Part shown: piece by piece, positions 1 to 64,000 of the stretch | Numbering within the stretch: the first letter of the stretch is position 1 | How the letters are laid out: each line of letters starts with the position of its first letter | Assembly: GCA_965660855.1 (NCBI GenBank) | Contig: CBFIBM010000007.1 | Span: forward strand, 4,061 to 68,060 | Direction: 5' to 3' | Source: an uncultured bacterium | GTDB taxonomy: Bacteria > Fidelibacterota > Marinisomatia > Marinisomatales > UBA1611 | Length of the DNA stretch: 64,000 nucleotides | Translations under genes and position numbers: made by a program | Notes under the pieces: model-generated | What the model was told of the DNA's origin: nothing | The model's database searches: none | What the model saw: the letters and a program-made list of their open reading frames with translations, nothing else

Positions 1-1
1 A

Positions 2-163
2 TGTACGGATAATTTGGTGTTTAGATCAATCCTTGATTTTTTAAATGTAGACTCTAAACTGAATTTTGATTTTCAAGAATCAAAAAAAGAAATAAATATA
101 TCGTTTGATGCTGAATTATATGATAAATCTGTAAGCATTTACAAAGAACTAAATGATAGATAA
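2..163 (+). CDS. 3' end of a gene running in from the window edge (possibly sulfotransferase-like C-terminus)
   Basis: Open frame from nt 2 (CTDNLVFRSILDFLNV...IYKELNDR) to TAA at 161-163; family guess is weak, from the 'ILDFLNV' segment only. Confidence 0.45.
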   Translation, partial: CTDNLVFRSILDFLNVDSKLNFDFQESKKEINISFDAELYDKSVSIYKELNDR

Positions 164-264
164 ATATTAATTTGAGAACTTCAATTAAAATATATCTATT
201 TCAATGTTATTCATTTAATACTAATTATAAACGTGAAATTTGAAAATATAAGTCGTAGAGTTTT

Positions 265-381
265 TTATTTGTAATTAAAGTATCTATAAATAGCTAAAAG
301 AATGTTAATTACGCCACAAACAATGAGAACCTGACTTACCCATGATAATTTTTTTAAATATTTTTTTAAGAAACCTTCCAT
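265..381 (-). CDS. small single-TM protein (38 aa), not in ORF track
   Basis: ATG..TAA reads MEGFLKKYLKKLSWVSQVLIVCGVINILLAIYRYFNYK; AGGAG 10 nt upstream; basic N-terminus plus hydrophobic helix. Confidence 0.45.
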   Translation of the reverse strand: MEGFLKKYLKKLSWVSQVLIVCGVINILLAIYRYFNYK

Positions 382-535
382 CGAACTTTTTCTCCTAATC
401 TAAAAGTAATTTAATACTTTTATTTATTAAAGTCTTTTTTGTATTTTACTAGTGATTAGAGTTTAAAGTCTATTGTGGAAATAGAGGACTTTGTTGTTCT
501 AATTATTCAACCCTAATCTACATATTCAAAGAAGA

Positions 536-1618
536 TTAAAGAGTCTTTATAATAACATTTCGATCTACAAGATAATGATTAATGTATTCCCAACATAAAT
601 TTTCTCTTCCAATAATTTCCGGTGGAAATACTCCTGTTTTTTGATATCTTTTATCTAATAATAAGTTTACTGTCGCCGTTGCTGTAAAGCCAGTGGTTCT
701 AGACATTGAGCTTGAGTTTGTCTTTTCATCGTACTCATCGTAGAGGCGATAGTGGATTTTTTTCTCTTTAGATTTTATTATAATATCTAGTATAGTGAAT
801 TCTTTTTCTTTAGGCTCTAGTCTCCATTCTTCAAAAAGTTTAGTTAATGTGTCTTCAATTTTTTCCGGATTAAACATTCCTTCATCTATATATCGAGTCA
901 TTAGCTTAGCATGTCCAGGATATCTAATTGTTTTTTCTTTCATATTTGAAATATGGGGCATTGTATCTAAAATTGATCTTAATCCATCAGTATTGAAAGC
1001 TTCTAAAGTTCCTAAATCTCCAAAATTTATTTGTTCAATATCAGAAAGAGCAGGTTTTGTGATTATTTTAGATTCCATCATCATTCTTGCGGGTCTTGTA
1101 TATTCTTCGATTACATCAATTGGTGAAAAAGGAGCTTTATATCTGAAAGGAGGTTTTGGATTTTTGGGAAGACCACCAACAAAATATTCAAAAGAATTTA
1201 TGGCGATGGATTTGTCATGGTAACCCAAAATATAATTTGGGATTCCTGGAGCAACACCTGCATCAACAATTACAGTTACATTATTTTCTTTCGCTAATTG
1301 ATTTAAACTTAAAGTGTTTTCAGAAGAGAAGGAGATATCAACAACATTTTTTTTATTTATAATGATATTCTTTAATGCCTGGAAACCTAAAAAACCTGGG
1401 ACAGCAAGCAAGACAATATCTGCATTTTTTATAAAACTAGAAACTTCATCTAATTTTTTAACATCAACTTTACTTATATGGATTGAATTATCTTCATGTT
1501 TTATTGATTCCAATCTTCCTAGGTTATTATCTGCTAAAAAAACAGTATGGTCCTTAGATAAGTCTAATGCCATGGTTCTACCAACTAGTCCTGCTCCTAT
1601 TTGATATATATTAGCCAT
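536..1618 (-). CDS. saccharopine dehydrogenase family / lysine 6-dehydrogenase-like oxidoreductase
   Basis: N-terminal GAGLVG Rossmann motif; DAGVAPG, YFVGGLP, EEYTRPAR, EAFNTDGL, KTIRYPGH, MSRTTGF motifs. Confidence 0.85.
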   Translation of the reverse strand: MANIYQIGAGLVGRTMALDLSKDHTVFLADNNLGRLESIKHEDNSIHISKVDVKKLDEVSSFIKNADIVLLAVPGFLGFQALKNIIINKKNVVDISFSSENTLSLNQLAKENNVTVIVDAGVAPGIPNYILGYHDKSIAINSFEYFVGGLPKNPKPPFRYKAPFSPIDVIEEYTRPARMMMESKIITKPALSDIEQINFGDLGTLEAFNTDGLRSILDTMPHISNMKEKTIRYPGHAKLMTRYIDEGMFNPEKIEDTLTKLFEEWRLEPKEKEFTILDIIIKSKEKKIHYRLYDEYDEKTNSSSMSRTTGFTATATVNLLLDKRYQKTGVFPPEIIGRENLCWEYINHYLVDRNVIIKTL

Positions 1619-2675
1619 CGGAAAAACATTTTTTTAAGATTGATTGAAAATGGTGAAGTCCTTTTTCACTTTTTTTTGAAATTCGGCCTCTATCAAACCC
1701 ATTACTCTCAAGCCCTTTTTGAACTTCCTGGCAAATTTGAATGTCTTCTTGCTGAACTTCTTCACTAAATTTAAAATCAGTGATAATAGATTTATCATTC
1801 AAATCTTCAAAATAATAGTCAAAATGAACTCTACAACTCTTTGAAGATCGAGGTTCAACTATATTTGTTTGAAGACGACCTGGCGCAATATTAAGTAACA
1901 GATTAGGAAAAATAGTAAAGTAGAAAGCTTTGTTTAATGAAGTTTTAATTTTTTTGTAAGGACTTAATTCAGGTTTTATTGGACTCCACTGTAAAGAATA
2001 ATTATCAAATAATTCTGTTTGATAAGATTTATAATCTATCAGTTTATTTAATCTAGGGTGTACAAATGGGATATGATAACCTTCTAAATAATTATCAATA
2101 TATATTTTCCAATTTGATTTAATATTATATGACACACGCGAGTGATACTTGTAGGATGAAATATTTAATGGATAAATATGACCTTTAATATTATCAATTG
2201 GCATATCAAATAAATTATTTTTGGAAAAATTTATAAAGATCATATCCATCCAAATTTTTAAATTAATTGATTTTAATCCATAATATTCTCTTTGAAAGTT
2301 CTTAACCTCTGAAAAGTCTCGTACTTTTTTTAATGAACCATCTATTTCATAAATCCATCCGTGATATTTACATTGGAGAAATTTAACAGAACAGTTTTCT
2401 CTAATAATTGGACCACCACGATGTTGGCAAACATTATAAAACGCTTTTATAGAAGAATCTTCCTGTCTAACAATAATGATCGGATTATCTAAAACTTCAT
2501 AAATAATTGTATCTCCAGGATTTGGAATTTTGGATTTTGATCCGATTAGATGCCAAGATTTATTAAAAATAGTTTTTTTTTCAAGTTCAAATATCTCATC
2601 TTCATAATACCATTTTGAAGGAATAGTATAAGAATTTTCAATTGGAAAGTTCTCCAAATATTGAGGTTCAATCAT
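1611..2675 (-). CDS. Rieske non-heme iron oxygenase alpha subunit (choline monooxygenase/CntA-like)
   Basis: Rieske CQHRG...CKYHGW; mononuclear Fe site NYLEGYHIPFVH and QQEDIQIC. Confidence 0.88.
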   Translation of the reverse strand: MIEPQYLENFPIENSYTIPSKWYYEDEIFELEKKTIFNKSWHLIGSKSKIPNPGDTIIYEVLDNPIIIVRQEDSSIKAFYNVCQHRGGPIIRENCSVKFLQCKYHGWIYEIDGSLKKVRDFSEVKNFQREYYGLKSINLKIWMDMIFINFSKNNLFDMPIDNIKGHIYPLNISSYKYHSRVSYNIKSNWKIYIDNYLEGYHIPFVHPRLNKLIDYKSYQTELFDNYSLQWSPIKPELSPYKKIKTSLNKAFYFTIFPNLLLNIAPGRLQTNIVEPRSSKSCRVHFDYYFEDLNDKSIITDFKFSEEVQQEDIQICQEVQKGLESNGFDRGRISKKSEKGLHHFQSILKKCFSDG

Positions 2676-2679
2676 TAAA

Positions 2680-3561
2680 TTATTTTACTCTTAAAAAAGG
2701 TCGAGTGAGGCAGGTTGGTCCACCTGAACCTTTGAGCGATATTTCTAATCCATCATATTTAAATACTTCTACACCATTTTTTATAAGACGCTCTTCTGTA
2801 ATAGGGTTCCCTTCAATCATTAATACTTTTTTTGGAGCAAGAGCCAATACATTACATCCCATCGATAAATATTCTGATTCAGGGACTTCTATTAAATGAA
2901 TTCCTTCACTGAGTAAGAATTTTCTAAAGCTGACAGGTAATAACCTAGAATAAACTAAAAATAAGTTACTATCGATTGGTGATAAGTTACTCATTAAGTG
3001 GAGACAATCATCTTTTCCTGTCCAATGTGGTAAAGGAACTGTTATGATTTCATCAATTAAATCACCTAATATATTTTTTAACTGGTTAATACCTTCAGCA
3101 TTCGATCGATACCCTTCGCCTACTGCAATTACTCTTTCTTTAATCCACACAATGTCACCGCCCTCTAGAGTACCTGGGTATTTAATTGTACCTAGAGTGG
3201 GAATTCCAATCGAATTTAAATGATTTTCCATCAATTTAGGCTCTTGGGACCTGTCTTTTTTCCCCATTCTAGAAAAAATAGCACCTTTATTTGATATCAA
3301 ACATGGATCATGCGTATATATAGAATCAATAGAGGCTTCTTCATTTAAAGGTAGATAGTGTATTTCACAACCAAATGTTCCTAGAATATTCAAAAAATTA
3401 TCAAAATCTGAGCATGCTTTTTCAAAGTTTGGTATTTCTAAGTAATTTAGTTTTTTACTTTCTCTGTTAAGTTTATTTTGATTTATATATGCATCTTTAG
3501 GATGTTTAATGAGTACTTTTCTCAATGAATTAACCATATTTTGGCATCCATATTGAGCCAT
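2680..3561 (-). CDS. amidinotransferase/arginine deiminase/DDAH (pentein) family protein
   Basis: DSIYTHDP, LEGGD, CLHLMS, GGPTCLTRP catalytic motifs; start moved to the ATG at 3561 to avoid overlap with queF. Confidence 0.85.
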   Translation of the reverse strand: MAQYGCQNMVNSLRKVLIKHPKDAYINQNKLNRESKKLNYLEIPNFEKACSDFDNFLNILGTFGCEIHYLPLNEEASIDSIYTHDPCLISNKGAIFSRMGKKDRSQEPKLMENHLNSIGIPTLGTIKYPGTLEGGDIVWIKERVIAVGEGYRSNAEGINQLKNILGDLIDEIITVPLPHWTGKDDCLHLMSNLSPIDSNLFLVYSRLLPVSFRKFLLSEGIHLIEVPESEYLSMGCNVLALAPKKVLMIEGNPITEERLIKNGVEVFKYDGLEISLKGSGGPTCLTRPFLRVK

Positions 3562-3565
3562 TCTT

Positions 3566-3952
3566 TTAAATAGATCCTTCAATACATGTCGTCTTGAAGC
3601 CACCTCTAATATTATATATTGTCGTGATTCTTAACTTGTTTGTATTTAAAATATTATTTAAGTCTGTAAAAATACGCTTTGTAGCCGCCTCTTGGTAAAT
3701 TCCAACATTTCTAAAACTAGTAAAATAATATTTGAGAGCTTTTAGTTCTACGCATTTTCCACCAATAGGGTAATATTCGATTATGACATTAGCAAGATCA
3801 GGTAAGCCACTAAATGGGCAGACTGCACTAAATTCATTTGTCTCTGTTTTAATATATTGCTCAGGACTATTAAAATCAAAAACTTCTAAAAAAGACGGAT
3901 TAATATTAGTTTCATCTAAAAATTTGAATTTTTTTCCATCAGCTATAGCCAT
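3566..3952 (-). CDS. queF: NADPH-dependent preQ0 reductase (type I QueF)
   Basis: CPFSGLPD catalytic Cys/Asp, QueF motif [11 protein letters not shown]; adjacent to queD. Confidence 0.9.
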
Positions 3953-3953
3953 C

Positions 3954-4310
3954 TTAATCTCCTTTGTAACTGCAGCCAGTTGATTCAGTTTCTCTAATAA
4001 CTATTTTATATAAGCCGGGTAATTTAGGCTTTAGATTTAACCAAATCCATTGACACATGTTCTCACTAGAGGGGTTTTCTAAACCAGGTATATCATTTAA
4101 GTATTTATGGTCAAGTTGGTTAAGTAGCGGTTTGAAAGCTTCATCAATTTCAGAAAAATCCATTACAAATCCTGTATTTTTATTCACTCTTCCACGTACT
4201 ACAACTTTTACCTTAAAAGAGTGCCCATGAACATTTTTACATGGGTGATTTTTTGATAAATTTGGCAATGACCTTGCTGCTTCAATTGAAAATATTTTAA
4301 ATGTATCCAT
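3954..4310 (-). CDS. queD: 6-carboxytetrahydropterin synthase
   Basis: [28 protein letters not shown] motifs. Confidence 0.92.
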
Positions 4311-4318
4311 AGCAGAAC

Positions 4319-4951
4319 TTAAGGGATTCCAAGTAATTTATGAGTTTGATAACTGATTTTCCATTTTGGATTTTTACGAATAAATTCTTCAGATTTCATA
4401 ATGTTAAATTTTTGATTAATATTATCCATTGGCTGGATATAAAAATGGATAAATTGTAATTCTTCAAAATCAAGTGGGTTTATATCTTTTTGAGGGTATA
4501 CAACTTTCAATTCATGCCCCTTATCTAAGAGAAATTTAGAGTTCGCTTTGGGGCTTACACAAATCCAATCGATTCCATTTGGAGGTAAAATCGTACCATT
4601 AGTTTCTACTCCTATTTCAAATCCAGCAGAATGAACGGCCTCTATTAATTTTTGATCTAATTGTAGTAAGGGTTCTCCACCGGTAAAGACTATATATTGT
4701 AGTGCAGGTTGATTTTTAGGCCAGAGATTTTTAAAAATGTTAATTAGTTGATTCTTTGAATATTTTCCTCCATTTACTCCATCATTCCCAACAAAGTCAG
4801 TATCACACCAATTACAAATTGCATTTTCCCGGTCTTTTTCATATCCACTCCAAAGATTGCATCCAGAAAATCTACAAAAAATAGAAGGCCTCCCGGTATG
4901 GAAACCCTCACCTTGGTATGTAAAATATATTTCTTTTATAGAGTACATCAA
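4319..4951 (-). CDS. queE: 7-carboxy-7-deazaguanine synthase (radical SAM, CX14CX2C type)
   Basis: [12 protein letters not shown]...[22 protein letters not shown]. Confidence 0.93.
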
Positions 4952-5649
4952 GTATAGTTGAGAGGATCTTTACTTAAAGCTTTTTCAAAGCCTTTTTTAC
5001 GCAGAACACATGCATCACATAAACCACATGGATCACCATTTTCTTTAGGATCATAACAACTTGAAGTTAAGCCGTAATCTACACCTAATTCTAACCCAGA
5101 TGTGATAATCTGAGCTTTTGTCATATTGATGAGTGGAGTATGTATTTTAAATCGTTCTCCTAAGACACCTGCTCTTGTGGCGAGATTGGCTGTTTTTTCA
5201 AAAGACTTTATGTACTCTGGTCTACAATCTGGATATCCACTATAGTCTAGCGCATTTACACCAATAAAAATATCGTATGCGTTTAAAGTTTCAGCCCATG
5301 CCAATGCTAATGATAAAAAGACAGTATTTCTTGCGGGAACATATGTTACAGGAATATCATTTTTATCTTCCAAAGTTCTATTTTTAGGTACATCAATATT
5401 ATCTGTCAATGCAGAGCCACCAAACTGGCTTAAATCTATATTCACAATTGAATGATTTTGAATATTATAATGATTAGCTATAGCCTTCGAAGCTTCAATT
5501 TCAAAATTATGACGCTGTCCATAATTTAGAGTAAGAGCATATGGGGTAAAGTTATTTTTTAATGCTTGTACAAGACATGTAGTAGAGTCTAATCCTCCGC
5601 TAAAAAGAACAACAGATTTTTTTTTATGTTTTTTTATTTTTATCATCAA
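4948..5649 (-). CDS. queC: 7-cyano-7-deazaguanine synthase
   Basis: SGGLDS, YGQRH, TYVPARN, YPDCR, SCY...CGLCDAC. Confidence 0.95.
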
Positions 5650-5956
5650 CTAGAATTATTTTAGGAGATAAATTATTTTTTTCAGTAAGAACATAGCTAG
5701 CAATTATAACTTTATCTCCAACTTGGTTTAATCTTGCCGCAGCTCCATTTAAACAAATTTCTCTTTTTTTTCCCGGAATTACATAGGTAGACAATCTATT
5801 GCCATTAGTTATATTGTAAATATCAACTTTTTCAAATTCAACTAAATCTGCCTCTTTCATTAGATCAACATCAATAGAAATTGATCCTTCATAGTTGAGG
5901 TTGGCATCTGTTACTGTTGCACGATGAATTTTTGATTTAAGTAAGGTTCGATACAT
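5624..5956 (-). CDS. panD: aspartate 1-decarboxylase
   Basis: [15 protein letters not shown] autocleavage site, NGAAARL. Confidence 0.95.
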
Positions 5957-6020
5957 AGATTTTTTTCCAGGTTTTAAAATAATAAATTATTTATAATATC
6001 GTTTATTTAAGACTTTTAAA

Positions 6021-6827
6021 TTATTTACTTTTAGGCATTTTTGCCCCACAATTATTACAAAAATTTGCAGTTTTAGTTTGATTATTATCATTACAAACTA
6101 TACATACACTTTTTTGAGGATCCGTTGTAAAAGTCATTGTAGAAGTTACTATACCAGTTGGGACTGCTATAATCGAGTATCCCAATATCATTATAATAGC
6201 AGCAATAGCTTGTCCCATGTTTGTTTGAGGAGAAATATCTCCGTAGCCAACAGTTGTTAAAGTAACTATACTCCAATAAATACTTCTTGGAATGCTATCA
6301 AAGCCAGATTTTTCACCTTCAATTATATACATTATAGATCCCAGTATAATGACCAAATTGATTACAAAAAATAAATAAACAAATATCTTTCTTCGGCTTG
6401 CAAGCATCGCTTCTTTTAATAATTCAGCTTCTCCCATAAATTGGATTAATTTTAAAACCCTGAAGACTCTCAAGACTCTTAATACTCTAATTACAGAAAA
6501 AACTTGTGCACCCGGAAGAATAATACTTAAATAAGTTGGAATTATTGATAATAAATCAATTATACCAAAAAAACTAAAAACATAAATAGTGGGTCTCCTA
6601 ACACTTATAATCCTTAGAAAATACTCTAAAGTAAAAAGAATTGTAAAAATGAATTCAGCACTTTTAAATAGAGTTCCATACTTTGCACTTAACTCTTCGA
6701 CACTATCAAGCATAACGAGCAATACACTAAGCAAAATTGATATAATTAGTACGAGATCAAATACTTTCCCTGCGGTAGTATTAGTCCCAAAAATAATTAT
6801 TTTAATTTTTTCTCTTAATAATTTCAT
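6021..6827 (-). CDS. 6-TM potassium channel / ion transporter with C-terminal Cys ribbon
   Basis: S4 RVLRVLRVFRVLK; filter TTVGYGD; CxxC...CxxC tail. Confidence 0.9.
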   Translation of the reverse strand: MKLLREKIKIIIFGTNTTAGKVFDLVLIISILLSVLLVMLDSVEELSAKYGTLFKSAEFIFTILFTLEYFLRIISVRRPTIYVFSFFGIIDLLSIIPTYLSIILPGAQVFSVIRVLRVLRVFRVLKLIQFMGEAELLKEAMLASRRKIFVYLFFVINLVIILGSIMYIIEGEKSGFDSIPRSIYWSIVTLTTVGYGDISPQTNMGQAIAAIIMILGYSIIAVPTGIVTSTMTFTTDPQKSVCIVCNDNNQTKTANFCNNCGAKMPKSK

Positions 6828-6867
6828 GATTTATTAATTTTGATAAAACTAATGAATAAATTTATTA

Positions 6868-7185
6868 TTAATTAAACCAAACCCCAATACCAGAGGCCCT
6901 TAAATTTAGAGATAACATTTTTTCAATATCTAAGGCATCTTTTCGCGTAGGAATTGGGTTGTACTTCTCATAAAGATCTGGCCGAAGCTTCAGGCCAAAT
7001 TTTTTTGCATATTTATTGGCTTTATAACCTTCTTTATGTTGCTCAAATCTAATTTCGGGCTTTCTAAAAGATTGACCAATATAAAAACACTTTTTTCCAT
7101 TTATGTAGTTTGGATTTTGAAATCTAAATTTTTTATTTTTTGAAATAGAGGGATCTAATTCAATTACATAACAATAATAATACAT
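6868..7185 (-). CDS. small GIY-YIG-like protein
   Basis: YCYVIEL...FYIGQS...RFEQHKEG...EKML pattern. Confidence 0.7.
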   Translation of the reverse strand: MYYYCYVIELDPSISKNKKFRFQNPNYINGKKCFYIGQSFRKPEIRFEQHKEGYKANKYAKKFGLKLRPDLYEKYNPIPTRKDALDIEKMLSLNLRASGIGVWFN

Positions 7186-7187
7186 TT

Positions 7188-7607
7188 TTAAATTTTTTTG
7201 ATTTTCATTATGTATCTTTTTTTGTGAGATTTATTAAAATATAGATTTTTTCTAAAATCTTTTGTTTTTGTAATATCACTTTTCTTATCGTACCACTTCC
7301 AAACGCCAGACGAATCTCCATTATTAAAATATCCCTCCATCTTAATGAGTCCAGAAGAAGACCACCTTGTAATTAATCCATGCTTTCGACCTTTATAAAA
7401 TGTATATCTCCATTCAGCTTGACCATTATCATAATATAATTTTACTAAACCATCTAATTTTTCTTTTGAGTAAGTCTCTGTTAGTCTTCGATTGTGCGGG
7501 TAAACATTATTTTTAGTTATTGAATCATCGCTCGCATTTATTTTAAAAATAAAAATAAAAAGGGTAAATATTTTTACAGAATAGGAATTACTTTTGAAAA
7601 AACCCAT
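7188..7607 (-). CDS. secreted MORN-variant (YwqK-like) repeat protein
   Basis: GLVKLYYDNGQ / GLITRWSSSG / GVWKWYD repeats after a hydrophobic N-terminal stretch. Confidence 0.7.
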   Translation of the reverse strand: MGFFKSNSYSVKIFTLFIFIFKINASDDSITKNNVYPHNRRLTETYSKEKLDGLVKLYYDNGQAEWRYTFYKGRKHGLITRWSSSGLIKMEGYFNNGDSSGVWKWYDKKSDITKTKDFRKNLYFNKSHKKRYIMKIKKI

Positions 7608-7731
7608 AAATACCTTGTATCAAAACTAATATACCAATTATCATAGGGATAATTACAGTGTGTTTAATTGAAATTCCAATAATAAGAAAAGCAATCAATA
7701 TAAAGAATATATGAATTGTATTTTTAGTCAA
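7588..7731 (-). CDS. small two-TM protein (47 aa), not in ORF track
   Basis: TTG..TAA reads MTKNTIHIFFILIAFLIIGISIKHTVIIPMIIGILVLIQGIYGFFQK; overlaps the start of the MORN gene; no clear RBS. Confidence 0.35.
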   Translation of the reverse strand: MTKNTIHIFFILIAFLIIGISIKHTVIIPMIIGILVLIQGIYGFFQK

Positions 7732-7952
7732 GGCAGATCTTTTGTGTAATAATTTGTTAAAATATACATAAAAATCATATATTTTTTATCCGCTTAATTT
7801 TATTTCTAGAAAAAAAACTTTTTAAGTTGCTAATAGTTTTCTTGAAGTTCTATAATTGATGACCTCTTTTTGTCTAATTTTGAAAAAAAGAAGACTTAAA
7901 GAAAGAGGATGACAAATGAAATAAAGTTGGAATAAAAATTTTTCGACTTAAG

Positions 7953-7986
7953 GAAAAGGCTTCGGGTTGGCGCTAGAAGCCTTTTC
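7953..7986. repeat. 11-bp inverted repeat/hairpin upstream of tmRNA
   Basis: GAAAAGGCTTC-gggttggcgcta-GAAGCCTTTTC. Confidence 0.75.
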
Positions 7987-8028
7987 GTATTTTATAGATT
8001 GTGAGATTATCCAAGCTTTTTGAAAATT

Positions 8029-8382
8029 GGGGGCGATCGGTTTCGACGGGGAATAAGATGTGTTGAGCTGCACGCGGAGAATGACAGTCTTCTCCTAAAT
8101 CAACTGTCACAACAATAAATGCCGATAACGGCTACATGGCTGCAGCTTAGTCTCGCAGCTCGCTCTGACTTCGATTAACCTATGGTCTGAGTTAAGAGCG
8201 TCACAAGCATAGGTTCGTTTCGAATATGTCTACTAATTCGAGACTAAAAATATGTAGGCTAGCCTTTCCTGATTTGTGTCACTGATAAAAGGTAAAGCGA
8301 AGTTAAAATCAGATGACTAAGCATGTAGATGCTTTTCATTACTTTTCTTCGGACGGGAGTTCGATTCTCCCCGCCTCCACCA
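8029..8382 (+). ncRNA. ssrA: tmRNA; tag peptide ADNGYMAAA* at 8121-8150
   Basis: 5' GGGGGCGATCGGTTTCGACGGG; T-arm GGGAGTTCGATTCTCCC; acceptor CGCCTCC-A-CCA with G.U pair; tag ORF ends in AAA-stop. Confidence 0.96.
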
Positions 8383-8395
8383 AGATATTAATGAT

Positions 8396-11068
8396 TTAAA
8401 AACCATATTTAAAAAACAATGTGGGTGTTAGCCCAAACATCACAACATTTTTACTTCGATTTTGATTTAAGTAAGGGTTGAATCGCCTATGACTCACAAC
8501 CTTATTATCATATAAATTATGTATAGATAATCCTAGGTCTGCTTTATTTTTTTTGATAAAAAATTTTCTTGAAAAGTTAATATCTAAACGATGAGAAGCT
8601 TTTAGACGTTTTGAATTTTGATTATCACTTATGACACTTTGATAGCCGCTTTGGATATAAATATTCTCTTCAGGAGTAAAGACAGCTCCTGAAGAGATAA
8701 TCCACATAGCTGTAAAGTCCCAATTAAATATTTTCAAAAGAGAAATAGTTTTTAATTCATGCCTTCTATTATGATTTGGAGTATAGTTCTCTGAATTATT
8801 CAAATTCTTAAAATTATATAAAGATTTATTGAAGCTGTAAGATATCCACCCTGTAAAAAAACCGTTCTTTTTCCTTATAAAAAATTCGAGACCCGTAGAC
8901 CTGCCAGTCCCGATTTCTAAGTCAATTGATTCTAAATTATCTTCCAAGTCAATCTCTATTGCTTCATAAAAAGATTTATTTAGTAGAAACATATTTTTAT
9001 AAGATTTATTATATATACTTGCAGAAATACTAAAGTTCTCCTTATCTAGAAAAGTACCAAAAGAGGTATTTTTTGATTCAGATACAGGAATTTTAGATGA
9101 GGATAGGAGCCATATATTCTGACTAGATTGGGTACTTCCAATATTATCTCTTTGATGTAAAAATTGATAAATTTTATTAAAGGTACATTCTAAAGTAATA
9201 GTGCTCTTTGGTTTTATATACAGAGATAACCTTGGTGAATTATAAAACTTCTCAGTTCCTGTAAAATAAGAAGTACGGCTTCCTATTTGAATTTTGAAAT
9301 ATTTATTAGCTGAGAAAAGATCTTCTATTGATCCAGAAATAATATTTGTTTTTTGCTCTAGGTAACTTCTATTACTTTGTAGCCCGTCCATTATAATATT
9401 TTTTAAAATATTTTTATAATGAGTATCTTCGACATTAAACGAAAAATTATGATTTTTTAGTCCTTTATAGGTTTGACTAATTTTAAATACTTGATTGGTT
9501 AAAGAATTAGTTTCTTGAAAATCTCCAATTGGAATTTCTGAACTATCTAATAGTTGTTCTTGTAATGAATAATATTTATTTGAGTATTTATATTTTGAAA
9601 AAGATATTTTTGATTTGTATGATTTGCTCCAATTAGAAAACCAATTCAATATTTGACCATTACTAGTTCCATTAGTGTTGCTACGAAATTGAACTGAATC
9701 ATTGGCAAAAATATTATCAAATCCAAAATAATTTCTCTTTTCAGTGATTATATCTTTTCCATAAACAAAAGTTTGTGATAATCTATGATTTGGCGATGCT
9801 AGAAAAGATATTTTTCCGATGAAATCACTATAAATCGTATTTATATCAAAACTTGAAGTTTTTGTATCCTGAGAATTAGCGATCTCAGAGATAAGATTAA
9901 ACTGGTCATCTCCTGTAATATAGGTTTTAATTGATTCATATAAATTTGAAGGTGAAACATTATCTAAAGATTGTCTGTAATTAATGATGAAATTTGTTTT
10001 ATTCGATAAGGGTGCTTCAAAAGACAAAGAATTACTCATAAAATTACTTGATATTGATGCTTTTGGTTTTAATCCGTCTCCATTTTTAGTAGTTAGGCGG
10101 ATTACACTTGATAAATATCCACCATATTGAGAAGGAATATTGCTTTTGTATACCTGAATATTTTTAATGGAATGCGGAGGGATACTACTTAAAAAACCAA
10201 ATAAATGATGTTTTTGATAAATTGCCATTCCATCAATTGTAATTAAGTTTTGATCAGATTCACCACCCCTAATAAATAACCCTGAAGGACCATTATTAAA
10301 AAGTTGAATTCCCGGTAAAAATTGTAATGTTCTAAAAATATCAACTTCCCCTAAGTTAGGTAAATTAGCTATATGTTTTGGTGAAAAAGAAATCTGACCG
10401 TGGGTTCCAGGAATATCTAAAAATTCTTTATTATGGCCTGTAATAGATATTGTTTCAGACTCTAATATTTTTGGGGTTAATTCAATTTTAAAATGTTTAT
10501 TGTTATCCGTGGCCTTTTCAATTATTAAGTATTTATGATGATAACCAATATATCTTATTTGAAGTGTACATTTTGGAACAGAAATATTTAAAAATGAGAA
10601 TTCTCCGTTTTGATCAGTAACATCTCCAATATTTTTTTGTGAATCAAAAACATTAGCAAAAACAATAATCTCCTTAGTCTCAATATCCTTGACTATACCT
10701 GATATTGAAAAAGAGTTATCATCCTTTTTTTTATAAATTATAAACTGTGCATCAATTTTTTTCCACTCTAAGCCTGCGTTAGTTACTATTATTTCTAGAG
10801 CTTCAACTTCAGAGCAATTCTCGCATTTAGCATTAATTTTTGGGTTTTCAAGTTGATCTGAATATGCTATGGAGAGACCATACTGTTCGATTAAACTACT
10901 TATAGCTTTTTTTAATTTTACATCATGAAATTTAAATTCAATTGAATTCCCATCTGACAATGCATATATTGATGATATAGCAGGGAAAAATATAAATAAA
11001 TGTTTTGCTAATACTAATACTTTGAATTTACGATATGGTATATTTATCACCATCAAATTTAACCTCAC
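8396..11068 (-). CDS. TonB-dependent receptor/transducer with N-terminal STN-like and carboxypeptidase-regulatory-like domains
   Basis: LGEVDIFRTLQFLPG, IRGGESDQN plug, HRLD, terminal Phe; exact start uncertain (ATG at 11053 possible). Confidence 0.88.
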   Translation of the reverse strand: MRLNLMVINIPYRKFKVLVLAKHLFIFFPAISSIYALSDGNSIEFKFHDVKLKKAISSLIEQYGLSIAYSDQLENPKINAKCENCSEVEALEIIVTNAGLEWKKIDAQFIIYKKKDDNSFSISGIVKDIETKEIIVFANVFDSQKNIGDVTDQNGEFSFLNISVPKCTLQIRYIGYHHKYLIIEKATDNNKHFKIELTPKILESETISITGHNKEFLDIPGTHGQISFSPKHIANLPNLGEVDIFRTLQFLPGIQLFNNGPSGLFIRGGESDQNLITIDGMAIYQKHHLFGFLSSIPPHSIKNIQVYKSNIPSQYGGYLSSVIRLTTKNGDGLKPKASISSNFMSNSLSFEAPLSNKTNFIINYRQSLDNVSPSNLYESIKTYITGDDQFNLISEIANSQDTKTSSFDINTIYSDFIGKISFLASPNHRLSQTFVYGKDIITEKRNYFGFDNIFANDSVQFRSNTNGTSNGQILNWFSNWSKSYKSKISFSKYKYSNKYYSLQEQLLDSSEIPIGDFQETNSLTNQVFKISQTYKGLKNHNFSFNVEDTHYKNILKNIIMDGLQSNRSYLEQKTNIISGSIEDLFSANKYFKIQIGSRTSYFTGTEKFYNSPRLSLYIKPKSTITLECTFNKIYQFLHQRDNIGSTQSSQNIWLLSSSKIPVSESKNTSFGTFLDKENFSISASIYNKSYKNMFLLNKSFYEAIEIDLEDNLESIDLEIGTGRSTGLEFFIRKKNGFFTGWISYSFNKSLYNFKNLNNSENYTPNHNRRHELKTISLLKIFNWDFTAMWIISSGAVFTPEENIYIQSGYQSVISDNQNSKRLKASHRLDINFSRKFFIKKNKADLGLSIHNLYDNKVVSHRRFNPYLNQNRSKNVVMFGLTPTLFFKYGF

Positions 11069-11840
11069 AAGGGCTTAATAAAGATAGTGCATTCAAAGCA
11101 TCATTTAAATTTTTAGCATTAATAATACCAGAGACAGTTAACGTTCGTAGCTCAGGTCTTGAAATTTTAATCACAACATCAAATATTCTTTCAAGCTCTA
11201 AACAGACCTGGGCAAGCGATCTATTATCACAATGAATCTTATCGTACCTCCAGCTAGGGTATTCAAAATAGGTTTGATTTAAAATTTGATTCTTAGTTTT
11301 AGATATTTGTATACATTCACCTTTATTAAGCTCTTGAGATTTAGATTTAGATTTTAACTTCACTCGTCCTTCGTTAACACCAAGTTCATAACCTTCAGGT
11401 CTATTTTTAATATTAAATGCGGTTCCTAAAACTTCTACATTAGCATAATTAGATTCAACGATAAATGGTAATGTTCCTTTAGCAATCTCAAAATATGCTT
11501 CACCATAAAGTTTAATATTTCGATGCTCAATATTAAACTTTTCATCATATGATATAGAGCTTACAGAGTTTAAATAAATTTTAGATCCATCCAGTAAGGA
11601 GATAGTTTTCTTCTCACCAGCATATGTGGATATTTCAATATTTGAATTACCATAAAAAATGATCAAGAGTAACACCAAACTTAAAATCGGGGCAAAAATA
11701 AATTTTGGGTTTAAAATACTCCAATTCAAATTTATGAAAGATCCTTGTTTTTTATTAAGGAGATTTTCAGACCTATCTAATATTTGTATTCTTTGTTCAA
11801 GGCGTTCCCAAACGATTTCTTTTTTTGGAGGTGTAGGCAA
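11028..11840 (-). CDS. FecR-family anti-sigma factor
   Basis: TM helix, then LLDGSKIYLNS, LYGEAYFEI, VEVLGTAFN, EGRV; the frame stays open upstream to 11891. Confidence 0.88.
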   Translation of the reverse strand: MPTPPKKEIVWERLEQRIQILDRSENLLNKKQGSFINLNWSILNPKFIFAPILSLVLLLIIFYGNSNIEISTYAGEKKTISLLDGSKIYLNSVSSISYDEKFNIEHRNIKLYGEAYFEIAKGTLPFIVESNYANVEVLGTAFNIKNRPEGYELGVNEGRVKLKSKSKSQELNKGECIQISKTKNQILNQTYFEYPSWRYDKIHCDNRSLAQVCLELERIFDVVIKISRPELRTLTVSGIINAKNLNDALNALSLLSPCEVKFDGDKYTIS

Positions 11841-11944
11841 TTGTTTTTGAGCGCTAAGTGTCCAGATATATTTTTCTTTCTTTTCGATTATTTATTACTC
11901 CTTTGTTCTAGTACCAATGTTAACGAAATCTATTGCATAAATAC

Positions 11945-12490
11945 TCATAAATAATTTTTCAAATGTTTTTTTAAGATTTTAAGAGATCGATAAATTTGAT
12001 TTTCAACTGTTCGAATACTTAAAGACAAAATTTCTGCAATTTCTGAGTTTGTTTTTCCTTCTATCCTGCTTAGTATAAAAATATTTTTACATTTTTCAGG
12101 AAGTTCTTTATTAACTAAATCTTGGATTTTTTCTTGTAGTATTTCAACATCTGTCATGGATTGAGGATTATCATAATGTGACTTGGAAAAATCTGGAATT
12201 TTTTCTCTGTGCCTATTTCTTACTTCAAGATGTCTGAAGTGATCATAGCATAGATTGGTTGAAATACGTGCAATTAATGAGAAAAATGATTTTTCAGGTA
12301 TAATTTTCTTACGAGTTTTCCATACTCTCAAAAAGGTTTCTTGAGTTATATCTTCTGCTAAATCGCTATCTTTTGTTTTGTAAAAAACAAATCTAAATAG
12401 ACTGTCATGATAAGTTGAAAAAAGTTTTTTAAACGACTTTTTATCAGAATTTTTTACGTTTTGTAATATTTTTTGTTCTTTTTCCATCAT
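11945..12490 (-). CDS. ECF sigma-70 factor (FecI-like)
   Basis: AEDITQETFLRVW region 2; EIAEILSLSIRTVENQIYR region 4; upstream of FecR. Confidence 0.93.
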   Translation of the reverse strand: MMEKEQKILQNVKNSDKKSFKKLFSTYHDSLFRFVFYKTKDSDLAEDITQETFLRVWKTRKKIIPEKSFFSLIARISTNLCYDHFRHLEVRNRHREKIPDFSKSHYDNPQSMTDVEILQEKIQDLVNKELPEKCKNIFILSRIEGKTNSEIAEILSLSIRTVENQIYRSLKILKKHLKNYL

Positions 12491-12593
12491 TTAGACTTTG
12501 AAGTATAGTTTAAAAAAACAAAACTTGATAAACAGAAATAGATTTTAGAAATTATAATAATTATTTTTATCAGCTAGAATTATAACAATAGGT

Positions 12594-13577
12594 TTGAATA
12601 GTTATAAATTTAGGCACCAAATGAATTATATTTTAAACAATATATATAAAATTATCCCAATTATAACATTACTGATGATTTTTTCAGGATGTTCTTCTAT
12701 TAGGGGTCCAGTCTATCCTGAAATAATTTATAATAATCGTCAGCCACTCATTTCTGTAACTTATGAGTATGGAGAGATAGAATTAATTCTACCATTAAAA
12801 TATGATGCTGCAATTCCAGATAATATTTTATTTAAGGTATATGCTCAAGGCGATACAGTTCACCCAATATTATCTATTTTACAGGAATCACCTAAAGATT
12901 TCTTAGCATATTTGCCACAAGGTGTTTTAGACATCCAAAATAAAACAAATATTGTAAAAATTATTCCTCAGGATAGTAATTTTGATCCTGTTCAAGTTCG
13001 TTTTAAAGGCATAAGGTTCGGGAGGTTAACACTTCCAAGAAAGACTATTAAGATGGGACAATTAGTTGTAAAAGGAAAAACTTTTTTAAATAAAAATGAT
13101 TCCATTATTGCTGGTGCATCAATTACTTTGCAAAATTTTGATAATATAATTAATGCGACAAGTTCAAATAGGTCTGGATATTTTCAAATTGCGATTCCTG
13201 GAGAATATAAATATGCAGAGCATTTACGAATTGTTGCCGGTGAAAATCTAATTTTTAAACCGTTTGCAAAAAAATTAGACTTTAAAGAAAGTCGTAAAAA
13301 AAATCTAAATATTGGATTAGGTCCGTCTAATGATCTAAAAGAACCATTGTATATGACAAATAAAGATAATGTGCACTTTAGGAAAAGCCCTGAAATAGGG
13401 TCAGAAACATTATTTTTATTAAAAGAAGGTGAGGTTATTTCAGTTGATAGAGTTACACCAGGAGAATATTTTGGTTTTATAGAAGTTCTTTTGGAGGATA
13501 AAAAACTGATTCAATTAGAAGGTTGGGTAAATCGATCTGATTTAAGATTGTTAAATTTTAATAACATATATAAATGA
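12594..13577 (+). CDS. lipoprotein with carboxypeptidase-regulatory-like and C-terminal SH3-like domain
   Basis: Lipobox FSGC; NVHFRKSP...LLKEGE...EGWVNRSDL is SH3b-like; start may be ATG at 12621. Confidence 0.65.
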   Translation: MNSYKFRHQMNYILNNIYKIIPIITLLMIFSGCSSIRGPVYPEIIYNNRQPLISVTYEYGEIELILPLKYDAAIPDNILFKVYAQGDTVHPILSILQESPKDFLAYLPQGVLDIQNKTNIVKIIPQDSNFDPVQVRFKGIRFGRLTLPRKTIKMGQLVVKGKTFLNKNDSIIAGASITLQNFDNIINATSSNRSGYFQIAIPGEYKYAEHLRIVAGENLIFKPFAKKLDFKESRKKNLNIGLGPSNDLKEPLYMTNKDNVHFRKSPEIGSETLFLLKEGEVISVDRVTPGEYFGFIEVLLEDKKLIQLEGWVNRSDLRLLNFNNIYK

Positions 13578-14071
13578 TATTCATAATGAAATTATTCAAA
13601 AATTTAATTTTCATCAGTTTAGCAGTTTTTCTATCTCTTAAAGCACAAATAAAACTAGATGTCAACACAATCCCGAATAGAGTTAATGTTTTTTTAGATG
13701 GAGTTAACTTAGGTCGTTCACCTATTGTAAATGAAAGAATAAAACCTGGCTTACATAAATTTGAAATCAAAAAGAGCGGTTTTGCACCTTTATCTTATGA
13801 ATTACTAGTGAACCCTGCTCAAGCTGTAAAATTAGATTTCTTTTTAAATCCTATATATGAAGTAAAGTTCAAAACAGAAGAAAAAGGACTTATCTTTGAA
13901 GTAAATGGAGAGCACAGATGGGATGTCCCATTGGTACGTTTAGAACTCGAAGCAGGTGAGCACTTCTTAAGAGTTTTTAAAATTGGCGAAATTATAGATG
14001 AACAGATGATAACGGTTGATGAACCAAAAAGGTTTAACTATTTTCTACAAAAACCCCTTACATCAGACTAA
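13574..14071 (+). CDS. PEGA domain protein
   Basis: signal peptide; VNTIP..VNVFLDG..LGRSP....IKPGLH.FEIKKSGF. Confidence 0.8.
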   Translation: MIFIMKLFKNLIFISLAVFLSLKAQIKLDVNTIPNRVNVFLDGVNLGRSPIVNERIKPGLHKFEIKKSGFAPLSYELLVNPAQAVKLDFFLNPIYEVKFKTEEKGLIFEVNGEHRWDVPLVRLELEAGEHFLRVFKIGEIIDEQMITVDEPKRFNYFLQKPLTSD

Positions 14072-14076
14072 TCTCT

Positions 14077-14979
14077 ATGCAGAATTATATTTGGTTTATA
14101 TTGCTTATATCTTGTCTTTTTTCTATGAGTCAAGAACCAACGTATTTAGTATTAAACCATTTTGACCAAGAAATTCCAGAAGCTGAAAAATCACTTATAA
14201 AAAGTTTTAATAACTCTAAATTTGAATTTAATGAATCAATAAAAAACATTTTTCTAGATTTAGATGATTTTGATAATCCTGCTTCAAGTCACATGGACAT
14301 TATTAAAGAACTTGGTGCAGAGCATAAAGTTAATTTTATCTTATTAAATAAAATTGAACATAATGATGATAGGTTTATCTTAGACGGTTTGTTATTTAAT
14401 ACTCGGTCAGGTGGTTTGATTCATAGAAGGAAAATAGATCTAAAACAGTATTTAAATGGACAAATTAATGAACTTATTATGTGGGTTGGAAATACACTTG
14501 GTGTGCAGCAAAAAGATTGGCAGGAAAATAGAGAATCAATTCTCTTTAGCGATCCAGAAGAAATAGAATATGAGAAAACTCCTATGGGCGCAGCAATCAG
14601 GAGTTTGATTGTCCCGGGGTGGGGTCAAGCCTATTCAAATAAAAAAGTCTCTTCAAGAGTATGGTTTGGTGTAGAGGCATCACTAAGCCTAGCTTTCATT
14701 CTTAGTTATTTAAATTATGATATATCTGTTACAAATTTTTTAAAAAATTCAAATTCATATAATACAACTGATGATGAAAAACTAGTTTCAAAATACAGAT
14801 TAGAAGCGGAAAGTGATTGGACAAATCACATAAAATACAGCAGACTCGCAATTGCCTTAGCATCCGCAACAGGAACAGGTTGGGTTTCAAATAGTATTCA
14901 CGCGTGGGTATTTGGACCTCGGCCTTATACAAATATCTATCAGGAATGGGGTTCCTCATCTAAATTAGAAGAGGGATAA
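14077..14979 (+). CDS. secreted/membrane protein with DUF5683-like C-terminus
   Basis: AAIRSLIVPGWGQAY motif followed by hydrophobic helices. Confidence 0.65.
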   Translation: MQNYIWFILLISCLFSMSQEPTYLVLNHFDQEIPEAEKSLIKSFNNSKFEFNESIKNIFLDLDDFDNPASSHMDIIKELGAEHKVNFILLNKIEHNDDRFILDGLLFNTRSGGLIHRRKIDLKQYLNGQINELIMWVGNTLGVQQKDWQENRESILFSDPEEIEYEKTPMGAAIRSLIVPGWGQAYSNKKVSSRVWFGVEASLSLAFILSYLNYDISVTNFLKNSNSYNTTDDEKLVSKYRLEAESDWTNHIKYSRLAIALASATGTGWVSNSIHAWVFGPRPYTNIYQEWGSSSKLEEG

Positions 14980-14981
14980 AT

Positions 14982-15545
14982 TTGAAAATAATTAATGATT
15001 ATAAAATTCTTGGAATAATAGTTTTCATTACTTTTTCATGTAAGCTGTATAAAAAAGAATTTGATAACCCTGTAGATTATAAAGCAAATAGCGATTTGGG
15101 AATAAATGCACCTGCATTAGTATTTTACCCAAAAACACAAACAATAAATGTTAATGAAACTCTTATAGTAGAGTCTGTTATCGTATTTCATGAAGATTCG
15201 ATACAAGCTTTTTCTGGAGCGCATTTAAGAGTTCATTTTCCCAACCAATTAATTAAGCTTGATACAATAGTTCCAGGTCTGTTTATCACGGATACTAGTC
15301 AGTCAAATCCACTTTTTACCTATACTTTTGATGGGAATAATATGATTGATATTTATACATATTTTTTATCCGAAAGTAAATATTTTATTGAAGGAACAGG
15401 GCATATTGCAGACATCATATTTACCGCTTTAGAAGGAGGTGTTGACAGTCTATACTATGATTTAGATTATTGTGAAATCATTAATGTATATGATGATGAG
15501 ATTTCAATATTAGGTAAGAGAGGTGCCGAGGTAAAAATAGATTGA
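14982..15545 (+). CDS. lipoprotein with cohesin-like beta-sandwich
   Basis: Lipobox TFSC, FDNPVD; FSGAHLRVHFPNQLIKLDTI..G and GTGHIADIIFTAL resemble cohesin strands. Confidence 0.6.
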   Translation: MKIINDYKILGIIVFITFSCKLYKKEFDNPVDYKANSDLGINAPALVFYPKTQTINVNETLIVESVIVFHEDSIQAFSGAHLRVHFPNQLIKLDTIVPGLFITDTSQSNPLFTYTFDGNNMIDIYTYFLSESKYFIEGTGHIADIIFTALEGGVDSLYYDLDYCEIINVYDDEISILGKRGAEVKID

Positions 15546-18500
15546 AAAATTTTATCACTATAATTATTTTTTCTTTTTTTAGCTCAATATTAATAGGGCA
15601 AGTATTATTAGAAACTGACTTTGATAATGGAAATCTTCCAAGCAATTGGTATTTTGATCCTGTGCCACCATATTCACCCGCAAATAGAGGTGAATGGACA
15701 GTGTCTTCAAGTTCCTCTAGTTTTAATACGGATCCTCCTTCTGCTACTTATAATTGGAACCCTGCTAGTAGTAGCGGATTTGCTAATTATTCAGAACACT
15801 ATCTTTATTCTGAAATTATTAATGTATCAGATCCAACATATGCTTTAGTTCAATTTCAAATAGCTTTGGATGGTTATTCTACACCTCCAAACCATTATAA
15901 TGGGATGAAAGTTGAGTATAGCAGTGATGGGAATTCGTGGTTTACTGTATTAGAATATCAGATTAGTAATGCAAGTGGAGCAACAGTTGATATTTTACCA
16001 AGAACAGATGAATTTTATGTAACGATGGATAATACCCTACAAATTCGTTGGGAAACGTATGGTACAAATTCTTATCACATAGATCGTTGGCACATTGACA
16101 ATATAAAAGTAACTGCTATTCCATCAATAGACCAAAATGGATCTGCAACAATAAGTTCAAATAACCTTGATGACTCACAGAAAGCGATACCTGGAGATGT
16201 TGTTACACTTGCATTTACAGTACCTACAGATTTAGCTGATGGTACAGAGCCATTTGTTTTGATAAACTCCGCTGAGGCTATAGTAACAAATATTTCTGGA
16301 CGCAATTTTAGTGCTGAATATACCGTTCCAGAGGATGCTTCAGATGGACCAATTTCTTTTTCTATTGACTTTACAACAGCAAGTAATATCCCAGGTCCAA
16401 CTTGCAGAAATACAACAGACTATACAAATGTATTAATAGATGTTACTGGTCCTGTTTCACCCACTGTAACAGTCAATACTGTAGTATTAGGCGGTAATGT
16501 TTTCTCAGGAATTTGGAATTCAACAAATGAAAATGTTCAAGTAGAAGTTGAAGTTCCTAGTGATACAACAGTTGTTGCATTTAATTATGAGACAGGTCAA
16601 TCAGTAGATATGGTAGGCTCTAATAGCCTTTTAAATATTCCATCTAATATCATTTACAACGTAACTAATGAATTCACTTTTGAAACATATATTAAAGTTA
16701 ATTCAGCTACAGATTATCAAGGATTTTTAGATTTTGGTCAATATAGTGGATTTACACAAAAAGGATTTGGTGCATTTTTATATGGAGGGGGTTGGAGGTT
16801 TTTTTTAAAAACAACAGGACTAGCAAGTGGACTAAGTGATATAGAGCACTTACAGGCATCTGCTCCTATAGATACATGGGTACATTTTGCAATTACGTTT
16901 GAAAATAGCACTTTAAAGTTATATCGAAATGGAATATTAATAGGTTCAAAAAGTGATTATACGGGGAATGTAGATTGGGGTGGATTTTCAGATAATTTAA
17001 TTTTAGGATCATTTGATAGTGGTTCAGGAACAAGTTATTTTGATGGAAAAATTGATGAAGTACGTTTTTGGAATATTGCACGAACAGAGAATGAAATAAA
17101 AGCATATAAAAATGTTGGTTTAAATGGTGATGAAACAGGATTAATTGGTTATTGGCGCCTTGATGAGCTTTCAGGTTCAGTTGCGACTGATTTATCAGTT
17201 ACAAATAACCCTGGAGCATTAGTTAATGGAGCAAGTTTTGTTCAAGACTCCTACTTTTTATTTCAGGAAGATTCACTAAACACTCTTTCTATAATTGGAT
17301 CAAAATTTCAAATATTAAGCAAGATATCTGGGAATCCATATGAGTTAATTGGAGATAAAATCACTATTACCGCTGATGATTTAGCGGCGCAAAAGATGAA
17401 TCTTTCAGCAACCGCGGATCAATTTCAATCTTTGACAGGGTTTGGACATAACCTTAGTACTGAATTTTCTGCCCGATTGTTTGATCAATCTGGTAACTTC
17501 GCAGATGGAAATACTAGTGCGACCACTTTAAATATAGACATAATCGCAGGCCCTCCATCTACTATTTCTATATCTTCAAATAATACCTATACACATCTTG
17601 CAAAGACAGGTGATCAGATAACCCTCAATATGAGTTTTGATGAGGATGTTAATTTACCAGAGGTTTTAATTGAAGGTAATTCGAGTACTGAATCGGATCT
17701 AGGATCTGAATCTTTTAACTCAATTTATGTTCTTAGCGGCGCTGAGCCTGAGGGAAATATAGAATTTGATCTTACGGTAATAGACTATCTTGGAAATCAA
17801 AATTCATATAATTCTATAACAGATGGTTCTAATGTTTATTATGATAAAACAAAACCAAATTTAGACATTGTTAGGATTGTAAGTAATAATCCCCATGATA
17901 CAACATGGGCATCCAATGGTAATACAATAAGTTTATACTTTACTTCAAATGAAGATATTTCTAATACAGATTCAATACCGTCTGCTACAATATTAGGACA
18001 GAATTCATTAACAACTAATATTGGTTCCGATAACTGGAAGGCAGCTTATATAACAACAAACACCGATCAAGAAGGTGAGGTGGATTTTGAAATTACTTTT
18101 CATGACTTAGCTGGGAATAAAGGGGATATTGTCTCTTCATCTACTGTTGATAATAATAGCAAAGTAATATATGATCGTACAACTCCTTCAGATTTTACTC
18201 TTGGAACCATAACATCAATGGGTGGAAATATTATTGATAATGTTTGGAATTCAACAAATAATAACTTAGAAGTAATTGTACCAATAGAAAATGATACAAC
18301 TCTTAAACAGGGATGGGTGCAAATTCGTGCAAAAATTGGTTCAAATAGTATGGAGGATTTTGGAGCAATCTCAGAAATTGAAGAAGAAGATATTTCAGGA
18401 CAAAAAAGTTTGATTTTTTCTGCACTTGAGGTTGAAGGTATTACGGGTTTTAACGATAATGATACTATTGTTTTTAACGCTATTCTTTATGATCGACCAG

Positions 18501-21500
18501 GAAATCAAAAGGTTGGTGATGAGAGTTTAAATAGGTTTGAGATCGATCAAATTTCACCATCTATTAATTACGTATCATATAAATCAAATTTCACAGACAC
18601 TACACTAGCAACTATTGGCGATGAAATAACTTTGTCTTTAAAAACGAATGAAGATATACAACAACCTTCTGTAACTATCTCGGGTAATAACGCGAATGTA
18701 ACAGGAAGTGGTGCATCATGGGAAGCAAGCTATATTATGCAAGAAAGTGACCCAGATGGCTTGATACCTTTTGAGATTAGCATAATCAATGATGTGAAAG
18801 GAAATCCTTCTAGTGATGTAACCGTTACCACAACAAATTCTTCAGCTGTAGTCTTTGATAAAACAAAACCGACTCTTGACTTTATACGAATTTTTTCTGA
18901 TAATAGTGATACAACATGGGCTAAAATAGGGGACAGTGTATTTATTCAATTCAAATCTAATGAATTATTAACACAAAGTAGTGCTTTAATATCATCAGCA
19001 TCCGCAGAGGTAATTTCTCTTGGGTCACAAAAATATTTAGCAAAATATGAAATGCAATCTACTGATCAGGAAGGAGATATTTCTTTTGAAGTGAGCTTCA
19101 TAGACAGTGTAGGTATCGCGGGTGATTTAGTCACGGAAACATCCAATAGCTCAAATGTAATTTTTGATAAAACAATTCCCCTCTTAGAGTATGTGCATAT
19201 TGAATCAAATAATTTGAATAATAGTTTAATAGCAATAACAGGAGATGATGTTTATTTGACTTTTCGTCCTCTATCAACGGACCCAATTCTTTTAGACTCT
19301 ATTGCAGTTACAATATCCGGTCAAGATGCAACTGTTAATCAAAATGGGGATACTTACTCGGCGACTATTCCAATTACAGAATCAATACCGGGTGGATTTA
19401 TTACTTATACAATAGATTTTGTTGATCGAGCTGGAAATAGGGGAAATCAGGTAAATGTCACCACAGATGATAGTTATGTCAATCATGATATTGTCCCTCC
19501 AAGTATTGATTCAGTTTCAATATATTCTAATAATTTATTTACAGATTGGGCAAAAGTAGGTGATTTAGTATTTATTGAATTTTTTGCAAATGAGCAATTA
19601 GGATCAATGAATATAAGTATCCTGGGATTAGGAGTTGATGCTTCAGATATTGAATTTAATGGATTAACTGAAAACAACTTAGCTTGGTATGTTGGTAAGA
19701 GAGAAATGAATGATGCTGATGAAGAAGGGCTGATAACTTTTAATATTGATTATCAAGACCTTGGAGGTGTTACAGGACCATCAGCATCACAAACAACAAA
19801 TAATAGCTATGTAAAATTTGACAAGAACTTACCGGTTGTAAATAATATCAGAGTATCCTCAAATAATGAAATTAGTGAGACTCTTGCTGCAATTGGAGAC
19901 GTTGATTCTATCTTTTTCACTTTGAGTGAAAGCTATAGAGAACTACAAGTATTCATCCAAGGATCTCCAGTTAATTCAGTAAATACTGGAATATTATCTT
20001 TTTATGCAATTAAAGAGATGACTCAGGATGATCTAAACGGTCTTATAACATTTGAGATTGTCGCGAATGATTCTGCTGGAAATAGCTCTGGAAGTATTAC
20101 GCAAACTAATGACGCTTCTACTGTATTATTTGATGGTACTATACCAACGTTGCAAATGGTTTCTTTTTATTCTTCAAATGAAATCAATGAAGAACTTGCA
20201 ATTGTTGGAGACATTTTAAATTTAGATTTTATTTCAAGCGAGTATTTAAGTTCAAATTCTATTTTAATTGCAGGTTTTCCAGCTGATGATGTTAGTGAAA
20301 TTGAAAACAACACTTATAGAGCTTGGAGGACTCTTGATGGATCAGAAACTCAAGGATTCATTCCATTTAATATTCAATTTTCTGATACAGTAGGAAATGC
20401 AGGGATTGAGGTTAATAGCACAACTGATAATTCATCAATATTATTTGATATGACACCACCATCAATTATTGAGTTAGACACTGCTTATGTAAGCGGAGGT
20501 AACGTAGTTAAAGATTATTGGAATTTATCAAACCAAAGTATTTTTCTGGAAATTTTAGTTACAGGTGATTCCACCCTTTTTGATGGAAAAATTCAGCCTT
20601 TGATCCAGTTTGATTTGGGAGGCTATGATTATATTGGTAATGAGCAAACAATTAATCTTAACGATAGTGTAAAAGTATTAGAGCTTTCCAGAAGTTTAAT
20701 TATTCAAATGAGTGAATATGGTGAGGGGAAAAATATTTCATTTAAGTATTTAATTTGGGATAAAGCAGGGAATCAGTCAGAGTGCTTAACTGATAATACG
20801 ATTTTTCATATCGATGAAATTATTCCGACTACGGAATTAGATACATTGTATTCAAATAATGAATTAAGCGCAGATTGGGCTACTGTATCAGACTCCATAT
20901 TTATTTCTTTTTCCTCGAACGAAGGATTATATAATCCAATAACCATATTATTATCAGATACATTAGTAAATAATGATAGCCAGGGAGGAAAGTTTTGGTT
21001 AGCAAATAACGTTGTCGAAGAAATGGATCCGAACGGGGAAATAAATTTTTATTTTTCCTTTTCGGATACAGCTGGAAATTTTAGTGAAGTAGTAATTGAT
21101 AATTCACTATCGAGTGTAGCTATAGATAAAAGTAACCCAATTATTACAAATCTCTTAGTTGGAGAAAATAATCAAAACCTTAGTTATTTTAACAAAAGTG
21201 ATTCTTTAACTCTCTATTGGGAACATAATGATTCATTATCTGGAATAAAAGAAGTCTACTTTGGTTTAGGATCAGAAAATAATAGTACAGATATAGTGAA
21301 CTGGACATCTTCGGTTGGAAATAATATAGCGGGATTAGGAAGTTTGAATTTAATTAATGAATCTGTTTATTATGGTGGAGTTTTTGTGCGTGATTCAGCT
21401 GGGAATTATTCTGATACTATTTGGAACAGTGGAATCACCATAGATACCCAAATTCCTGATACAGGATTGATAAATGATGGGAATTGGATAATTGATTTAG

Positions 21501-22915
21501 ATTATACTTTAGATTCAACAAAATTACTTTATACTTACAATGGTTTTTTGGATAATATAGATATTTTACATTATGAAATTGCTGTAGGGACAAATAATGA
21601 TACGACAAATATTCTTGATTGGGTGATTACTGATAGTACTGGCCAAACTACTTTATTCGGTTTTGACTTAGATAGAGATACTCTTTATTATAGCTATATA
21701 CGTGGCGTTGATCTTGCATTCAATCGATCAGAGACGGTAAGAACTGATGGGATTTATTTTGATGATTCTGAACCTAAAGTTCAAGAATTATCTCCAAATT
21801 TTATTGACTCTTTAAAAGTACTTTCAGTTTTAAGAGGAGATACGATAGAAATAAAATTTAACCGTTTAATTTACTTTTATGATATAGATATTAAGCTAAA
21901 TAATGAGACTAATTTTGATGTACAAGAAGTATTTACTGACTCAGCTATAACCCTTATTTGGGATGAACCGCTAGCTAGTGATGATACAGTCATTGTTTAT
22001 TTAGATAGTGCACTGGCATATAATACACTTTTCTTTTCAGACACATTATATTTTCATAGTCAATTATGGGGGGATTTAAATAATGACCATGATTTAACCT
22101 TGGAAGATATATTAATATTTAATAATAATTGGCCTAATATAGACTTGAGTCCTTTTGAAAATAACCCACCCCATGTTAAGCCAAAACCGGATGGTAATTC
22201 TGACCTCTCTGATTTAGTAGCATTTGCAAAAATGTGGCAGTGGAAATATTTTAATTTATCTTTTGATTCAAGTGAGTACTCATCAAGATTAGTTATAGAC
22301 CATGAAGTTGAAGCTAGAGGAAACAAAGTTATATTTAAAGTTCCACAAAACAGTAAAATGGCAGAATTCTTAGTAGGTGAATCAAATATAAATATACTTG
22401 AAATGAAGATGAAAAAGCCAAATCCAGGATCATTTTTATTTCAATCTACCGACACATTGAATCAAATAACTCAATTTTCTATTGCAGACAAAAATGGATT
22501 AGACTCATTATTAATTATAACAATACCTGATACAGAATCAGATGTTTTATCTTGCAAAGTGCAATATAAATACTTGGATAATGAAGGATATGAACTAGAT
22601 AGGGGAATGTTGAACTTAAATGTAGATATTTTACCCGATAAATTTTTTGTAACAGATAATTATCCAAATCCATTTAATTCAACAACGGTTATAAAATATG
22701 AAATTCCTGATATATTAGATGTAAATATTCAAATTTATGATGTTTTAGGTCGTAATATATATAATTCAAAAAAAGAGAAGCTTAATCCTGGTAGATATCA
22801 ATTCACATGGGAGGGAATAAATGAATTAGGACTAAAAGTAAGTACAGGTATATATTTTCTGCAGATACAAGCTGGGAAAAATCTACACTCACAAAAATTA
22901 TTATTATTGAAATAA
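15542..22915 (+). CDS. giant secreted repeat protein: LamG/pentraxin domain, Ig-like repeats, dockerin-like segment, FlgD/T9SS-type CTD
   Basis: signal peptide; FDGKIDEVRFWN (LamG); repeated 'D.T.P....V.I.SNN....A..GD' units; WGDLNNDHDLTLED; NYPNPFNSTT...STGIYFL. Confidence 0.85.
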   Translation: MKNFITIIIFSFFSSILIGQVLLETDFDNGNLPSNWYFDPVPPYSPANRGEWTVSSSSSSFNTDPPSATYNWNPASSSGFANYSEHYLYSEIINVSDPTYALVQFQIALDGYSTPPNHYNGMKVEYSSDGNSWFTVLEYQISNASGATVDILPRTDEFYVTMDNTLQIRWETYGTNSYHIDRWHIDNIKVTAIPSIDQNGSATISSNNLDDSQKAIPGDVVTLAFTVPTDLADGTEPFVLINSAEAIVTNISGRNFSAEYTVPEDASDGPISFSIDFTTASNIPGPTCRNTTDYTNVLIDVTGPVSPTVTVNTVVLGGNVFSGIWNSTNENVQVEVEVPSDTTVVAFNYETGQSVDMVGSNSLLNIPSNIIYNVTNEFTFETYIKVNSATDYQGFLDFGQYSGFTQKGFGAFLYGGGWRFFLKTTGLASGLSDIEHLQASAPIDTWVHFAITFENSTLKLYRNGILIGSKSDYTGNVDWGGFSDNLILGSFDSGSGTSYFDGKIDEVRFWNIARTENEIKAYKNVGLNGDETGLIGYWRLDELSGSVATDLSVTNNPGALVNGASFVQDSYFLFQEDSLNTLSIIGSKFQILSKISGNPYELIGDKITITADDLAAQKMNLSATADQFQSLTGFGHNLSTEFSARLFDQSGNFADGNTSATTLNIDIIAGPPSTISISSNNTYTHLAKTGDQITLNMSFDEDVNLPEVLIEGNSSTESDLGSESFNSIYVLSGAEPEGNIEFDLTVIDYLGNQNSYNSITDGSNVYYDKTKPNLDIVRIVSNNPHDTTWASNGNTISLYFTSNEDISNTDSIPSATILGQNSLTTNIGSDNWKAAYITTNTDQEGEVDFEITFHDLAGNKGDIVSSSTVDNNSKVIYDRTTPSDFTLGTITSMGGNIIDNVWNSTNNNLEVIVPIENDTTLKQGWVQIRAKIGSNSMEDFGAISEIEEEDISGQKSLIFSALEVEGITGFNDNDTIVFNAILYDRPGNQKVGDESLNRFEIDQISPSINYVSYKSNFTDTTLATIGDEITLSLKTNEDIQQPSVTISGNNANVTGSGASWEASYIMQESDPDGLIPFEISIINDVKGNPSSDVTVTTTNSSAVVFDKTKPTLDFIRIFSDNSDTTWAKIGDSVFIQFKSNELLTQSSALISSASAEVISLGSQKYLAKYEMQSTDQEGDISFEVSFIDSVGIAGDLVTETSNSSNVIFDKTIPLLEYVHIESNNLNNSLIAITGDDVYLTFRPLSTDPILLDSIAVTISGQDATVNQNGDTYSATIPITESIPGGFITYTIDFVDRAGNRGNQVNVTTDDSYVNHDIVPPSIDSVSIYSNNLFTDWAKVGDLVFIEFFANEQLGSMNISILGLGVDASDIEFNGLTENNLAWYVGKREMNDADEEGLITFNIDYQDLGGVTGPSASQTTNNSYVKFDKNLPVVNNIRVSSNNEISETLAAIGDVDSIFFTLSESYRELQVFIQGSPVNSVNTGILSFYAIKEMTQDDLNGLITFEIVANDSAGNSSGSITQTNDASTVLFDGTIPTLQMVSFYSSNEINEELAIVGDILNLDFISSEYLSSNSILIAGFPADDVSEIENNTYRAWRTLDGSETQGFIPFNIQFSDTVGNAGIEVNSTTDNSSILFDMTPPSIIELDTAYVSGGNVVKDYWNLSNQSIFLEILVTGDSTLFDGKIQPLIQFDLGGYDYIGNEQTINLNDSVKVLELSRSLIIQMSEYGEGKNISFKYLIWDKAGNQSECLTDNTIFHIDEIIPTTELDTLYSNNELSADWATVSDSIFISFSSNEGLYNPITILLSDTLVNNDSQGGKFWLANNVVEEMDPNGEINFYFSFSDTAGNFSEVVIDNSLSSVAIDKSNPIITNLLVGENNQNLSYFNKSDSLTLYWEHNDSLSGIKEVYFGLGSENNSTDIVNWTSSVGNNIAGLGSLNLINESVYYGGVFVRDSAGNYSDTIWNSGITIDTQIPDTGLINDGNWIIDLDYTLDSTKLLYTYNGFLDNIDILHYEIAVGTNNDTTNILDWVITDSTGQTTLFGFDLDRDTLYYSYIRGVDLAFNRSETVRTDGIYFDDSEPKVQELSPNFIDSLKVLSVLRGDTIEIKFNRLIYFYDIDIKLNNETNFDVQEVFTDSAITLIWDEPLASDDTVIVYLDSALAYNTLFFSDTLYFHSQLWGDLNNDHDLTLEDILIFNNNWPNIDLSPFENNPPHVKPKPDGNSDLSDLVAFAKMWQWKYFNLSFDSSEYSSRLVIDHEVEARGNKVIFKVPQNSKMAEFLVGESNINILEMKMKKPNPGSFLFQSTDTLNQITQFSIADKNGLDSLLIITIPDTESDVLSCKVQYKYLDNEGYELDRGMLNLNVDILPDKFFVTDNYPNPFNSTTVIKYEIPDILDVNIQIYDVLGRNIYNSKKEKLNPGRYQFTWEGINELGLKVSTGIYFLQIQAGKNLHSQKLLLLK

Positions 22916-22919
22916 TATT

Positions 22920-23567
22920 TTAAAAAAGAGGTTTTAATACAGATATGGTACCATTTATCACAAATTGTACCGCAATAACAAGTAGAATTAAGCCCATTAA
23001 TCTTTGTATTACTCTCATTCCAGTAGTTCCAAGCACTTTTATTACAACGTCTCCATTTCGCAAAATAAAATAAACTAATAACAATACTAAGAATAAAGAA
23101 AGGACCACTGTTGCATAACTATATATTTGAGGTGTTTGGCTTGATAAAAGCATAACAGCTGTTATCGCGCCAGGACCTGCAATTAAGGGTATTCCTATTG
23201 GGCTAATTGCAATATCTTCACTTTCAAAAGATTCTTCTCGCTCGGCAGGTGTAGTCCTTGACCTACCAACTTTTGCTTCTAACATCCTTAGCCCATTCCT
23301 GAAAAATAAGATTCCTCCCATAATCTGAAATGCTTCTAAAGTAATACTAAAAAATTTAAAAATTACAGAGCCCAATATTGAAAAAATAATAAGGGTATAA
23401 AATGCGGTTAGAGAACCTTTCTTTGCTATTTTGATTCTCTCTTCTTTAGAAAACCTTTCGGTCATTACAACTAATAATGGCGCAATCCCCAAAGGATTTA
23501 TTAAGGTAAAAACCGTTGTTAAGCTAAAAATAAAAAATTGAGATTCTGATCTAATCAAATCTAACAT
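22920..23567 (-). CDS. MarC family membrane protein
   Basis: INPLG, IPLIAGPGAI, RLMGLIL. Confidence 0.92.
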   Translation of the reverse strand: MLDLIRSESQFFIFSLTTVFTLINPLGIAPLLVVMTERFSKEERIKIAKKGSLTAFYTLIIFSILGSVIFKFFSITLEAFQIMGGILFFRNGLRMLEAKVGRSRTTPAEREESFESEDIAISPIGIPLIAGPGAITAVMLLSSQTPQIYSYATVVLSLFLVLLLVYFILRNGDVVIKVLGTTGMRVIQRLMGLILLVIAVQFVINGTISVLKPLF

Positions 23568-23568
23568 T

Positions 23569-25203
23569 TTACATTCTTTCTGGAGCTGAAACGCCTAATA
23601 TAGTTAGTCCATTTTTTAGAACTATTTTAACAGCCTTTATTAGAGCCATCCTAGATTTTGATTTATCAATATCATCAGATAATACTCTACAGTTACCATA
23701 AAACTTATGAAATTTAGTTGCAAGCCCTTGTAAATAGTTCGCAATATTTTGAGGCTCAAAATTTGCATACGAAAGGTTTATATATTCTGGAAATCGGATT
23801 AAATATTTTAATAAGTTAATTTCATCAATATCTGATAAAATATGTGGTTTAAAATTTTCATTAAAACTTATATTTGATTCTTTTCCTCTTTTTATAATAT
23901 TAGATATTCTGGCGTAAGCATATTGTAAATAAAAAACTGGATTTTTATCCGATTGGTCAGCAGCTAAATCAAGATCAAAATCTAAATGAGTATTCATACT
24001 TCGCATAACAAAAAAATAACGCACAACATCTAAACCTACTTCATCCACTAAAGAGTCCAGTGTGATAAAATTAGCTTTTCTAGTAGACATTTTTACCTTT
24101 TCACCTTTTTTGATTAGTGTGACAAATTGATAAAGTAAAACTTTTATATGTTCTGTATTATAGGAAAGAGCATCTAGAGCTAATAAAACATCGGGATAAG
24201 TGTCAGCGTGGTCAGCGCCAAAGACATCAACAATTAGGTCATAATTTCGTTCAATTTTATTTTTATGGTATGCTGTATCAGGCAATCGATAAGTTGGCTC
24301 GCCAGTACTTTTTATGTACACTCTATCTTTTTCATTGCCTAAAGAAGTTGTCCTAAACCAAGTAGCATTATCTTTCTCATAAATAAGTTTTTTGCGTTTA
24401 AGGTCTTTTAACAACTTTTTAATATCACCATTTTCATAAAATGTTTTTTCATTAGTAAAAGTATCAAAAGTGATACCTAAGTTTTTTAAAGATATTTTTA
24501 TTTCTTTAAATATAGATTTTTCAGCATACTTTGTAAAATCTGATAAATCCAAATTATTTTTTTTATCCTTTTCATTTAAAATCTTTTTTGCAATATTATT
24601 AATATAAGCGCCTTGGTAGCCATCATCTGGAAAAGAAAATTTATTACCCAGTAATTCATCATAACGAGCTTTTACAGATTGGCCAAGAATACGCATTTGT
24701 CTTCCTGCATCATTAAAATAATATTCCCTAGTAACTTTATAACCTTGCCATTCTAAAATATTTGAGACAACATCTCCTAATATTGCATTTCTTCCATGTC
24801 CAATTGTTAATGGCCCTGTAGGGTTTGCACTCACAAATTCTACATTTGCAGTTTTTCCATCTCCATAATTACCTTTACCATAATTTTCATTTTTTATTAA
24901 AATAGTTTTAATCTGATCTTGAAAATATTTGTTTTTTATTTTAAAGTTAATGAATCCAGGTTTTGTTATAGAGGTTTGACTAATAAAAACAGGTAGTTCT
25001 TTAGAAAAATTATCAATGATATTTTTGCCAATATCCATTGGGTTCTTTTTCAAGTCTTTCGCAATTACTAATGAGATGTTTGTAGATAAATCCCCAAAAT
25101 TTTCATTTTTTGATGGTGTTATTGTAAAGGTTTTTATTGGGAATGAAAGTTCAGATAAGCTTTCTAAAATTTTTTTATGAATTAAGTTTTTTAATTCATT
25201 CAT
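23569..25203 (-). CDS. argS: arginine--tRNA ligase
   Basis: EFVSANPTGPLTIGHGR, KMSTRKA, YLQYAYARI, APERM; start moved to ATG 25203 (coupled to rsfS stop). Confidence 0.96.
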   Translation of the reverse strand: MNELKNLIHKKILESLSELSFPIKTFTITPSKNENFGDLSTNISLVIAKDLKKNPMDIGKNIIDNFSKELPVFISQTSITKPGFINFKIKNKYFQDQIKTILIKNENYGKGNYGDGKTANVEFVSANPTGPLTIGHGRNAILGDVVSNILEWQGYKVTREYYFNDAGRQMRILGQSVKARYDELLGNKFSFPDDGYQGAYINNIAKKILNEKDKKNNLDLSDFTKYAEKSIFKEIKISLKNLGITFDTFTNEKTFYENGDIKKLLKDLKRKKLIYEKDNATWFRTTSLGNEKDRVYIKSTGEPTYRLPDTAYHKNKIERNYDLIVDVFGADHADTYPDVLLALDALSYNTEHIKVLLYQFVTLIKKGEKVKMSTRKANFITLDSLVDEVGLDVVRYFFVMRSMNTHLDFDLDLAADQSDKNPVFYLQYAYARISNIIKRGKESNISFNENFKPHILSDIDEINLLKYLIRFPEYINLSYANFEPQNIANYLQGLATKFHKFYGNCRVLSDDIDKSKSRMALIKAVKIVLKNGLTILGVSAPERM

Positions 25204-25558
25204 TGTTAAATTTTTCAAAAGGGGCATCTGCCCATAAGCGATCTAAAGAATAATATTCTCGATGATCTTTATTAAAAACATGAATAATAATATCAAAATA
25301 ATCAATTAAAACCCAATTTTGTTTATCGTAGCCTTCTAAATGTTTTGGTTTTTGTGGTGTTCCTTTTCTAATGCTATCTGTAATTGCTTTAACCTGGGGC
25401 TCTGAATTTCCATGACAAATAATCATATAGTCCGTAATTGATGATAAGCCTCGAACATCTAGAATAACTAATTCCTCGGCTTTTTTATCAAGAGCTAAAT
25501 TTACAATTTTTTTTAAGAGTATGTGATCTCCCACTAAACTCTTATGAGTTTTAGACAC
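25196..25558 (-). CDS. rsfS: ribosome silencing factor
   Basis: DKKAE..ILDV, WVLIDY.DIIIHVF, YYSLDRLW. Confidence 0.94.
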   Translation of the reverse strand: MSKTHKSLVGDHILLKKIVNLALDKKAEELVILDVRGLSSITDYMIICHGNSEPQVKAITDSIRKGTPQKPKHLEGYDKQNWVLIDYFDIIIHVFNKDHREYYSLDRLWADAPFEKFNNE

Positions 25559-25561
25559 TTA

Positions 25562-26101
25562 TTATAATTTAGAGATGAAATTAAATAATTCTTTAAAGTC
25601 AACAATGTCTTTCCCAAGTATCACTGTGACATCAACACCTAAAGATTCATCCGGTTCATGTTTTATATTAGTCTTATTTTCAACTGATAGTCCTAAAGAT
25701 TCAGCAACAATTTTTAAGCTTTCAAAATTTTCATTTCTGCCAATAATAGTAGTTTTCAAATAATCATACTTATCAGCATTATCAGACCTTACTACATCTA
25801 CTTGTTGTTGTCTCAGAAAATCGGATGCTTTAGCTGCAATTCCTTTTATACCACAACCATTTAAAACTTCTACTTTAATATCTTTAATAGGATTCTGCTC
25901 ATATACTTCAATTGCAAGTCGTGGTTTTTCTTCTATTTCTGGAAATACAACATCAACCGGTATACCCTTATGAGAAACATTTTTATAGAATGAAAAAATG
26001 AAACCCAGTAGTAAAATACCTGCAATACTAATAGCACCGTTTAGGATTAAGTCATTATTTATAAGTTTAGAGTTCTTGAGTTTGTTTTTTTTTCGAGCCA
26101 T
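25562..26101 (-). CDS. LytR C-terminal domain membrane protein
   Basis: VEVLNGCGIKGIA...DVTVILGKD. Confidence 0.88.
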   Translation of the reverse strand: MARKKNKLKNSKLINNDLILNGAISIAGILLLGFIFSFYKNVSHKGIPVDVVFPEIEEKPRLAIEVYEQNPIKDIKVEVLNGCGIKGIAAKASDFLRQQQVDVVRSDNADKYDYLKTTIIGRNENFESLKIVAESLGLSVENKTNIKHEPDESLGVDVTVILGKDIVDFKELFNFISKL

Positions 26102-26575
26102 TTATTTTAATACAGAGCTGTTCATGTTTGAAAGATGGTTTTGATTAAGGTAATTAAATGGCATTCTTTGAATTCTAAACTGAATCAATGAATTTTCAGA
26201 AGGTTTGTAAGTCAAATCTGCATTGTAAGCGAAATCTAAATTATTAAAGAAGGTGGATTGCTGTTGAAAAGGTAAATTTGATTTCATTAATGTAACATTA
26301 GCATTTAACCATAAATTATTTTTTATTTTATACATGATATTGTTATTAAAACCCGCTACTGAAAAAGATTGACCATTAGAAGAAAGCATAGACATAGTTA
26401 GTCCATAATTATACTGAAAGTTATCTAGGTTAAAATCAAATATGGAGTGATTATTATCTAACTCTCCATTTATGTTCGTAGGCAAAGTTTGAATAGGAAG
26501 ATCTACTTGAAATTGTGCAAATAAAAATCCGCAAAGGATACTTTTTGATAACAATATTTTTAATGTATTAATCAT
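26102..26575 (-). CDS. secreted hypothetical protein
   Basis: signal peptide, beta-strand-rich; in operon context. Confidence 0.6.
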   Translation of the reverse strand: MINTLKILLSKSILCGFLFAQFQVDLPIQTLPTNINGELDNNHSIFDFNLDNFQYNYGLTMSMLSSNGQSFSVAGFNNNIMYKIKNNLWLNANVTLMKSNLPFQQQSTFFNNLDFAYNADLTYKPSENSLIQFRIQRMPFNYLNQNHLSNMNSSVLK

Positions 26576-26640
26576 AAATACTCACATAAGTTAAAACTTT
26601 TATACACATAAGTAAAAATTATAATTTTCATACCATTAAT

Positions 26641-27714
26641 TTAATATGACGAATTTATAATTGCGCCACCCAAGCAGGTTTGATTATCATAGAATACTAT
26701 TGACTGACCATTTGCTACGGCAAATTGCTTTTCCTCAAACTCAACAATTATTTTGTCAGGATCGTCATTGATTAACTTACAGGAGTAGTCACTAGCGCGA
26801 TATCGAACTTTTGCTTTAAGATTGTTAATTCTTTCTGGCTGATTCCCATTTATCCAATGGATATTAGAAATGGTAATATATTTTTTGTATAAAAGTGGAT
26901 GATCGTTCCCTTGCCCAACTATCAATTCATTTGAATTAATATTTTTATCTATAACATACCAAGGTTTCGAATTATTACTATCAATTCCGCCAATGTTTAA
27001 TCCTTTTCTTTGTCCAACAGTATGGAACATTAAGCCCTCATGTTCTCCTATCAATTTTCCACTATCAGTTATAATATTGCCTGAGCATGCGGGTAGATAT
27101 TGCTTTAAAAAGCTTTTAAAGTCTCGTTGTCCAATAAAGCAGATTCCGACACTATCTTTTTTGTTAAAATTATGAAAGCCCTTTTTCTTAGCATATTCTC
27201 TAACTTGATTTTTATTTAATTCTCCTAAAGGGAATATTGATTTTGATAATTGATTTTGATTTAAACTATGTAAAAAATAGCTTTGGTCTTTTTGGGTATC
27301 TTTTCCTTTTAAAAGTTGAAAATAGTTTTTCGAATGTTCACTACGTACATAATGTCCAGTTGCGATTTTATCTGCCCCTAGATTGATAGCATAGTTCAAA
27401 AATTCTTTAAATTTTATTTCCGTATTACACATAATATCAGGATTAGGTGTCCGGCCAGATTTATATTCATCTAAAAAATATTGGAATACCTTATCCCAAT
27501 ATTCTTTAGCAAAATTAACACTTCTTAATGGAATATTTAGTTTATCACAGATTTGAAGAGCATCTTTATAATCCTGTTCAACTGTACAGTATTCAGGATC
27601 TTCCTCCCAATTTTTCATAAAAATTGCTTCAACATTATAGCCTTTATCTATCAGTATTGAAGCTGCAACTGCACTATCGACACCTCCGCTTACTCCAACA
27701 GCAACCTGTTCCAT
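26641..27714 (-). CDS. mnmA: tRNA-specific 2-thiouridylase
   Basis: SGGVDS, TPNPDIMCN, ATGHY, KDQSYFL, DSVGICF. Confidence 0.96.
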   Translation of the reverse strand: MEQVAVGVSGGVDSAVAASILIDKGYNVEAIFMKNWEEDPEYCTVEQDYKDALQICDKLNIPLRSVNFAKEYWDKVFQYFLDEYKSGRTPNPDIMCNTEIKFKEFLNYAINLGADKIATGHYVRSEHSKNYFQLLKGKDTQKDQSYFLHSLNQNQLSKSIFPLGELNKNQVREYAKKKGFHNFNKKDSVGICFIGQRDFKSFLKQYLPACSGNIITDSGKLIGEHEGLMFHTVGQRKGLNIGGIDSNNSKPWYVIDKNINSNELIVGQGNDHPLLYKKYITISNIHWINGNQPERINNLKAKVRYRASDYSCKLINDDPDKIIVEFEEKQFAVANGQSIVFYDNQTCLGGAIINSSY

Positions 27715-28829
27715 TAGTTATTTAATATTTTAGACAAACTTCTTACTAGAAATTCAACTTCACTAAGAGTATTTGTTGAGCCAAAACTAATTCTTAATGA
27801 AGATAAATTTAGGCTTTCTTCTACGCCAATTTCACTCAATACTTTGGATGGTTTGGGGCTACCTGAACCGCATGCTGATCCACTTGATACTGCAATATTT
27901 AATCGATCTAATTTTGCTAGTAGGATATCTGCCCTAAATCCAGGAAATGAGATATTAACTAGGCCTGGGAGTGTTTTTTCTGATTTGCTATTAAGTTTAA
28001 ATTCAGAAAATTCTTTCTTTAATTCATTTATAAAATAAGCTTGAAGCATTTTGAGTTTTTGTGAATTTTTTTCTAAGTTTTTACAACAAATTTCAGCTGC
28101 TAATCCTGCCCCAGCGATAGAAGCTACGTTTTCTGTACCACCTCGAAGTCCACTTTCTTGACTACCACCAATTATAAAACTCTCAATTGTTTTTTTATCT
28201 TTAACATAAAGAATACCAATCCCTTTTGGGCCATAAAATTTATGAGCTGAAAGACTTAAAAAGTCGATATCCAAATCCTTCGTATCAATTGAAATTTTGC
28301 CAAGGCATTGAACGGCATCCGTATGCATTAATATATTTTTATCACGTATTAATTTTATAATTGATTTTATAGGTTGAATAGTACCTATTTCGTTATTTGA
28401 CATCATTACTGAGACTAATTTAGTCCTTGGGGTAATACATTTATCCAATTCATTTAAATTAACTAATCCATTATTATCAACATTAACTAAAGAGTAATCT
28501 AAACCAAGTAATTTAAGATGTTTTAAAACTTTTATAACTGCAGGGTGTTCAATGGTATTAGATATAACATGAGAATTCGATTTTTTTAGCATTGACCATA
28601 AAACTTGATTGTTTGATTCTGTTCCACCACTAGTAAAAATAATTTGTTCAGGATTCGCATTAATAGCAGCGGCAATTTTAAATCGAGATTTTTCAATAAT
28701 TGATTTTGCTTTTCTACCAGCAGTATAGACAGAGGAAGGATTACCATAAAAGTCTTTTTGGGTTTTATTTATCAACTCCATTACCTCTGGGTTTAATGGT
28801 GTTGTAGCACTATGATCAAAGTAGAACAT
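27714..28829 (-). CDS. cysteine desulfurase (IscS/NifS group I)
   Basis: DHSATT, SGGTESNN, SAHKFYGPKG, SSGSAC; coupled to mnmA. Confidence 0.93.
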   Translation of the reverse strand: MFYFDHSATTPLNPEVMELINKTQKDFYGNPSSVYTAGRKAKSIIEKSRFKIAAAINANPEQIIFTSGGTESNNQVLWSMLKKSNSHVISNTIEHPAVIKVLKHLKLLGLDYSLVNVDNNGLVNLNELDKCITPRTKLVSVMMSNNEIGTIQPIKSIIKLIRDKNILMHTDAVQCLGKISIDTKDLDIDFLSLSAHKFYGPKGIGILYVKDKKTIESFIIGGSQESGLRGGTENVASIAGAGLAAEICCKNLEKNSQKLKMLQAYFINELKKEFSEFKLNSKSEKTLPGLVNISFPGFRADILLAKLDRLNIAVSSGSACGSGSPKPSKVLSEIGVEESLNLSSLRISFGSTNTLSEVEFLVRSLSKILNN

Positions 28830-28867
28830 TTAAAATATCTTAGAGCTTTATTATTATACCAGTAGGT

Positions 28868-29644
28868 TTATAAATCGTTTCTAATAGATGCAAACTTTAA
28901 AGTGTTCTTTAAGTTTTGATAAAAAGGAGGTTTTCTTTCTTCTAATTTTTTTGCAGTTAAACTTGTATCATAATCGTATCGTTTAACATCCCAATTAATC
29001 CCTTTGTCTGAAACAGTTAAAAAAGCAACAGCTCCTCTTGGATCGCGATCAAAAGGTAAACCAGTTGCACCTTGACAAAGAATTGTAAGGTTTTCGATAG
29101 TATGATTTCTTGGAACATGAACATGGCCGTGGACAAAAACAATTTTCTCTATATTTGGATTGGCTTCTATTACCTCATCTCTCCATTTGAGGCCTTCGGT
29201 CGCTGATGGGGGCTTATCATCTCTTTTAAACCACGCATGATTGAATTCAATTAGTGTATTTCCAATTATTTCTCTGTGCGCTATTTTCATTTCTTTACAA
29301 AAATTAATTCCTTGTATTCCAATTTGTTCAGCAGTCCATTTCTCGTTTTGTACTATTGCTTTAGTAATCGGATCGTCGGGGTCCATGCCTTCTAAAGTAG
29401 GACTTTTATCTTCCCAGAGACGTTCAACGAGGTATCGATCATGATTTCCTCTAATAAAAATACAGTTTTTTAAATCTTGGAGTATTTCCAATGTCTTTTC
29501 TGGCTCGGGTCCTAAAGCAAAACAATCTCCTAAGCAAATTAATTGATCAATACTACCGTATTCTTCAATTATTGCAAGTGATGATTTTAAAGATTCTAAA
29601 TTAGAATGGATATCAGTGATTATTGCAAAGGTCTTAGCTTTCAT
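28868..29644 (-). CDS. metallophosphoesterase (calcineurin-like)
   Basis: DIHSN, LGD, GNHD, HGHVH. Confidence 0.88.
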   Translation of the reverse strand: MKAKTFAIITDIHSNLESLKSSLAIIEEYGSIDQLICLGDCFALGPEPEKTLEILQDLKNCIFIRGNHDRYLVERLWEDKSPTLEGMDPDDPITKAIVQNEKWTAEQIGIQGINFCKEMKIAHREIIGNTLIEFNHAWFKRDDKPPSATEGLKWRDEVIEANPNIEKIVFVHGHVHVPRNHTIENLTILCQGATGLPFDRDPRGAVAFLTVSDKGINWDVKRYDYDTSLTAKKLEERKPPFYQNLKNTLKFASIRNDL

Positions 29645-29786
29645 GTTACTAAAATATACTTTTTTTAGATTCGGATGGTCAAGATTTAAATTTATAATGA
29701 AATTATATTCACATTTGGGTGAGTTTAGATAATTGTTTAATTTACAATAGTAACATAATTATCTTAATTCAAATTAAAAAAATATC

Positions 29787-30686
29787 TTGAAACCAAAATC
29801 TATCCTTTTACTGGGATCAATTGCACTAGATACAATCAAAACTAAATATGGTGAAGAAGCCGATCTAATTGGAGGATCTGCAACTTATGCAGCGATTTCT
29901 TCAAGCTTATTTACTAAAGTAAATTTGGTTGGAATCATTGGAGATGATTTTCCTGATAAAGGAAAAGAAATATTAAAAAACTCGTGTAATTCAATTAAAG
30001 ATTTGATAATTGAAAAGGGGAAAACATTTAGATGGGGAGGAGAGTATCATGAAAATGGAGATGATAGAAAAACTCTTTTTACTGATTTAGGTGTTTTTGA
30101 GAATTTTTCTCCACAATTATCATCTGAAAATTCAAATCCAGATTTTATTTTTTTAGCAAACATTCATCCCGAATTACAACTATCAGTGCTGAATCAATGT
30201 AAAAGTAACCCGTTTGTTATAACAGATACAATGAACCTCTGGATTGATATAGCTGGGGATTCGTTAGAAAAAGTATTGAGATTAACAGACCTGTTACTTA
30301 TAAATCAATCTGAAGTATATGATTTAACTAAAATTAAAAATGTAGAACTATCCATAAAAAAGATATTTGAAATGGGTCCAAAAAAAGTGTTAGTTAAATA
30401 TGGAAGTAAAGGGTCTACTATTTATGATATTGATGGAACCGTTTTCTCAGTTGGTGTTGTTGATATTCCTAAAGTGATCGATCCTACTGGTGCAGGTGAT
30501 AGTTATGGTGGAGGACTTTTAAGTGGTCTTGCTGAAGGGCTAACAATTAAAGATTCAATGTTTAGAGGAACAGTTATGGCTTCATTTTGTATCGAAGACT
30601 TTGGTATTAAATCAATATATAATTTGAATATTGATAAGGTTAACGAGAGAATAACAACTTTAAGAAAAGCAGAGGAATATGTTTAA
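29787..30686 (+). CDS. PfkB family carbohydrate/nucleoside kinase
   Basis: GGSATY, DPTGAGDSYGGG. Confidence 0.9.
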   Translation: MKPKSILLLGSIALDTIKTKYGEEADLIGGSATYAAISSSLFTKVNLVGIIGDDFPDKGKEILKNSCNSIKDLIIEKGKTFRWGGEYHENGDDRKTLFTDLGVFENFSPQLSSENSNPDFIFLANIHPELQLSVLNQCKSNPFVITDTMNLWIDIAGDSLEKVLRLTDLLLINQSEVYDLTKIKNVELSIKKIFEMGPKKVLVKYGSKGSTIYDIDGTVFSVGVVDIPKVIDPTGAGDSYGGGLLSGLAEGLTIKDSMFRGTVMASFCIEDFGIKSIYNLNIDKVNERITTLRKAEEYV

Positions 30687-30734
30687 TAGATTATATTTTT
30701 TATAATTAGATAAATAATTATCAGAGAGGAATGA

Positions 30735-31850
30735 ATGTTAAAAAAGAATACTATATTTTTTTCAGTTTGTTTAGTAATGAGTGCAATTTTTATATCGTGC
30801 TCTAGCCAAGAATACACTACTGCAAAGCTAGCTGTTCAGCAATCAGATTTTAAAAAAGCTGCAGAATGGCTGCCAAAAGCAATGGCTGTGGAGCCAGATA
30901 ATCCAGAGATACCAATAGTTATGGCAGTAGAAATATATGCAGAAAATGATCAGTGGGCGGACTTTACTGATATGTTCAATAAAGCGATGTCTATCAACCC
31001 AGAAAAGATTATTGAAGTTAGAGGAGCTTTTGCCCCAGTGGAAGATGCTGTAAAAAATTATACCGAATTTTATTGGGCAAAAGAGTTTAATTCTGGAGTA
31101 GAGCAATTTAAAAAAATACAAGATGACCCTGAGAATAAAATTAGTCATCTTGAAACTGCTATATTACACTTTACTAATGCATCAATTATTAATCCAAAAG
31201 ATGTTAATACACATGTTACCTTAGCAAAGTGTTATTTTGATAAAGGGGATGAAAAATCAGCTAAAGAATCAGCTATCTCTGCAGTAGAAACAAACCCGGA
31301 TAGTTTTGATGCAAATTTTGGAGCAGCACAAATTCTTGGCAGGGTAGGCTTGTCTTCGTCAAATTTGTTACCTTATTATCAGAAAGCAGTCCTAATACAG
31401 CCTTCAAATAGTAGAGCACTAAGAGAATTAGCAAGTACTTATTATGACTTGGGCCAGAAAGATAAGTCAATTAGTGTATTTGAGGATGCTATAATTAATG
31501 AGAAAGATGAAATTGTAAAAGCTGATTTATATTTTAATTTAGGGGTAATACACAATCAAACTGGTAATTATGAAGAAGCAGAGAAGTCTTTTGACGAAGC
31601 ATTTTATTTAAATGAAGATGATTTTGAAGCCGCTCTTGGTATGGCACGTGCTTATGAAGGGTTAGGTGATAACTTTTTAAATGGTTCTGAGGGTTTTGAA
31701 AAAGATTTGGATAAAGCAGCTAGATGGTTTCGAAAAGCTGAAAAGAAAATTAAATCAGTAATGATTATAGATATTGACAATAAAGATATTTATAAGAAAA
31801 ACTTAGATATTATTAGGTTTAAAAGAGATATAGCAGAAGGAGTGAGTTAA
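30735..31850 (+). CDS. TPR-repeat lipoprotein
   Basis: lipobox FISC; several TPR units (e.g. LYFNLGVIHNQTGNYEEA). Confidence 0.85.
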   Translation: MLKKNTIFFSVCLVMSAIFISCSSQEYTTAKLAVQQSDFKKAAEWLPKAMAVEPDNPEIPIVMAVEIYAENDQWADFTDMFNKAMSINPEKIIEVRGAFAPVEDAVKNYTEFYWAKEFNSGVEQFKKIQDDPENKISHLETAILHFTNASIINPKDVNTHVTLAKCYFDKGDEKSAKESAISAVETNPDSFDANFGAAQILGRVGLSSSNLLPYYQKAVLIQPSNSRALRELASTYYDLGQKDKSISVFEDAIINEKDEIVKADLYFNLGVIHNQTGNYEEAEKSFDEAFYLNEDDFEAALGMARAYEGLGDNFLNGSEGFEKDLDKAARWFRKAEKKIKSVMIIDIDNKDIYKKNLDIIRFKRDIAEGVS

Positions 31851-31854
31851 GGTT

Positions 31855-32757
31855 TCAAATTAATCGGTTCCGCTTGTCTAAATAGTTTGTAATGCATTCT
31901 CTTAAGTTTTTATTTGTTATTACAGGAATATAATCGATTAATAGTTGGTTACACTCCCTCTTGAATCTATCTTGTCTTTCTTTAACTATTTGCATATAAT
32001 TTTCTCTAATATGCCATGGATCTGTGATTATTTCTTCTTCAGTTTCCATGTCAATAAATTTAGAGCGCTCATTAAAATTAAAGTAGACTTCTTCTTTATC
32101 TAAAATATGAAAAACGATGACTTCTTGTTTTCTATGGCGAAAATGCTTTAAACCATTTATAATTTTTGTTGGATCATCTAATAAATCAGATATTAAAATT
32201 ATTAATCCTCGTTTATTAATCCTTTCTGCCATTTCATGTAAGACTGGCTCAATGTTAGTATCTGATCCTTTAGAATTATCGCTTAATTTTCCGATTATTG
32301 TTTTGAGATGGCTTCTTTTCGCTTTAGGCGATATGAAAGTATTAATCCTATCAGAAAACTGAATAAGCCCTACAGCATCTTGCTGGTTAATCATTAAATA
32401 TGCCAATGAGGCTAAAAGTGAGTTTGAATAGTTGATTTTTGAAACCTTTCCACTGGAGAATGACATAGACTTACTATTATCTAATATGATATAAGTTTTG
32501 AGATTTGTTTCTTCTTCATATCTTTTAATATATAGACGGTCTGTTTTTCCATATAATTTCCAATCGATATTTCTGATTTCATCACCTAAATCGTAAGCTT
32601 TATGTTCGGCAAACTCTACTGAAAACCCATGATAAGGGCTGCGATGTTTTCCAATTATATAACCCTCTACAATTAATCGAGCTCTGAGTGCAATAGAGCT
32701 AATTGTAGATACAATTTCTGGATCTAAATACTTTCTTTTGTCTTTATAATTAGACAT
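31855..32757 (-). CDS. DUF58 (vWA-like) protein
   Basis: GKHRS..GFSVEFAEH, IDWK, YEEETN, ISDL. Confidence 0.92.
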   Translation of the reverse strand: MSNYKDKRKYLDPEIVSTISSIALRARLIVEGYIIGKHRSPYHGFSVEFAEHKAYDLGDEIRNIDWKLYGKTDRLYIKRYEEETNLKTYIILDNSKSMSFSSGKVSKINYSNSLLASLAYLMINQQDAVGLIQFSDRINTFISPKAKRSHLKTIIGKLSDNSKGSDTNIEPVLHEMAERINKRGLIILISDLLDDPTKIINGLKHFRHRKQEVIVFHILDKEEVYFNFNERSKFIDMETEEEIITDPWHIRENYMQIVKERQDRFKRECNQLLIDYIPVITNKNLRECITNYLDKRNRLI

Positions 32758-33749
32758 TATTCAGGATAAGCTTCAATTAGCTTCTCCAAAATATCATCTA
32801 TTTTCAACCCCTCTGCTTCAGCATTAAAATTAGGTAGGACTCGATGTCTTAGAATGGGTGGGATTAGCATATGAATATCCTTGATATCGGGTGTTGGCCT
32901 TCCATCTAGAAGAGCTTTTGCTTTTGCGGCAAGAATCAGATATTGAGATGCTCTTGGTCCCGCACCCCAGTCAACTGAATTCTTTATAAATTCCAAGTCA
33001 GAGGAAGCTGGTCTTGTTGCTGATACAATTTTTACTGCATAATTTACAACATTGTCCGAGACTGGTACTCTCCTCACTAAATCTTGGTAATTAGTAATTT
33101 GATTTCTGGTAAGAACTGGATTAATTATTTTTTTTTCTTCTGACGTTGTATTTCTCACTATTTCTATTTCATCTTCGAGTTTCGGATAGTCTATTTTTAG
33201 GTTAAACATAAAGCGGTCTAGTTGCGCTTCAGGTAGAGGGTAAGTACCTTCTTGTTCAATTGGATTTTGGGTAGCAAGAACAAAAAAAGGTTCTTCTAAA
33301 TTATAACTATTTCCGCCTGCCGTGACTCTATGTTCTTGCATTGCCTCAAGCAATGCAGCCTGAGTTTTTGGAGGTGTCCTGTTTATTTCATCTGCAAGAA
33401 CAATGTTTGCAAATACGGGTCCTTTAAAAAATCTAAATGATCTCTTTCCAGTTTCTTGATCAATATCAATCAATTCAGTTCCAGTTATATCACTAGGCAT
33501 TAGGTCTGGAGTGAATTGGATTCTTTTAAATGTCAAGTCTAGAACCTCTGACAAAGTTTGAATAATTAGAGTTTTAGCAAGGCCTGGAACTCCAACTAAT
33601 AAAGAATGCCCTTTGGCTAAGATTGCTATAAGCATTAAATCTAGGATCTCTTTTTGCCCAACAATAATTTTTCCTGCCTCTTTGAAAAAAAGTTTTTTAG
33701 AGTTAATTAGTTGTTCAAGTAATTCTAAGTCGTCAATTTTTTGATTCAT
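32757..33749 (-). CDS. MoxR family AAA+ ATPase
   Basis: GVPGLAKT, RIQFTPDLMPSD, DEINR, TQNPIEQEGTYPLPEAQLDRF. Confidence 0.95.
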   Translation of the reverse strand: MNQKIDDLELLEQLINSKKLFFKEAGKIIVGQKEILDLMLIAILAKGHSLLVGVPGLAKTLIIQTLSEVLDLTFKRIQFTPDLMPSDITGTELIDIDQETGKRSFRFFKGPVFANIVLADEINRTPPKTQAALLEAMQEHRVTAGGNSYNLEEPFFVLATQNPIEQEGTYPLPEAQLDRFMFNLKIDYPKLEDEIEIVRNTTSEEKKIINPVLTRNQITNYQDLVRRVPVSDNVVNYAVKIVSATRPASSDLEFIKNSVDWGAGPRASQYLILAAKAKALLDGRPTPDIKDIHMLIPPILRHRVLPNFNAEAEGLKIDDILEKLIEAYPE

Positions 33750-33862
33750 ATTTGATTGCTTTATTTATATAATGATTTGAAAATTAAGCAACACAAGATA
33801 CCCTACAAAGAAAGAAAAAGAATTTAATTTTAAATAATTTAGTATTTGAGATTAACAAGTCT

Positions 33863-34918
33863 TTGTTCAAATTCAGGAATATGCAAAACCTCATAGATAA
33901 ACCAATTGTCGGACAATCAAGAAAAGAGCTAGAAAATGCATTAGTTTCTATTAATGAAAAGTCATTTAGGGGAAGACAGATATTTGATTGGATTTATAAA
34001 AAACAAATTTATGACTTTACAAAAATGTCAGATTTACCAAGTCATCTTCGTGAAAAGTTAAAATCAAAAAAAATACATCCTTTGAATCTCATCAAGGGTA
34101 AAAATAGTAGTACAAAAAAAACAAAGAAATTCCTCTTTCAATTGGGTACTGGTGAGCAAGTCGAATCGGTTCTAATGGAACATGGAGATAGAAATACTAT
34201 ATGTCTATCAACACAAGTTGGTTGTGCAGTAGATTGTGGTTTTTGCGCGACAGCGAAAATGGGATTTATAAAAAATTTAACTGTAGGAGAGATAATTGAC
34301 CAATTCATACAACTTAGGCAGATAAGTAATAAAAAAATTACAAATGTTGTTTTTATGGGAATGGGAGAACCTTTTTTAAATTATAGAAATACAATCTCTG
34401 CTGCAGAACTATTAAATAATTCTAATGGAATTAACATGGCTGCATGGAGGATTACAATTTCTACTTCAGGTATAATAAATAAAATAAATCAATTTACAGA
34501 AGAAAAGCAGCCTTATAAGTTAGCAATCAGTCTAAACGGTATCTCGCAGAGCCAAAGATTAAAAACAATGCCAATCACAAAAAATCAAACATTTTCAAAC
34601 TTACTCATTGCCGCAAAAAACTATGCATATAACTCCAGGAAAAAAGTGACATTTGAATATGTTTTGTTAGATGGAATAAATGATCAACCATCTGACGGAA
34701 GAAAATTAATGAGAATTTTAAACAATACTAATTGTAAATTAAATGTCATTCCATATAATGAAATTAATGGAGAGTATAAGCGACCTAGTGAGACGACAAT
34801 TAATAACTTTTTAGATAGTTTGAAAAATGCAATGTTTCCAGTTACTGTGAGGTGGAGTAAAGGTCAAGACATTGACGCTGGTTGTGGACAATTAGTGACC
34901 GCAATTGGTAAGATATGA
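33863..34918 (+). CDS. rlmN: 23S rRNA/tRNA C2-methyltransferase
   Basis: STQVGCAVDCGFCAT, MGMGEP, DIDAGCGQL; start may be ATG 33881. Confidence 0.95.
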   Translation: MFKFRNMQNLIDKPIVGQSRKELENALVSINEKSFRGRQIFDWIYKKQIYDFTKMSDLPSHLREKLKSKKIHPLNLIKGKNSSTKKTKKFLFQLGTGEQVESVLMEHGDRNTICLSTQVGCAVDCGFCATAKMGFIKNLTVGEIIDQFIQLRQISNKKITNVVFMGMGEPFLNYRNTISAAELLNNSNGINMAAWRITISTSGIINKINQFTEEKQPYKLAISLNGISQSQRLKTMPITKNQTFSNLLIAAKNYAYNSRKKVTFEYVLLDGINDQPSDGRKLMRILNNTNCKLNVIPYNEINGEYKRPSETTINNFLDSLKNAMFPVTVRWSKGQDIDAGCGQLVTAIGKI

Positions 34919-35706
34919 AATCTATTAAAAAAGATACAATTAAATTTATAAAAGCTAATTTAAAATTTTCTGGAGATACCGCTATAATTCTTGGTTCTGG
35001 ATTAGGGCATATATCGGATCTAGTTGAGAAAAGAAGATCTATCAAATATGGAAAAATACCAAACTATCCAGAATCTACAATTGAAGGACATGCTGGAGAA
35101 TTGGTATCTGGAATAATTCAAGGTAAACAGATCCTTATTGCAAATGGTAGATTTCACCTTTATGAAGGATATAGTAGAGAACAAATACTTTATCCTTTCA
35201 AAATTTTTAAGGATTTAGGTATAAAAAACATTATAATTACAAATTCTTCAGGGAGTTTAAATAAGAATTACTCCCCAGGCACAATAATTATGATTGATAA
35301 GCATTTTAACTTATCTTTCCAAGAGGATTATAAGGATCCTAAAATAAATGAAGGAAATGAATTCTATTCAAAATATTTATTAGAAATAGCAGTAGCAGCA
35401 GCAGCTTCAACAAATATTAAATTTTTGAAAGGAACTTATTGTTGGGTTTTAGGACCGATGTATGAGACTCCAGAAGAAATTTATTATTTCCGCTCTTTAG
35501 GAGGTGATGCCGTTGGTATGAGTGGTGTTCCTGAAGTAGAAATATGCAAACAGTTTGATTTTTCAGTTTTAATGATATCAAATTTGACTAATTATGCAGC
35601 GGGTATCTCTGACAAAAAATTAACACATGAAGACGTTATATCTAATGCTTTGAATAATAAAGGAACACTGACAAATTTTTTATTGAACTTAATTAAGAGA
35701 TTATGA
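34915..35706 (+). CDS. purine nucleoside phosphorylase (trimeric type)
   Basis: ILGSGLG, GRFHLYEG, GPMYETPEE, DAVGMS, TNYAAG. Confidence 0.92.
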   Translation: MKSIKKDTIKFIKANLKFSGDTAIILGSGLGHISDLVEKRRSIKYGKIPNYPESTIEGHAGELVSGIIQGKQILIANGRFHLYEGYSREQILYPFKIFKDLGIKNIIITNSSGSLNKNYSPGTIIMIDKHFNLSFQEDYKDPKINEGNEFYSKYLLEIAVAAAASTNIKFLKGTYCWVLGPMYETPEEIYYFRSLGGDAVGMSGVPEVEICKQFDFSVLMISNLTNYAAGISDKKLTHEDVISNALNNKGTLTNFLLNLIKRL

Positions 35707-35710
35707 AGTT

Positions 35711-36877
35711 ATGAAAATTCGAAAAGAAATTAAAAAAATTGAAGATCAAATAATTAATTGGAGAAGATACTTCCATCAGAATCCAGAATTAGGTTTTAAA
35801 GAATTCAGTACTGCTGAAAAAATATTTAATGATTTAAAAAAAATGGGTTTAAATCCAAAAAAGAACATCGGTAAAACTGGAGTTATAGCTGATTTAATAT
35901 TTGGCGAAGGTCCTATGGTTGCTTTTAGAGCTGACATGGATGCACTTCCAATACAAGAAACAAGTGGATTGAGTTTTTCTTCAAAAAATGATGGAGTTAT
36001 GCATGCATGTGGGCATGACGGACATATGGCGATGCTTCTAGCAACTGCAAAAGTTTTGACTGAAAATAAAAAATATCATAACTATGGATCTATTCGATTT
36101 ATTTTTCAACCTGCAGAAGAAGGCTTTGGAGGAGCTAAATATATGATTGAAGATGGAGTTCTTGATGGAGTTGATGAAATTTATGGTATACACCTCTGGA
36201 ATTATCAACCTTTTGGTGAAGTTGGGGTGAAAGAAGGGCCTATAATGGCTGCAGCAGATAAATTTAGTATTAAAGTTAGGGGTGTTGGAGGTCATGGAGC
36301 AGCTCCTCAAGGGACTGTTGATTCAATTATAGTTGCTTCTCAACTTGTTCAGACTCTCCAAACTATAGTTAGCAGAAATATAAACCCTATAGACAGTGCT
36401 GTTATTACAATTGGAAAGATTAATGGTGGTAATAATTTTAATGTTATCGCTGACGAAGTTGATTTAATTGGTACAGTTAGAGCATATACAGAAAAAAATA
36501 GAGACTTATTGAAGCAGAGGATGGGTGAAATAGTTAATGGCGTTTCAAGAAGCTTTAATTCTAAGATTGATTTTAATTATATTGACTGCTACCCACCAAC
36601 AATTAATCATAAAAAACAATCAGAGACTGTTTTAGAAGCTGCTAAAATTGTTGTTGGTGAAAAAGCAGGAGAGCCATATTTATCAATGGGAGGTGAGGAT
36701 TTTGCATATTATCTACAAAAAAAACCTGGATGTTTCTTTTTTGTAGGCTCTGCTCCTAATAAAAAATCTTTATTTGAAACACCACACCATTGCTCACATT
36801 TTGATATGGATGAAAAGGCACTGCTAATAGGACCTTCGATATTTTTAAATATCGTAGATAATTTATTTAGAAATTAA
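35711..36877 (+). CDS. M20D amidohydrolase
   Basis: RADMDALP, MHACGHDGH, QPAEEG, GGHGA, GEDF. Confidence 0.92.
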   Translation: MKIRKEIKKIEDQIINWRRYFHQNPELGFKEFSTAEKIFNDLKKMGLNPKKNIGKTGVIADLIFGEGPMVAFRADMDALPIQETSGLSFSSKNDGVMHACGHDGHMAMLLATAKVLTENKKYHNYGSIRFIFQPAEEGFGGAKYMIEDGVLDGVDEIYGIHLWNYQPFGEVGVKEGPIMAAADKFSIKVRGVGGHGAAPQGTVDSIIVASQLVQTLQTIVSRNINPIDSAVITIGKINGGNNFNVIADEVDLIGTVRAYTEKNRDLLKQRMGEIVNGVSRSFNSKIDFNYIDCYPPTINHKKQSETVLEAAKIVVGEKAGEPYLSMGGEDFAYYLQKKPGCFFFVGSAPNKKSLFETPHHCSHFDMDEKALLIGPSIFLNIVDNLFRN

Positions 36878-38562
36878 TATCCTACTGCTGATGTTTCCCC
36901 TCTTGTATCACCACCACCATAATAACCATTTTCTTTTATTATGATTCCATTAGCTTCCCCAATATACCCACCACCTCTGTAATAGGAAACCTTATGTCCA
37001 CGTTTTTTGAGGTTTTCTAAAACATCTTTAATTATACCGTATGGCTCAATTTGTATTTCATCCGGTAACCATTGAGAATGAAATCTAGGAGCTGAGACAG
37101 CTTCTTTGATATCCATGTTATGTTCAATAATATTAAGAATTGATTGCATTACAGTTGTAATAATTGTAGATCCACCAGGTGATCCAATCACTATATATGG
37201 TGAATTCTCTTTTAAAACTATAGTGGGAGTCATAGATGAAAGAGGTCTTTTATGTGGTTCAATTGCATTAGCTTCATTTCCAACAAGTCCAAATGCATTA
37301 GGAATTCCAGGTTTTGATGAAAAATCATCCATTTCATTATTTAAAAAAAAACCAGCACCTTCTACAACATGACCATTCCCATAGTTTAAATTTATTGTAG
37401 TTGTTACGCTTACAGCATTACCCCATTGATCTACAACAGAATAATGTGTTGTTTCGGTAGATTCATATTGATTTAACGTAGAAGCTGATATGTTGCTACT
37501 TAGTGTTGCCTTATTCAAATCGATGTCGCGAATTCGATTTTTAGAATAATCTTTAGAAGTAAGTATCGTGGTTGGAACTTCCCAAAAATCAGGGTCGCCT
37601 AAATGAACTGCTCTATCTGCATATGCTCTTCTCTCAACTTCTGTTAATAAATGTACATAATCTGATGAATTCCATCCCATCGTATCAAGGGAGAATTCCT
37701 CCAGCATATTTAGCATATTAATTAATAATACACCTCCGGAGCTAGGTGGTCCCATTGATATTATTTTATAGTCTTTATATGTCCCCAATACAGGATCACG
37801 GTATATAGATGAATATTCTTCAAGGTCAGTTAAGCTAATTATTCCATTCCCTCTTTTCATTTCTTTTACAATTAAATCAGCAACTGGGCCTGAATAAAAA
37901 CCAGAACGTCCATGTTTTGAAATTCTTTTTAAAGTTTTTTCTAGATCTTTTTGTTTAAAAAGATCTCCTTTTTTCCAAAGAGTATTATCTTTTTTTACAA
38001 AAATTCTTTTTGCGGCTTCATTCCTTTTAAAAAAATCTTTATATAAATTAAATCGCTCAGCTTCATAATGAGAAAGTTTAAAGCCTCTACCGGCCAATCG
38101 TATTGCTGGAGCGAGTATTTGTTGCCGAGATATGGTCCCTGAACCGTGATCATTTAAAGCTTTTAGTAAACCATCAACAGTTCCAGGTACTCCACTACTT
38201 GCTCTTGAATAAAGTGACATTCCATTTATTATATCACCGTTATTATCTAAATACATATTTTTTGTTGATTTTTCTGGAGATTTTTCCCTATGATCAATTG
38301 TAAACGTATCTCCATTCTTCATGGTCGCTACCAAAAACCCACCACCACCAAGATTTCCATTTCCTGAACTTGTCACTGCTAGTGCAAATCCTACTGCAAC
38401 AGCAGCATCAATTGCATTTCCACCTTTTTTTAGAATTTCAACTCCGGCTTCAGATGCTTGTTTACTAGTAGATACAACCATACCGTTTTCACCAAAGATA
38501 GGATCCTCACTCGCTGGAAAAATTAAACAATATAAAAAGATTAACATAAAAATATATTTCAT
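36874..38562 (-). CDS. ggt: gamma-glutamyltransferase
   Basis: GGNAIDAAVA, ETTHYSVVD autocleavage site, NNEMDDF, PLSSMTP, GSPGG. Confidence 0.95.
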   Translation of the reverse strand: MKYIFMLIFLYCLIFPASEDPIFGENGMVVSTSKQASEAGVEILKKGGNAIDAAVAVGFALAVTSSGNGNLGGGGFLVATMKNGDTFTIDHREKSPEKSTKNMYLDNNGDIINGMSLYSRASSGVPGTVDGLLKALNDHGSGTISRQQILAPAIRLAGRGFKLSHYEAERFNLYKDFFKRNEAAKRIFVKKDNTLWKKGDLFKQKDLEKTLKRISKHGRSGFYSGPVADLIVKEMKRGNGIISLTDLEEYSSIYRDPVLGTYKDYKIISMGPPSSGGVLLINMLNMLEEFSLDTMGWNSSDYVHLLTEVERRAYADRAVHLGDPDFWEVPTTILTSKDYSKNRIRDIDLNKATLSSNISASTLNQYESTETTHYSVVDQWGNAVSVTTTINLNYGNGHVVEGAGFFLNNEMDDFSSKPGIPNAFGLVGNEANAIEPHKRPLSSMTPTIVLKENSPYIVIGSPGGSTIITTVMQSILNIIEHNMDIKEAVSAPRFHSQWLPDEIQIEPYGIIKDVLENLKKRGHKVSYYRGGGYIGEANGIIIKENGYYGGGDTRGETSAVGY

Positions 38563-38574
38563 AATAAAATTATT

Positions 38575-39897
38575 TTAAATATTATCTTTTATTAAGTTTA
38601 AAATTTGATCTTCAGATATACGCTCTTGCTTTTGAGAATCACGATATCTAATAGTCACACTATTATCCTCTAGTGATTGGTGGTCTATTGTTATACCAAA
38701 AGGGGTGCCCGCTTCATCTTGCCTGTAGTACCTCTTCCCAATAGATCCTTGTTGATCATAGATTACTTTAAAATGAGTTTTTAATTCTTCAACAATATTA
38801 CGAGCTTTTTCAGGAAGACCATCTTTTTTAACTAATGGGCAGATTACAGCTTTTACTGGCGCTATTCGAGGATCTATCTTCATTACAACACGATTATTTT
38901 CAAGATCTTCCCAATAAGAATCGGAAAGTATCGTTAAAAGCATACGATTAAGACCTGCAGAAGTTTCTATGATGTATGGTAAAAACCTTTCATTATTTGG
39001 TTGATCAAAATAAGATAAGTTTTTACCTGAAAACTCTTGATGTCTTCTAAGATCAAAATCAGTTCTATTATGAATACCCTCAATTTCTGACCACCCAAAT
39101 GGAAATTCGTATTCAATATCCCAAGCCTCTTTTGCATAATGTGCAAGCTCTTCGTTTTGGTGCTCATGAAATCGTAGCTTTGATTTTGTAATTCCTAACT
39201 TTTCATAATAAAAATCATATCTCTTAGTCTTCCACTCAATCATTGTTTTGTCATCTGAACCAGGTTTAACAAAATATTGCATTTCCATTTGTTCAAATTC
39301 TCTTGTTCTAAAAATAAAATTTCTAGCAATAATTTCATTCCTAAATGCTTTACCAATTTGGGCAATTCCGAAAGGAATTTTTGTCCTCATTGCCCCTTGT
39401 ATTAGCTGGTAATTAACGTAAATACCTTGTGCTGTTTCAGGTCTTAAAAATGCATCTGTACCTTTTTCTTCTACAGGACCAACGCTAGTTTTAAACATTA
39501 AATTAAATTGTCGTGGCTTTGTGAGTAGACCTGTTGTTCCACACTTCAGGCACTTAGTCTTTTTCCAATCAATATTTTTATACTCTTCAGAAAACTCATC
39601 TGCTCTAAAACGTGCTTTACATTGCTTGCAATCTACGAGTGGATCATTGAAAGCTCCTGTGTGTCCAGAGGCTTCCCATATTTTTGGATGCATCAAAATT
39701 CCACTATCTAAGCCTACAATATTCTCATGTATTTGTGTCATTTCTTTCCACCAAAGTTGAGATATATTGTTTTTAAGCTCTATACCTAATGGACCGTAGT
39801 CATAAACAGCAGAGAATCCTCCGTAGATATCAGAGCTCTGAAATACAAAACCTCTTCTTTTACAAAGAGAGACAATCTTCTCGATAGTTTTATCCAT
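38575..39897 (-). CDS. glyQS: glycine--tRNA ligase (alpha2 type)
   Basis: LRPETAQG, FRNEI, RTREFEQME, IGKRYYRQDE. Confidence 0.95.
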   Translation of the reverse strand: MDKTIEKIVSLCKRRGFVFQSSDIYGGFSAVYDYGPLGIELKNNISQLWWKEMTQIHENIVGLDSGILMHPKIWEASGHTGAFNDPLVDCKQCKARFRADEFSEEYKNIDWKKTKCLKCGTTGLLTKPRQFNLMFKTSVGPVEEKGTDAFLRPETAQGIYVNYQLIQGAMRTKIPFGIAQIGKAFRNEIIARNFIFRTREFEQMEMQYFVKPGSDDKTMIEWKTKRYDFYYEKLGITKSKLRFHEHQNEELAHYAKEAWDIEYEFPFGWSEIEGIHNRTDFDLRRHQEFSGKNLSYFDQPNNERFLPYIIETSAGLNRMLLTILSDSYWEDLENNRVVMKIDPRIAPVKAVICPLVKKDGLPEKARNIVEELKTHFKVIYDQQGSIGKRYYRQDEAGTPFGITIDHQSLEDNSVTIRYRDSQKQERISEDQILNLIKDNI

Positions 39898-39927
39898 TAT
39901 ACCTTTATTATAAGTTTATTTTTAATT

Positions 39928-42450
39928 TTACTTCTTCTTATTACTCTTTTTTCTAGTTTTTTTCTTTTTTGCAGGAGCTAATCGTTTTTGATTAATTAAT
40001 TCTACTGCTTGTTCAAGTGTGATTTCTTCAGGTGATAAGTTTCCTTTTAATGATACATTTACTTTTCCATCACTTATATAAGGCCCATAACGTCCGCTTT
40101 TAACACTTATTGTCTTACCAGTTTCAGGGTGATCTCCAACAGTTCTTAAGTCAGAACTTTTTTTATTTCTATTTGCTAGTAATTCAACTGATTTCTCTAA
40201 GGTCACGTTAAGTGGCGTATCGGGGTCTTGGATACTTGCATTTTGTTTACCACAACGCAAATATGGGCCATATCTTCCATAATCAGCTGTTATCTGGTCT
40301 CCAGTTTCAGGGTGATTTCCAATAACTCTCGGTAAACTTAATAGTTTTAAAGCGTAATTTAAATCAACTTCAGATAATGGATAGTTCTTAGGTATTCCTT
40401 TTCTTTTTGTTGTCTCACCTAGCTGAACATAGAAACCATATGGTCCTTTCTTAATCCATACAGAATCACCAGACTCAGGATCTGAACCTAGCGGTTCATC
40501 TTCTTGAGTAACATGTTTGAATATTTCTTCTACTTTTTCTAATGTTAAATCACCAAGATAAACATTCTCTGGGATTGATCGAGTATCATCATCTCTCCTA
40601 AGATATGGTCCAAATTTTCCAATACGGCCCTCAGTTGTATTCGAAATTTTTTCGGGTAGAGTAATTGTACAAGCTTTTGGGATATCAACTTTTTCATTCA
40701 ACATTTTTTCTAAACCAATAAATTCACCACCACCAAAATAGAAATTTTTAATGAAAGGCTCTGATGAAGTTTCACCCCTTGATATTTCATCTAAAGAATT
40801 CTCCATATTTGCAGTAAAAGTTTTATCTACAAGGTTGGTAAAATGTTCTTCTAATAACTGAGTTACAGCTACGCCTAAAAAAGTTGGAGTCAACTTTCCA
40901 CTGTTGCGATTAACATATCCTCTCTTTACAATAGTCCCAATTATTGAAGCAAATGTAGATGGACGTCCAATTCCATTTTCTTCAAGTGATTTTACTAATG
41001 ATGCTTCTGTATATCTTGCTGGTGGTTTTGTATTATGCTCTTCGGAACTTAGTGTTTCACAAGTCAATTTATTTCCTTCTTGAAGAGTGGGTAATGTTCT
41101 CTCTTTGTTCTCGAGGTCTTTTTCTGGGTTATCTCTTCCTTCAACATATGCTCTCATATATCCAGGAAACAAAATAACTTGTCCATTAGCTCTGAATTCA
41201 GCTTTTTGATTGATAACAGTTACGGAGGTTTGCATTAATTTGGCAGACTTCATTTGACTTGCGATTGTTCTCTTCCAAATTAGATCAAAAAGAGAGGCAG
41301 CTTGATCTCCAAGTAATTTTTGCACATCTTCTTTAGTATGAAATTTACTACCCGCAGGTCGAATTGCTTCATGAGCCTCCTGTGCATTTTTAACTCTGGT
41401 ACTGTAGGATCTTTCTTTTTCGGGTAGATAGTCATTCCCATAAAGACTTTCTATAATTTTTCGAGAACCTCTTACTGCTTCATCAGATAAATTTGTAGAG
41501 TCTGTGCGCATGTAGGTGATAAATCCATTCTCATAAAGTTTTTGGGCAGTACTCATTGTTTGACGTGCGGAACTTCTGAGCTTTCTTGACGCTTCTTGCT
41601 GTAGTGTACTGGTTGTAAAAGGGGGCTTTGGGTTCGAAGTTCTCGGCTTTTCATTTATAGACGAAACTTTCCAAGTTCCTTTTTCTAATTCTCTTAATAA
41701 TTCATCCGCTTGTGATTCAGATAATAAAAGTGAATTTTTATTTTTTAATTTACCTGAAATGGGGTCAAAGTCATTGCTGTTAGCTATCTTATCATTATTT
41801 AGTCTAATTAGAGTGGCTTCAAATGTAATGTTATTATGAATAAAGATAGCTTTTAAGTCGTAATAGTTAGTTTTAAGATATTTAGCTCTTATTCGGTCTT
41901 TATCAACTACAAGTTTCACAGCTGAGGACTGGACTCTTCCTGCAGATAAAGTAGTATTGACAAATTTCATATTACTCTGAAGAGTTGCCCATAAAACTGG
42001 AGAAACTTTATATCCAACTAATCGATCAATAACCCTTCTTGCTGTTTGTGCTTTTACTAAGTCCGTGTCAATACTTCTTACATTTTTTATTCCATCCATT
42101 ATCCCTGCTTTAGTTATTTCTGTAAATTGGACTCTTTCCATCTTTTCTTCAGGGACTTCAGTAGCAAGATGAGCGGCAATTGCTTCACCCTCTCTATCAG
42201 GATCTGTTGCAATTAGAACTCGTGGTGCTATTTTTGATTTTTTACGTAATTCAGATATAAACTTTTTTTTATCTGGAAGAACAGATAGTTTTATTTCAAA
42301 ATTATTTTCAATATCTATTCCTAATTCATTGCTTGGTAAATCCTTGACATGACCAACACATGAAATCACATCATAATCATTATTCAAATATTTTTGAATA
42401 GTTTTTACTTTTGTAGGTGATTCAACAATTAATACAGATTTTTGACTCAT
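39928..42450 (-). CDS. topA: DNA topoisomerase I with C-terminal repeats
   Basis: IVESPTK, DPDREGE, SAGRVQS, ITYMRTDS, GRYGPY repeats; start moved to ATG 42450. Confidence 0.96.
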   Translation of the reverse strand: MSQKSVLIVESPTKVKTIQKYLNNDYDVISCVGHVKDLPSNELGIDIENNFEIKLSVLPDKKKFISELRKKSKIAPRVLIATDPDREGEAIAAHLATEVPEEKMERVQFTEITKAGIMDGIKNVRSIDTDLVKAQTARRVIDRLVGYKVSPVLWATLQSNMKFVNTTLSAGRVQSSAVKLVVDKDRIRAKYLKTNYYDLKAIFIHNNITFEATLIRLNNDKIANSNDFDPISGKLKNKNSLLLSESQADELLRELEKGTWKVSSINEKPRTSNPKPPFTTSTLQQEASRKLRSSARQTMSTAQKLYENGFITYMRTDSTNLSDEAVRGSRKIIESLYGNDYLPEKERSYSTRVKNAQEAHEAIRPAGSKFHTKEDVQKLLGDQAASLFDLIWKRTIASQMKSAKLMQTSVTVINQKAEFRANGQVILFPGYMRAYVEGRDNPEKDLENKERTLPTLQEGNKLTCETLSSEEHNTKPPARYTEASLVKSLEENGIGRPSTFASIIGTIVKRGYVNRNSGKLTPTFLGVAVTQLLEEHFTNLVDKTFTANMENSLDEISRGETSSEPFIKNFYFGGGEFIGLEKMLNEKVDIPKACTITLPEKISNTTEGRIGKFGPYLRRDDDTRSIPENVYLGDLTLEKVEEIFKHVTQEDEPLGSDPESGDSVWIKKGPYGFYVQLGETTKRKGIPKNYPLSEVDLNYALKLLSLPRVIGNHPETGDQITADYGRYGPYLRCGKQNASIQDPDTPLNVTLEKSVELLANRNKKSSDLRTVGDHPETGKTISVKSGRYGPYISDGKVNVSLKGNLSPEEITLEQAVELINQKRLAPAKKKKTRKKSNKKK

Positions 42451-42454
42451 TTTA

Positions 42455-43723
42455 CTATTCCCTAATGATTTTATAATCTTTTTCAAAAAATTTTATAATC
42501 TCAGATCTAGTTAAGGCTCTTTGATTTTGTTCTTTAAGATTTTTAACTATAAGCATCCCATTGGATAATTCTTCTTCTCCAATAATTATAACATAACTAG
42601 CATTAATTTTATTCGCTTCTCGCATTTGTGCCTTTAAACTCCTACGTAACGGATCTGAAGTAACAGATAACTTTAAATTTCTTAGCTTAGTTGATAAAAA
42701 AAGTGATTCAGAAAGCGCACCTTCAAAAAGACATGCGATGTAGACATCAATACTGGGCTTAACCTCATCATTTTTCATTGCGATTAAAAAGCGTTCTAGC
42801 CCCGCAGCAAAACCAATACTTGGAGTTGGTTTACCGCCTAGGTCTGATAAAAGAGAATCGTAACGCCCGCCACCAATAAGAGTATCTTGTGCTCCTAATT
42901 TAGTAGAGGAAAACTCAAAAACTGTTCTTGAATAATAATCGAGACCACGAACAAGTTTTGGATTAATTGTAAATGGAATATCTAAAATTTTTAGAAGCTC
43001 TTTTACTTTTTCAAAATGGTATAAATCCTTATCTGTATAATATTTTGAAATTTTTGGAGCATCATTTAAAATTAATTGTTCTTTTTTTGATTTTGTATCC
43101 AATAATCTTAGCGTATTTTCTTTAAATCGATTTTGACTTACCTCTGAAAATTCTTGCAAGTGTGGTTTTAAAAAATCTTTTAAAGCCTCTTTATAATTAT
43201 TCCTGCAATCATTTGATCCAAGACTATTTAAATTTAAAGTAACTGATTCATGCAGCTTGCAATTTAAAATAATGTTCCAAGCTAAAGAGATTACCTCTAC
43301 ATCTATTTCTGGATATTTTGATCCTAGTGCTTCTACTCCGAATTGATGAAATTGTCTTTGTCTACCTTTCTGTGGCCTTTCGCGTCTAAATAGGGGACCG
43401 AGGTAATATAATCTATTTATTGGTGATTTTGTATTAAGATTGTTTTGAATAAATGCTCTTGCAACACTAGCTGTAAGTTCTGGCCGGAGTGTTAAGCTTG
43501 TACCATCCCTATCATTCCAACTATACATTTCCTTAGAGACAATATCTGTTTCTGTACCCACAGATCTTGAAAAAAGTTGAGTTTGTTCGAAAATGGGAGT
43601 TCTTATTTCTTCATATCCAAAAATTTTACAGTTATGATTTACAATTTTTTCAAGTTTCTGCCATTTAAATGATTCCGGAGGTAAAATATCATGAGTTCCT
43701 TTTATATTTCGTATAATTTTCAT
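42455..43723 (-). CDS. hisS: histidine--tRNA ligase
   Basis: LRPELTAS, RRERPQKGRQRQFHQ, VRGLDYY, GGGRYD. Confidence 0.96.
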   Translation of the reverse strand: MKIIRNIKGTHDILPPESFKWQKLEKIVNHNCKIFGYEEIRTPIFEQTQLFSRSVGTETDIVSKEMYSWNDRDGTSLTLRPELTASVARAFIQNNLNTKSPINRLYYLGPLFRRERPQKGRQRQFHQFGVEALGSKYPEIDVEVISLAWNIILNCKLHESVTLNLNSLGSNDCRNNYKEALKDFLKPHLQEFSEVSQNRFKENTLRLLDTKSKKEQLILNDAPKISKYYTDKDLYHFEKVKELLKILDIPFTINPKLVRGLDYYSRTVFEFSSTKLGAQDTLIGGGRYDSLLSDLGGKPTPSIGFAAGLERFLIAMKNDEVKPSIDVYIACLFEGALSESLFLSTKLRNLKLSVTSDPLRRSLKAQMREANKINASYVIIIGEEELSNGMLIVKNLKEQNQRALTRSEIIKFFEKDYKIIRE

Positions 43724-44061
43724 TTTTTACTCTCTTCGATAATCTGGAATGTTAAATCAGAAGCTTTTTTCATATGGCTATCTGGTACAAAAATACGAAC
43801 CGTTTCACCTACAATACCTGTTCCAGTAACACTATAAGCAGAGGATGCCCAGTCCATCTTTAAATAATAAGGAATATTATTATCATCTAAAATTTCTGAA
43901 GCCATATCAGCAAATATTTTCCCATTAAAAACTGGAAGTGAGCCCCATTTCATCTCTGGAATAGGTAGGTCTAAAAGGCAAGCATCTACTAACTGTAAAT
44001 TGCAGTCACCACAATTTTTTACATCGTTTAAATATTCAGCATAGCAATTAGGACAAATCAT
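43720..44061 (-). CDS. zinc-ribbon + DUF2007-like protein
   Basis: CPNC...CGDC; EILDDNNIP...VRIFVP. Confidence 0.7.
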   Translation of the reverse strand: MICPNCYAEYLNDVKNCGDCNLQLVDACLLDLPIPEMKWGSLPVFNGKIFADMASEILDDNNIPYYLKMDWASSAYSVTGTGIVGETVRIFVPDSHMKKASDLTFQIIEESKK

Positions 44062-44116
44062 ATTTTATTTTATAGATGAATTTCTATAATTGCGATAAAT
44101 AGTACAATTAAAGATT

Positions 44117-47100
44117 TTATATTCCTGCACCAGAATAGACTCCTCCTTTTTTTTCTAATTTAAGATCTTTTAACGTTGGTGACTTAACATTTATCTTAAA
44201 ATTGATTCCTTGTCCTAATCCATTAGGAGTCCAGTTTAAAGAAAGTTCCCAACAATGTAAGTCTCGATATACAGAAAAAGAATGATTTATTAAGTCTTGT
44301 TCAAGCAAATCAAATCTAGCTCTATAGGAAATCCGCCATTTATCCGTAATGTTTATTATAGAGTTTGAATTTGCCCAGAATGTTTTTGACTTATTTGAAG
44401 GATTTTGAGAATTCAAAGAGTAGCTTAAACTAATACTTGTACTCCAGAGTTGATTATTATTAATGGAGTTTTTTATGTTTTTAATAGAGTTAGTTATGCC
44501 TGAATCGACAAAATCACTATCGATAGATGTCGTATCTTTAAATGTTTTTCCAATATCATCATTTTGCTTCCATTTTTTACTTTTAATTCTAATACTCGTA
44601 GCTAATCTGGCATTCACTAATCTGGGAGTAATTAGTCCTGAAATATTTTTATTAAAATTAGCTAATCGTTTATTTTTTTCACTATCAAAAGAGTATAAAT
44701 CATGAGTCATTGATAAATCTAAATTTAATTTTTTAAGTATTTTTGATCTAATACTTGATCTTATATTTGTAAAATGAAGAGAGTCTGCAGCTAAGTTATA
44801 TCCAGAATTTATACGCCAATTAAATAAATCAACCTTTTTCTCTTCTTTTCCATCAAAGATTTTTGCTTGAAATATGTTATTTAATCCAAAAGTCATTGAT
44901 TTTTGTTCTGATTTTGGTGTGTTTCCAGCAATTGTACCTGAAAAACGATCCAAAGATCCAATCTCAATACCATCACTATCAAATTTCTTTTTTACATAAC
45001 CAAAATTTTTCCCAAATACTTCATCAGAAAAATCAGGAGTCCATGAATATCCAATATTTGGAGATATAACATGCCTAATCGATTTAATTGGACCAAACGG
45101 GATGGGGATTAATCCATAAACTTGAGTACTACTATTAATTGAGAACGATCCAGTTGTACGGGAATCAAAACCAATTCTCTCATTCTTAATAAATTTATTT
45201 TCATCCTCATCCCATATACCATCGTATGTCTTATTGACCCATGCTGATTTAATATTTATTCGAGGATTTATTGATATATATTTAAATAATTTTTGCGGAG
45301 CGTTAATTGCAGAGGTATGCACCCAACCATCATTTTCATCATTTTTTTGATTGTCGCTCCAAAAAAACTGATTTGAATCAGATTCTATCGACTCAAAATA
45401 AAATCGTTGAACATTTGTATAGTTAAGTCCATAGTTCCATGTAATTGTATTATACCATTTTTTATCAATTGCAGTAGTTGGGAAAAAATGACTTTGACCA
45501 TGTCTAAAAGAAAATTTTGGAAATGTTTGATTTTTAGAATTTAATTGAGTTCCAGATCGATTTGGGTTTATAAAATAATTGCTATTAAGATTTACCTTTT
45601 CTTGAATTAGTAAGTCCTGATTTGAGTAGAAACTAATGCTTATTGAATTTTTTGATTTTGGCCATCGTTTTGAATAAGAAATATTAGAGATTGCTTTTTG
45701 GTCCATTCTTTCTGTTTCTGTTAGTCCATATTTTTTATTGTAGTCTCCACTGGATGAATAAGTTATGTTTGCATTTAAAGATTGATTATTCCTCATTTGT
45801 TGTTTGTGATTCCATCGCACTGTGGTGCTGACTTTTTTATCTCCAAAAATATCACCAATATTTTTGGTACCACTTAGAAATTGTCTATTAGAAAAGTTTA
45901 AACTTCCATTAAATTTATAACGAAGCCGATATTGACTATTTACATTAAAGGTATATCCTTGTTTATCGCCAAACCCCATTGTGATTTTTGAATCCCAATA
46001 ATCATTTGGAGCCCAGTAAAACCCAAGTCCTTGTATATATTGTCCTCTGCTTTTGTTGTCGCCATATGAAGGCATTATCCATCCTGAGTGCCTTTGGCCA
46101 CCCTTATGAGGAAAAATTCCAAAAGGAATTCCCAGTATAGGTATTTGGGCAATATGTAAAATAATAGGACGAGCAACAACAATATCATTTTGTATAATTT
46201 TCATGTTATGTGATTCAAAATGGAAATGTGCAGTATCTAAGTCGCAGGTTGTATAGGTAGAATTTTCTATAAAAATTGTATTTGAAGTTTCATTTTGGAT
46301 TTTATTACCTCTGTAATAGCCATCATCTGCTTGTGTACGACCTTTTTTAATTCTACCTTTTTTAGTATCTAGGTTATATGTCATTCGCTCACCAGTCATT
46401 GGATCTTTTTTTGATTCTTTAATAATTGGTAATAAGATTTCGTTCTCATTAAAGATTGAATTTGGATAGGCGTTTAAAATATTATTATTCCAATTAATAT
46501 TTATATGACCAGCCTTTAAATTTGTTTTATCATGGGTGATACTTGAATTTCCAAAAAGGTCAGTTTCTTTAATTTTAAGCATATAATGAATTTTATCTGC
46601 TTCGTATAATATAGGAGAATTAATATTATTCTCAGTTGAATCAGGGTTATATTTTCCTTCTGCACCCCCATATACCTCTAATTCATTTATTTGATTTTCA
46701 TCAAAACTTATAATTATTGAATCGCCAGAGACTTGATTGTTACCTTTGTATAAAGAATCTTCAAAAACATGGTATAGAGTCTTGGACATACCATTAAGTT
46801 TTAAGGAGTCTAAGTTATCATTTGAAAAACTACCAAATAATTCTTTACCTTCAATTTTGTCTTTGAAAGAAACTTTTATTAACGAATCATCTACAGTTTT
46901 TATAAATCCAGTTTTAATGATATCTGATGTAGCTTTAGAGGGGATATAAATTTTTCTTAAGCTTTTATCAATATAGGTCAATTTTATCTCGTTTCCTGAT
47001 AACATTCTAGATTGATCAAATATTTTAGGATTACCTTGCAAGATAGTAGATTCATTGAGCCCATTGTAGTCCGCAATTTCTGATTCAGAAAAGATTGTAG

Positions 47101-47662
47101 AGTCTTGAATTTGAACATTTCCTACCGCAGAATAAGACAGTTTTTTAACGTTTGGATAATTTTTATATATAATTTTATCAGATTCTATTTTTTGTTTATT
47201 TTGTATTAGTACAACATTTTTTAAGGCGATTCCGCTATCTAATTCAGTAAAAACTCTTATCGTGTCTGCTTTTAAATCATAGTCTGATGTCCAGGTATGA
47301 GATTTTCCGATACCCAGTAGTTGGTTTGAATCAGAATAAAACTTTAATGTGTCTGCCACAAATGTTAAGTCTTCTTTAATCGCAGATACTTTATCATAAA
47401 GTATGGCTTGTCCTTTTTTTTCAAAATATTGACCTTTTTGACATTTTAAAATAAGGTCGCCTTTTTCAAAGATAACATTCCCTTCAATAAATCTTATACT
47501 TTCCCCATTTATTGTTTTACTTTCTAAAATATTTGCTTGTTTTAGAATTAATCTATTTTCAGAAATTATAAAATTTAAAAGGTATACAAATTTGAAAATA
47601 TATTTTGGTTTGATACATTTCAAAAATTTAATGATTTTAATATTAATTTGAGTGCAAAACAT
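44117..47662 (-). CDS. lptD: LPS assembly protein LptD-like with long N-terminal OstA/LptA jellyroll region
   Basis: YTTCDLD..HFHF, IPFGIFP, GFYWAPNDYWD, RDLHCWE, LKDLKLEK. Confidence 0.8.
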   Translation of the reverse strand: MFCTQINIKIIKFLKCIKPKYIFKFVYLLNFIISENRLILKQANILESKTINGESIRFIEGNVIFEKGDLILKCQKGQYFEKKGQAILYDKVSAIKEDLTFVADTLKFYSDSNQLLGIGKSHTWTSDYDLKADTIRVFTELDSGIALKNVVLIQNKQKIESDKIIYKNYPNVKKLSYSAVGNVQIQDSTIFSESEIADYNGLNESTILQGNPKIFDQSRMLSGNEIKLTYIDKSLRKIYIPSKATSDIIKTGFIKTVDDSLIKVSFKDKIEGKELFGSFSNDNLDSLKLNGMSKTLYHVFEDSLYKGNNQVSGDSIIISFDENQINELEVYGGAEGKYNPDSTENNINSPILYEADKIHYMLKIKETDLFGNSSITHDKTNLKAGHININWNNNILNAYPNSIFNENEILLPIIKESKKDPMTGERMTYNLDTKKGRIKKGRTQADDGYYRGNKIQNETSNTIFIENSTYTTCDLDTAHFHFESHNMKIIQNDIVVARPIILHIAQIPILGIPFGIFPHKGGQRHSGWIMPSYGDNKSRGQYIQGLGFYWAPNDYWDSKITMGFGDKQGYTFNVNSQYRLRYKFNGSLNFSNRQFLSGTKNIGDIFGDKKVSTTVRWNHKQQMRNNQSLNANITYSSSGDYNKKYGLTETERMDQKAISNISYSKRWPKSKNSISISFYSNQDLLIQEKVNLNSNYFINPNRSGTQLNSKNQTFPKFSFRHGQSHFFPTTAIDKKWYNTITWNYGLNYTNVQRFYFESIESDSNQFFWSDNQKNDENDGWVHTSAINAPQKLFKYISINPRINIKSAWVNKTYDGIWDEDENKFIKNERIGFDSRTTGSFSINSSTQVYGLIPIPFGPIKSIRHVISPNIGYSWTPDFSDEVFGKNFGYVKKKFDSDGIEIGSLDRFSGTIAGNTPKSEQKSMTFGLNNIFQAKIFDGKEEKKVDLFNWRINSGYNLAADSLHFTNIRSSIRSKILKKLNLDLSMTHDLYSFDSEKNKRLANFNKNISGLITPRLVNARLATSIRIKSKKWKQNDDIGKTFKDTTSIDSDFVDSGITNSIKNIKNSINNNQLWSTSISLSYSLNSQNPSNKSKTFWANSNSIINITDKWRISYRARFDLLEQDLINHSFSVYRDLHCWELSLNWTPNGLGQGINFKINVKSPTLKDLKLEKKGGVYSGAGI

Positions 47663-47712
47663 GACAACCTAAATTTACATACCTTTTTAATCAAGCGAGA
47701 AAGGAAGATAAA

Positions 47713-48132
47713 ATGAGTTCTATAAAAAATAAAATTTTCATTAGTATAATTTTTTTTGGATTATACTGTACAAATAAAAGGAGTGTGGAAATAATGAGTA
47801 ATGATCTAAAAATAGAAGACATTATAGTAGGCGAAGGTGTTGAAGCAAACGATTTTAATAAAGTTATTGTTAATTATACGGGTTCACTTGAAGATGGTTC
47901 CATTTTTGATTCATCTTTAAATCCAGGAAGAGAACCATTCTCTTTTACATTAGGAGTTGGATCTGTTATTAAAGGTTGGGATATTGGAGTAAAAGGAATG
48001 AAAGTTGGAGGGAAAAGAAAATTAACTATTCCACCAGAATTAGGATATGGTAAAAATGGAGCAGGTGATGTTATTCCGCCAGGGGCTACTCTAATCTTTG
48101 AAGTTGATTTATTAAACGTAGAAGCTTATTAA
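47713..48132 (+). CDS. FKBP-type peptidyl-prolyl isomerase
   Basis: [41 protein letters not shown]. Confidence 0.95.
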
Positions 48133-49681
48133 GAGAAATTATAGTTTCGCAGTTTCTAAAATATCTTAAAATTATAATTTTATAAACTGATTTTTTTTTA
48201 AGAAAAAAAATATAAAAAAAATTAGTATAAAACAAAAAATACAGTAGCCTTAAATTTAATTTATCTTTTTTTATGAGTGCTATTTTTTTATTTTTTTTTA
48301 TTTTTAATATTTTATAATTGTTTATCTAAACAAAAAATTTTTTACATTTTTTTTGGGGGAAATAGAATATTTTATTTGGGAAAAAAGTCACAAGATCTAT
48401 TAGTTATAAAATCAGATAATTAATTAAAAGAATTCTAGAGTTTTTTTAATCAACATTTTTAATATAATTGAATTTTTATTTAAATGATGATAATAAAAAA
48501 AATAACTAAAATATAGTTTATAAGATTGTATATAATTTTTACTTATTTGATATAATTAACACTTTTATTAATTATTTAATTATATGATTCAATATTGAAT
48601 TATTTAGTTATTTTTTTGGTCAATGTATTTTATATAAAATTCACTATTCTATTTGTCTTTTTTTTTTAACAGTGTACAATTTTTAGACATAAGAGTTCCT
48701 AAACAAATATATGTTTATTTCAATATAAAAATATGTTGATATAAAAGAATGTTTATAAATAAAATATTAAACATAATCAGAAAATGATATGGAATTATTT
48801 AATAGAATTTATTTTGATTATGAACTAAAGGTCGATGGAAAATTAATAAAAGATATAGTAAAAATATATTGACAAAACATTGACTTTTTTAAATGAATTA
48901 TGGAAATAAAGAAAGATAGTATGTTTTTTAAAGAATAGTTAAACATTGACTATTATATCTTAATAAATCGAACAATTATCTTTTTTTATCAACTAATGAA
49001 TTTATGTTTATTAAGTAGAAATATTATTTTATTTTTTAATGAGATCATCATTAATGGTATAGAAATATTTTGAATAATAATAGATTGAAATAACTCTTAA
49101 AAATTAAGTATACATATATTAAAAGAGTACTGTTTGAAGATTAAATCTCAATCTAGTTAAAACTGTAAATATATTATTGAATTAAATATTCAATATGTTT
49201 CAATAAAAAAATATAAGGAGATTGAAAAATTATTAAAAAAAATGTGGATATCTTAAATGAAAATAAAGATTATTATTATTTATAATTCTTATAATTATTT
49301 GACTAAATCTATGTATTATATTGGTACACTAGAATTAAAATTAAAGTGTTCCTATAAATAAAATTACAAGGGGTTGGATATTTGTTTTTTCAAAAGATAA
49401 TAAATGAGTTTTTTTTAAAGTTTTTTTTAATAATTAACATATGATTAATGAGGATTAGATAAGTTTATATTCTATGAAATTAATTATAAGTTTATAATGA
49501 TGATATTATAATTATTTATAATATGACACTTGAAATATTTAAGATGATTTAGAAAAATAAAATAACATATTATTATCCCCAGTAGCACACTAAACAATTA
49601 ATAGTTTTGTAATATTAAAAATAATTTTTATTATTTTTAATAAATAATTCTAATAAATATATTTGTAAAAATTATTAATTA

Positions 49682-50216
49682 TTTGTGCTATTTATATATA
49701 TTAAATATTTATTTCATGAATATTTAATTATATCTTGTATCAATTATTTGTTATTTATCTAACTAAAATAAATTTTTTTAACAATATTATTTTAAATAAT
49801 AGCACCTAATATTTATAATATGTAGATATATTATTTAGTTTTTCCATATAATTTTCATATAATCAATTCAATCTTACATATATAAATATTTTTAATATAT
49901 GTATAATTGTATAAATAATTTGATATATAATTTTTTAGGATATATCACTCTGGATTTTCAATATAATAGATACTCAATCAATAATTATTATTTTAAATAA
50001 ACACATCTTTATAATGTGTAATTGAAAATTAAAAATTAATTTATTTTTAAATATTATATCATATTTATCATGTAGATATTTAATATTTTTTAATGTTAAA
50101 TATTCATTAAAATATCAAAATAACCATGATTATCTGATTTGAAAACACTTTTATTGACCATCAGATCAGATATATACACTTGTATTAAGTTTATTTTTTT
50201 TTGTGCTATTTATATA
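49682..50216 (+). repeat. 17-bp direct repeat TTTGTGCTATTTATATA (49682-49698 and 50200-50216)
   Basis: exact duplicate read from the sequence. Confidence 0.85.
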
Positions 50217-50428
50217 ATTTAAAAAAAATAGTTTAAATAAATATTTTTTATAAAAATATAAAAAAGGTTATTTTTATACTCAATTTATGAAAATTAGTAT
50301 GATATAACTTTTATAAATCTATAAATTTTATTCTACAATAGAAGATATATAAATTCAGTTATTTTAATATCTAATAATTTAATTTATATTAAGATTAATT
50401 ATAATAGTGTGCTAAATTTAAAAGGTTT

Positions 50429-51148
50429 ATGAATATTTGTATAAAAAATAATATAAAAAATTTTAAAGAAGTAAATTATTTAGAATTATTTGAATCAGTA
50501 AAAAAAAGTAATTATAAACATAATTTAGAAAACATGAAATTCTCTGATACGATATTTAACTTTAAAAGATATCTCAAACCTAACTTGAATGAAATCCAAT
50601 ATGCAAATCTTGATCAGTTACCTAATCTTAATGAGGATATTGAGAGAACAAGAAGAATCTATAAAAGGATTCAAGAATTCATACCAAAGAAAATTTTGCA
50701 CATACAATCAGAGAAAATCACATTAGATAAACAATCCTTTCGATTAACTATTCAACAGTATAAAAAGTCTAATTCTTTGATAATGGATAAATTAAAAAAA
50801 TGTAAAAATCAATCTAAAGAATATAATATAGAGATAAAACATAGGATACGATATGTATATAAGATCTATTCTTATGTAATACCTTCACTATACATAATTA
50901 AAAGACCATCATATAATGTGGTCCAGTGTAAATGGAAGTTTATGGGGTTAGTTCAAAAACAAATCCATTTAGGGACATTTAAAAAAGTAGGTTCTTTAAA
51001 TGAGGAAATGTTAAAAAACATATCTATAAAAAAAATTAACGAAAAGTATAACGGTTTCTTTGATAACCTATTATTAAAAAATATTCTTTTGGAAAAGAAA
51101 AAATTAACAAAATGGTGTAATGATATTAATTATAGATCAAAAAAATAA
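50429..51148 (+). CDS. orphan basic protein, possibly DNA-binding
   Basis: 239-aa ORF, Lys-rich, one Ala; stop 2 nt from the MTase stop (convergent). Confidence 0.6.
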   Translation: MNICIKNNIKNFKEVNYLELFESVKKSNYKHNLENMKFSDTIFNFKRYLKPNLNEIQYANLDQLPNLNEDIERTRRIYKRIQEFIPKKILHIQSEKITLDKQSFRLTIQQYKKSNSLIMDKLKKCKNQSKEYNIEIKHRIRYVYKIYSYVIPSLYIIKRPSYNVVQCKWKFMGLVQKQIHLGTFKKVGSLNEEMLKNISIKKINEKYNGFFDNLLLKNILLEKKKLTKWCNDINYRSKK

Positions 51149-51150
51149 TT

Positions 51151-52569
51151 TCAATCAATTTTCAATGAGTTATTTATCCTTCTAATGGACAATTCAACAA
51201 ATCTTTTATTTAATTCATAACCTATAAATTTTCTATTCAGTTCTAAAGAGACTATTCCGGTTGTACCACTTCCTGAAAACGGGTCTAAGATGGTATCTCC
51301 CTTTTTTGATCCACAATTTATTGGTAGGTGACATAATTCTTTTGGAAATACAGCTATATGTTCAATGTTTTCCATTCCAATCTTTTTACCAATAGGTTTG
51401 GAATGTTTAGATTGTTCAATAAAATCCAATGGGATTTTACCTTTGCTGTTCTGTATTATTGATGTGTGTCTTTGAAATTTATCCTGGATAGTATAATGCC
51501 TAGGACTTTTAACTTGAATAGGATTTTCCTGTTTGTAGGGAACTCGAATTGAATCTGCATCGAAAAAATAATTATTTTTTTTTGTAAAAAAAAATATGAA
51601 TTCATTTGATGTACCAAGTCTTGTTTTGACAGATTCTGGTTTTGGGTTAGTTTTATGCCATATAATACAATTTCTTTGTATCCATCCATTTCTCATCATT
51701 TCTATTGCAAATTGGTGAGGTATACTTGATAAACATCCATTAATATATGTATCTCCAATAACAACCCAACAAGAACCATCATCAGATAAAACTCTGTAAC
51801 ATTCATTGAAAACTTCCATTAGGTTTTCAATGTATGCATTTACCGTATCTTCTAACCCGATTTGATTTTTATTACCATAATTCCTATGTGAATAATATGG
51901 TGGGGAAGTTAGAATCATATCTATGGACCTATCCTCCAAATCAGACATGTTATTTGATGATTTATTAAAAATTTTAAAATCTTCATATTGAATTCTATCT
52001 GAGTCGTTTGAAATTTCTTCATTTTTAATAGTTTCTCTAATTTTTTTTCTTTTAGCTTCAATATAAGATTGATTTATAGTTAGACTTCCTTTATCAATTA
52101 AATCAATGAGTGTTGGAAATACTTTATCTATATACATAAGTTTGTAGATTTTATCACCACTAATACTTAATTTTTTTGATAACTTTTCTCGATTTCCACT
52201 TCTGTTGATATCAACAGAAGTTAAATCTGATCTAAAACCCTGTCTTTTTTTATAATATTTTGATAATATTTTTATCTCATTCAATATTTCTCTTGATGTT
52301 TTTACTCTTTGTGAGTTATGTGATATTATATGTAGAGGTTCGTCTTCTAATTTCAAGTCTTTTATGACAACCTCTACCTCTTTAATATTAAGAGATCTTA
52401 ATGCTTCTAACCTCCGGTTACCACTTAAGACCTCATTTTTTTTATTAATAACTAATGGTTCTAAAAGTCCAATTTCTATAATGGATTTCTTTAAAGTTTC
52501 AATATCAGATAATATATAAACCTTAGAATTGAATGGATGATGTTTTAATTCTTTTAAATTGATTTTCAT
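51151..52569 (-). CDS. ParB/Srx N-terminal domain + HTH fused to beta-class N4-C/N6-A DNA methyltransferase
   Basis: LKKSI..IGLLEPL...SGNRR (ParB); TSPPY (motif IV) precedes LDPFSGSGTT (motif I); HIAVFP. Confidence 0.9.
   Translation of the reverse strand: MKINLKELKHHPFNSKVYILSDIETLKKSIIEIGLLEPLVINKKNEVLSGNRRLEALRSLNIKEVEVVIKDLKLEDEPLHIISHNSQRVKTSREILNEIKILSKYYKKRQGFRSDLTSVDINRSGNREKLSKKLSISGDKIYKLMYIDKVFPTLIDLIDKGSLTINQSYIEAKRKKIRETIKNEEISNDSDRIQYEDFKIFNKSSNNMSDLEDRSIDMILTSPPYYSHRNYGNKNQIGLEDTVNAYIENLMEVFNECYRVLSDDGSCWVVIGDTYINGCLSSIPHQFAIEMMRNGWIQRNCIIWHKTNPKPESVKTRLGTSNEFIFFFTKKNNYFFDADSIRVPYKQENPIQVKSPRHYTIQDKFQRHTSIIQNSKGKIPLDFIEQSKHSKPIGKKIGMENIEHIAVFPKELCHLPINCGSKKGDTILDPFSGSGTTGIVSLELNRKFIGYELNKRFVELSIRRINNSLKID
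52198..52221. repeat. 24-bp perfect palindrome ACTTCTGTTGATATCAACAGAAGT inside the ParB-MTase gene
   Basis: self reverse-complementary; in frame, encodes residues 117-124 TSVDINRS. Confidence 0.95.
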
Positions 52570-52884
52570 TTTATAATTTTTGTAATTAGTACAACTGTAA
52601 TAATAAATTGAAACTAAAAAAAATGCTAGATAATAATAACTAAAAATTTGGAGTAATATTCTTTTATCTTTAATTAATTTTATTAAATAATAAAAATTTA
52701 AATACGAATTTAATTGGATTTTATTTTATCTTGAGAGATAATTTTTTATAAATATATTTCTTTATAAATCATTATATATTAAGATTTAGTTATTCAAAAT
52801 ATCTAGATTTTCAATGAAAATGAACCCCAAAAGATCTCTATAAGATTTTCTATTATATTGATTAATTTTGATCTTCGATTAATA

Positions 52885-52899
52885 GCCTCGAAATGAGGC
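52885..52899. terminator. short hairpin, possible terminator/regulatory site
   Basis: GCCTC-gaaat-GAGGC in otherwise GC-poor DNA, ~310 nt beyond the yidD-like stop; no long U-tract. Confidence 0.3.
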
Positions 52900-53208
52900 A
52901 TTACACAGAATTTTCATTTATTAGATTTTCGATAAAATAATTAGAATCATTGTATAAAAATCTAATAAAGATGATATGAATAAATTTTTAAACTATTTTT
53001 TAAAAAAATGGGATTTATAAATTTTTTGAAAAAATTAATAAATTAGGATTTCTAATTTGATAAATGAGATATACTTTTTCTATATTTTATTTAAAATATA
53101 GAAGTAACTTTTTGTCAAAAAGTTTATCATTAAGAAGAGTGAAAAAAAATAAATTGTTGTCCAATTTAATTGTATTATACAACTAAAAAAAATTATTGAT
53201 TTGAAATT

Positions 53209-53844
53209 TTAATTCTGGATATTTAAAGGCACTTGATAATATTTTGCTGACCTCCATCCACCATATATTTCACCTAAGTAAGTGTAAAAACAAATTCCAA
53301 TAAAGATTGGTGTAAGAATTTTATTATCGCTTCTTATTAAATTGTATGTAGTTGACCCATAAAGAAAAAACGACCAAAGACCGGAAATTCCATCAAATTT
53401 TCGACCTGCATAAAACCTTCCAGATCCAGGAATTAAAGTAGAAATAAGAGCTGCTAAAATTGGAGATTTATTTGAATGAATGTTTGATTTAATTATTACA
53501 GGGTCGATTATTCTTCCATCATTAGCATGAAAGGGTCGATTTTGTATTAATTGATAATGATATGCTCTAGGATTACATCTAGTAATCCTTTCCGATGCAA
53601 TTACCCCACCTCTTATAATTCCATATTTGTTTATAGCATCTGTTCCATAATTTGAACAACTAGGATAGAACTGACAATTAAATAAATTTGTATTGTAAGA
53701 AATTCTCTGCCATCCAGCAATTGGGATAAGACCTATTTTGTTCAATAACGAAACATTAGGTGATTTAATTAGAGAATCTGCTGGATATTTTTCTTGGGAT
53801 AAAATAAATGAAAAGGTTATTAAAAAAAGGATTAATTGTTTCAT
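53209..53844 (-). CDS. YidD-like domain fused to a C-terminal membrane domain
   Basis: CQFYPSCSNY...RITRCNP (YidD); SPILAALISTLIPGSGRFY. Confidence 0.75.
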   Translation of the reverse strand: MKQLILFLITFSFILSQEKYPADSLIKSPNVSLLNKIGLIPIAGWQRISYNTNLFNCQFYPSCSNYGTDAINKYGIIRGGVIASERITRCNPRAYHYQLIQNRPFHANDGRIIDPVIIKSNIHSNKSPILAALISTLIPGSGRFYAGRKFDGISGLWSFFLYGSTTYNLIRSDNKILTPIFIGICFYTYLGEIYGGWRSAKYYQVPLNIQN

Positions 53845-53906
53845 GATAAAAATTAGTTATAAATAGTTTAATCTTAAACCTGTTAGTTTTTTAGATTTAA
53901 GGTGTT

Positions 53907-54233
53907 ATGGAATCCATTATAGAAACAATATTTTCTAATTCACTCTACATATTCATCACTGGGTTATTATTTTTATTTATTATTTATACCCTAATTAAAA
54001 AAATTTTAAAACTAACATTTTTTTTCTGCTTGTTATTATTTTTTTATTTATTGTACGTATATCATTTTAGTGGTGAATTTCCTAAATCCGTTGAAGAATT
54101 AAAAGAATCAGTTTCTAAAAATGCTGATAAGGTTAAAAATATTGCCACAGAATCAATTGATGAAGCAAAATCTAAAACTTCAAAAATTATTGAAAAGAAA
54201 GTTGATGAGAAAATAAATGAGATTTTTGAATAA
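53907..54233 (+). CDS. membrane hypothetical protein
   Basis: two TM helices plus charged coiled tail. Confidence 0.65.
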   Translation: MESIIETIFSNSLYIFITGLLFLFIIYTLIKKILKLTFFFCLLLFFYLLYVYHFSGEFPKSVEELKESVSKNADKVKNIATESIDEAKSKTSKIIEKKVDEKINEIFE

Positions 54234-54241
54234 AAATATTT

Positions 54242-54493
54242 TTAGGGTATCAGATTAAATAAAGAGTTCATTATTTTATACAGGATAATTGAATATATAA
54301 AAGCTAATGATAATAATGATCCAGGACTTATTCTTAATTGGACTCTATATTTACTGTATTTTTTCTTTTCATCGTATATACTTATAAGACTTTGTAAAGA
54401 TATTTTACTTAAATAGATACAAATCAAATAAATAAAGATTAAAATAATATGATCGCTGAAGGAAAGGGAATATAACCATTCTGATAAATTCAT
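54242..54493 (-). CDS. small two-TM hypothetical protein
   Basis: ORF coupled to the Nudix stop; two hydrophobic helices. Confidence 0.6.
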   Translation of the reverse strand: MNLSEWLYSLSFSDHIILIFIYLICIYLSKISLQSLISIYDEKKKYSKYRVQLRISPGSLLSLAFIYSIILYKIMNSLFNLIP

Positions 54494-55113
54494 AATATTT
54501 CCTTTAAAATAAATTTAAATTCAGAAATGATTAAAGAAGTTGCACCCCATATTTTTTGACTTTTTAAATGGAAATATGGAACAAACGCTTTTCTTTTATT
54601 AAAATATCGTATCTCACTTTTTAAGTTCTGCTCATTGAGTAGATCTTTGATTGGAATTGAAAATATTTTTGAGACTTCTTCTTTTTGAAGGATTATATTA
54701 GGTTTTTTATTAATCCATCCAATGAATGGATATACTTTAAAATTAGAAATTGGAACATAAATAGGTGTTAGTTCACCAATTATTTTAATGGACTTAGATT
54801 TTATACCAATTTCTTCATAGGATTCTCTTAAAGATGCGTTTTCTGGTGATTCCTCTTTTTCAACCATTCCTCCAGGTAAAGAAATTTGACCTTTATGATT
54901 AGCGACATGTTTAGATCGTTTTGTTAAAAAAAAATTCCATCCTGATTGATCTGGAAATAAACAGATTAAGACTGCTGCAATAGATGAACCTGTCAATGGT
55001 CGACTATTTTTTTTAAGATCTTTAAACCTTACTTTCATTATATCATGAGATTTCTTTCCGGGTAAATCTTTCATTAGTTGCTGATTTAATGAATTAATAA
55101 ATGTGTCAGTCAT
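54490..55113 (-). CDS. Nudix CoA pyrophosphatase (NudL-like)
   Basis: AAVL, HKGQISLPGG, LRESYEEIG, IWGAT; start moved to ATG 55113. Confidence 0.9.
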   Translation of the reverse strand: MTDTFINSLNQQLMKDLPGKKSHDIMKVRFKDLKKNSRPLTGSSIAAVLICLFPDQSGWNFFLTKRSKHVANHKGQISLPGGMVEKEESPENASLRESYEEIGIKSKSIKIIGELTPIYVPISNFKVYPFIGWINKKPNIILQKEEVSKIFSIPIKDLLNEQNLKSEIRYFNKRKAFVPYFHLKSQKIWGATSLIISEFKFILKEIL

Positions 55114-55159
55114 ATCTTTTAAATTATTTAATTTTGATTCAAATTGATAAACAATAAAA

Positions 55160-55798
55160 ATGAAATATAAACATATAATTTGGGACTGGAATGGCACATT
55201 ATTAGATGACTGTAAGGTTTGTGTAAAATCATTTAATCGGAGCTTAAAAAAAAGAAATCGTAGACCAATTAGTCTGGATAAATATAGATCAATTTTTACT
55301 TTCCCAGTAATAGACGCTTATAAAAAAGTAGGTTTTGATTTTAAAAAAGAATCATTTTCAAAAGTAAGTAATGAATTTGTTGAATTTTATGAAAAAAATT
55401 TTAAGAATGTATCTCTACATAATAATGCAAAAGAAATCCTTGAAAAAATAAGGTTACAAAATGTTACTCAATCTATTTTATCTGCTGGGAATCAAGATTT
55501 ATTAAATAATTGGTTAAACCAACACAAAATTTTCAAAACATTTCAAAATGTAGTTGGAGTCCAAAACCAACTTGCAAATGGGAAAATTGACCAGGGATTG
55601 AAATTAATAGAAAATTTAAAATTTAATAAAAAAGATATTGTTTTGATTGGAGATACTATACATGATAGTGATGTTGCTAAAAAAATGGATATTGAGTGTA
55701 TTTTAGTAGATCATGGTCACGTAAATAATAAACGTTTAATAAAAACTGGCAGGAGGGTATGCTCTAATATTAATAGTATTTTTGAATTAATAAACTGA
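55160..55798 (+). CDS. HAD family hydrolase
   Basis: WDWNGTLLDD, IGDTIHD. Confidence 0.92.
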   Translation: MKYKHIIWDWNGTLLDDCKVCVKSFNRSLKKRNRRPISLDKYRSIFTFPVIDAYKKVGFDFKKESFSKVSNEFVEFYEKNFKNVSLHNNAKEILEKIRLQNVTQSILSAGNQDLLNNWLNQHKIFKTFQNVVGVQNQLANGKIDQGLKLIENLKFNKKDIVLIGDTIHDSDVAKKMDIECILVDHGHVNNKRLIKTGRRVCSNINSIFELIN

Positions 55799-58700
55799 GT
55801 CGGATATTTTTAATACATCATAGATGTCTATTTTCAGGTTATAATCTAAATCTGCAACTAAGAACTCTTCTGGGGTTAAATTATTAAATCCTAAAATTGA
55901 ATTTGAGCATAATAAAATATCTAATAAAGATACTACACCATCACCATTTATATCACCTCTATTATTCAAAATGATATTTGGATCTATTGCTATTACTGTA
56001 ATTGAAGACTCGTTCATTTCATCGTTTAATCCTGAAATTAAAAGATTAACCTCGTAGACTCCCGGTTCATTGCAATAAAAGTAAGGATCATCAGAATTTA
56101 AAATTATTTCATTATTAAAGGTCCAAGATTTATCTCCAACAGGGCCAGTAGATTCATCAAAGAAATAGAAAAAATCAGGTATCATAATTATTTGGTTAAC
56201 AACTTTTGGTATTGATACGAGATTAGAAAATGAACCAAATGTAGTATTTTGAAGTTCTATCTTATCTTCAATTTCTGAAAACTGATCTGTATATATCTGG
56301 ATATAATTATAATTATTAGGGTGAATAAAGTCTAATGGAAAAGATGGAAAAGGCATTAAGGAATCCCATTCAATTAAACCGACATCATCAAACCATGAAA
56401 AACTAATTCCGGTATCAGGTACTGAACTATTTAATCTAATATCAAAGAACTCAGCATTATCGGGGATAGAAATATTTTCCCAATATTTACGCCAAGGTGA
56501 ATCACCATTAATAGAATCTTCTAAGGAAATCGTTTCAATATTGTCACCAGTCCTGTTTATAGAACTTCGAAATTCAAGGGTAACATTTTTACCGTTATTC
56601 GTTTTGAGATATCCATGTAAAGTATATTCTAATTCGTTTTTTATAGGTATTTTTTCTTCAAAATTAGTGACAATATTTCCAGGAGAATCAGCATATCTTA
56701 TATGCTGAGCAGCTGCATCACCTCTCCTAAAAACAGAATCTTGTATTCCTTCATTTGGACTATTAAAATTCCAAAGAGTACTACCTTCATTTTCAAAGTT
56801 ATTCATCCAAACTTTTTCTTTTCCTAATCTGTAATAAATAATATTTAAGTCACTATTTAAAACTCGAGATAAACTTCCTGCATTAGATAATTTTATTGGT
56901 ATGGACTCATAAAGTTCGATGCCATTTATCGATAAAGTATCTTTACTAGTTATCAATTTATTGTAATAAAAATTATTGGATTCCATTACGGTTGTATCCA
57001 TAATTACATGAGCAATATTCGAATCTATATTCACATGTACATAAGTATCTAGTTTTCGTGATTTGTTTGCAACATCATTCAATATATAGTTTCCTAACTC
57101 TCCAGTAGCAGGTTTCGTTAAATAATCATCAATATATAATGGAGAAATAGAATATTCGTAAATGCCTGTATCATTTGATTTACTGTTTAGAATCATAGAG
57201 GGGTAAGTCTCTGGATAATTTAAATCAAATATGAAATTACCAAGAGAATGTGCAATTAACTTTTCATTGTAAACTTCGACACCCTGTATAATATGAGGGT
57301 GATGTACAATAACAAGATCAGCTCCTTCATCAATTGCAAAGTGACGGATAGCCCTATCCCACATTTGAGGTTGATCTAACCTTGTGGAATAATCCTCTTC
57401 TTCATCCAGATATGTTGTACTAAAACCTAAATTACTTGCAGGGTTGGATTTAATTCGAGCAAAATCATCCCTACTAGATGTATAATAATCATAATCACTA
57501 CCAGGTTCAAAGGAGTACTCGCTTCCACTATGAAATTCTATGACTATTAAATCAGATATGTCTTTAACAGATTCAATCTGTTTTCTTATATAATAAGGTG
57601 TCATATATGCAAAACCAGATTTATTTTCGCCAGCATTTAAATAAGGTTGATAATTATTATATTGTCCGGTTCGATCACTTGAAGCAAGAAAAGAGATTGT
57701 TCTTCCATTAACTGATTTAAATGCTGGAAGGTATGCTTCTTGACTATTTAGTCCAGCTCCAGAAAAAATTATACCCGATTCTCTTAAAACATCTTGCGTT
57801 TGAATTAAACCAGATTCCATATAGTCTAAGATGTGGTTATTAGCAATGCTTACAACATCAATTCCTGCATTAACCATGGCATTTACGCTATTAGGGTTTG
57901 CTTTAAATACAACACCTTTTGTTGGGTGAGGAGTATCATGGTTTGTTAAAGGAATTTCTAAGTTTGCTACGGTTATGTCAGCTGCAGAACCAAGAATTTC
58001 ATATGTAGGCTCAAATAAAGCATCTGCACCTTGATTTGTAACGATTCCATCTATATCTTCAAATCGTCTTCCTAACATGATATCTCCAATGAAGTTCATG
58101 GTAATAGCAGATGTATTACCATTTATGGAATCTAAAACTATATCTTTGGAGTCCCAACCTATAAGGCCAGTTTCGTCTTCTACAACAAGAATAACTTTAT
58201 ATTGTATATTTTCTTGAGAATTAAATTGATGAATAGGGTTCTTTAAATTAGAATAATTTCCATCTCCAAAATCCCAATTATATGTAAAAAATTGAGAGTC
58301 CATATCTTCAATTATAGAAGAAAATGAAAAAGAATTTCGTGTATGTGAAGTTATTATATTAATATTATTTGTCTCAATTCTAACATTGGGAGGTATAGGC
58401 AAGTCTGATGTTATATTTCTAATAATGCTAAATCGAATACTCCCTGGATTTGATAGTGAATCATCGTGTTCATTGACGAAAGTAATTTTTGTAATCACAC
58501 TTAAACTATCATAAATAGACAACCAATCATCTCCTAAAGGCAGTCTATAAGAATTCCAATTGCTATTTTGGAATGCTCCTTGATAAACAGGTATCCAGTC
58601 TTCAATATTTAATAATTCAGTTCCAGAAAATGCATATCTGAGAATTTTATTTTCTGAATTTTCAAATAATACTCCTTGTATTTCAGATATACTATCAATT

Positions 58701-60538
58701 TTCACAAATATTTGTAGTATTGTCGACGAATCTATTTGAGTTGGGTTTATTTGAATAGACTTCCAAGTATTCCCAAATAAGGAAAGAGTTGAATTGTTTT
58801 CAGGTATTAATTCAGTTGTATCTACAATATAACCAAATTGATCTTGGTCCTCATCAATAACTGATTCAATAACTATATTCCCATCAAATGAGAATAGTGT
58901 TGTTGGAGGCGAATGGCCAGGTAAAATATTTGTAGAGATTTCAGACCAATCACTCGTATTATTAAAATGGTCAATAGCACGAATTTGGAAAAACCAAGGA
59001 ATTGCATTGTTAAATCCATAAAGGATCAGTTCATTTTTTCTCATATATTGTAAATCTGGGTAACTATCTCTATCTATGAGAGTTGGATTATACATTAGAG
59101 AATCTGAACTAATTTTAATTTGATATGATTTAAAATTTGTATCGGTTGATGGGATCCAACTCAATTTAATCTGGTCAGGATTATCCTGATTTTGGGAAAA
59201 TAAATTTTCAGGATTTGAAGGAGGCATTTGATCATCATGATTTTCCCAATCAATTAAATATTCATTTAATGAATTAATAAATGGCTGATAATATTGTAAT
59301 ATTTTAGAAAAATTATTTATTCCTGTAGGGTAAAGATTAGAAGTGTAGGTATCATCATTTATTATTTCTAGATTATCGAGAAGATCAGGTTTTTCATCAA
59401 ATTCTATATGTACCCAAGTTTCGTATATAGAGTAATTATTGACTTTTGATTGGAGATTAATCATTTGAACACCATTTGAAGGACCTCTTAACTCTGATGC
59501 TAAAGTAATTTCAAATTTTTCATTTCCATTATCATAAAAACAATAATCATCATAATATGCTTCATAATAATCAGTAACATGTAAAGGATTATGATTTCCG
59601 AATTCATTTTCAAGAATGGGATATTCAGGTGTGAAATTTATAATATCAAAATTATCATTTGATATATCTCTTATTGGTTTTGTAGTGAAGGGTTTTTGTT
59701 CGCCTGCAGCTAAGATAATTGATTTTCTATCAAGATGCGACTCATTGTCAAAACTATGAATAGCTAACACTAAAGGTGAATGGGGTTCCTGATTGAATAA
59801 AGGACTAGTAATTTTTTCTTGAAATTTTTGAAAAACAGAAAAAGGGTATCGTGATGGATCCGAATGAGATTTATTATTTGAAAACTCCCCCTCTTCAGAC
59901 CATTGAACTTCTCTCCCGGCACTACTAATCATAAAAGCATAGGACTTTGTTTGAATGAAAATATTTAAAGCTAAATACGGAGCTATAAAATCATCACATG
60001 GATGCGGAACTTGAATAACAACTTGATTCTTATCGGCATCTGGATTAATTATATACATTCCCCAACTATTATTGAAGCTGCCATAAATATCATCTAATTC
60101 ATTTTCAGGCTGGTTATTATCTACATAAGAAGAGTCTAATTTTTCTCGAATTATGTGATATGTATCATTTGTTATTGTGTCATTAAAAACGACAAGTTCA
60201 TAAAAAAAAGTTTCTATGGAATCTATCAATAATGAATCAACTTGAGGTAGGTTCCCGCTTATAAAACTTTCAAAAATATTTTCCCAATAAACTAGAGTTG
60301 CAGAATTTTGATTTAATTTTCTATGATTCCCAAATCCATTTTTTTGAACGTCTAAAAAATCTGGACCGTAATCATTATAGTTAGGTTCTGCAATACCTTC
60401 AGTAACATGACTTAACCAGTTATCGTATGATGAATTAGGAGCAGATCCACCAAAGAATTGAAGGAGGTTACCATCTTCAAATATTACTTCTGAAAAAGAT
60501 ATTGAAACAAAAATTGGAATATAAAATAAAATTTTCAT
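55787..60538 (-). CDS. secreted multidomain CapA (PGA_cap metallophosphatase) protein with FN3, PKD and C-terminal dockerin
   Basis: GDIMLGR, ANLE, ANNHILDY, EFHSG, HHPH, SLGNF; WDFGDG; GDINGDGVVSLLD...ADLDYNLKIDIYD. Confidence 0.85.
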   Translation of the reverse strand: MKILFYIPIFVSISFSEVIFEDGNLLQFFGGSAPNSSYDNWLSHVTEGIAEPNYNDYGPDFLDVQKNGFGNHRKLNQNSATLVYWENIFESFISGNLPQVDSLLIDSIETFFYELVVFNDTITNDTYHIIREKLDSSYVDNNQPENELDDIYGSFNNSWGMYIINPDADKNQVVIQVPHPCDDFIAPYLALNIFIQTKSYAFMISSAGREVQWSEEGEFSNNKSHSDPSRYPFSVFQKFQEKITSPLFNQEPHSPLVLAIHSFDNESHLDRKSIILAAGEQKPFTTKPIRDISNDNFDIINFTPEYPILENEFGNHNPLHVTDYYEAYYDDYCFYDNGNEKFEITLASELRGPSNGVQMINLQSKVNNYSIYETWVHIEFDEKPDLLDNLEIINDDTYTSNLYPTGINNFSKILQYYQPFINSLNEYLIDWENHDDQMPPSNPENLFSQNQDNPDQIKLSWIPSTDTNFKSYQIKISSDSLMYNPTLIDRDSYPDLQYMRKNELILYGFNNAIPWFFQIRAIDHFNNTSDWSEISTNILPGHSPPTTLFSFDGNIVIESVIDEDQDQFGYIVDTTELIPENNSTLSLFGNTWKSIQINPTQIDSSTILQIFVKIDSISEIQGVLFENSENKILRYAFSGTELLNIEDWIPVYQGAFQNSNWNSYRLPLGDDWLSIYDSLSVITKITFVNEHDDSLSNPGSIRFSIIRNITSDLPIPPNVRIETNNINIITSHTRNSFSFSSIIEDMDSQFFTYNWDFGDGNYSNLKNPIHQFNSQENIQYKVILVVEDETGLIGWDSKDIVLDSINGNTSAITMNFIGDIMLGRRFEDIDGIVTNQGADALFEPTYEILGSAADITVANLEIPLTNHDTPHPTKGVVFKANPNSVNAMVNAGIDVVSIANNHILDYMESGLIQTQDVLRESGIIFSGAGLNSQEAYLPAFKSVNGRTISFLASSDRTGQYNNYQPYLNAGENKSGFAYMTPYYIRKQIESVKDISDLIVIEFHSGSEYSFEPGSDYDYYTSSRDDFARIKSNPASNLGFSTTYLDEEEDYSTRLDQPQMWDRAIRHFAIDEGADLVIVHHPHIIQGVEVYNEKLIAHSLGNFIFDLNYPETYPSMILNSKSNDTGIYEYSISPLYIDDYLTKPATGELGNYILNDVANKSRKLDTYVHVNIDSNIAHVIMDTTVMESNNFYYNKLITSKDTLSINGIELYESIPIKLSNAGSLSRVLNSDLNIIYYRLGKEKVWMNNFENEGSTLWNFNSPNEGIQDSVFRRGDAAAQHIRYADSPGNIVTNFEEKIPIKNELEYTLHGYLKTNNGKNVTLEFRSSINRTGDNIETISLEDSINGDSPWRKYWENISIPDNAEFFDIRLNSSVPDTGISFSWFDDVGLIEWDSLMPFPSFPLDFIHPNNYNYIQIYTDQFSEIEDKIELQNTTFGSFSNLVSIPKVVNQIIMIPDFFYFFDESTGPVGDKSWTFNNEIILNSDDPYFYCNEPGVYEVNLLISGLNDEMNESSITVIAIDPNIILNNRGDINGDGVVSLLDILLCSNSILGFNNLTPEEFLVADLDYNLKIDIYDVLKISDSVY

Positions 60539-60596
60539 AATTGAATACCGGGAAAATATAAATTATGAAAGGTGGAAAAACTATATAACTAAACTT

Positions 60597-63500
60597 CTAT
60601 TTTAGATAAAGTACTTTTTGGTAAAGATTGTTTTTTGAATTCTGTAATGTCAAAAAATAAATACCTGTTGAGACATTAAACCCTTTTTCGTTGGTCCCAT
60701 TCCAATTCAAATTTTGTAAACCAGGAGTTATGTTATTTAATGGAATTACTTTTACAACTTCTCCTCTTATATTCGAAATCATTAATTTTTCATTAAATAA
60801 TCCAGACATCATAATTGGAATATTAACATAACCATTAAAAGGGTTTGGGTATGGGGAAAGTATTTTATAATTATTAGGAAAAGAATTTGATTCTTCCATG
60901 TTAGTAAGATATGAAGAGTTTTGAATGCCTGGAGATCCATAGAGGTTGAGTGAACCTGCCCAGGAGTTTGCTAAAGCATTATCGAGGTCTAAATTTACCA
61001 ACTCTAAAGTATGACCATTTCCATCTGGAGAATTAGGCCAAGGTTCATTATCATCATACTCCACAGAATCTATTAAAGAACCAAACCTATCATAAACACG
61101 TATTTGATCTCCACCGCCACTAAGTCCAAAATCCATGGGACCTAATAAATTATTGACAGATGAATGAAATGAAGAAAATAGATTTTGATCTTGAGAAATA
61201 ATTAAATATTCATTTTCACCAAGAACAGTTCCCTCTGGGAAAATAAAACTATGACTATCATCATCATCTTTTAAAACCCAGTTTGATAGATCTAATGTGG
61301 ATTGACCTTTGTTAATTAGTTCAACCCAATCTCCTGTATCATGATCTGAATTTGAGTTATAATTAATCTCATTTATGACAATCTCTCCTGGGCTTAAGTT
61401 ACTTTCTGTAAAAATAGCAGTAAGATTTCCAGGAATTGATGATAACTGCATTATTGATCCTGAATCTGGATATTCTTGCCAATGACTGAATTCATACCCA
61501 GAGTTTGGGATAGCTGAAACTTCAGAAATGATATTTGGGAAATAAAGACCTGTCCACTGGTTGTCAGTGATTTTTAAAGAATTTAAATGTAAAGATCCAG
61601 AATTTTGCGGTTGAATATTAATTGTTACCTCAACCATACTATCTAAACCAAACTGATTTTGAATGTGACTTCTGGCAAAATTAGACCTATTTTGACTAAA
61701 ATTATAAATATTATTCAATCTACTTTCCCAGTTTACTGCGGAGTTAGGCCACCACCCATTATTAAACCATTTATTTCGATGCCTAGGTATAATATCTTCA
61801 ATATTACTCCTTATTGAATCTAAGTGATTCGTCAAGTTGTCAGGTTTAAAAGTAGTATTCAGTAGATCACAGTAAATTGATATAAAACGACTTTTAAAAT
61901 GATCGTTTGCAATTATCTTTCTAAAAATTAGAGTGCTCCATGGTGGATTAGGCCATCCTGGTCCATTTTCTTCAAGTGCAAAGTCTAGTGTGTTAAATGC
62001 GTATGCATTTGACTGCCAAATTCCAAATCCAAAATCAGTATCATATAAAATCCATCTCCATTTACCTCCAGGTCGCCGATCTCTCCAAAATTTTATATTA
62101 TTTCCAGGCCAATCTCTATTATCAATGAATATTTGAAAAGCATGATAGCTTAAAAAAGAATCAATGTCTATCCAATTTTCTAATGCATTTTGTACAATCC
62201 CATCATTCATATTATTTGATTCAATATATTCAATTAGGTTTTGATAATCAGTCCTCGTACCATTGACAATTTCTAAATATCCATTGTTAGCTTCTCCACC
62301 ATTTCCAGCCAATAAATCTATATGATCAGGATTAATATTATGATTAGAAGCTATAAAATGTTCGTTAACTTTTTCACGTATATTTTGAATTCCCCAAAAT
62401 TGGCCATTAATATATAATATAGAAGGTCTGTATTCTTGATGATCAATATCTAAATTATCTGTTAAACTTGTAATAAAGCCATCTCTAAGCATAGTTGATT
62501 CCCAATCATTACCTGAATTTCTTAATACAAAGGCTTCGTAATTTTCAATGTTTGAATCAGGAAACAGGGCATAATCAAAAGAGCTAGTTCCTATAGAGCT
62601 CCTTGAAAAAAAAGAAAGAGATTTTTGGGGGAAACCCCGACTCCAGCCACCGAAAATTTTCACTCCAGCATCTGCAGAATAACCTTCATTATTTGGATCA
62701 AGAATTTCAAAATGAATTGGCCTTTCCCAATCTTCCCAAAAATTAGCACCGAAATGTGGAAAATCGTTACTAGCATTTGGTCCCATTGCATACATACCAG
62801 TGTCTTCATGAAAAAAACTATTACTATCTGTTGTAAGGAAAAAAACTGGTATACCCTCTGGATATTCCTCACCAATTATGTATGTTTTAGATTCAGTTTT
62901 TGATGGAGCCCAACCTTCAAGGAACGATTTTGCTCTAATAACTGAATTTTCACTTACGTATATTGGAGAAGAGTACATAGGGTCCAACCGATCAGGTACA
63001 GAACCATCTAATGTATAGTGTGTGGTCGCAATTGGATGTTCTTGAGCTATAAAAAGTGCTTGCTCATCATCGTAAAATCCAGATTGTATTGAAAAAGAGG
63101 GTTTTTGCAGTGATCCTAAAAAGGAGGATGTGGTATTTGCCTCGCCAGGTGTTGTCTCAGAAAATAAAGCCCAATTAATTTCATTTGGAATTCTACCAAA
63201 AGACATATCTGTATCAAGTTGTCCTGTAAAAATTGAATCAATTATCTCATTAGAACTATTTGAAAAGATTATATTTTCGCCAGAAGAACTAATTTTGAAA
63301 TTTGTGTGTAAAAATGAGTCTGGTAAAATCATTCTCTCATCGGGATTTCTAATATCTGAAACGTCTGTATTGTATCCAAATGTTAAAAAAGGAATGCATG
63401 ATAGATCAGAGGATGAGCTCGAGTAATTATGTACTTCGATTGCTATAGTATTTTGTCCTGGGTAAATAGGAAATAAATCGGGGTCAATTACAAAAGCGTT

Positions 63501-63998
63501 TGGAAATCCTCCAGAGTATATTTCTGCTTCATGAAGTGCTGTTGCAGTCGTGTTGTAGCTTGTATTTGTACCTGGTAAACCAAGGTTTTCTCTTGAAAAC
63601 TCAACACCATTAATATAAGCAATGTAACCATCATCAAAATCAAGATGAAATAGTACTTTAGAAATATTAGACAGTTCATCTATGAAAAAGTTAGTACGAA
63701 CATAAATTGAAATTGTCTGATTGACTGTGGTGTTATCATCATTGTCTCCATATCCAAAACCACTTTGACCGATGGGCCAATTTGATACATCTGTATATGG
63801 TTGTTCCCAATTATTTATAGGTTCGCTATTGCCAATCCAATAGGACCAGGTGTCGCCAATATCTAAAATCGCATCCCAACTTTGGATAATATTTACTCTA
63901 TCTTTATCTGAAGCTAAAATGATTGAGTATTCATTGGGAAGGATAGTAAAAGAGGGGAATATCCATTTGTATGGATCTTCGTAATCATCGGAAAGACC
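60597..63998 (-). CDS. CotH kinase family protein with lamin-tail domains and FlgD/T9SS-type CTD (5'-partial)
   Basis: frame is open from the window end (GLSDDYEDPYKWIFP...) into the 911-aa ORF; DWPGNNIKFWR, WILYDTDFG, VINEINYN, PYPNPFN. Confidence 0.88.
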   Translation of the reverse strand, partial: GLSDDYEDPYKWIFPSFTILPNEYSIILASDKDRVNIIQSWDAILDIGDTWSYWIGNSEPINNWEQPYTDVSNWPIGQSGFGYGDNDDNTTVNQTISIYVRTNFFIDELSNISKVLFHLDFDDGYIAYINGVEFSRENLGLPGTNTSYNTTATALHEAEIYSGGFPNAFVIDPDLFPIYPGQNTIAIEVHNYSSSSSDLSCIPFLTFGYNTDVSDIRNPDERMILPDSFLHTNFKISSSGENIIFSNSSNEIIDSIFTGQLDTDMSFGRIPNEINWALFSETTPGEANTTSSFLGSLQKPSFSIQSGFYDDEQALFIAQEHPIATTHYTLDGSVPDRLDPMYSSPIYVSENSVIRAKSFLEGWAPSKTESKTYIIGEEYPEGIPVFFLTTDSNSFFHEDTGMYAMGPNASNDFPHFGANFWEDWERPIHFEILDPNNEGYSADAGVKIFGGWSRGFPQKSLSFFSRSSIGTSSFDYALFPDSNIENYEAFVLRNSGNDWESTMLRDGFITSLTDNLDIDHQEYRPSILYINGQFWGIQNIREKVNEHFIASNHNINPDHIDLLAGNGGEANNGYLEIVNGTRTDYQNLIEYIESNNMNDGIVQNALENWIDIDSFLSYHAFQIFIDNRDWPGNNIKFWRDRRPGGKWRWILYDTDFGFGIWQSNAYAFNTLDFALEENGPGWPNPPWSTLIFRKIIANDHFKSRFISIYCDLLNTTFKPDNLTNHLDSIRSNIEDIIPRHRNKWFNNGWWPNSAVNWESRLNNIYNFSQNRSNFARSHIQNQFGLDSMVEVTINIQPQNSGSLHLNSLKITDNQWTGLYFPNIISEVSAIPNSGYEFSHWQEYPDSGSIMQLSSIPGNLTAIFTESNLSPGEIVINEINYNSNSDHDTGDWVELINKGQSTLDLSNWVLKDDDDSHSFIFPEGTVLGENEYLIISQDQNLFSSFHSSVNNLLGPMDFGLSGGGDQIRVYDRFGSLIDSVEYDDNEPWPNSPDGNGHTLELVNLDLDNALANSWAGSLNLYGSPGIQNSSYLTNMEESNSFPNNYKILSPYPNPFNGYVNIPIMMSGLFNEKLMISNIRGEVVKVIPLNNITPGLQNLNWNGTNEKGFNVSTGIYFLTLQNSKNNLYQKVLYLK

Positions 63999-64000
63999 AA

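Follow-up and report, generated by a model that had tools for sequence, protein, structure and literature searches.

Six GTGCTA words at conserved positions in a gene-free, AT-rich spacer beside a ParB-methyltransferase gene of an uncultured marine bacterium

Streamlined marine bacteria keep very little non-coding DNA. The window studied here, the whole stretch of 64,000 nucleotides analysed from an uncultured bacterium of the Marinisomatales, holds a gene-free, G+C-poor tract in which the hexamer GTGCTA recurs six times. Is this word kept by selection, and what might read it? An initial annotation had proposed either a dispersed protein-binding array (iteron-, parS- or operator-like) or sites shielded from GpC loss, possibly the target of the neighbouring methyltransferase. 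The tract belongs to a 5-kb insert between an FKBP and a YidD gene, which consists of the spacer, a small gene and a ParB-N6/N4 methyltransferase gene:

47713..48132, plus strand: gene of an FKBP-type isomerase, left flank of the insert
48133..50428, no strand: gene-free spacer, 2296 bp, GC about 14.7-14.8%
50429..51148, plus strand: gene of a 239-aa basic protein, the predicted reader of the hexamer
51151..52569, minus strand: gene of a 472-aa protein with a ParB N-terminal (CTPase-fold) domain and a beta-class N6/N4 DNA methyltransferase domain, assigned by Pfam and motifs
52570..53208, no strand: spacer upstream of the methyltransferase gene, right end of the insert, 639 bp, 16.3% GC, without GTGCTA
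53209..53844, minus strand: YidD-domain gene, right flank of the insert

Only two ORFs of at least 50 aa occur in the island, and none in the spacer. Rfam covariance models gave no match at E<=1 on either strand of 46000-55000, and scans of the tract found neither tRNAs nor terminators. Conserved small ORFs in the spacer were considered and rejected, as the sole cross-locus match among 219 stop-to-stop segments of at least 20 aa covers 20 residues (E 0.009). The extreme AT-richness of the spacer needs no special cause, because its GC content (14.8%) equals that of the 4-fold degenerate codon sites in the neighbouring genes (16.0%). RNA-library sequences from two runs of two studies cover the FKBP, small-protein and methyltransferase genes, and the listed pieces all lie outside 48134-50428; being contigs and not reads, they say nothing on transcription of the tract.

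The spacer has eight GpC dinucleotides in total, six of them within GTGCTA or its complement TAGCAC. It had been stated that every GpC between 48250 and 50600 lies in this word, and this is borne out in all six cases: the other two spacer GpC, at 48149 (TCGCAG) and 48247 (TAGCCT), are both left of 48250, and there is none in 50429-50600. The six copies and a second word, ATTGAC, are placed as follows (distances are from the ATG of the small gene; L031 to L035 are loci of relatives, treated below):

48277..48282, plus strand: GTGCTA site 1, about -2100 to -2150; perfect orthologous copy in L035 and L033
48868-48873 and 48879-48884, plus strand: two ATTGAC words, 11 nt apart; identical pair and spacing in all four complete loci
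48945..48950, plus strand: third ATTGAC word, 64-68 nt past the second; present in 4/4 complete loci
49583..49588, minus strand (TAGCAC on the plus strand): GTGCTA site 2, -844; perfect in 5/5 loci extending to there
49685..49690, plus strand: GTGCTA site 3, -742; 94-103 nt from site 2 in five loci; perfect in 4/5, L033 having GTGCTC
49800..49805, minus strand (TAGCAC on the plus strand): GTGCTA site 4, -627; perfect in 4/5 loci, L034 having GTGCTT
50203..50208, plus strand: GTGCTA site 5, -224; perfect in 6/6 loci, range -212 to -229
50409..50414, plus strand: GTGCTA site 6, -18; on the immediate 5' side of the small gene's Shine-Dalgarno-like AAGG/GGAG

Six copies are far more than the composition of the spacer predicts. 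Markov models of order 0, 1 and 2 (1000 simulations each) gave means of 0.13, 0.07 and 0.16 copies and never more than 2, in agreement with the early rough estimate of well under one chance copy. Absence of enrichment under an order-2 or order-3 background had been named as evidence against an array; enrichment is clear at order 2 and absent at order 3 (mean 5.3 copies, P>=6 = 0.42), a model trained on the same 2.3 kb which we set aside as circular, because the motif itself supplies nearly all TGC/GCT contexts of the spacer. Assembly-wide, GTGCTA occurs 451 times (0.216 per kb), at 1.06 times the expectation of an order-4 model (rank 3312 of 4096), and the tightest cluster of six copies is that of the spacer (2132 bp), the runner-up spanning 3143 bp. 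The word is not a general signal of the genome. A genome-wide regulon was rejected, given the lack of upstream enrichment in 744 regions (GTGCTA 14 against 10.4 expected; ATTGAC and TTGACA 29 against 29.7 and 24 against 31.7) and the failure of a longer 13-mer to exceed its reversed control. This 13-mer is the core of a 17-nt direct repeat, TTTGTGCTATTTATATA, at 49682-49698 and 50200-50216; it is exact only at these two places of the 2.09-Mb assembly and, with up to two mismatches, occurs 125 times against 139 for the control.

The same insert is found at the same place in five independent marine metagenome lineages, whose flanking and island proteins are 50-85% identical to those of the window. 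Two further loci, L036 and L037, agree with L035 in all motif positions and tblastn coordinates, and the three were counted once; L038, a chance match of 28 residues, was left out. At least 70% of the words sampled from the island are present in each of 18 short-read runs. The spacer DNA itself is no more similar between loci than shuffled sequence (0.58-0.64 for both; between anchors 0.576 against 0.574, 0.616 against 0.614 and 0.637 against 0.629), and a whole-tract MAFFT alignment does not align the sites, which is why anchors were used instead. GTGCTA is nevertheless perfect in 25 of 30 orthologous slots, with order, strand and spacing kept. The slots lie at about -2100(+), -840(-), -740(+), -625(-), -224(+) and -18(+) from the start of the small gene, with spacings of 94-103 (sites 2 to 3), 105-134 (3 to 4), 396-465 (4 to 5) and 194-213 nt (5 to 6), and the spacers compared contain no copy outside them. 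L034 yielded no site 1; TAGCTA at -2288 is its closest word. The slot of site 6 stands at -18 in five loci and at -16 in L031; it is perfect in 3/6 and otherwise reads GAGCTA, ATGCTT or ATGCTA. The three ATTGAC words are conserved like the hexamers.

A k-mer scan across the six independent spacers (that of the window and L031-L035) puts GTGCTA/TAGCAC at the top of 350 hexamers, with 25 copies against 0.42 expected (Poisson p 1e-35); ACATTGAC has 8 occurrences against 0.10 expected. The position matrix of the 30 slots reads G28 T29 G30 C30 T30 A27 with flanks of at most 0.4 bit, the values of G3 and C4 being forced to 30/30 because variant slots were chosen by position and the nearest GpC was taken. 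With 25 perfect slots amid DNA at shuffle level, the hexamers are under purifying selection, while the remaining spacer sequence drifts neutrally, its length (2127-2433 bp across four complete loci) and nine anchor words being conserved. In six diverged lineages the array is inherited as one module together with the small gene, the ParB-methyltransferase gene and the three ATTGAC words.

Conservation in syntenic islands of relatives, proposed at the outset as a check on a dispersed protein-binding array, is thus strongly positive and fits such an array. Its iteron-like or parS-like versions have to be given up, the sites being asymmetric, 6 bp long, 94-650 nt apart and on both strands. Some finer features from the same source are real and peculiar to the lineage: relatives share neither the 17-bp direct repeat nor the 10-nt inverted pair 49583-49592 / 50405-50414, which ends 14 nt before the ATG at 50429, and the extra TAGC/GCTA cores at 48245, 52625 and 52883 are present without counterpart in relatives. 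The spacing differences tend to be multiples of roughly 10 bp (for periods of 9.5-10.5, P is about 0.001, against 0.09-0.17 for 7, 8 and 13), a mere hint of helical phasing because values common to related loci inflate the signal.

The insert is absent from three relatives of other genera, and in other genera the FKBP-YidD junction holds different cargo. A replication origin was considered for the tract and rejected: the 92.6-kb contig has no GC-skew turn at the island, there is no perfect DnaA box (16 matches at up to two mismatches, two of them with one and the remainder with two), and other genera of the family lack the tract.

Which of the two island proteins might read the hexamer? The small gene, described as an orphan in the initial annotation, has 13 homologues (14 family members with that of the window), the closer ones, P0002-P0006, being 66-70% identical, and occurs only where the array does, in 6/6 loci. 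Of 201 genomes in the order a single one has it, and 1.84 billion proteins include nine representatives; no relatives were detected among species-representative genomes (0 of 33 pattern matches) or viral contigs (0 of 138). The protein is strongly basic (pI 9.9; 50 K+R against 22 D+E). Its structure model (pLDDT 92.9) predicts an N-terminal beta-hairpin and helix, then a long hairpin of helices (residues 67-150) and, in the C-domain (residues 148-239), a three-stranded sheet with helices, and residues 150-210 have a strand-strand-strand-helix secondary structure. Pfam, NCBIfam, PHROGs and PADLOC have no family for it, and none of the 14 members matches Pfam AP2 (at E<=10), Rep or another DNA-binding family. 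Fold searches of the PDB with the whole protein and the C-domain gave no match at E<=0.001 (best Z 4.9), a PDB profile search gave a single chance match, and a protein atlas gave weak leads, all at most 0.78. Among the weak matches of the C-domain are the AP2 domain of Plasmodium SIP2 (6sy0; Foldseek probability 0.57, E 0.63) and the arm-binding domain of the HPI integrase (3jtz; Z 3.9, rmsd 3.4 over 53 residues). Both are DNA-binding domains with a three-stranded sheet packed on a helix, which we take to be one fold class.

The second protein is a recognizable fusion. Its methyltransferase part matches Pfam N6_N4_Mtase (E 6e-53) and its N-terminal part ParB_N (28.0 bits against a cutoff of 26.3). 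Motif I DPFxGSGTTG, motif IV TSPPY and the ParB box GNRRLEA, the last conforming to the nucleotide-binding pattern GxxRxxA, are invariant in 6/6 loci, and PHROG families of ParB-like partition proteins span residues 2-198. A Pfam scan of the fusion found neither an HTH nor a ParB C-terminal dimerisation domain. Like the small gene, the methyltransferase gene accompanies the array in all six loci.

The reading we prefer, to which we give a little less than an even chance, is that the six GTGCTA copies are selected cis-acting words at fixed places, strands and spacings, and likely docking sites of the small basic protein encoded downstream. It rests on the six copies holding place and orientation as in five distant relatives, amid freely drifting DNA. 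The small coiled-coil protein would be the likeliest reader, with the methyltransferase as main rival. Each hexamer may be read by one C-terminal sheet-plus-helix domain, as a lone small domain would match a site so short and asymmetric. Protomers would be linked through the long helical hairpin, allowing distant sites to be bridged into one nucleoprotein complex. Sites 5 and 6 lie in the 5' region of the small gene in 6/6 loci, by position alone as autoregulatory operators do, and a place just 5' of a Shine-Dalgarno-like word is classic for an autoregulator; from the sites at -18, next to the ribosome-binding site, and -224 the small protein might control its own gene. The ParB-methyltransferase would probably work on this tract too, either loading onto it or methylating it. 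Against the small protein as reader, the fold matches are far below significance, a methyltransferase target would just as typically be an asymmetric 6-bp word, and the methyltransferase gene is no less strictly tied to the array. Autoregulation is at odds with site 6, the best placed, being the least conserved, and in a simple form it leaves unexplained the four of six sites that lie 600-2150 nt from any gene.

Alternatively, the hexamer could be the recognition site of the adjacent methyltransferase and the array an epigenetic control region, whose methylation state would set expression of the small gene or access of a binder. The enzyme is intact and conserved, with RNA-library contigs from two studies covering its gene, and the motif is short, asymmetric and has both C and A. 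The signs of a restriction-modification system are lacking, since the island has no further ORF for a nuclease and the word is not avoided (the ratio of 1.06 given above), as fits a solitary regulatory methylase. Serine in motif IV (SPPY) marks N4-cytosine enzymes, so the mark would fall on either the invariant C or the other strand. Specificity, on the other hand, is not readable from sequence; the hexamer is missing from the enzyme's own upstream spacer in 4/5 loci examined, and a full-text literature search linking the hexamer to a methyltransferase or to recognition returned nothing beyond an unrelated plant paper. Furthermore, a mere target is not selected to hold its position, so that a reader or a regulated promoter would still be required, and no gene is near sites 1-4. 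We therefore regard this alternative as rather unlikely by itself, and note that it could be compatible with docking of the small protein, as Dam is with Lrp or OxyR. Improbable in our view is a tract serving as track for a ParB-type clamp, which would load at ATTGAC or GTGCTA with bound nucleotide and slide until stopped or locked by the small protein, for long-range control or as a complex that resembles a centromere or origin and was left behind by a domesticated mobile element. The invariant GNRRLEA box, the partition families over the ParB domain and the other cargo at the FKBP-YidD junction are consistent with it, as is a length kept despite free drift, expected if distance matters; the non-palindromic sites, the lack of a canonical HTH and of a dimerisation domain, the absence from the island of ParA, Rep, integrase and att-like repeats, and the missing skew turn and clear DnaA boxes are not. 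In its favour, KorB with KorA or TrbA (RK2) and BisD (ICEclc) are described as clamps acting over kilobases with small locking partners, whereas a survey of ParB-CTPase fusions leaves the role of the N6N4-methyltransferase fusion open, "perhaps anti-defense" (10.1101/2025.10.10.680097).

Of still lower probability is a reading in which AT-rich non-coding RNAs are transcribed from both spacer strands and the hexamers serve as their promoter, initiator or processing signals. The sites do lie on both strands in a fixed pattern, an mRNA of the small gene with a short leader would start at site 6, and some copies resemble TGn plus TA, as at the beginning of an extended -10 element. However, the bases past GTGCTA carry no information, so that a -10 hexamer is absent, and across the genome GTGCTA and ATTGAC/TTGACA show no enrichment upstream of genes. 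A sigma-70 scan of the tract, in itself uninformative, gave fewer sites than in shuffles (45 against 59.2 +/- 6.9); the absence of terminators, Rfam families and conserved inter-site sequence points the same way, and the strand skew of the inter-site segments has no conserved pattern. Chance or passive survival, finally, would make the words functionless leftovers of one duplicated segment, or copies spared C-to-T decay by methylation. The 17-nt repeat common to two copies recalls a duplication, and the similar GC content of spacer and neutral 4-fold sites indicates that decay of unselected G/C is real. Yet the lack of conservation in the hexamer flanks speaks for no duplicated segment having been involved, and shielding from GpC loss, one of the two causes first suggested, fails as sole cause because A and T positions are kept as well (T2 29/30, T5 30/30, A6 27/30) while DNA between the sites is at shuffle level. 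With the cross-locus probability given above, we consider passive survival close to negligible.

Methylation-sensitive switches such as Dam with Lrp at pap, Dam with OxyR at agn43 and CcrM with GcrA share with this locus a solitary methyltransferase, a DNA-binding protein (here putative) and few words at fixed spacing (sites 2 and 3 are about 102 nt apart). They differ in that the array of the window spans 2.1 kb, mostly far from genes, is only a candidate target, and has the genes of both the methyltransferase and the putative reader beside it as one module. Short, oriented, asymmetric words in AT-rich DNA, read by a small domain of three strands and a helix, are also found at integrase arm-type sites and with the ApiAP2 proteins of Plasmodium; the domain likeness rests here on weak, non-significant fold matches, Pfam AP2 is found in 0/14 members, and the locus has no recombinase domain or att structure. 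With plasmid iterons and parS it has in common repeated specific words, AT-rich DNA and an adjoining ParB-like gene. Unlike iterons, its words are neither tandem nor 17-22 bp long and no rep gene is present; unlike parS of ParABS systems, they are not palindromes of about 16 bp, and ParA, HTH and dimerisation domain are missing.

Nine fixed words in a freely drifting 2.2-kb spacer amount to a natural experiment that marks exactly which bases matter. They tie these bases to two unstudied proteins, a small basic coiled-coil family without known relatives and a ParB-methyltransferase fusion without assigned function. If reader and enzyme were identified, the module could give such a fusion its first biological role and a possible example of kilobase-range control on a bacterial chromosome. 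One may speculate, at low probability, on a new kind of chromosomal long-range control, in which the sequence-free spacer of about 2.2 kb would be a measured track with nine address words, the ParB-fold methyltransferase would load and travel, and the coiled-coil reader, docked at GTGCTA, would halt, lock or steer it, with a heritable methylation-based on/off state.

PMC11790492, PMC13584720 and PMC12409273 describe KorB of plasmid RK2, partnered by KorA or TrbA, and BisD of ICEclc as ParB-CTPase clamps with kilobase-range action and small locking partners. The present module resembles them in a ParB-fold protein and a small partner encoded together and in short words spread over kilobases, which makes action at a distance plausible. 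By contrast, its ParB fold is fused to a DNA methyltransferase with no HTH detected, its word is an asymmetric hexamer and not a palindrome, and it is chromosomal and vertically inherited in one marine lineage, the partnership being putative. ParB-N6N4 methyltransferase fusions are common in phages, according to the above survey (10.1101/2025.10.10.680097), and phage and prophage fusions have the same domain pair; the copy of the window differs in standing in a conserved chromosomal module with a cis-array, and none of the 138 viral pattern matches encodes the small protein. Of 336 pattern matches among viral contigs, 288 have a gene related to that of the methyltransferase, and within the best 80 viral loci the best segments cover only residues 167-471, at 26-39% identity.

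On comparative sequence evidence, we regard it as established that the hexamer GTGCTA/TAGCAC and the ATTGAC words function in cis within a conserved module of three parts: a spacer array, a small protein and a ParB-methyltransferase. In the assembly from which the window (G000:C7:4061-68060) derives (2.09 Mb, 31% GC, 81 contigs), the 2296 bp between the FKBP stop (48132) and a 239-aa ORF beginning at 50429 contain no ORF of at least 50 aa and have a GC content of 14.8%; eight of the ten 1-kb windows below 19% GC assembly-wide fall in this spacer. The initial annotation placed every GpC between 48250 and 50600 in the hexamer; of the eight GpCs of the spacer, six lie in it:

48277, 49685, 50203, 50409, plus strand: GTGCTA
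49583, 49800: TAGCAC on the plus strand, GTGCTA on the minus strand
48149, 48247: GpCs outside the hexamer

Both the direct repeat (17 nt) and the inverted pair (10 nt) described there are likewise present, and so is the proposed enrichment over a Markov background: order-0, order-1 and order-2 models trained on the spacer predict 0.13, 0.07 and 0.16 copies against six observed, with a simulated maximum of two (1000 simulations per model). A model of order 3 trained on these 2.3 kb matches the count (mean 5.3 copies) and was rejected as circular: nearly all trinucleotide contexts of the motif come from the motif itself. Genome-wide the hexamer is unremarkable (451 copies; observed/expected 1.06 under an order-4 model), and the six spacer copies within 2132 bp lie closer together than any other six in the assembly. 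Contig C15:314-12534 of the same genome, which may be a repetitive coding region, contains four of the nine six-copy clusters that come next in density (tightest, six copies in 3143 bp). A second AT-rich stretch outside the window (C40:1063-2495, ~1.4 kb, 16-21% GC in 500-bp bins), with a single open stretch of at least 60 aa (62 aa, 1781-1966), contains neither GTGCTA nor ATTGAC words.

The small ORF and the 472-aa ParB-methyltransferase gene are arranged tail to tail; to their right lie a 639-bp AT-rich spacer and a YidD-domain gene. Relatives from other genera of the same family have FKBP and YidD as neighbours, with a junction that is short or differently filled:

G013: gap about 255 bp
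G012: gap about 96 bp
G015: gap about 109 bp
G004 (L023, G004:C15), 1727-3058: unrelated 443-aa ORF between FKBP and YidD
G011 (L027, G011:C52), 2201-2974: unrelated 257-aa ORF between FKBP and YidD

In three further genomes (G007, G009, G010) the contig stops at most 50 bp from the FKBP gene, and the junction looks like a variable spot that is hard to assemble. Positions 48133-53208 are thus a 5-kb lineage-specific insert at this spot.

The small protein had been called an orphan, which no longer applies: 13 homologues (50-74% identity) were found in a collection of 5.8 billion proteins, and nine representatives among 1.84 billion cluster representatives. Among 201 species genomes of its order it was found in one, that of the window itself; the search included two genomes of the same genus, both only 55-60% complete. 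It was not found in viral contigs. A metagenome scan yielded seven loci, L031-L037, of which L036 and L037 are indistinguishable from L035 by all motif positions and tblastn coordinates and were counted once; L038 was dropped as a chance match. All loci share the order LptD, FKBP, AT-rich spacer, small gene, ParB-methyltransferase, YidD and following genes, with these identities of the metagenomic to the window's proteins:

LptD: 64-71%
FKBP: 79-85%
NUDIX: 54-61%
ParB-methyltransferase: 61-68%
Small protein: 50-55%

Divergence of the module proteins is roughly on a par with that of the proteins encoded alongside, and the common order together with these identities implies vertical inheritance of the module through a deep split. 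DNA nearly identical to the island (at least 70% of its sampled words) was detected in 18 runs from eight studies, labelled marine/aquatic or unlabelled; five of these runs possibly represent the source sample. Both island genes are covered by contigs from two metatranscriptome libraries (two studies), which documents presence in RNA libraries rather than proven transcription.

The spacer measures 2127-2433 bp (14.5-15.2% GC) in the four loci where it is complete; those of L031 and L032 end at contig ends. When every GpC of every spacer is listed, the hexamers recur on the same strand at the same distance from the small gene's start, as do the ATTGAC words:

Hexamer slots and ATTGAC words relative to the small gene's start
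Site 1, -1985 to -2150, plus strand, three loci
ATTGAC, about -1560, -1549 and -1484, plus strand, all four complete loci
Site 2, -819 to -915, minus strand, five loci
Site 3, -725 to -812, plus strand, five loci
Site 4, -620 to -678, minus strand, five loci
Site 5, -212 to -229, plus strand, six loci
Site 6, -18 or -16, plus strand, six loci

Site 1 was not found in L034. The conservation in syntenic islands that the initial annotation looked to is thus evident: GTGCTA is perfect in 25 of 30 slots, one or two bases off in the others (GTGCTC, GTGCTT, GAGCTA, ATGCTA, ATGCTT), and has no perfect copy elsewhere in the six spacers. It also tops an unbiased scan of all hexamers in these spacers (25 observed, 0.42 expected, p 1e-35), which also brings out (AC)ATTGAC (8 observed, 0.10 expected), whose three direct ATTGAC copies are spaced by 11 and then 64-68 nt in all four complete loci.

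Survival of the hexamers by chance or passively is extremely improbable, as the DNA between sites aligns no better than shuffled DNA, yet most slots are intact. Mean identities, real against shuffled, are 0.576 and 0.574 from the third ATTGAC word to site 2, 0.616 and 0.614 between sites 4 and 5, and 0.637 and 0.629 between sites 5 and 6; in a global alignment of the spacers the sites stay out of register. Only the six core bases are informative in the position matrix, A and T positions included (G28, T29, G30, C30, T30, A27 of 30), positions 3 and 4 being fixed by choice since the five variant slots were picked by position and GpC presence. The suggested shielding from GpC loss is thereby excluded as the sole cause, because one cytosine spared deamination cannot hold a whole hexamer amid neighbour turnover. 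We interpret the retention of whole hexamers as purifying selection on the words, and likewise on their spacing. The AT-richness needs no special cause: GC at 4-fold degenerate sites is 16.0% (12.7-17.9% per gene; eight neighbouring genes, 44117-60538, n = 1335 codons), so an AT-richness close to that of the spacer is to be expected of neutral DNA in this genome. Nine selected words sit in a tract that otherwise behaves as neutral filler, its length conserved.

Upstream enrichment of the words was not observed genome-wide (GTGCTA 14 vs 10.4, ATTGAC 29 vs 29.7, TTGACA 24 vs 31.7). As they are not used in the genome at large, their readers are probably the island's own two proteins, and a role of the hexamers as transcription signals is quite improbable. 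In all six loci a Shine-Dalgarno-like word directly follows site 6, a position that would suit autoregulation of the small gene. Tentatively, we favour a reading in which the small protein docks at the hexamers, controls its own gene through sites 5 and 6 and bridges the distal ones. The protein is very basic (pI 9.9; 50 K+R vs 22 D+E), and its AlphaFold2 model, predicted with high confidence (pLDDT 92.9), comprises:

N-terminal hairpin and helix
67-150: long helical hairpin
153-232: C-terminal three-stranded sheet, then helices

The C-domain modelled alone (pLDDT 85.8) has no significant PDB match; two of its weak matches, Plasmodium SIP2 AP2 (Foldseek probability 0.57, E 0.63) and the HPI integrase arm-binding domain (Z 3.9), are DNA-binding domains of the strand-strand-strand-helix kind and serve as a lead only. 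None of 14 family members has a Pfam family supporting a DNA-binding fold. One small domain per short asymmetric word, with a coiled coil joining the domains, would fit dispersed, oriented sites.

It seems rather unlikely that the methyltransferase targets the hexamers, perhaps within an epigenetic switch that also involves the small protein. The 472-aa protein combines a ParB N-terminal domain (Pfam 28.0 bits, cutoff 26.3; GNRRLEA box invariant) with an N6_N4 DNA methyltransferase domain (E 6e-53) of the beta class, the nearest solved relative being M.MboIIA (E 1.5e-19). Neither motif I nor motif IV, which reads TSPPY, varies; serine at that position is associated with N4-cytosine enzymes. 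In viral contigs, relatives are numerous but match the methyltransferase domain only, with 26-39% identity in the best 80 retained. ParB-N6N4 methyltransferase fusions are described as frequent in phages and prophages, without assigned function (10.1101/2025.10.10.680097), and PMC7736820 gives single strands as substrate of related plasmid enzymes. Improbable, too, is a tract serving as a clamp track or representing a centromere- or origin-like relic. In its possible mode of action the module is similar to operator arrays, methylation switches and ParB-clamp systems already known; by their defining tests it differs from parS, iterons, restriction-modification systems and oriC. Of the dispersed protein-binding array first proposed, the conserved array stands and the iteron- and parS-like labels do not; neither of the two proteins that carry the module has an assigned function.

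Upstream of the ParB-methyltransferase start, a short word with G/C in it (TCTGGCTT, TATGGCAT or TCTAGCAT) is repeated from locus to locus at similar distance (window 52618-52630; 51-66 nt upstream in L031, L032, L033 and L035) and may be that gene's own control word. Elsewhere in the window, a tmRNA gene with the tag peptide ADNGYMAAA lies on the plus strand at 8029-8382.

Follow-up and report, generated by a model that had tools for sequence, protein, structure and literature searches.

Helix-turn-helix (HTH) proteins of the ParB family bind palindromes. The canonical site, parS, has a near-universal sequence and is present in multiple copies near the origin, and KorB of plasmid RK2 and Noc, which likewise combine a ParB fold with an HTH, act on transcription or on DNA organisation through family-specific palindromes of their own (OB and NBS, respectively). 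One of the parS sites of B. subtilis, parS-359, is described as lying “within the parB gene” (PMC4442127). In systems of the SsoII/Ecl18kI type, an operator is recognised by the methyltransferase's own DNA-binding domain, which thereby controls expression, according to the account in PMC2760811. Fusions of a ParB-CTPase-fold domain to an N6_N4 methyltransferase domain are described in a recent survey as frequent in phages and enriched in prophage regions, with a role “perhaps in anti-defense”, and as varying in the NTP that they bind (PMC12704722, PNAS 2025). Fusions of the ParB fold to DNA methyltransferases are common, and their role is still listed as unknown in that 2025 survey (PMC12704722), the main text of which contains neither “palindrom” nor “parS-like” and names no DNA site for them. 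A literature search found no published account of an in-gene palindrome of the kind described below.

The methyltransferase gene, its palindrome and its neighbourhood

The window, which is the whole stretch of 64,000 nucleotides of DNA that was analysed, contains the following features around the palindrome.

50429..51148, plus strand: convergent partner gene of 239 aa, no family (tblastn conservation beside the methyltransferase gene)
51151..52569, minus strand: 472-aa fusion of ParB_N, linker, HTH and N6/N4 DNA methyltransferase (ORF; Pfam PF02195 and PF01555; PADLOC)
51187..51924, minus strand: N6/N4 methyltransferase domain, residues 216-461 (Pfam, protein sequence)
52120-52158, minus strand: predicted recognition helix, residues 138-150 (AF2 model)
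52120..52200, minus strand: predicted helix-turn-helix, residues 124-150 (AF2 helices, covariation)
52198..52221, no strand assigned (.): 24-bp perfect palindrome ACTTCTGTTGATATCAACAGAAGT (sequence, uniqueness, covariation)
52351..52545, minus strand: ParB N-terminal (ParB/Srx, CTPase-fold) domain, residues 9-73 (Pfam, invariant columns, profile matches)

The original prediction, which placed an in-frame palindrome of 24 bp over eight codons between the ParB domain and the HTH, is confirmed at window positions 52198-52221. The sequence ACTTCTGTTGATATCAACAGAAGT is a perfect 12+12 palindrome that coincides exactly with codons 117-124 (TSVDINRS) of the gene for the 472-aa ParB_N-HTH-N6/N4 methyltransferase, with QGFRSDL directly before these residues and GNREKLSKKLSISGDKI directly after them. 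It lies about 350 bp from the start codon, inside the coding sequence and not at the promoter, and it consists of two 10-bp arms in which pairing is constrained and, between them, 2-4 central bp with little constraint or none. An assembly artefact is ruled out by a DNA-run contig of 1733 nt (X16) that spans it with zero differences. Among the perfect palindromes of the window it ranks first in length, the runner-up having 9-nt arms composed of A and T only, and it is one of seven perfect palindromes with arms of at least 12 in the whole genome of 2,091,952 bp, in which it has no second copy with up to four mismatches allowed. Such an event had been estimated beforehand to occur by chance in a few per cent of 64-kb stretches, a figure that agrees with simulation: arms of 12 were reached in 2 of 200 Markov-1 windows of 64 kb. 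Given the peptide and the codon usage of this genome, the probability of a perfect palindrome is 1.1e-4. The palindrome is not a chance feature.

The N-terminal part of the protein matches PF02195 (ParB_N) over residues 9-73, scoring 28.0 bits where the cut-off is 26.3, and 31.3 bits when the genome is searched; residues 216-461 match PF01555 (N6_N4_Mtase) at E 6.4e-53, the protein matches the PADLOC type II methyltransferase model PDLC03387 (E 3e-71), and 6264 homologs were found at E<=0.001 among 7995 scored. The conserved arginine-rich nucleotide-binding motif of ParB/Srx proteins, Box II of the GxxRxxA type, is present as SGNRRLEA in the window protein, and S49, G50, R52 and R53 are invariant in the family (alignments of 26 and of 50 sequences). 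Solved chains of ParB/Spo0J and Noc are matched by sequence profile at E 3.6e-12 to 4e-8 (4umk at 3.6e-12, 7ol9 at 1.5e-11). In the AF2 model, residues 111-122 form a low-confidence loop (pLDDT <50) which is predicted to be disordered and which sits between helix 92-108 and helices 124-134 and 138-150, and the latter two are read as a predicted HTH following the ParB domain. The family consensus ...LGIS..KIYKLLYID... is conserved at this point, and since no Pfam HTH model matched the protein at E<=0.01, the HTH call rests on the AF2 model and the alignment.

In the methyltransferase domain SPPY (222-225, motif IV) precedes FSGSG (431-435, motif I), which is the motif order of the beta class, and the SPPY presumably favours N4-cytosine. 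A homodimer was modelled with an ipSAE of 0.75 (0.75, 0.74 and 0.75 in the individual runs, against 0.00 for the best control), contacts agreeing between runs by at least 83%, a partner pLDDT of at least 73 and a predicted interface in the methyltransferase domain (273-338 and 379-383). Of proteins with solved structures, 20 of 30 pairs and 1 of 23 single chains attain this mark. Solved dimer structures exist for related methyltransferases, and the score may echo likeness to these. As a homodimer, the putative reader would be two-fold symmetric.

The convergent 239-aa partner gene gave tblastn matches at 18 loci, next to the methyltransferase gene in relatives. Its product has no Pfam, NCBIfam, PADLOC or PHROG family. 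The AF2 model of the partner (pLDDT 88.9) consists of a long helical hairpin followed by a three-stranded sheet and helices, for which the fold search gave no clear match (Foldseek best E 0.12; VIA best Z 7.5, over helical segments only) and one weak Atlas lead, an AP2-like cluster with a score of 0.76 and the family on 10% of its members. Other flanking ORFs encode FKBP, YidD-domain, NUDIX and HAD proteins. No cognate nuclease was identified beside the methyltransferase gene by family searches, the fold matches being weak, and no ParA ATPase gene is present among the flanking ORFs. Because there is no adjacent ParA, and because a separate canonical ParB is encoded on another contig of the genome, the gene was not filed as a ParABS segregation system. 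The locus is a syntenic chromosomal one, common to related marine genomes, with no recognisable prophage. No recombinase, tRNA or repeat signatures were found near the palindrome, Rfam and tRNA scans of the neighbourhood returned no matches, and a promoter and terminator scan gave nothing above chance (17 promoter-like sites against 19.3 expected, none tied to the palindrome). A replication origin in the adjacent AT-rich stretch was considered and rejected, the DnaA-box-like sequences numbering 24 against 24.27 expected and the skew having no turning point. RNA-library contigs (X19 and X20) cover 50500-52539 but do not extend into the flanks; transcript ends and levels are not readable from such contigs.

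Mirror-image changes and the predicted recognition helix

The conservation of pairing between the two arms was evaluated in a DNA alignment of 39 distinct homologous rows. Mirror positions pair in 81.8% of cases compared with 58.9 +/- 1.4% in shuffles, of which none in 500 reaches the observed value, and when the partners are slid by 1-3 columns pairing falls to 33-50%. Both-sided changes are found in 11 of the 12 pairs, with a covariation score of 0.551 against 0.152. The check proposed with the original prediction, which asked for palindromy and compensatory changes at the corresponding place in homologs, has a clearly positive outcome. The TCT/AGA of the palindrome is swapped in relatives for TCG/CGA, which is synonymous, or for TTT/AAA (F/K), TAT/ATA (Y/I) or TCC/GGA (S/G), and ACC/GGT also occurs; many of these paired changes alter both amino acids (S/R to F/K, Y/I or S/G). 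Five different perfect 24-mers occupy the same spot (those of the window, L038, L051, L085 and L251). The outer 10 pairs comprise 334 Watson-Crick, 10 G:U, 14 A:C and 32 other cells, without an excess of G:U, and a T:G at pair 3 recurs in 5 of the 39 rows. Pair 11 is weakly constrained (13 of 28, against 9.7 expected), and pair 12, which consists of the two central bases, is unconstrained (12 of 28, against 11.1 expected).

The same constraint is visible at the protein level. In a survey of 112 family proteins of at least 400 aa each, 81 have a palindrome-capable linker, in which at least 11 of 12 complementary bases are possible, and in 36 all 12 are possible, while the corresponding figures for control windows taken from these proteins are 6.8% and 0.3%. 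In a set of 77 distinct linkers, full complementarity is possible for the three mirror residue pairs in 46, 59 and 40 cases, compared with 34.2, 30.2 and 20.6 expected from shuffles, none of 2000 of which reaches the observed count for any pair; 16 of the 77 are S/K linkers, which place a C:A mismatch mid-stem. The mirror pairs that occur in the linker (S/R, F/K, Y/I, S/G, V/N, A/G and D/I) make sense only as reverse-complementary codons, and the element is an unusually clear case in which DNA (or RNA) dictates protein sequence. When the window is compared with L032 or L034, the palindrome codons are 8/8 identical, while elsewhere 52-53% of codons at identical residues are identical, and an RNA-library variant contig differs at four positions no more than 50 nt from the palindrome but nowhere within it. 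Not pairing alone, then, but the sequence of the palindrome itself is kept, and mirror-symmetric changes hold the palindrome in its place in a large subfamily of ParB-HTH-methyltransferases.

Covariation of the linker with the rest of the protein was measured as MIp over 196 distinct N-terminal sequences. The best non-linker partner of residues 118-123 is the block 137-145, which is the predicted recognition helix, with a mean MIp of 0.0275; control blocks at the same offset have a mean of 0.0011 (sd 0.0103), and 3 of 117 reach the observed value. This signal is modest, and common descent, or contact of the linker with the helix, could account for it. Helices of the xGNISKL type occur with several different inner triplets, so the mapping of helix class to triplet is not one-to-one. 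The proposal that the palindrome co-varies with the linker peptide as a code is accordingly upheld in part: the covariation is seen directly, and a simple base-for-residue code was not found. Compensated changes also separate close relatives that share a recognition helix: in the xMKIQRL group pair 5 is C-G, T-A or A-T, and L038 has a compensated pair 3. Such compensated changes under an unchanged helix are predicted directly by selection for base pairing, whereas a dyad operator requires an extra assumption to explain them; templated correction between the arms would be an example of such an assumption.

One homolog, L044, matches L048 at 90-100% identity over residues 1-75 and 151-473, and over approximately residues 76-150 it is 97% identical to L039, with L039's palindrome and HTH. 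On these identities, taken in windows along the alignment and independent of the tree (a quick IQ-TREE search), L044 is a natural mosaic gene in which palindrome and HTH have been swapped together as a cassette, which suggests that site and reader are exchangeable together. Another two homologs, L036 and L037, are 80-100% alike but fall to 63-67% over columns 106-150, where palindrome and HTH both differ. The idea that the gene carries its own site fits both the covariation with the predicted recognition helix and the co-exchange in the one mosaic gene.

The site is single-copy in the window genome and in 5 of 6 relatives' genomes or records: genome G400 has the in-gene copy only, genome G235 has matches at control level only, and three viral records (G405, G406 and G407) have one copy apiece. 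The sixth, genome G127, has one near-copy, with 1 mismatch, and 7/8 matches against 4/2 in the control. With up to six mismatches allowed, the locus flanks contain no second copy at 37 of 39 loci; the L041 flank has one weak match at this threshold, and the second match at L056 falls on the same site in a shifted register. A search of viral contigs for ACTTCTGTTN6AACAGAAGT gave 0 matches. No second copy having been found, none of these sequences shows the site at work outside an mRNA. A correspondence between in-gene and dispersed copies was not reproduced in named phages: the methylase of “Tsm2” is not a ParB fusion, and the match in MW202566 is to a ParB-like gene of 507 nt. Corndog gp90 contains ParB_N alone, and no copy of the Cluster O 17-bp repeat, with the sequence as given in PMC4351075, occurs in it at up to two mismatches; the repeat has 27 exact copies in Corndog 30000-69777. 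A first scan of genome contigs for relatives yielded no ParB fusions, a second yielded methyltransferase-only relatives (the N-terminal profile matched 0 of 595 ORFs of at least 250 aa in L111-L216), and a viral scan with whole-protein alignment also gave methyltransferase-only matches. In the KSDQMITF clade, “arm” matches lie 1037 nt downstream, within the 3' end of the coding sequence; the resemblance is partial and was judged to be due to chance.

Possible functions of the palindrome

The best explanation, to which we assign a probability of about 0.58, is that the palindrome is a dyad docking site, parS- or operator-like, for the ParB-HTH module of the same gene. The predicted homodimer would read the two 10-bp arms with two recognition helices, and by binding the palindrome the enzyme would become loaded onto, or tethered to, its own locus, with the probable outcome that its own transcription is damped, that the methyltransferase is delivered to nearby DNA, or both, possibly by means of a nucleotide-gated clamp by analogy with canonical ParB. 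A distance of about 50-90 bp between the site and the codons for its putative reader would tie the two together genetically as a single specificity cassette. The docking site is favoured by the conservation of pairing, the frozen sequence, the covariation with the helix, the cassette exchange, the lack of a G:U excess, the predicted homodimer and the precedent of parS-359; against it stand the loop-like centre, the compensated changes under the same helix, the lack of a one-to-one mapping of helix class to inner triplet, the lack of a second copy, the location about 350 bp inside the gene and the modest mutual information. A tentative extension, which as a whole is doubtful, is that about 200 bp of the gene form an “address plus reader” cassette, from the single in-gene address of which a nucleotide-gated ParB clamp carries the fused methyltransferase along the flanking DNA. 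If this were true, DNA methylation would be regional and address-directed, and not genome-wide. Such a cassette would encode a private palindromic site together with the helix that reads it, and lineages would diversify and swap both as a unit.

The covariation pattern is that of a paired stem, and a serious rival, unlikely as we consider it to be, is that the selected element is an mRNA hairpin with a 10-bp stem and a 4-nt loop, located where the codons of the ParB domain give way to those of the HTH, the DNA palindrome being only its template. Roles for such a hairpin might be sought in translation rate, co-translational folding, or mRNA processing or stability. The compensated changes in close relatives with unchanged recognition helices would follow naturally, as would the unconstrained, loop-like centre, the T:G at pair 3 in five rows and the fact that the element is single-copy and always within the transcript; an 80-nt RNA folds at -17.7 kcal/mol (z -4.06), and 0 of 200 shuffles are as stable. 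Against the hairpin, G:U is not favoured over A:C in the outer pairs (10 against 14), and the S/K linkers would interrupt the stem with their C:A mismatch in 16 of 77 distinct linkers. The hairpin also accounts for the covariation with the recognition helix and the co-transfer of the HTH by nothing beyond proximity, and it leaves unexplained why a DNA-binding family has the element in a fixed place beside the HTH. The palindrome is crossed by an RNA-library contig (52085-52342), which gives no sign of obligatory cleavage, with the proviso that contigs cannot show ends. Pairing conserved in itself would also suit a DNA element, structure-forming or protein-bound, that is used by something other than the ParB-HTH module. 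Candidate users would be the 239-aa partner, or replication or recombination acting on a cruciform or a single-strand hairpin. The retention of the convergent partner at 18 loci, its AF2 fold and its weak AP2-like lead speak for such a user, which is nevertheless quite improbable: palindromes are present in clades in which no partner homolog was found (L050-L054, L059 and L061-L071) and in ParB-like genes of viral records, so that the palindrome tracks the ParB-HTH module, to which the covariation with the recognition helix also points, and recombinase, tRNA and repeat signatures are lacking nearby.

Quasipalindrome correction is an established mechanism in which template switching copies changes from arm to arm, and it would generate symmetric changes, including those that alter amino acids, without selection. 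It is very improbable, though, that the palindrome is functionless and maintains itself by intrastrand template switching in a mutation-tolerant linker, despite the predicted disorder of residues 111-122 (pLDDT <50). The palindrome keeps its place, in completely different sequences, down to about 35% protein identity and in distant ParB-like genes; palindrome-capable linkers are 10- to 100-fold enriched relative to the remainder of these proteins; the whole genome has only seven perfect palindromes whose arms reach 12 or more; and synonymous sites are frozen inside the palindrome while drifting in the flanks. An even palindrome always has at its centre a 6-bp palindrome resembling a restriction site, and some other methyltransferase genes are known to be controlled in a methylation-sensitive way. 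The present palindrome might contain the target of the methyltransferase, or that of a cognate nuclease, for example the central GATATC, and serve methylation-dependent self-control. This is less probable still, as the centre is the least conserved part of the palindrome and differs from that of the window in L031 and L036, the methyltransferase domains of which are near-identical to the window's, and as GATATC occurs 665 times in the genome and no nuclease was identified next door.

The conserved, lineage-specific in-gene palindrome provides a concrete candidate binding site for each enzyme of this kind. Because this candidate site can be read from the gene sequence, binding, nucleotide gating and local methylation are directly testable. 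Joint exchange of site and reader, if true, would be a simple route to new DNA-binding specificities.

Comparison with known systems

The SsoII/Ecl18kI operator is non-coding and lies between the R and M genes, and the DNA-binding domain that recognises it is not of the ParB fold, whereas the present palindrome lies about 350 bp inside a coding sequence; an operator of that type is located in a promoter or intergenic region, and the only copy of the palindrome is intragenic. The fusions surveyed in PMC12704722 have, as described there, the same domain architecture as the 472-aa protein, which is encoded at a syntenic chromosomal locus with no recognisable prophage. The likeness to ParB/Spo0J-parS consists in a location inside the gene (of parS-359 in spo0J, and of the candidate site here) and in an N-terminal domain homologous to the ParB/Spo0J and Noc chains. 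It does not extend to the C-terminal region, which is a dimerisation domain in ParB/Spo0J and a DNA methyltransferase here, or to the genetic context, there being no adjacent ParA gene and a canonical ParB elsewhere in the genome. Unlike parS, the candidate site is 24 bp long, lineage-specific and located in the linker before the HTH. KorB-OB and Noc-NBS are non-segregation relatives of ParB with private palindromic sites, as the candidate site would be; their sites are multi-copy and mostly outside the gene, and the proteins have no fused enzyme, whereas the present gene combines a single in-gene candidate site with a methyltransferase.

The palindrome and its host gene

The palindrome ACTTCTGTTGATATCAACAGAAGT lies within a fusion gene that encodes, in order, a ParB N-terminal domain, a linker, a predicted helix-turn-helix (HTH) and an N6/N4 DNA methyltransferase domain; in the linker its 24 bases coincide exactly with codons 117-124, which encode TSVDINRS.

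Features of the locus (window coordinates, or residues of the fusion protein)
52198-52221, both strands: perfect 12+12 palindrome ACTTCTGTTGATATCAACAGAAGT, from the sequence
51151-52569, minus strand: fusion ORF of 472 aa, from the ORF call
residues 9-73: ParB N-terminal domain (Pfam, 28.0 bits against a cut-off of 26.3)
residues 216-461: N6/N4 DNA methyltransferase domain (Pfam, E 6.4e-53)
50429-51148, plus strand: convergent partner gene of 239 aa, conserved in 18 loci

In an AlphaFold2 model of the fusion protein, for which 26 relatives served as input (mean pLDDT 73.6), the ParB domain closes with helix 92-108, residues 111-122 form a low-confidence loop, and next come helices 124-134 and 138-150, which on the evidence of the model are read as the helix-turn-helix. 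Searched as a profile, the first 215 residues match ParB/Spo0J and Noc chains of solved structure (E 3.6e-12 to 4e-8), and S49, G50, R52 and R53 of the SGNRR motif (49-53) are invariant across the family. Methyltransferase motif IV (window 51901-51912, in the region of residues 220-223) is SPPY rather than DPPY; SPPY is commoner in N4-cytosine than in N6-adenine enzymes, and the source names of the homologs conflict, some being adenine-specific and one cytosine-N4-specific.

No perfect palindrome in the window is longer than ACTTCTGTTGATATCAACAGAAGT, which is one of seven with arms of at least 12 in the 2.09-Mb genome, and a search of that genome at up to 4 mismatches found no second copy. Arms of 12 were reached in 2 of 200 simulated 64-kb windows (Markov-1), and the probability of a perfect palindrome, given the peptide and the codon usage of the genome, is 1.1e-4. 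These single-genome figures would not be compelling by themselves in a scan of many windows; it is the relatives that decide. The other palindromes of the genome (G000) include TCTACATTATCATTAATTAATGATAATGTAGA, which is perfect with 16-nt arms (G000:C1:58374-58405), an AT-only perfect palindrome with 13-nt arms (G000:C3:60791-60816), and three that resemble terminator stems between A and T runs (C6:44917, C43:596 and C5:4241).

Mirror changes among the relatives

No full-length homolog was found in 60 related genomes, where matches were limited to the methyltransferase part; of 7995 entries scored in the protein database, 6264 are homologs at E<=0.001, and a metagenome scan gave 80 loci, 62 of which have a tblastn match across the linker. 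With duplicates, and rows with gaps or insertions within the eight codons, left out, 39 distinct codon-anchored rows of 48 nt were obtained (38 loci and the window). Standard pairing is seen in 81.8% of the mirror cells of these rows, compared to 58.9 +/- 1.4% in shuffles (0 of 500 as high), and the pairing is 33-50% when the partner is slid by 1-3 columns; both-sided changes are found in 11 of the 12 pairs (94 cells compared to 23.7 expected), and the covariation score is 0.551 compared to 0.152. The original prediction, that homologs would be palindromic at the same spot with compensatory changes, is borne out by these values: a palindrome within the gene, at the same place and in different letters, is confirmed across the relatives' genes.

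The 28 distinct 24-mers form all 12 pairs in four cases, 11 in two, 10 in seven, 9 in ten, and 8 and 7 in one each; in the other three the palindrome (GGTGTCAATGTTGACACC) sits 3 nt off the standard register, at which they therefore form at most 4 pairs. Opposite Ser TCT stands Arg AGA and opposite Ser TCG stands Arg CGA, and the Ser/Arg pair is substituted by Phe/Lys (TTT/AAA), Tyr/Ile (TAT/ATA) or Ser/Gly (TCC/GGA), while at locus L038 a change of AGT to GGT (Ser to Gly) mirrors a synonymous change of ACT to ACC. Perfect 24-mers with other interiors are found at loci L051 (TSGNVAGS) and L085 (TSANIRRS), and in a distant clade KSDQMITF is encoded by AAAAGTGATCAAATGATCACTTTT, with 11 of 12 pairs. 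Constraint at the protein level cannot explain these mirror changes. Among 401 genomes of the phylum, longer ParB-like frames were found in four beyond the window's. A palindrome occupies the same position in three of these four, and one of them is a perfect 24-mer, AATGGTGACCAATTGGTCACCATT; three of 31 distant viral ParB-like loci also have one in the corresponding place, with 9-10-nt arms.

In protein sequences the signal was evaluated, for each 8-residue window, as the maximum number of complementary bases attainable by any codon choice. The linker attains at least 11 of 12 in 81, and 12 of 12 in 36, of the 112 family proteins of at least 400 aa, compared to 6.8% and 0.3% of control windows from those proteins. 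Full complementarity is possible between mirror residues 118/123 in 46, 119/122 in 59 and 120/121 in 40 of 77 distinct linkers, against shuffle values of 34.2, 30.2 and 20.6 (0 of 2000 as high for each). In the more diverse set of 50%-cluster representatives at least 11 is attained by 30 of 129, compared to 7.5% of controls, and a palindrome-capable linker therefore marks a large subfamily rather than every ParB-HTH relative.

The predicted recognition helix and the reading of the palindrome

The reading that we favour, with a probability of about 0.58, is that the ParB-HTH module encoded by this gene docks, as a dimer, on the palindrome. The palindrome codons are identical (8 of 8) between the window and each of loci L032 and L034, whose genes differ from that of the window at 47-48% of synonymous codons elsewhere, leaving the 24 nt frozen. 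Mutual information with average-product correction, computed over 196 distinct N-terminal sequences, identifies the mirror column as the best partner of each linker column (119-122, 0.40; 117-124, 0.27; 120-121, 0.26), and beyond the linker the predicted recognition helix (137-145) is the best partner block within residues 20-185, at 0.0275 (same-offset controls average 0.0011 with sd 0.0103, and 3 of 117 are as high). No code that assigns helix residues to bases one to one was found.

In a linker-masked tree from a quick search, locus L044 is placed beside L048, yet it has the palindrome of L039. Identities taken window by window against these two loci mark L044 (2265-3683) as a natural mosaic gene: it shares 90-100% of residues 1-75 and 151-473 with L048, and 97% of residues ~76-150 with L039, with nucleotide identities in this tract of 0.83-0.88 to L039 and 0.50-0.67 to L048. 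The exchanged tract (~75 codons), which comes from an L039-like donor and is set in an L048-like backbone, takes in the last part of the ParB domain together with palindrome and HTH; its codons 115-125 are the same as those of L039, and neighbouring codons in the tract differ. Further recombinants may be present in the fusion family. Loci L036 and L037 are 80-100% alike, but only 63-67% over columns 106-150, where palindrome and HTH both differ.

A complex model supports a homodimer, with a score of 0.75 (best control 0.00), contact agreement between runs of at least 83% and pLDDT of at least 73. Among proteins of known structure, 20 of 30 that were solved as pairs attain this mark, and 1 of 23 that were solved as single chains. 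The predicted interface is within the methyltransferase domain; dimers of related methyltransferases have been solved, and the modelled score may reflect mere likeness to them.

By docking at the palindrome, the enzyme would become tethered to, or loaded onto, its own locus. The palindrome would occupy the sole part of the gene that tolerates residues imposed by the DNA, and its closeness to its reader would keep both linked. By analogy with ParB, KorB and self-regulating methyltransferases, plausible consequences would be autoregulation and a nucleotide-gated clamp that brings the methyltransferase to nearby DNA.

Constraint is strong at pairs 2 and 5-10, weak at pair 11 (13 of 28 compared to 9.7) and absent at pair 12; the element thus consists of two 10-bp arms around a free centre, which fits a hairpin loop or the uncontacted centre of an operator alike. 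A hairpin in the mRNA, which we consider unlikely but still the most serious rival to docking by the ParB-HTH module, is favoured by the compensated differences among close relatives that share one recognition helix (pair 5 is C-G, T-A or A-T inside one clade), by the folding energy of the RNA (-17.7 kcal/mol, z -4.06) and by the single-copy state of the element everywhere it was looked for, but at the outer pairs G:U is not favoured over A:C (10 G:U, 14 A:C). In the phage and viral sequences searched, no case of a palindrome with dispersed copies was found. Use of the element by another factor is distinctly improbable, a neutral palindrome that maintains itself is more doubtful still, and a target site of the enzyme is the least probable explanation.

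Genomic setting and known systems

The closest relatives have the same flanking genes (HAD, NUDIX, YidD-domain and FKBP proteins), and the locus is therefore vertically inherited in a marine genome group and not a recognisable prophage. A separate canonical ParB gene is present at G000:C3:103347-103625 (an open frame of 300 aa that scores 113.6 bits against PF02195), and the fusion is therefore not the ParB used by the cell for segregation. A distance of 2 nt separates the end of the partner gene from the stop codon of the methyltransferase gene; no family assignment was found for its 239-aa product, and no informative fold match for its confident model (pLDDT 88.9), which starts with a small N-terminal domain and continues with a long helical hairpin (67-150), a three-stranded sheet (153-182) and more helices. 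Its invariant residues include R73, R75, K168, W169, H180, W229 and C230, and it may be a nuclease, a DNA-binding protein or a regulator. Between the partner and FKBP genes is an ORF-free stretch of ~2.3 kb with 13-19% G+C (window 48133-50428), in which no Rfam family, tRNA or excess of DnaA boxes was found and the longest stop-free frame is 64 codons (table 11) or 92 (table 4); loci L033, L035, L038 and L049 have a 2.1-2.5-kb gap at the same place, the sequence of which is not conserved.

Two metatranscriptome libraries, labelled freshwater, contain contigs (X19 and X20) that cover the methyltransferase and partner genes only (window 50500-52539); 31-36% of the words sampled from this marine-type locus are present in these contigs, which may be DNA carry-over. 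One of the contigs spans the palindrome, with 4 differences nearby and none inside.

ParB-fold methyltransferase fusions have been catalogued, with role unknown (PMC12704722), and the main text of that survey contains neither 'palindrom' nor 'parS-like'. Passages of two other ParB-related papers (PMC13229309 and PMC13370423) name no in-gene palindromic site; a literature search for these fusions by name found no such name in the papers listed, and broader searches gave no report of an in-gene site. In B. subtilis a ParB site inside parB is known (PMC4442127), and the present locus resembles B. subtilis parB in that the site is inside the gene coding for its reader, which is here putative.
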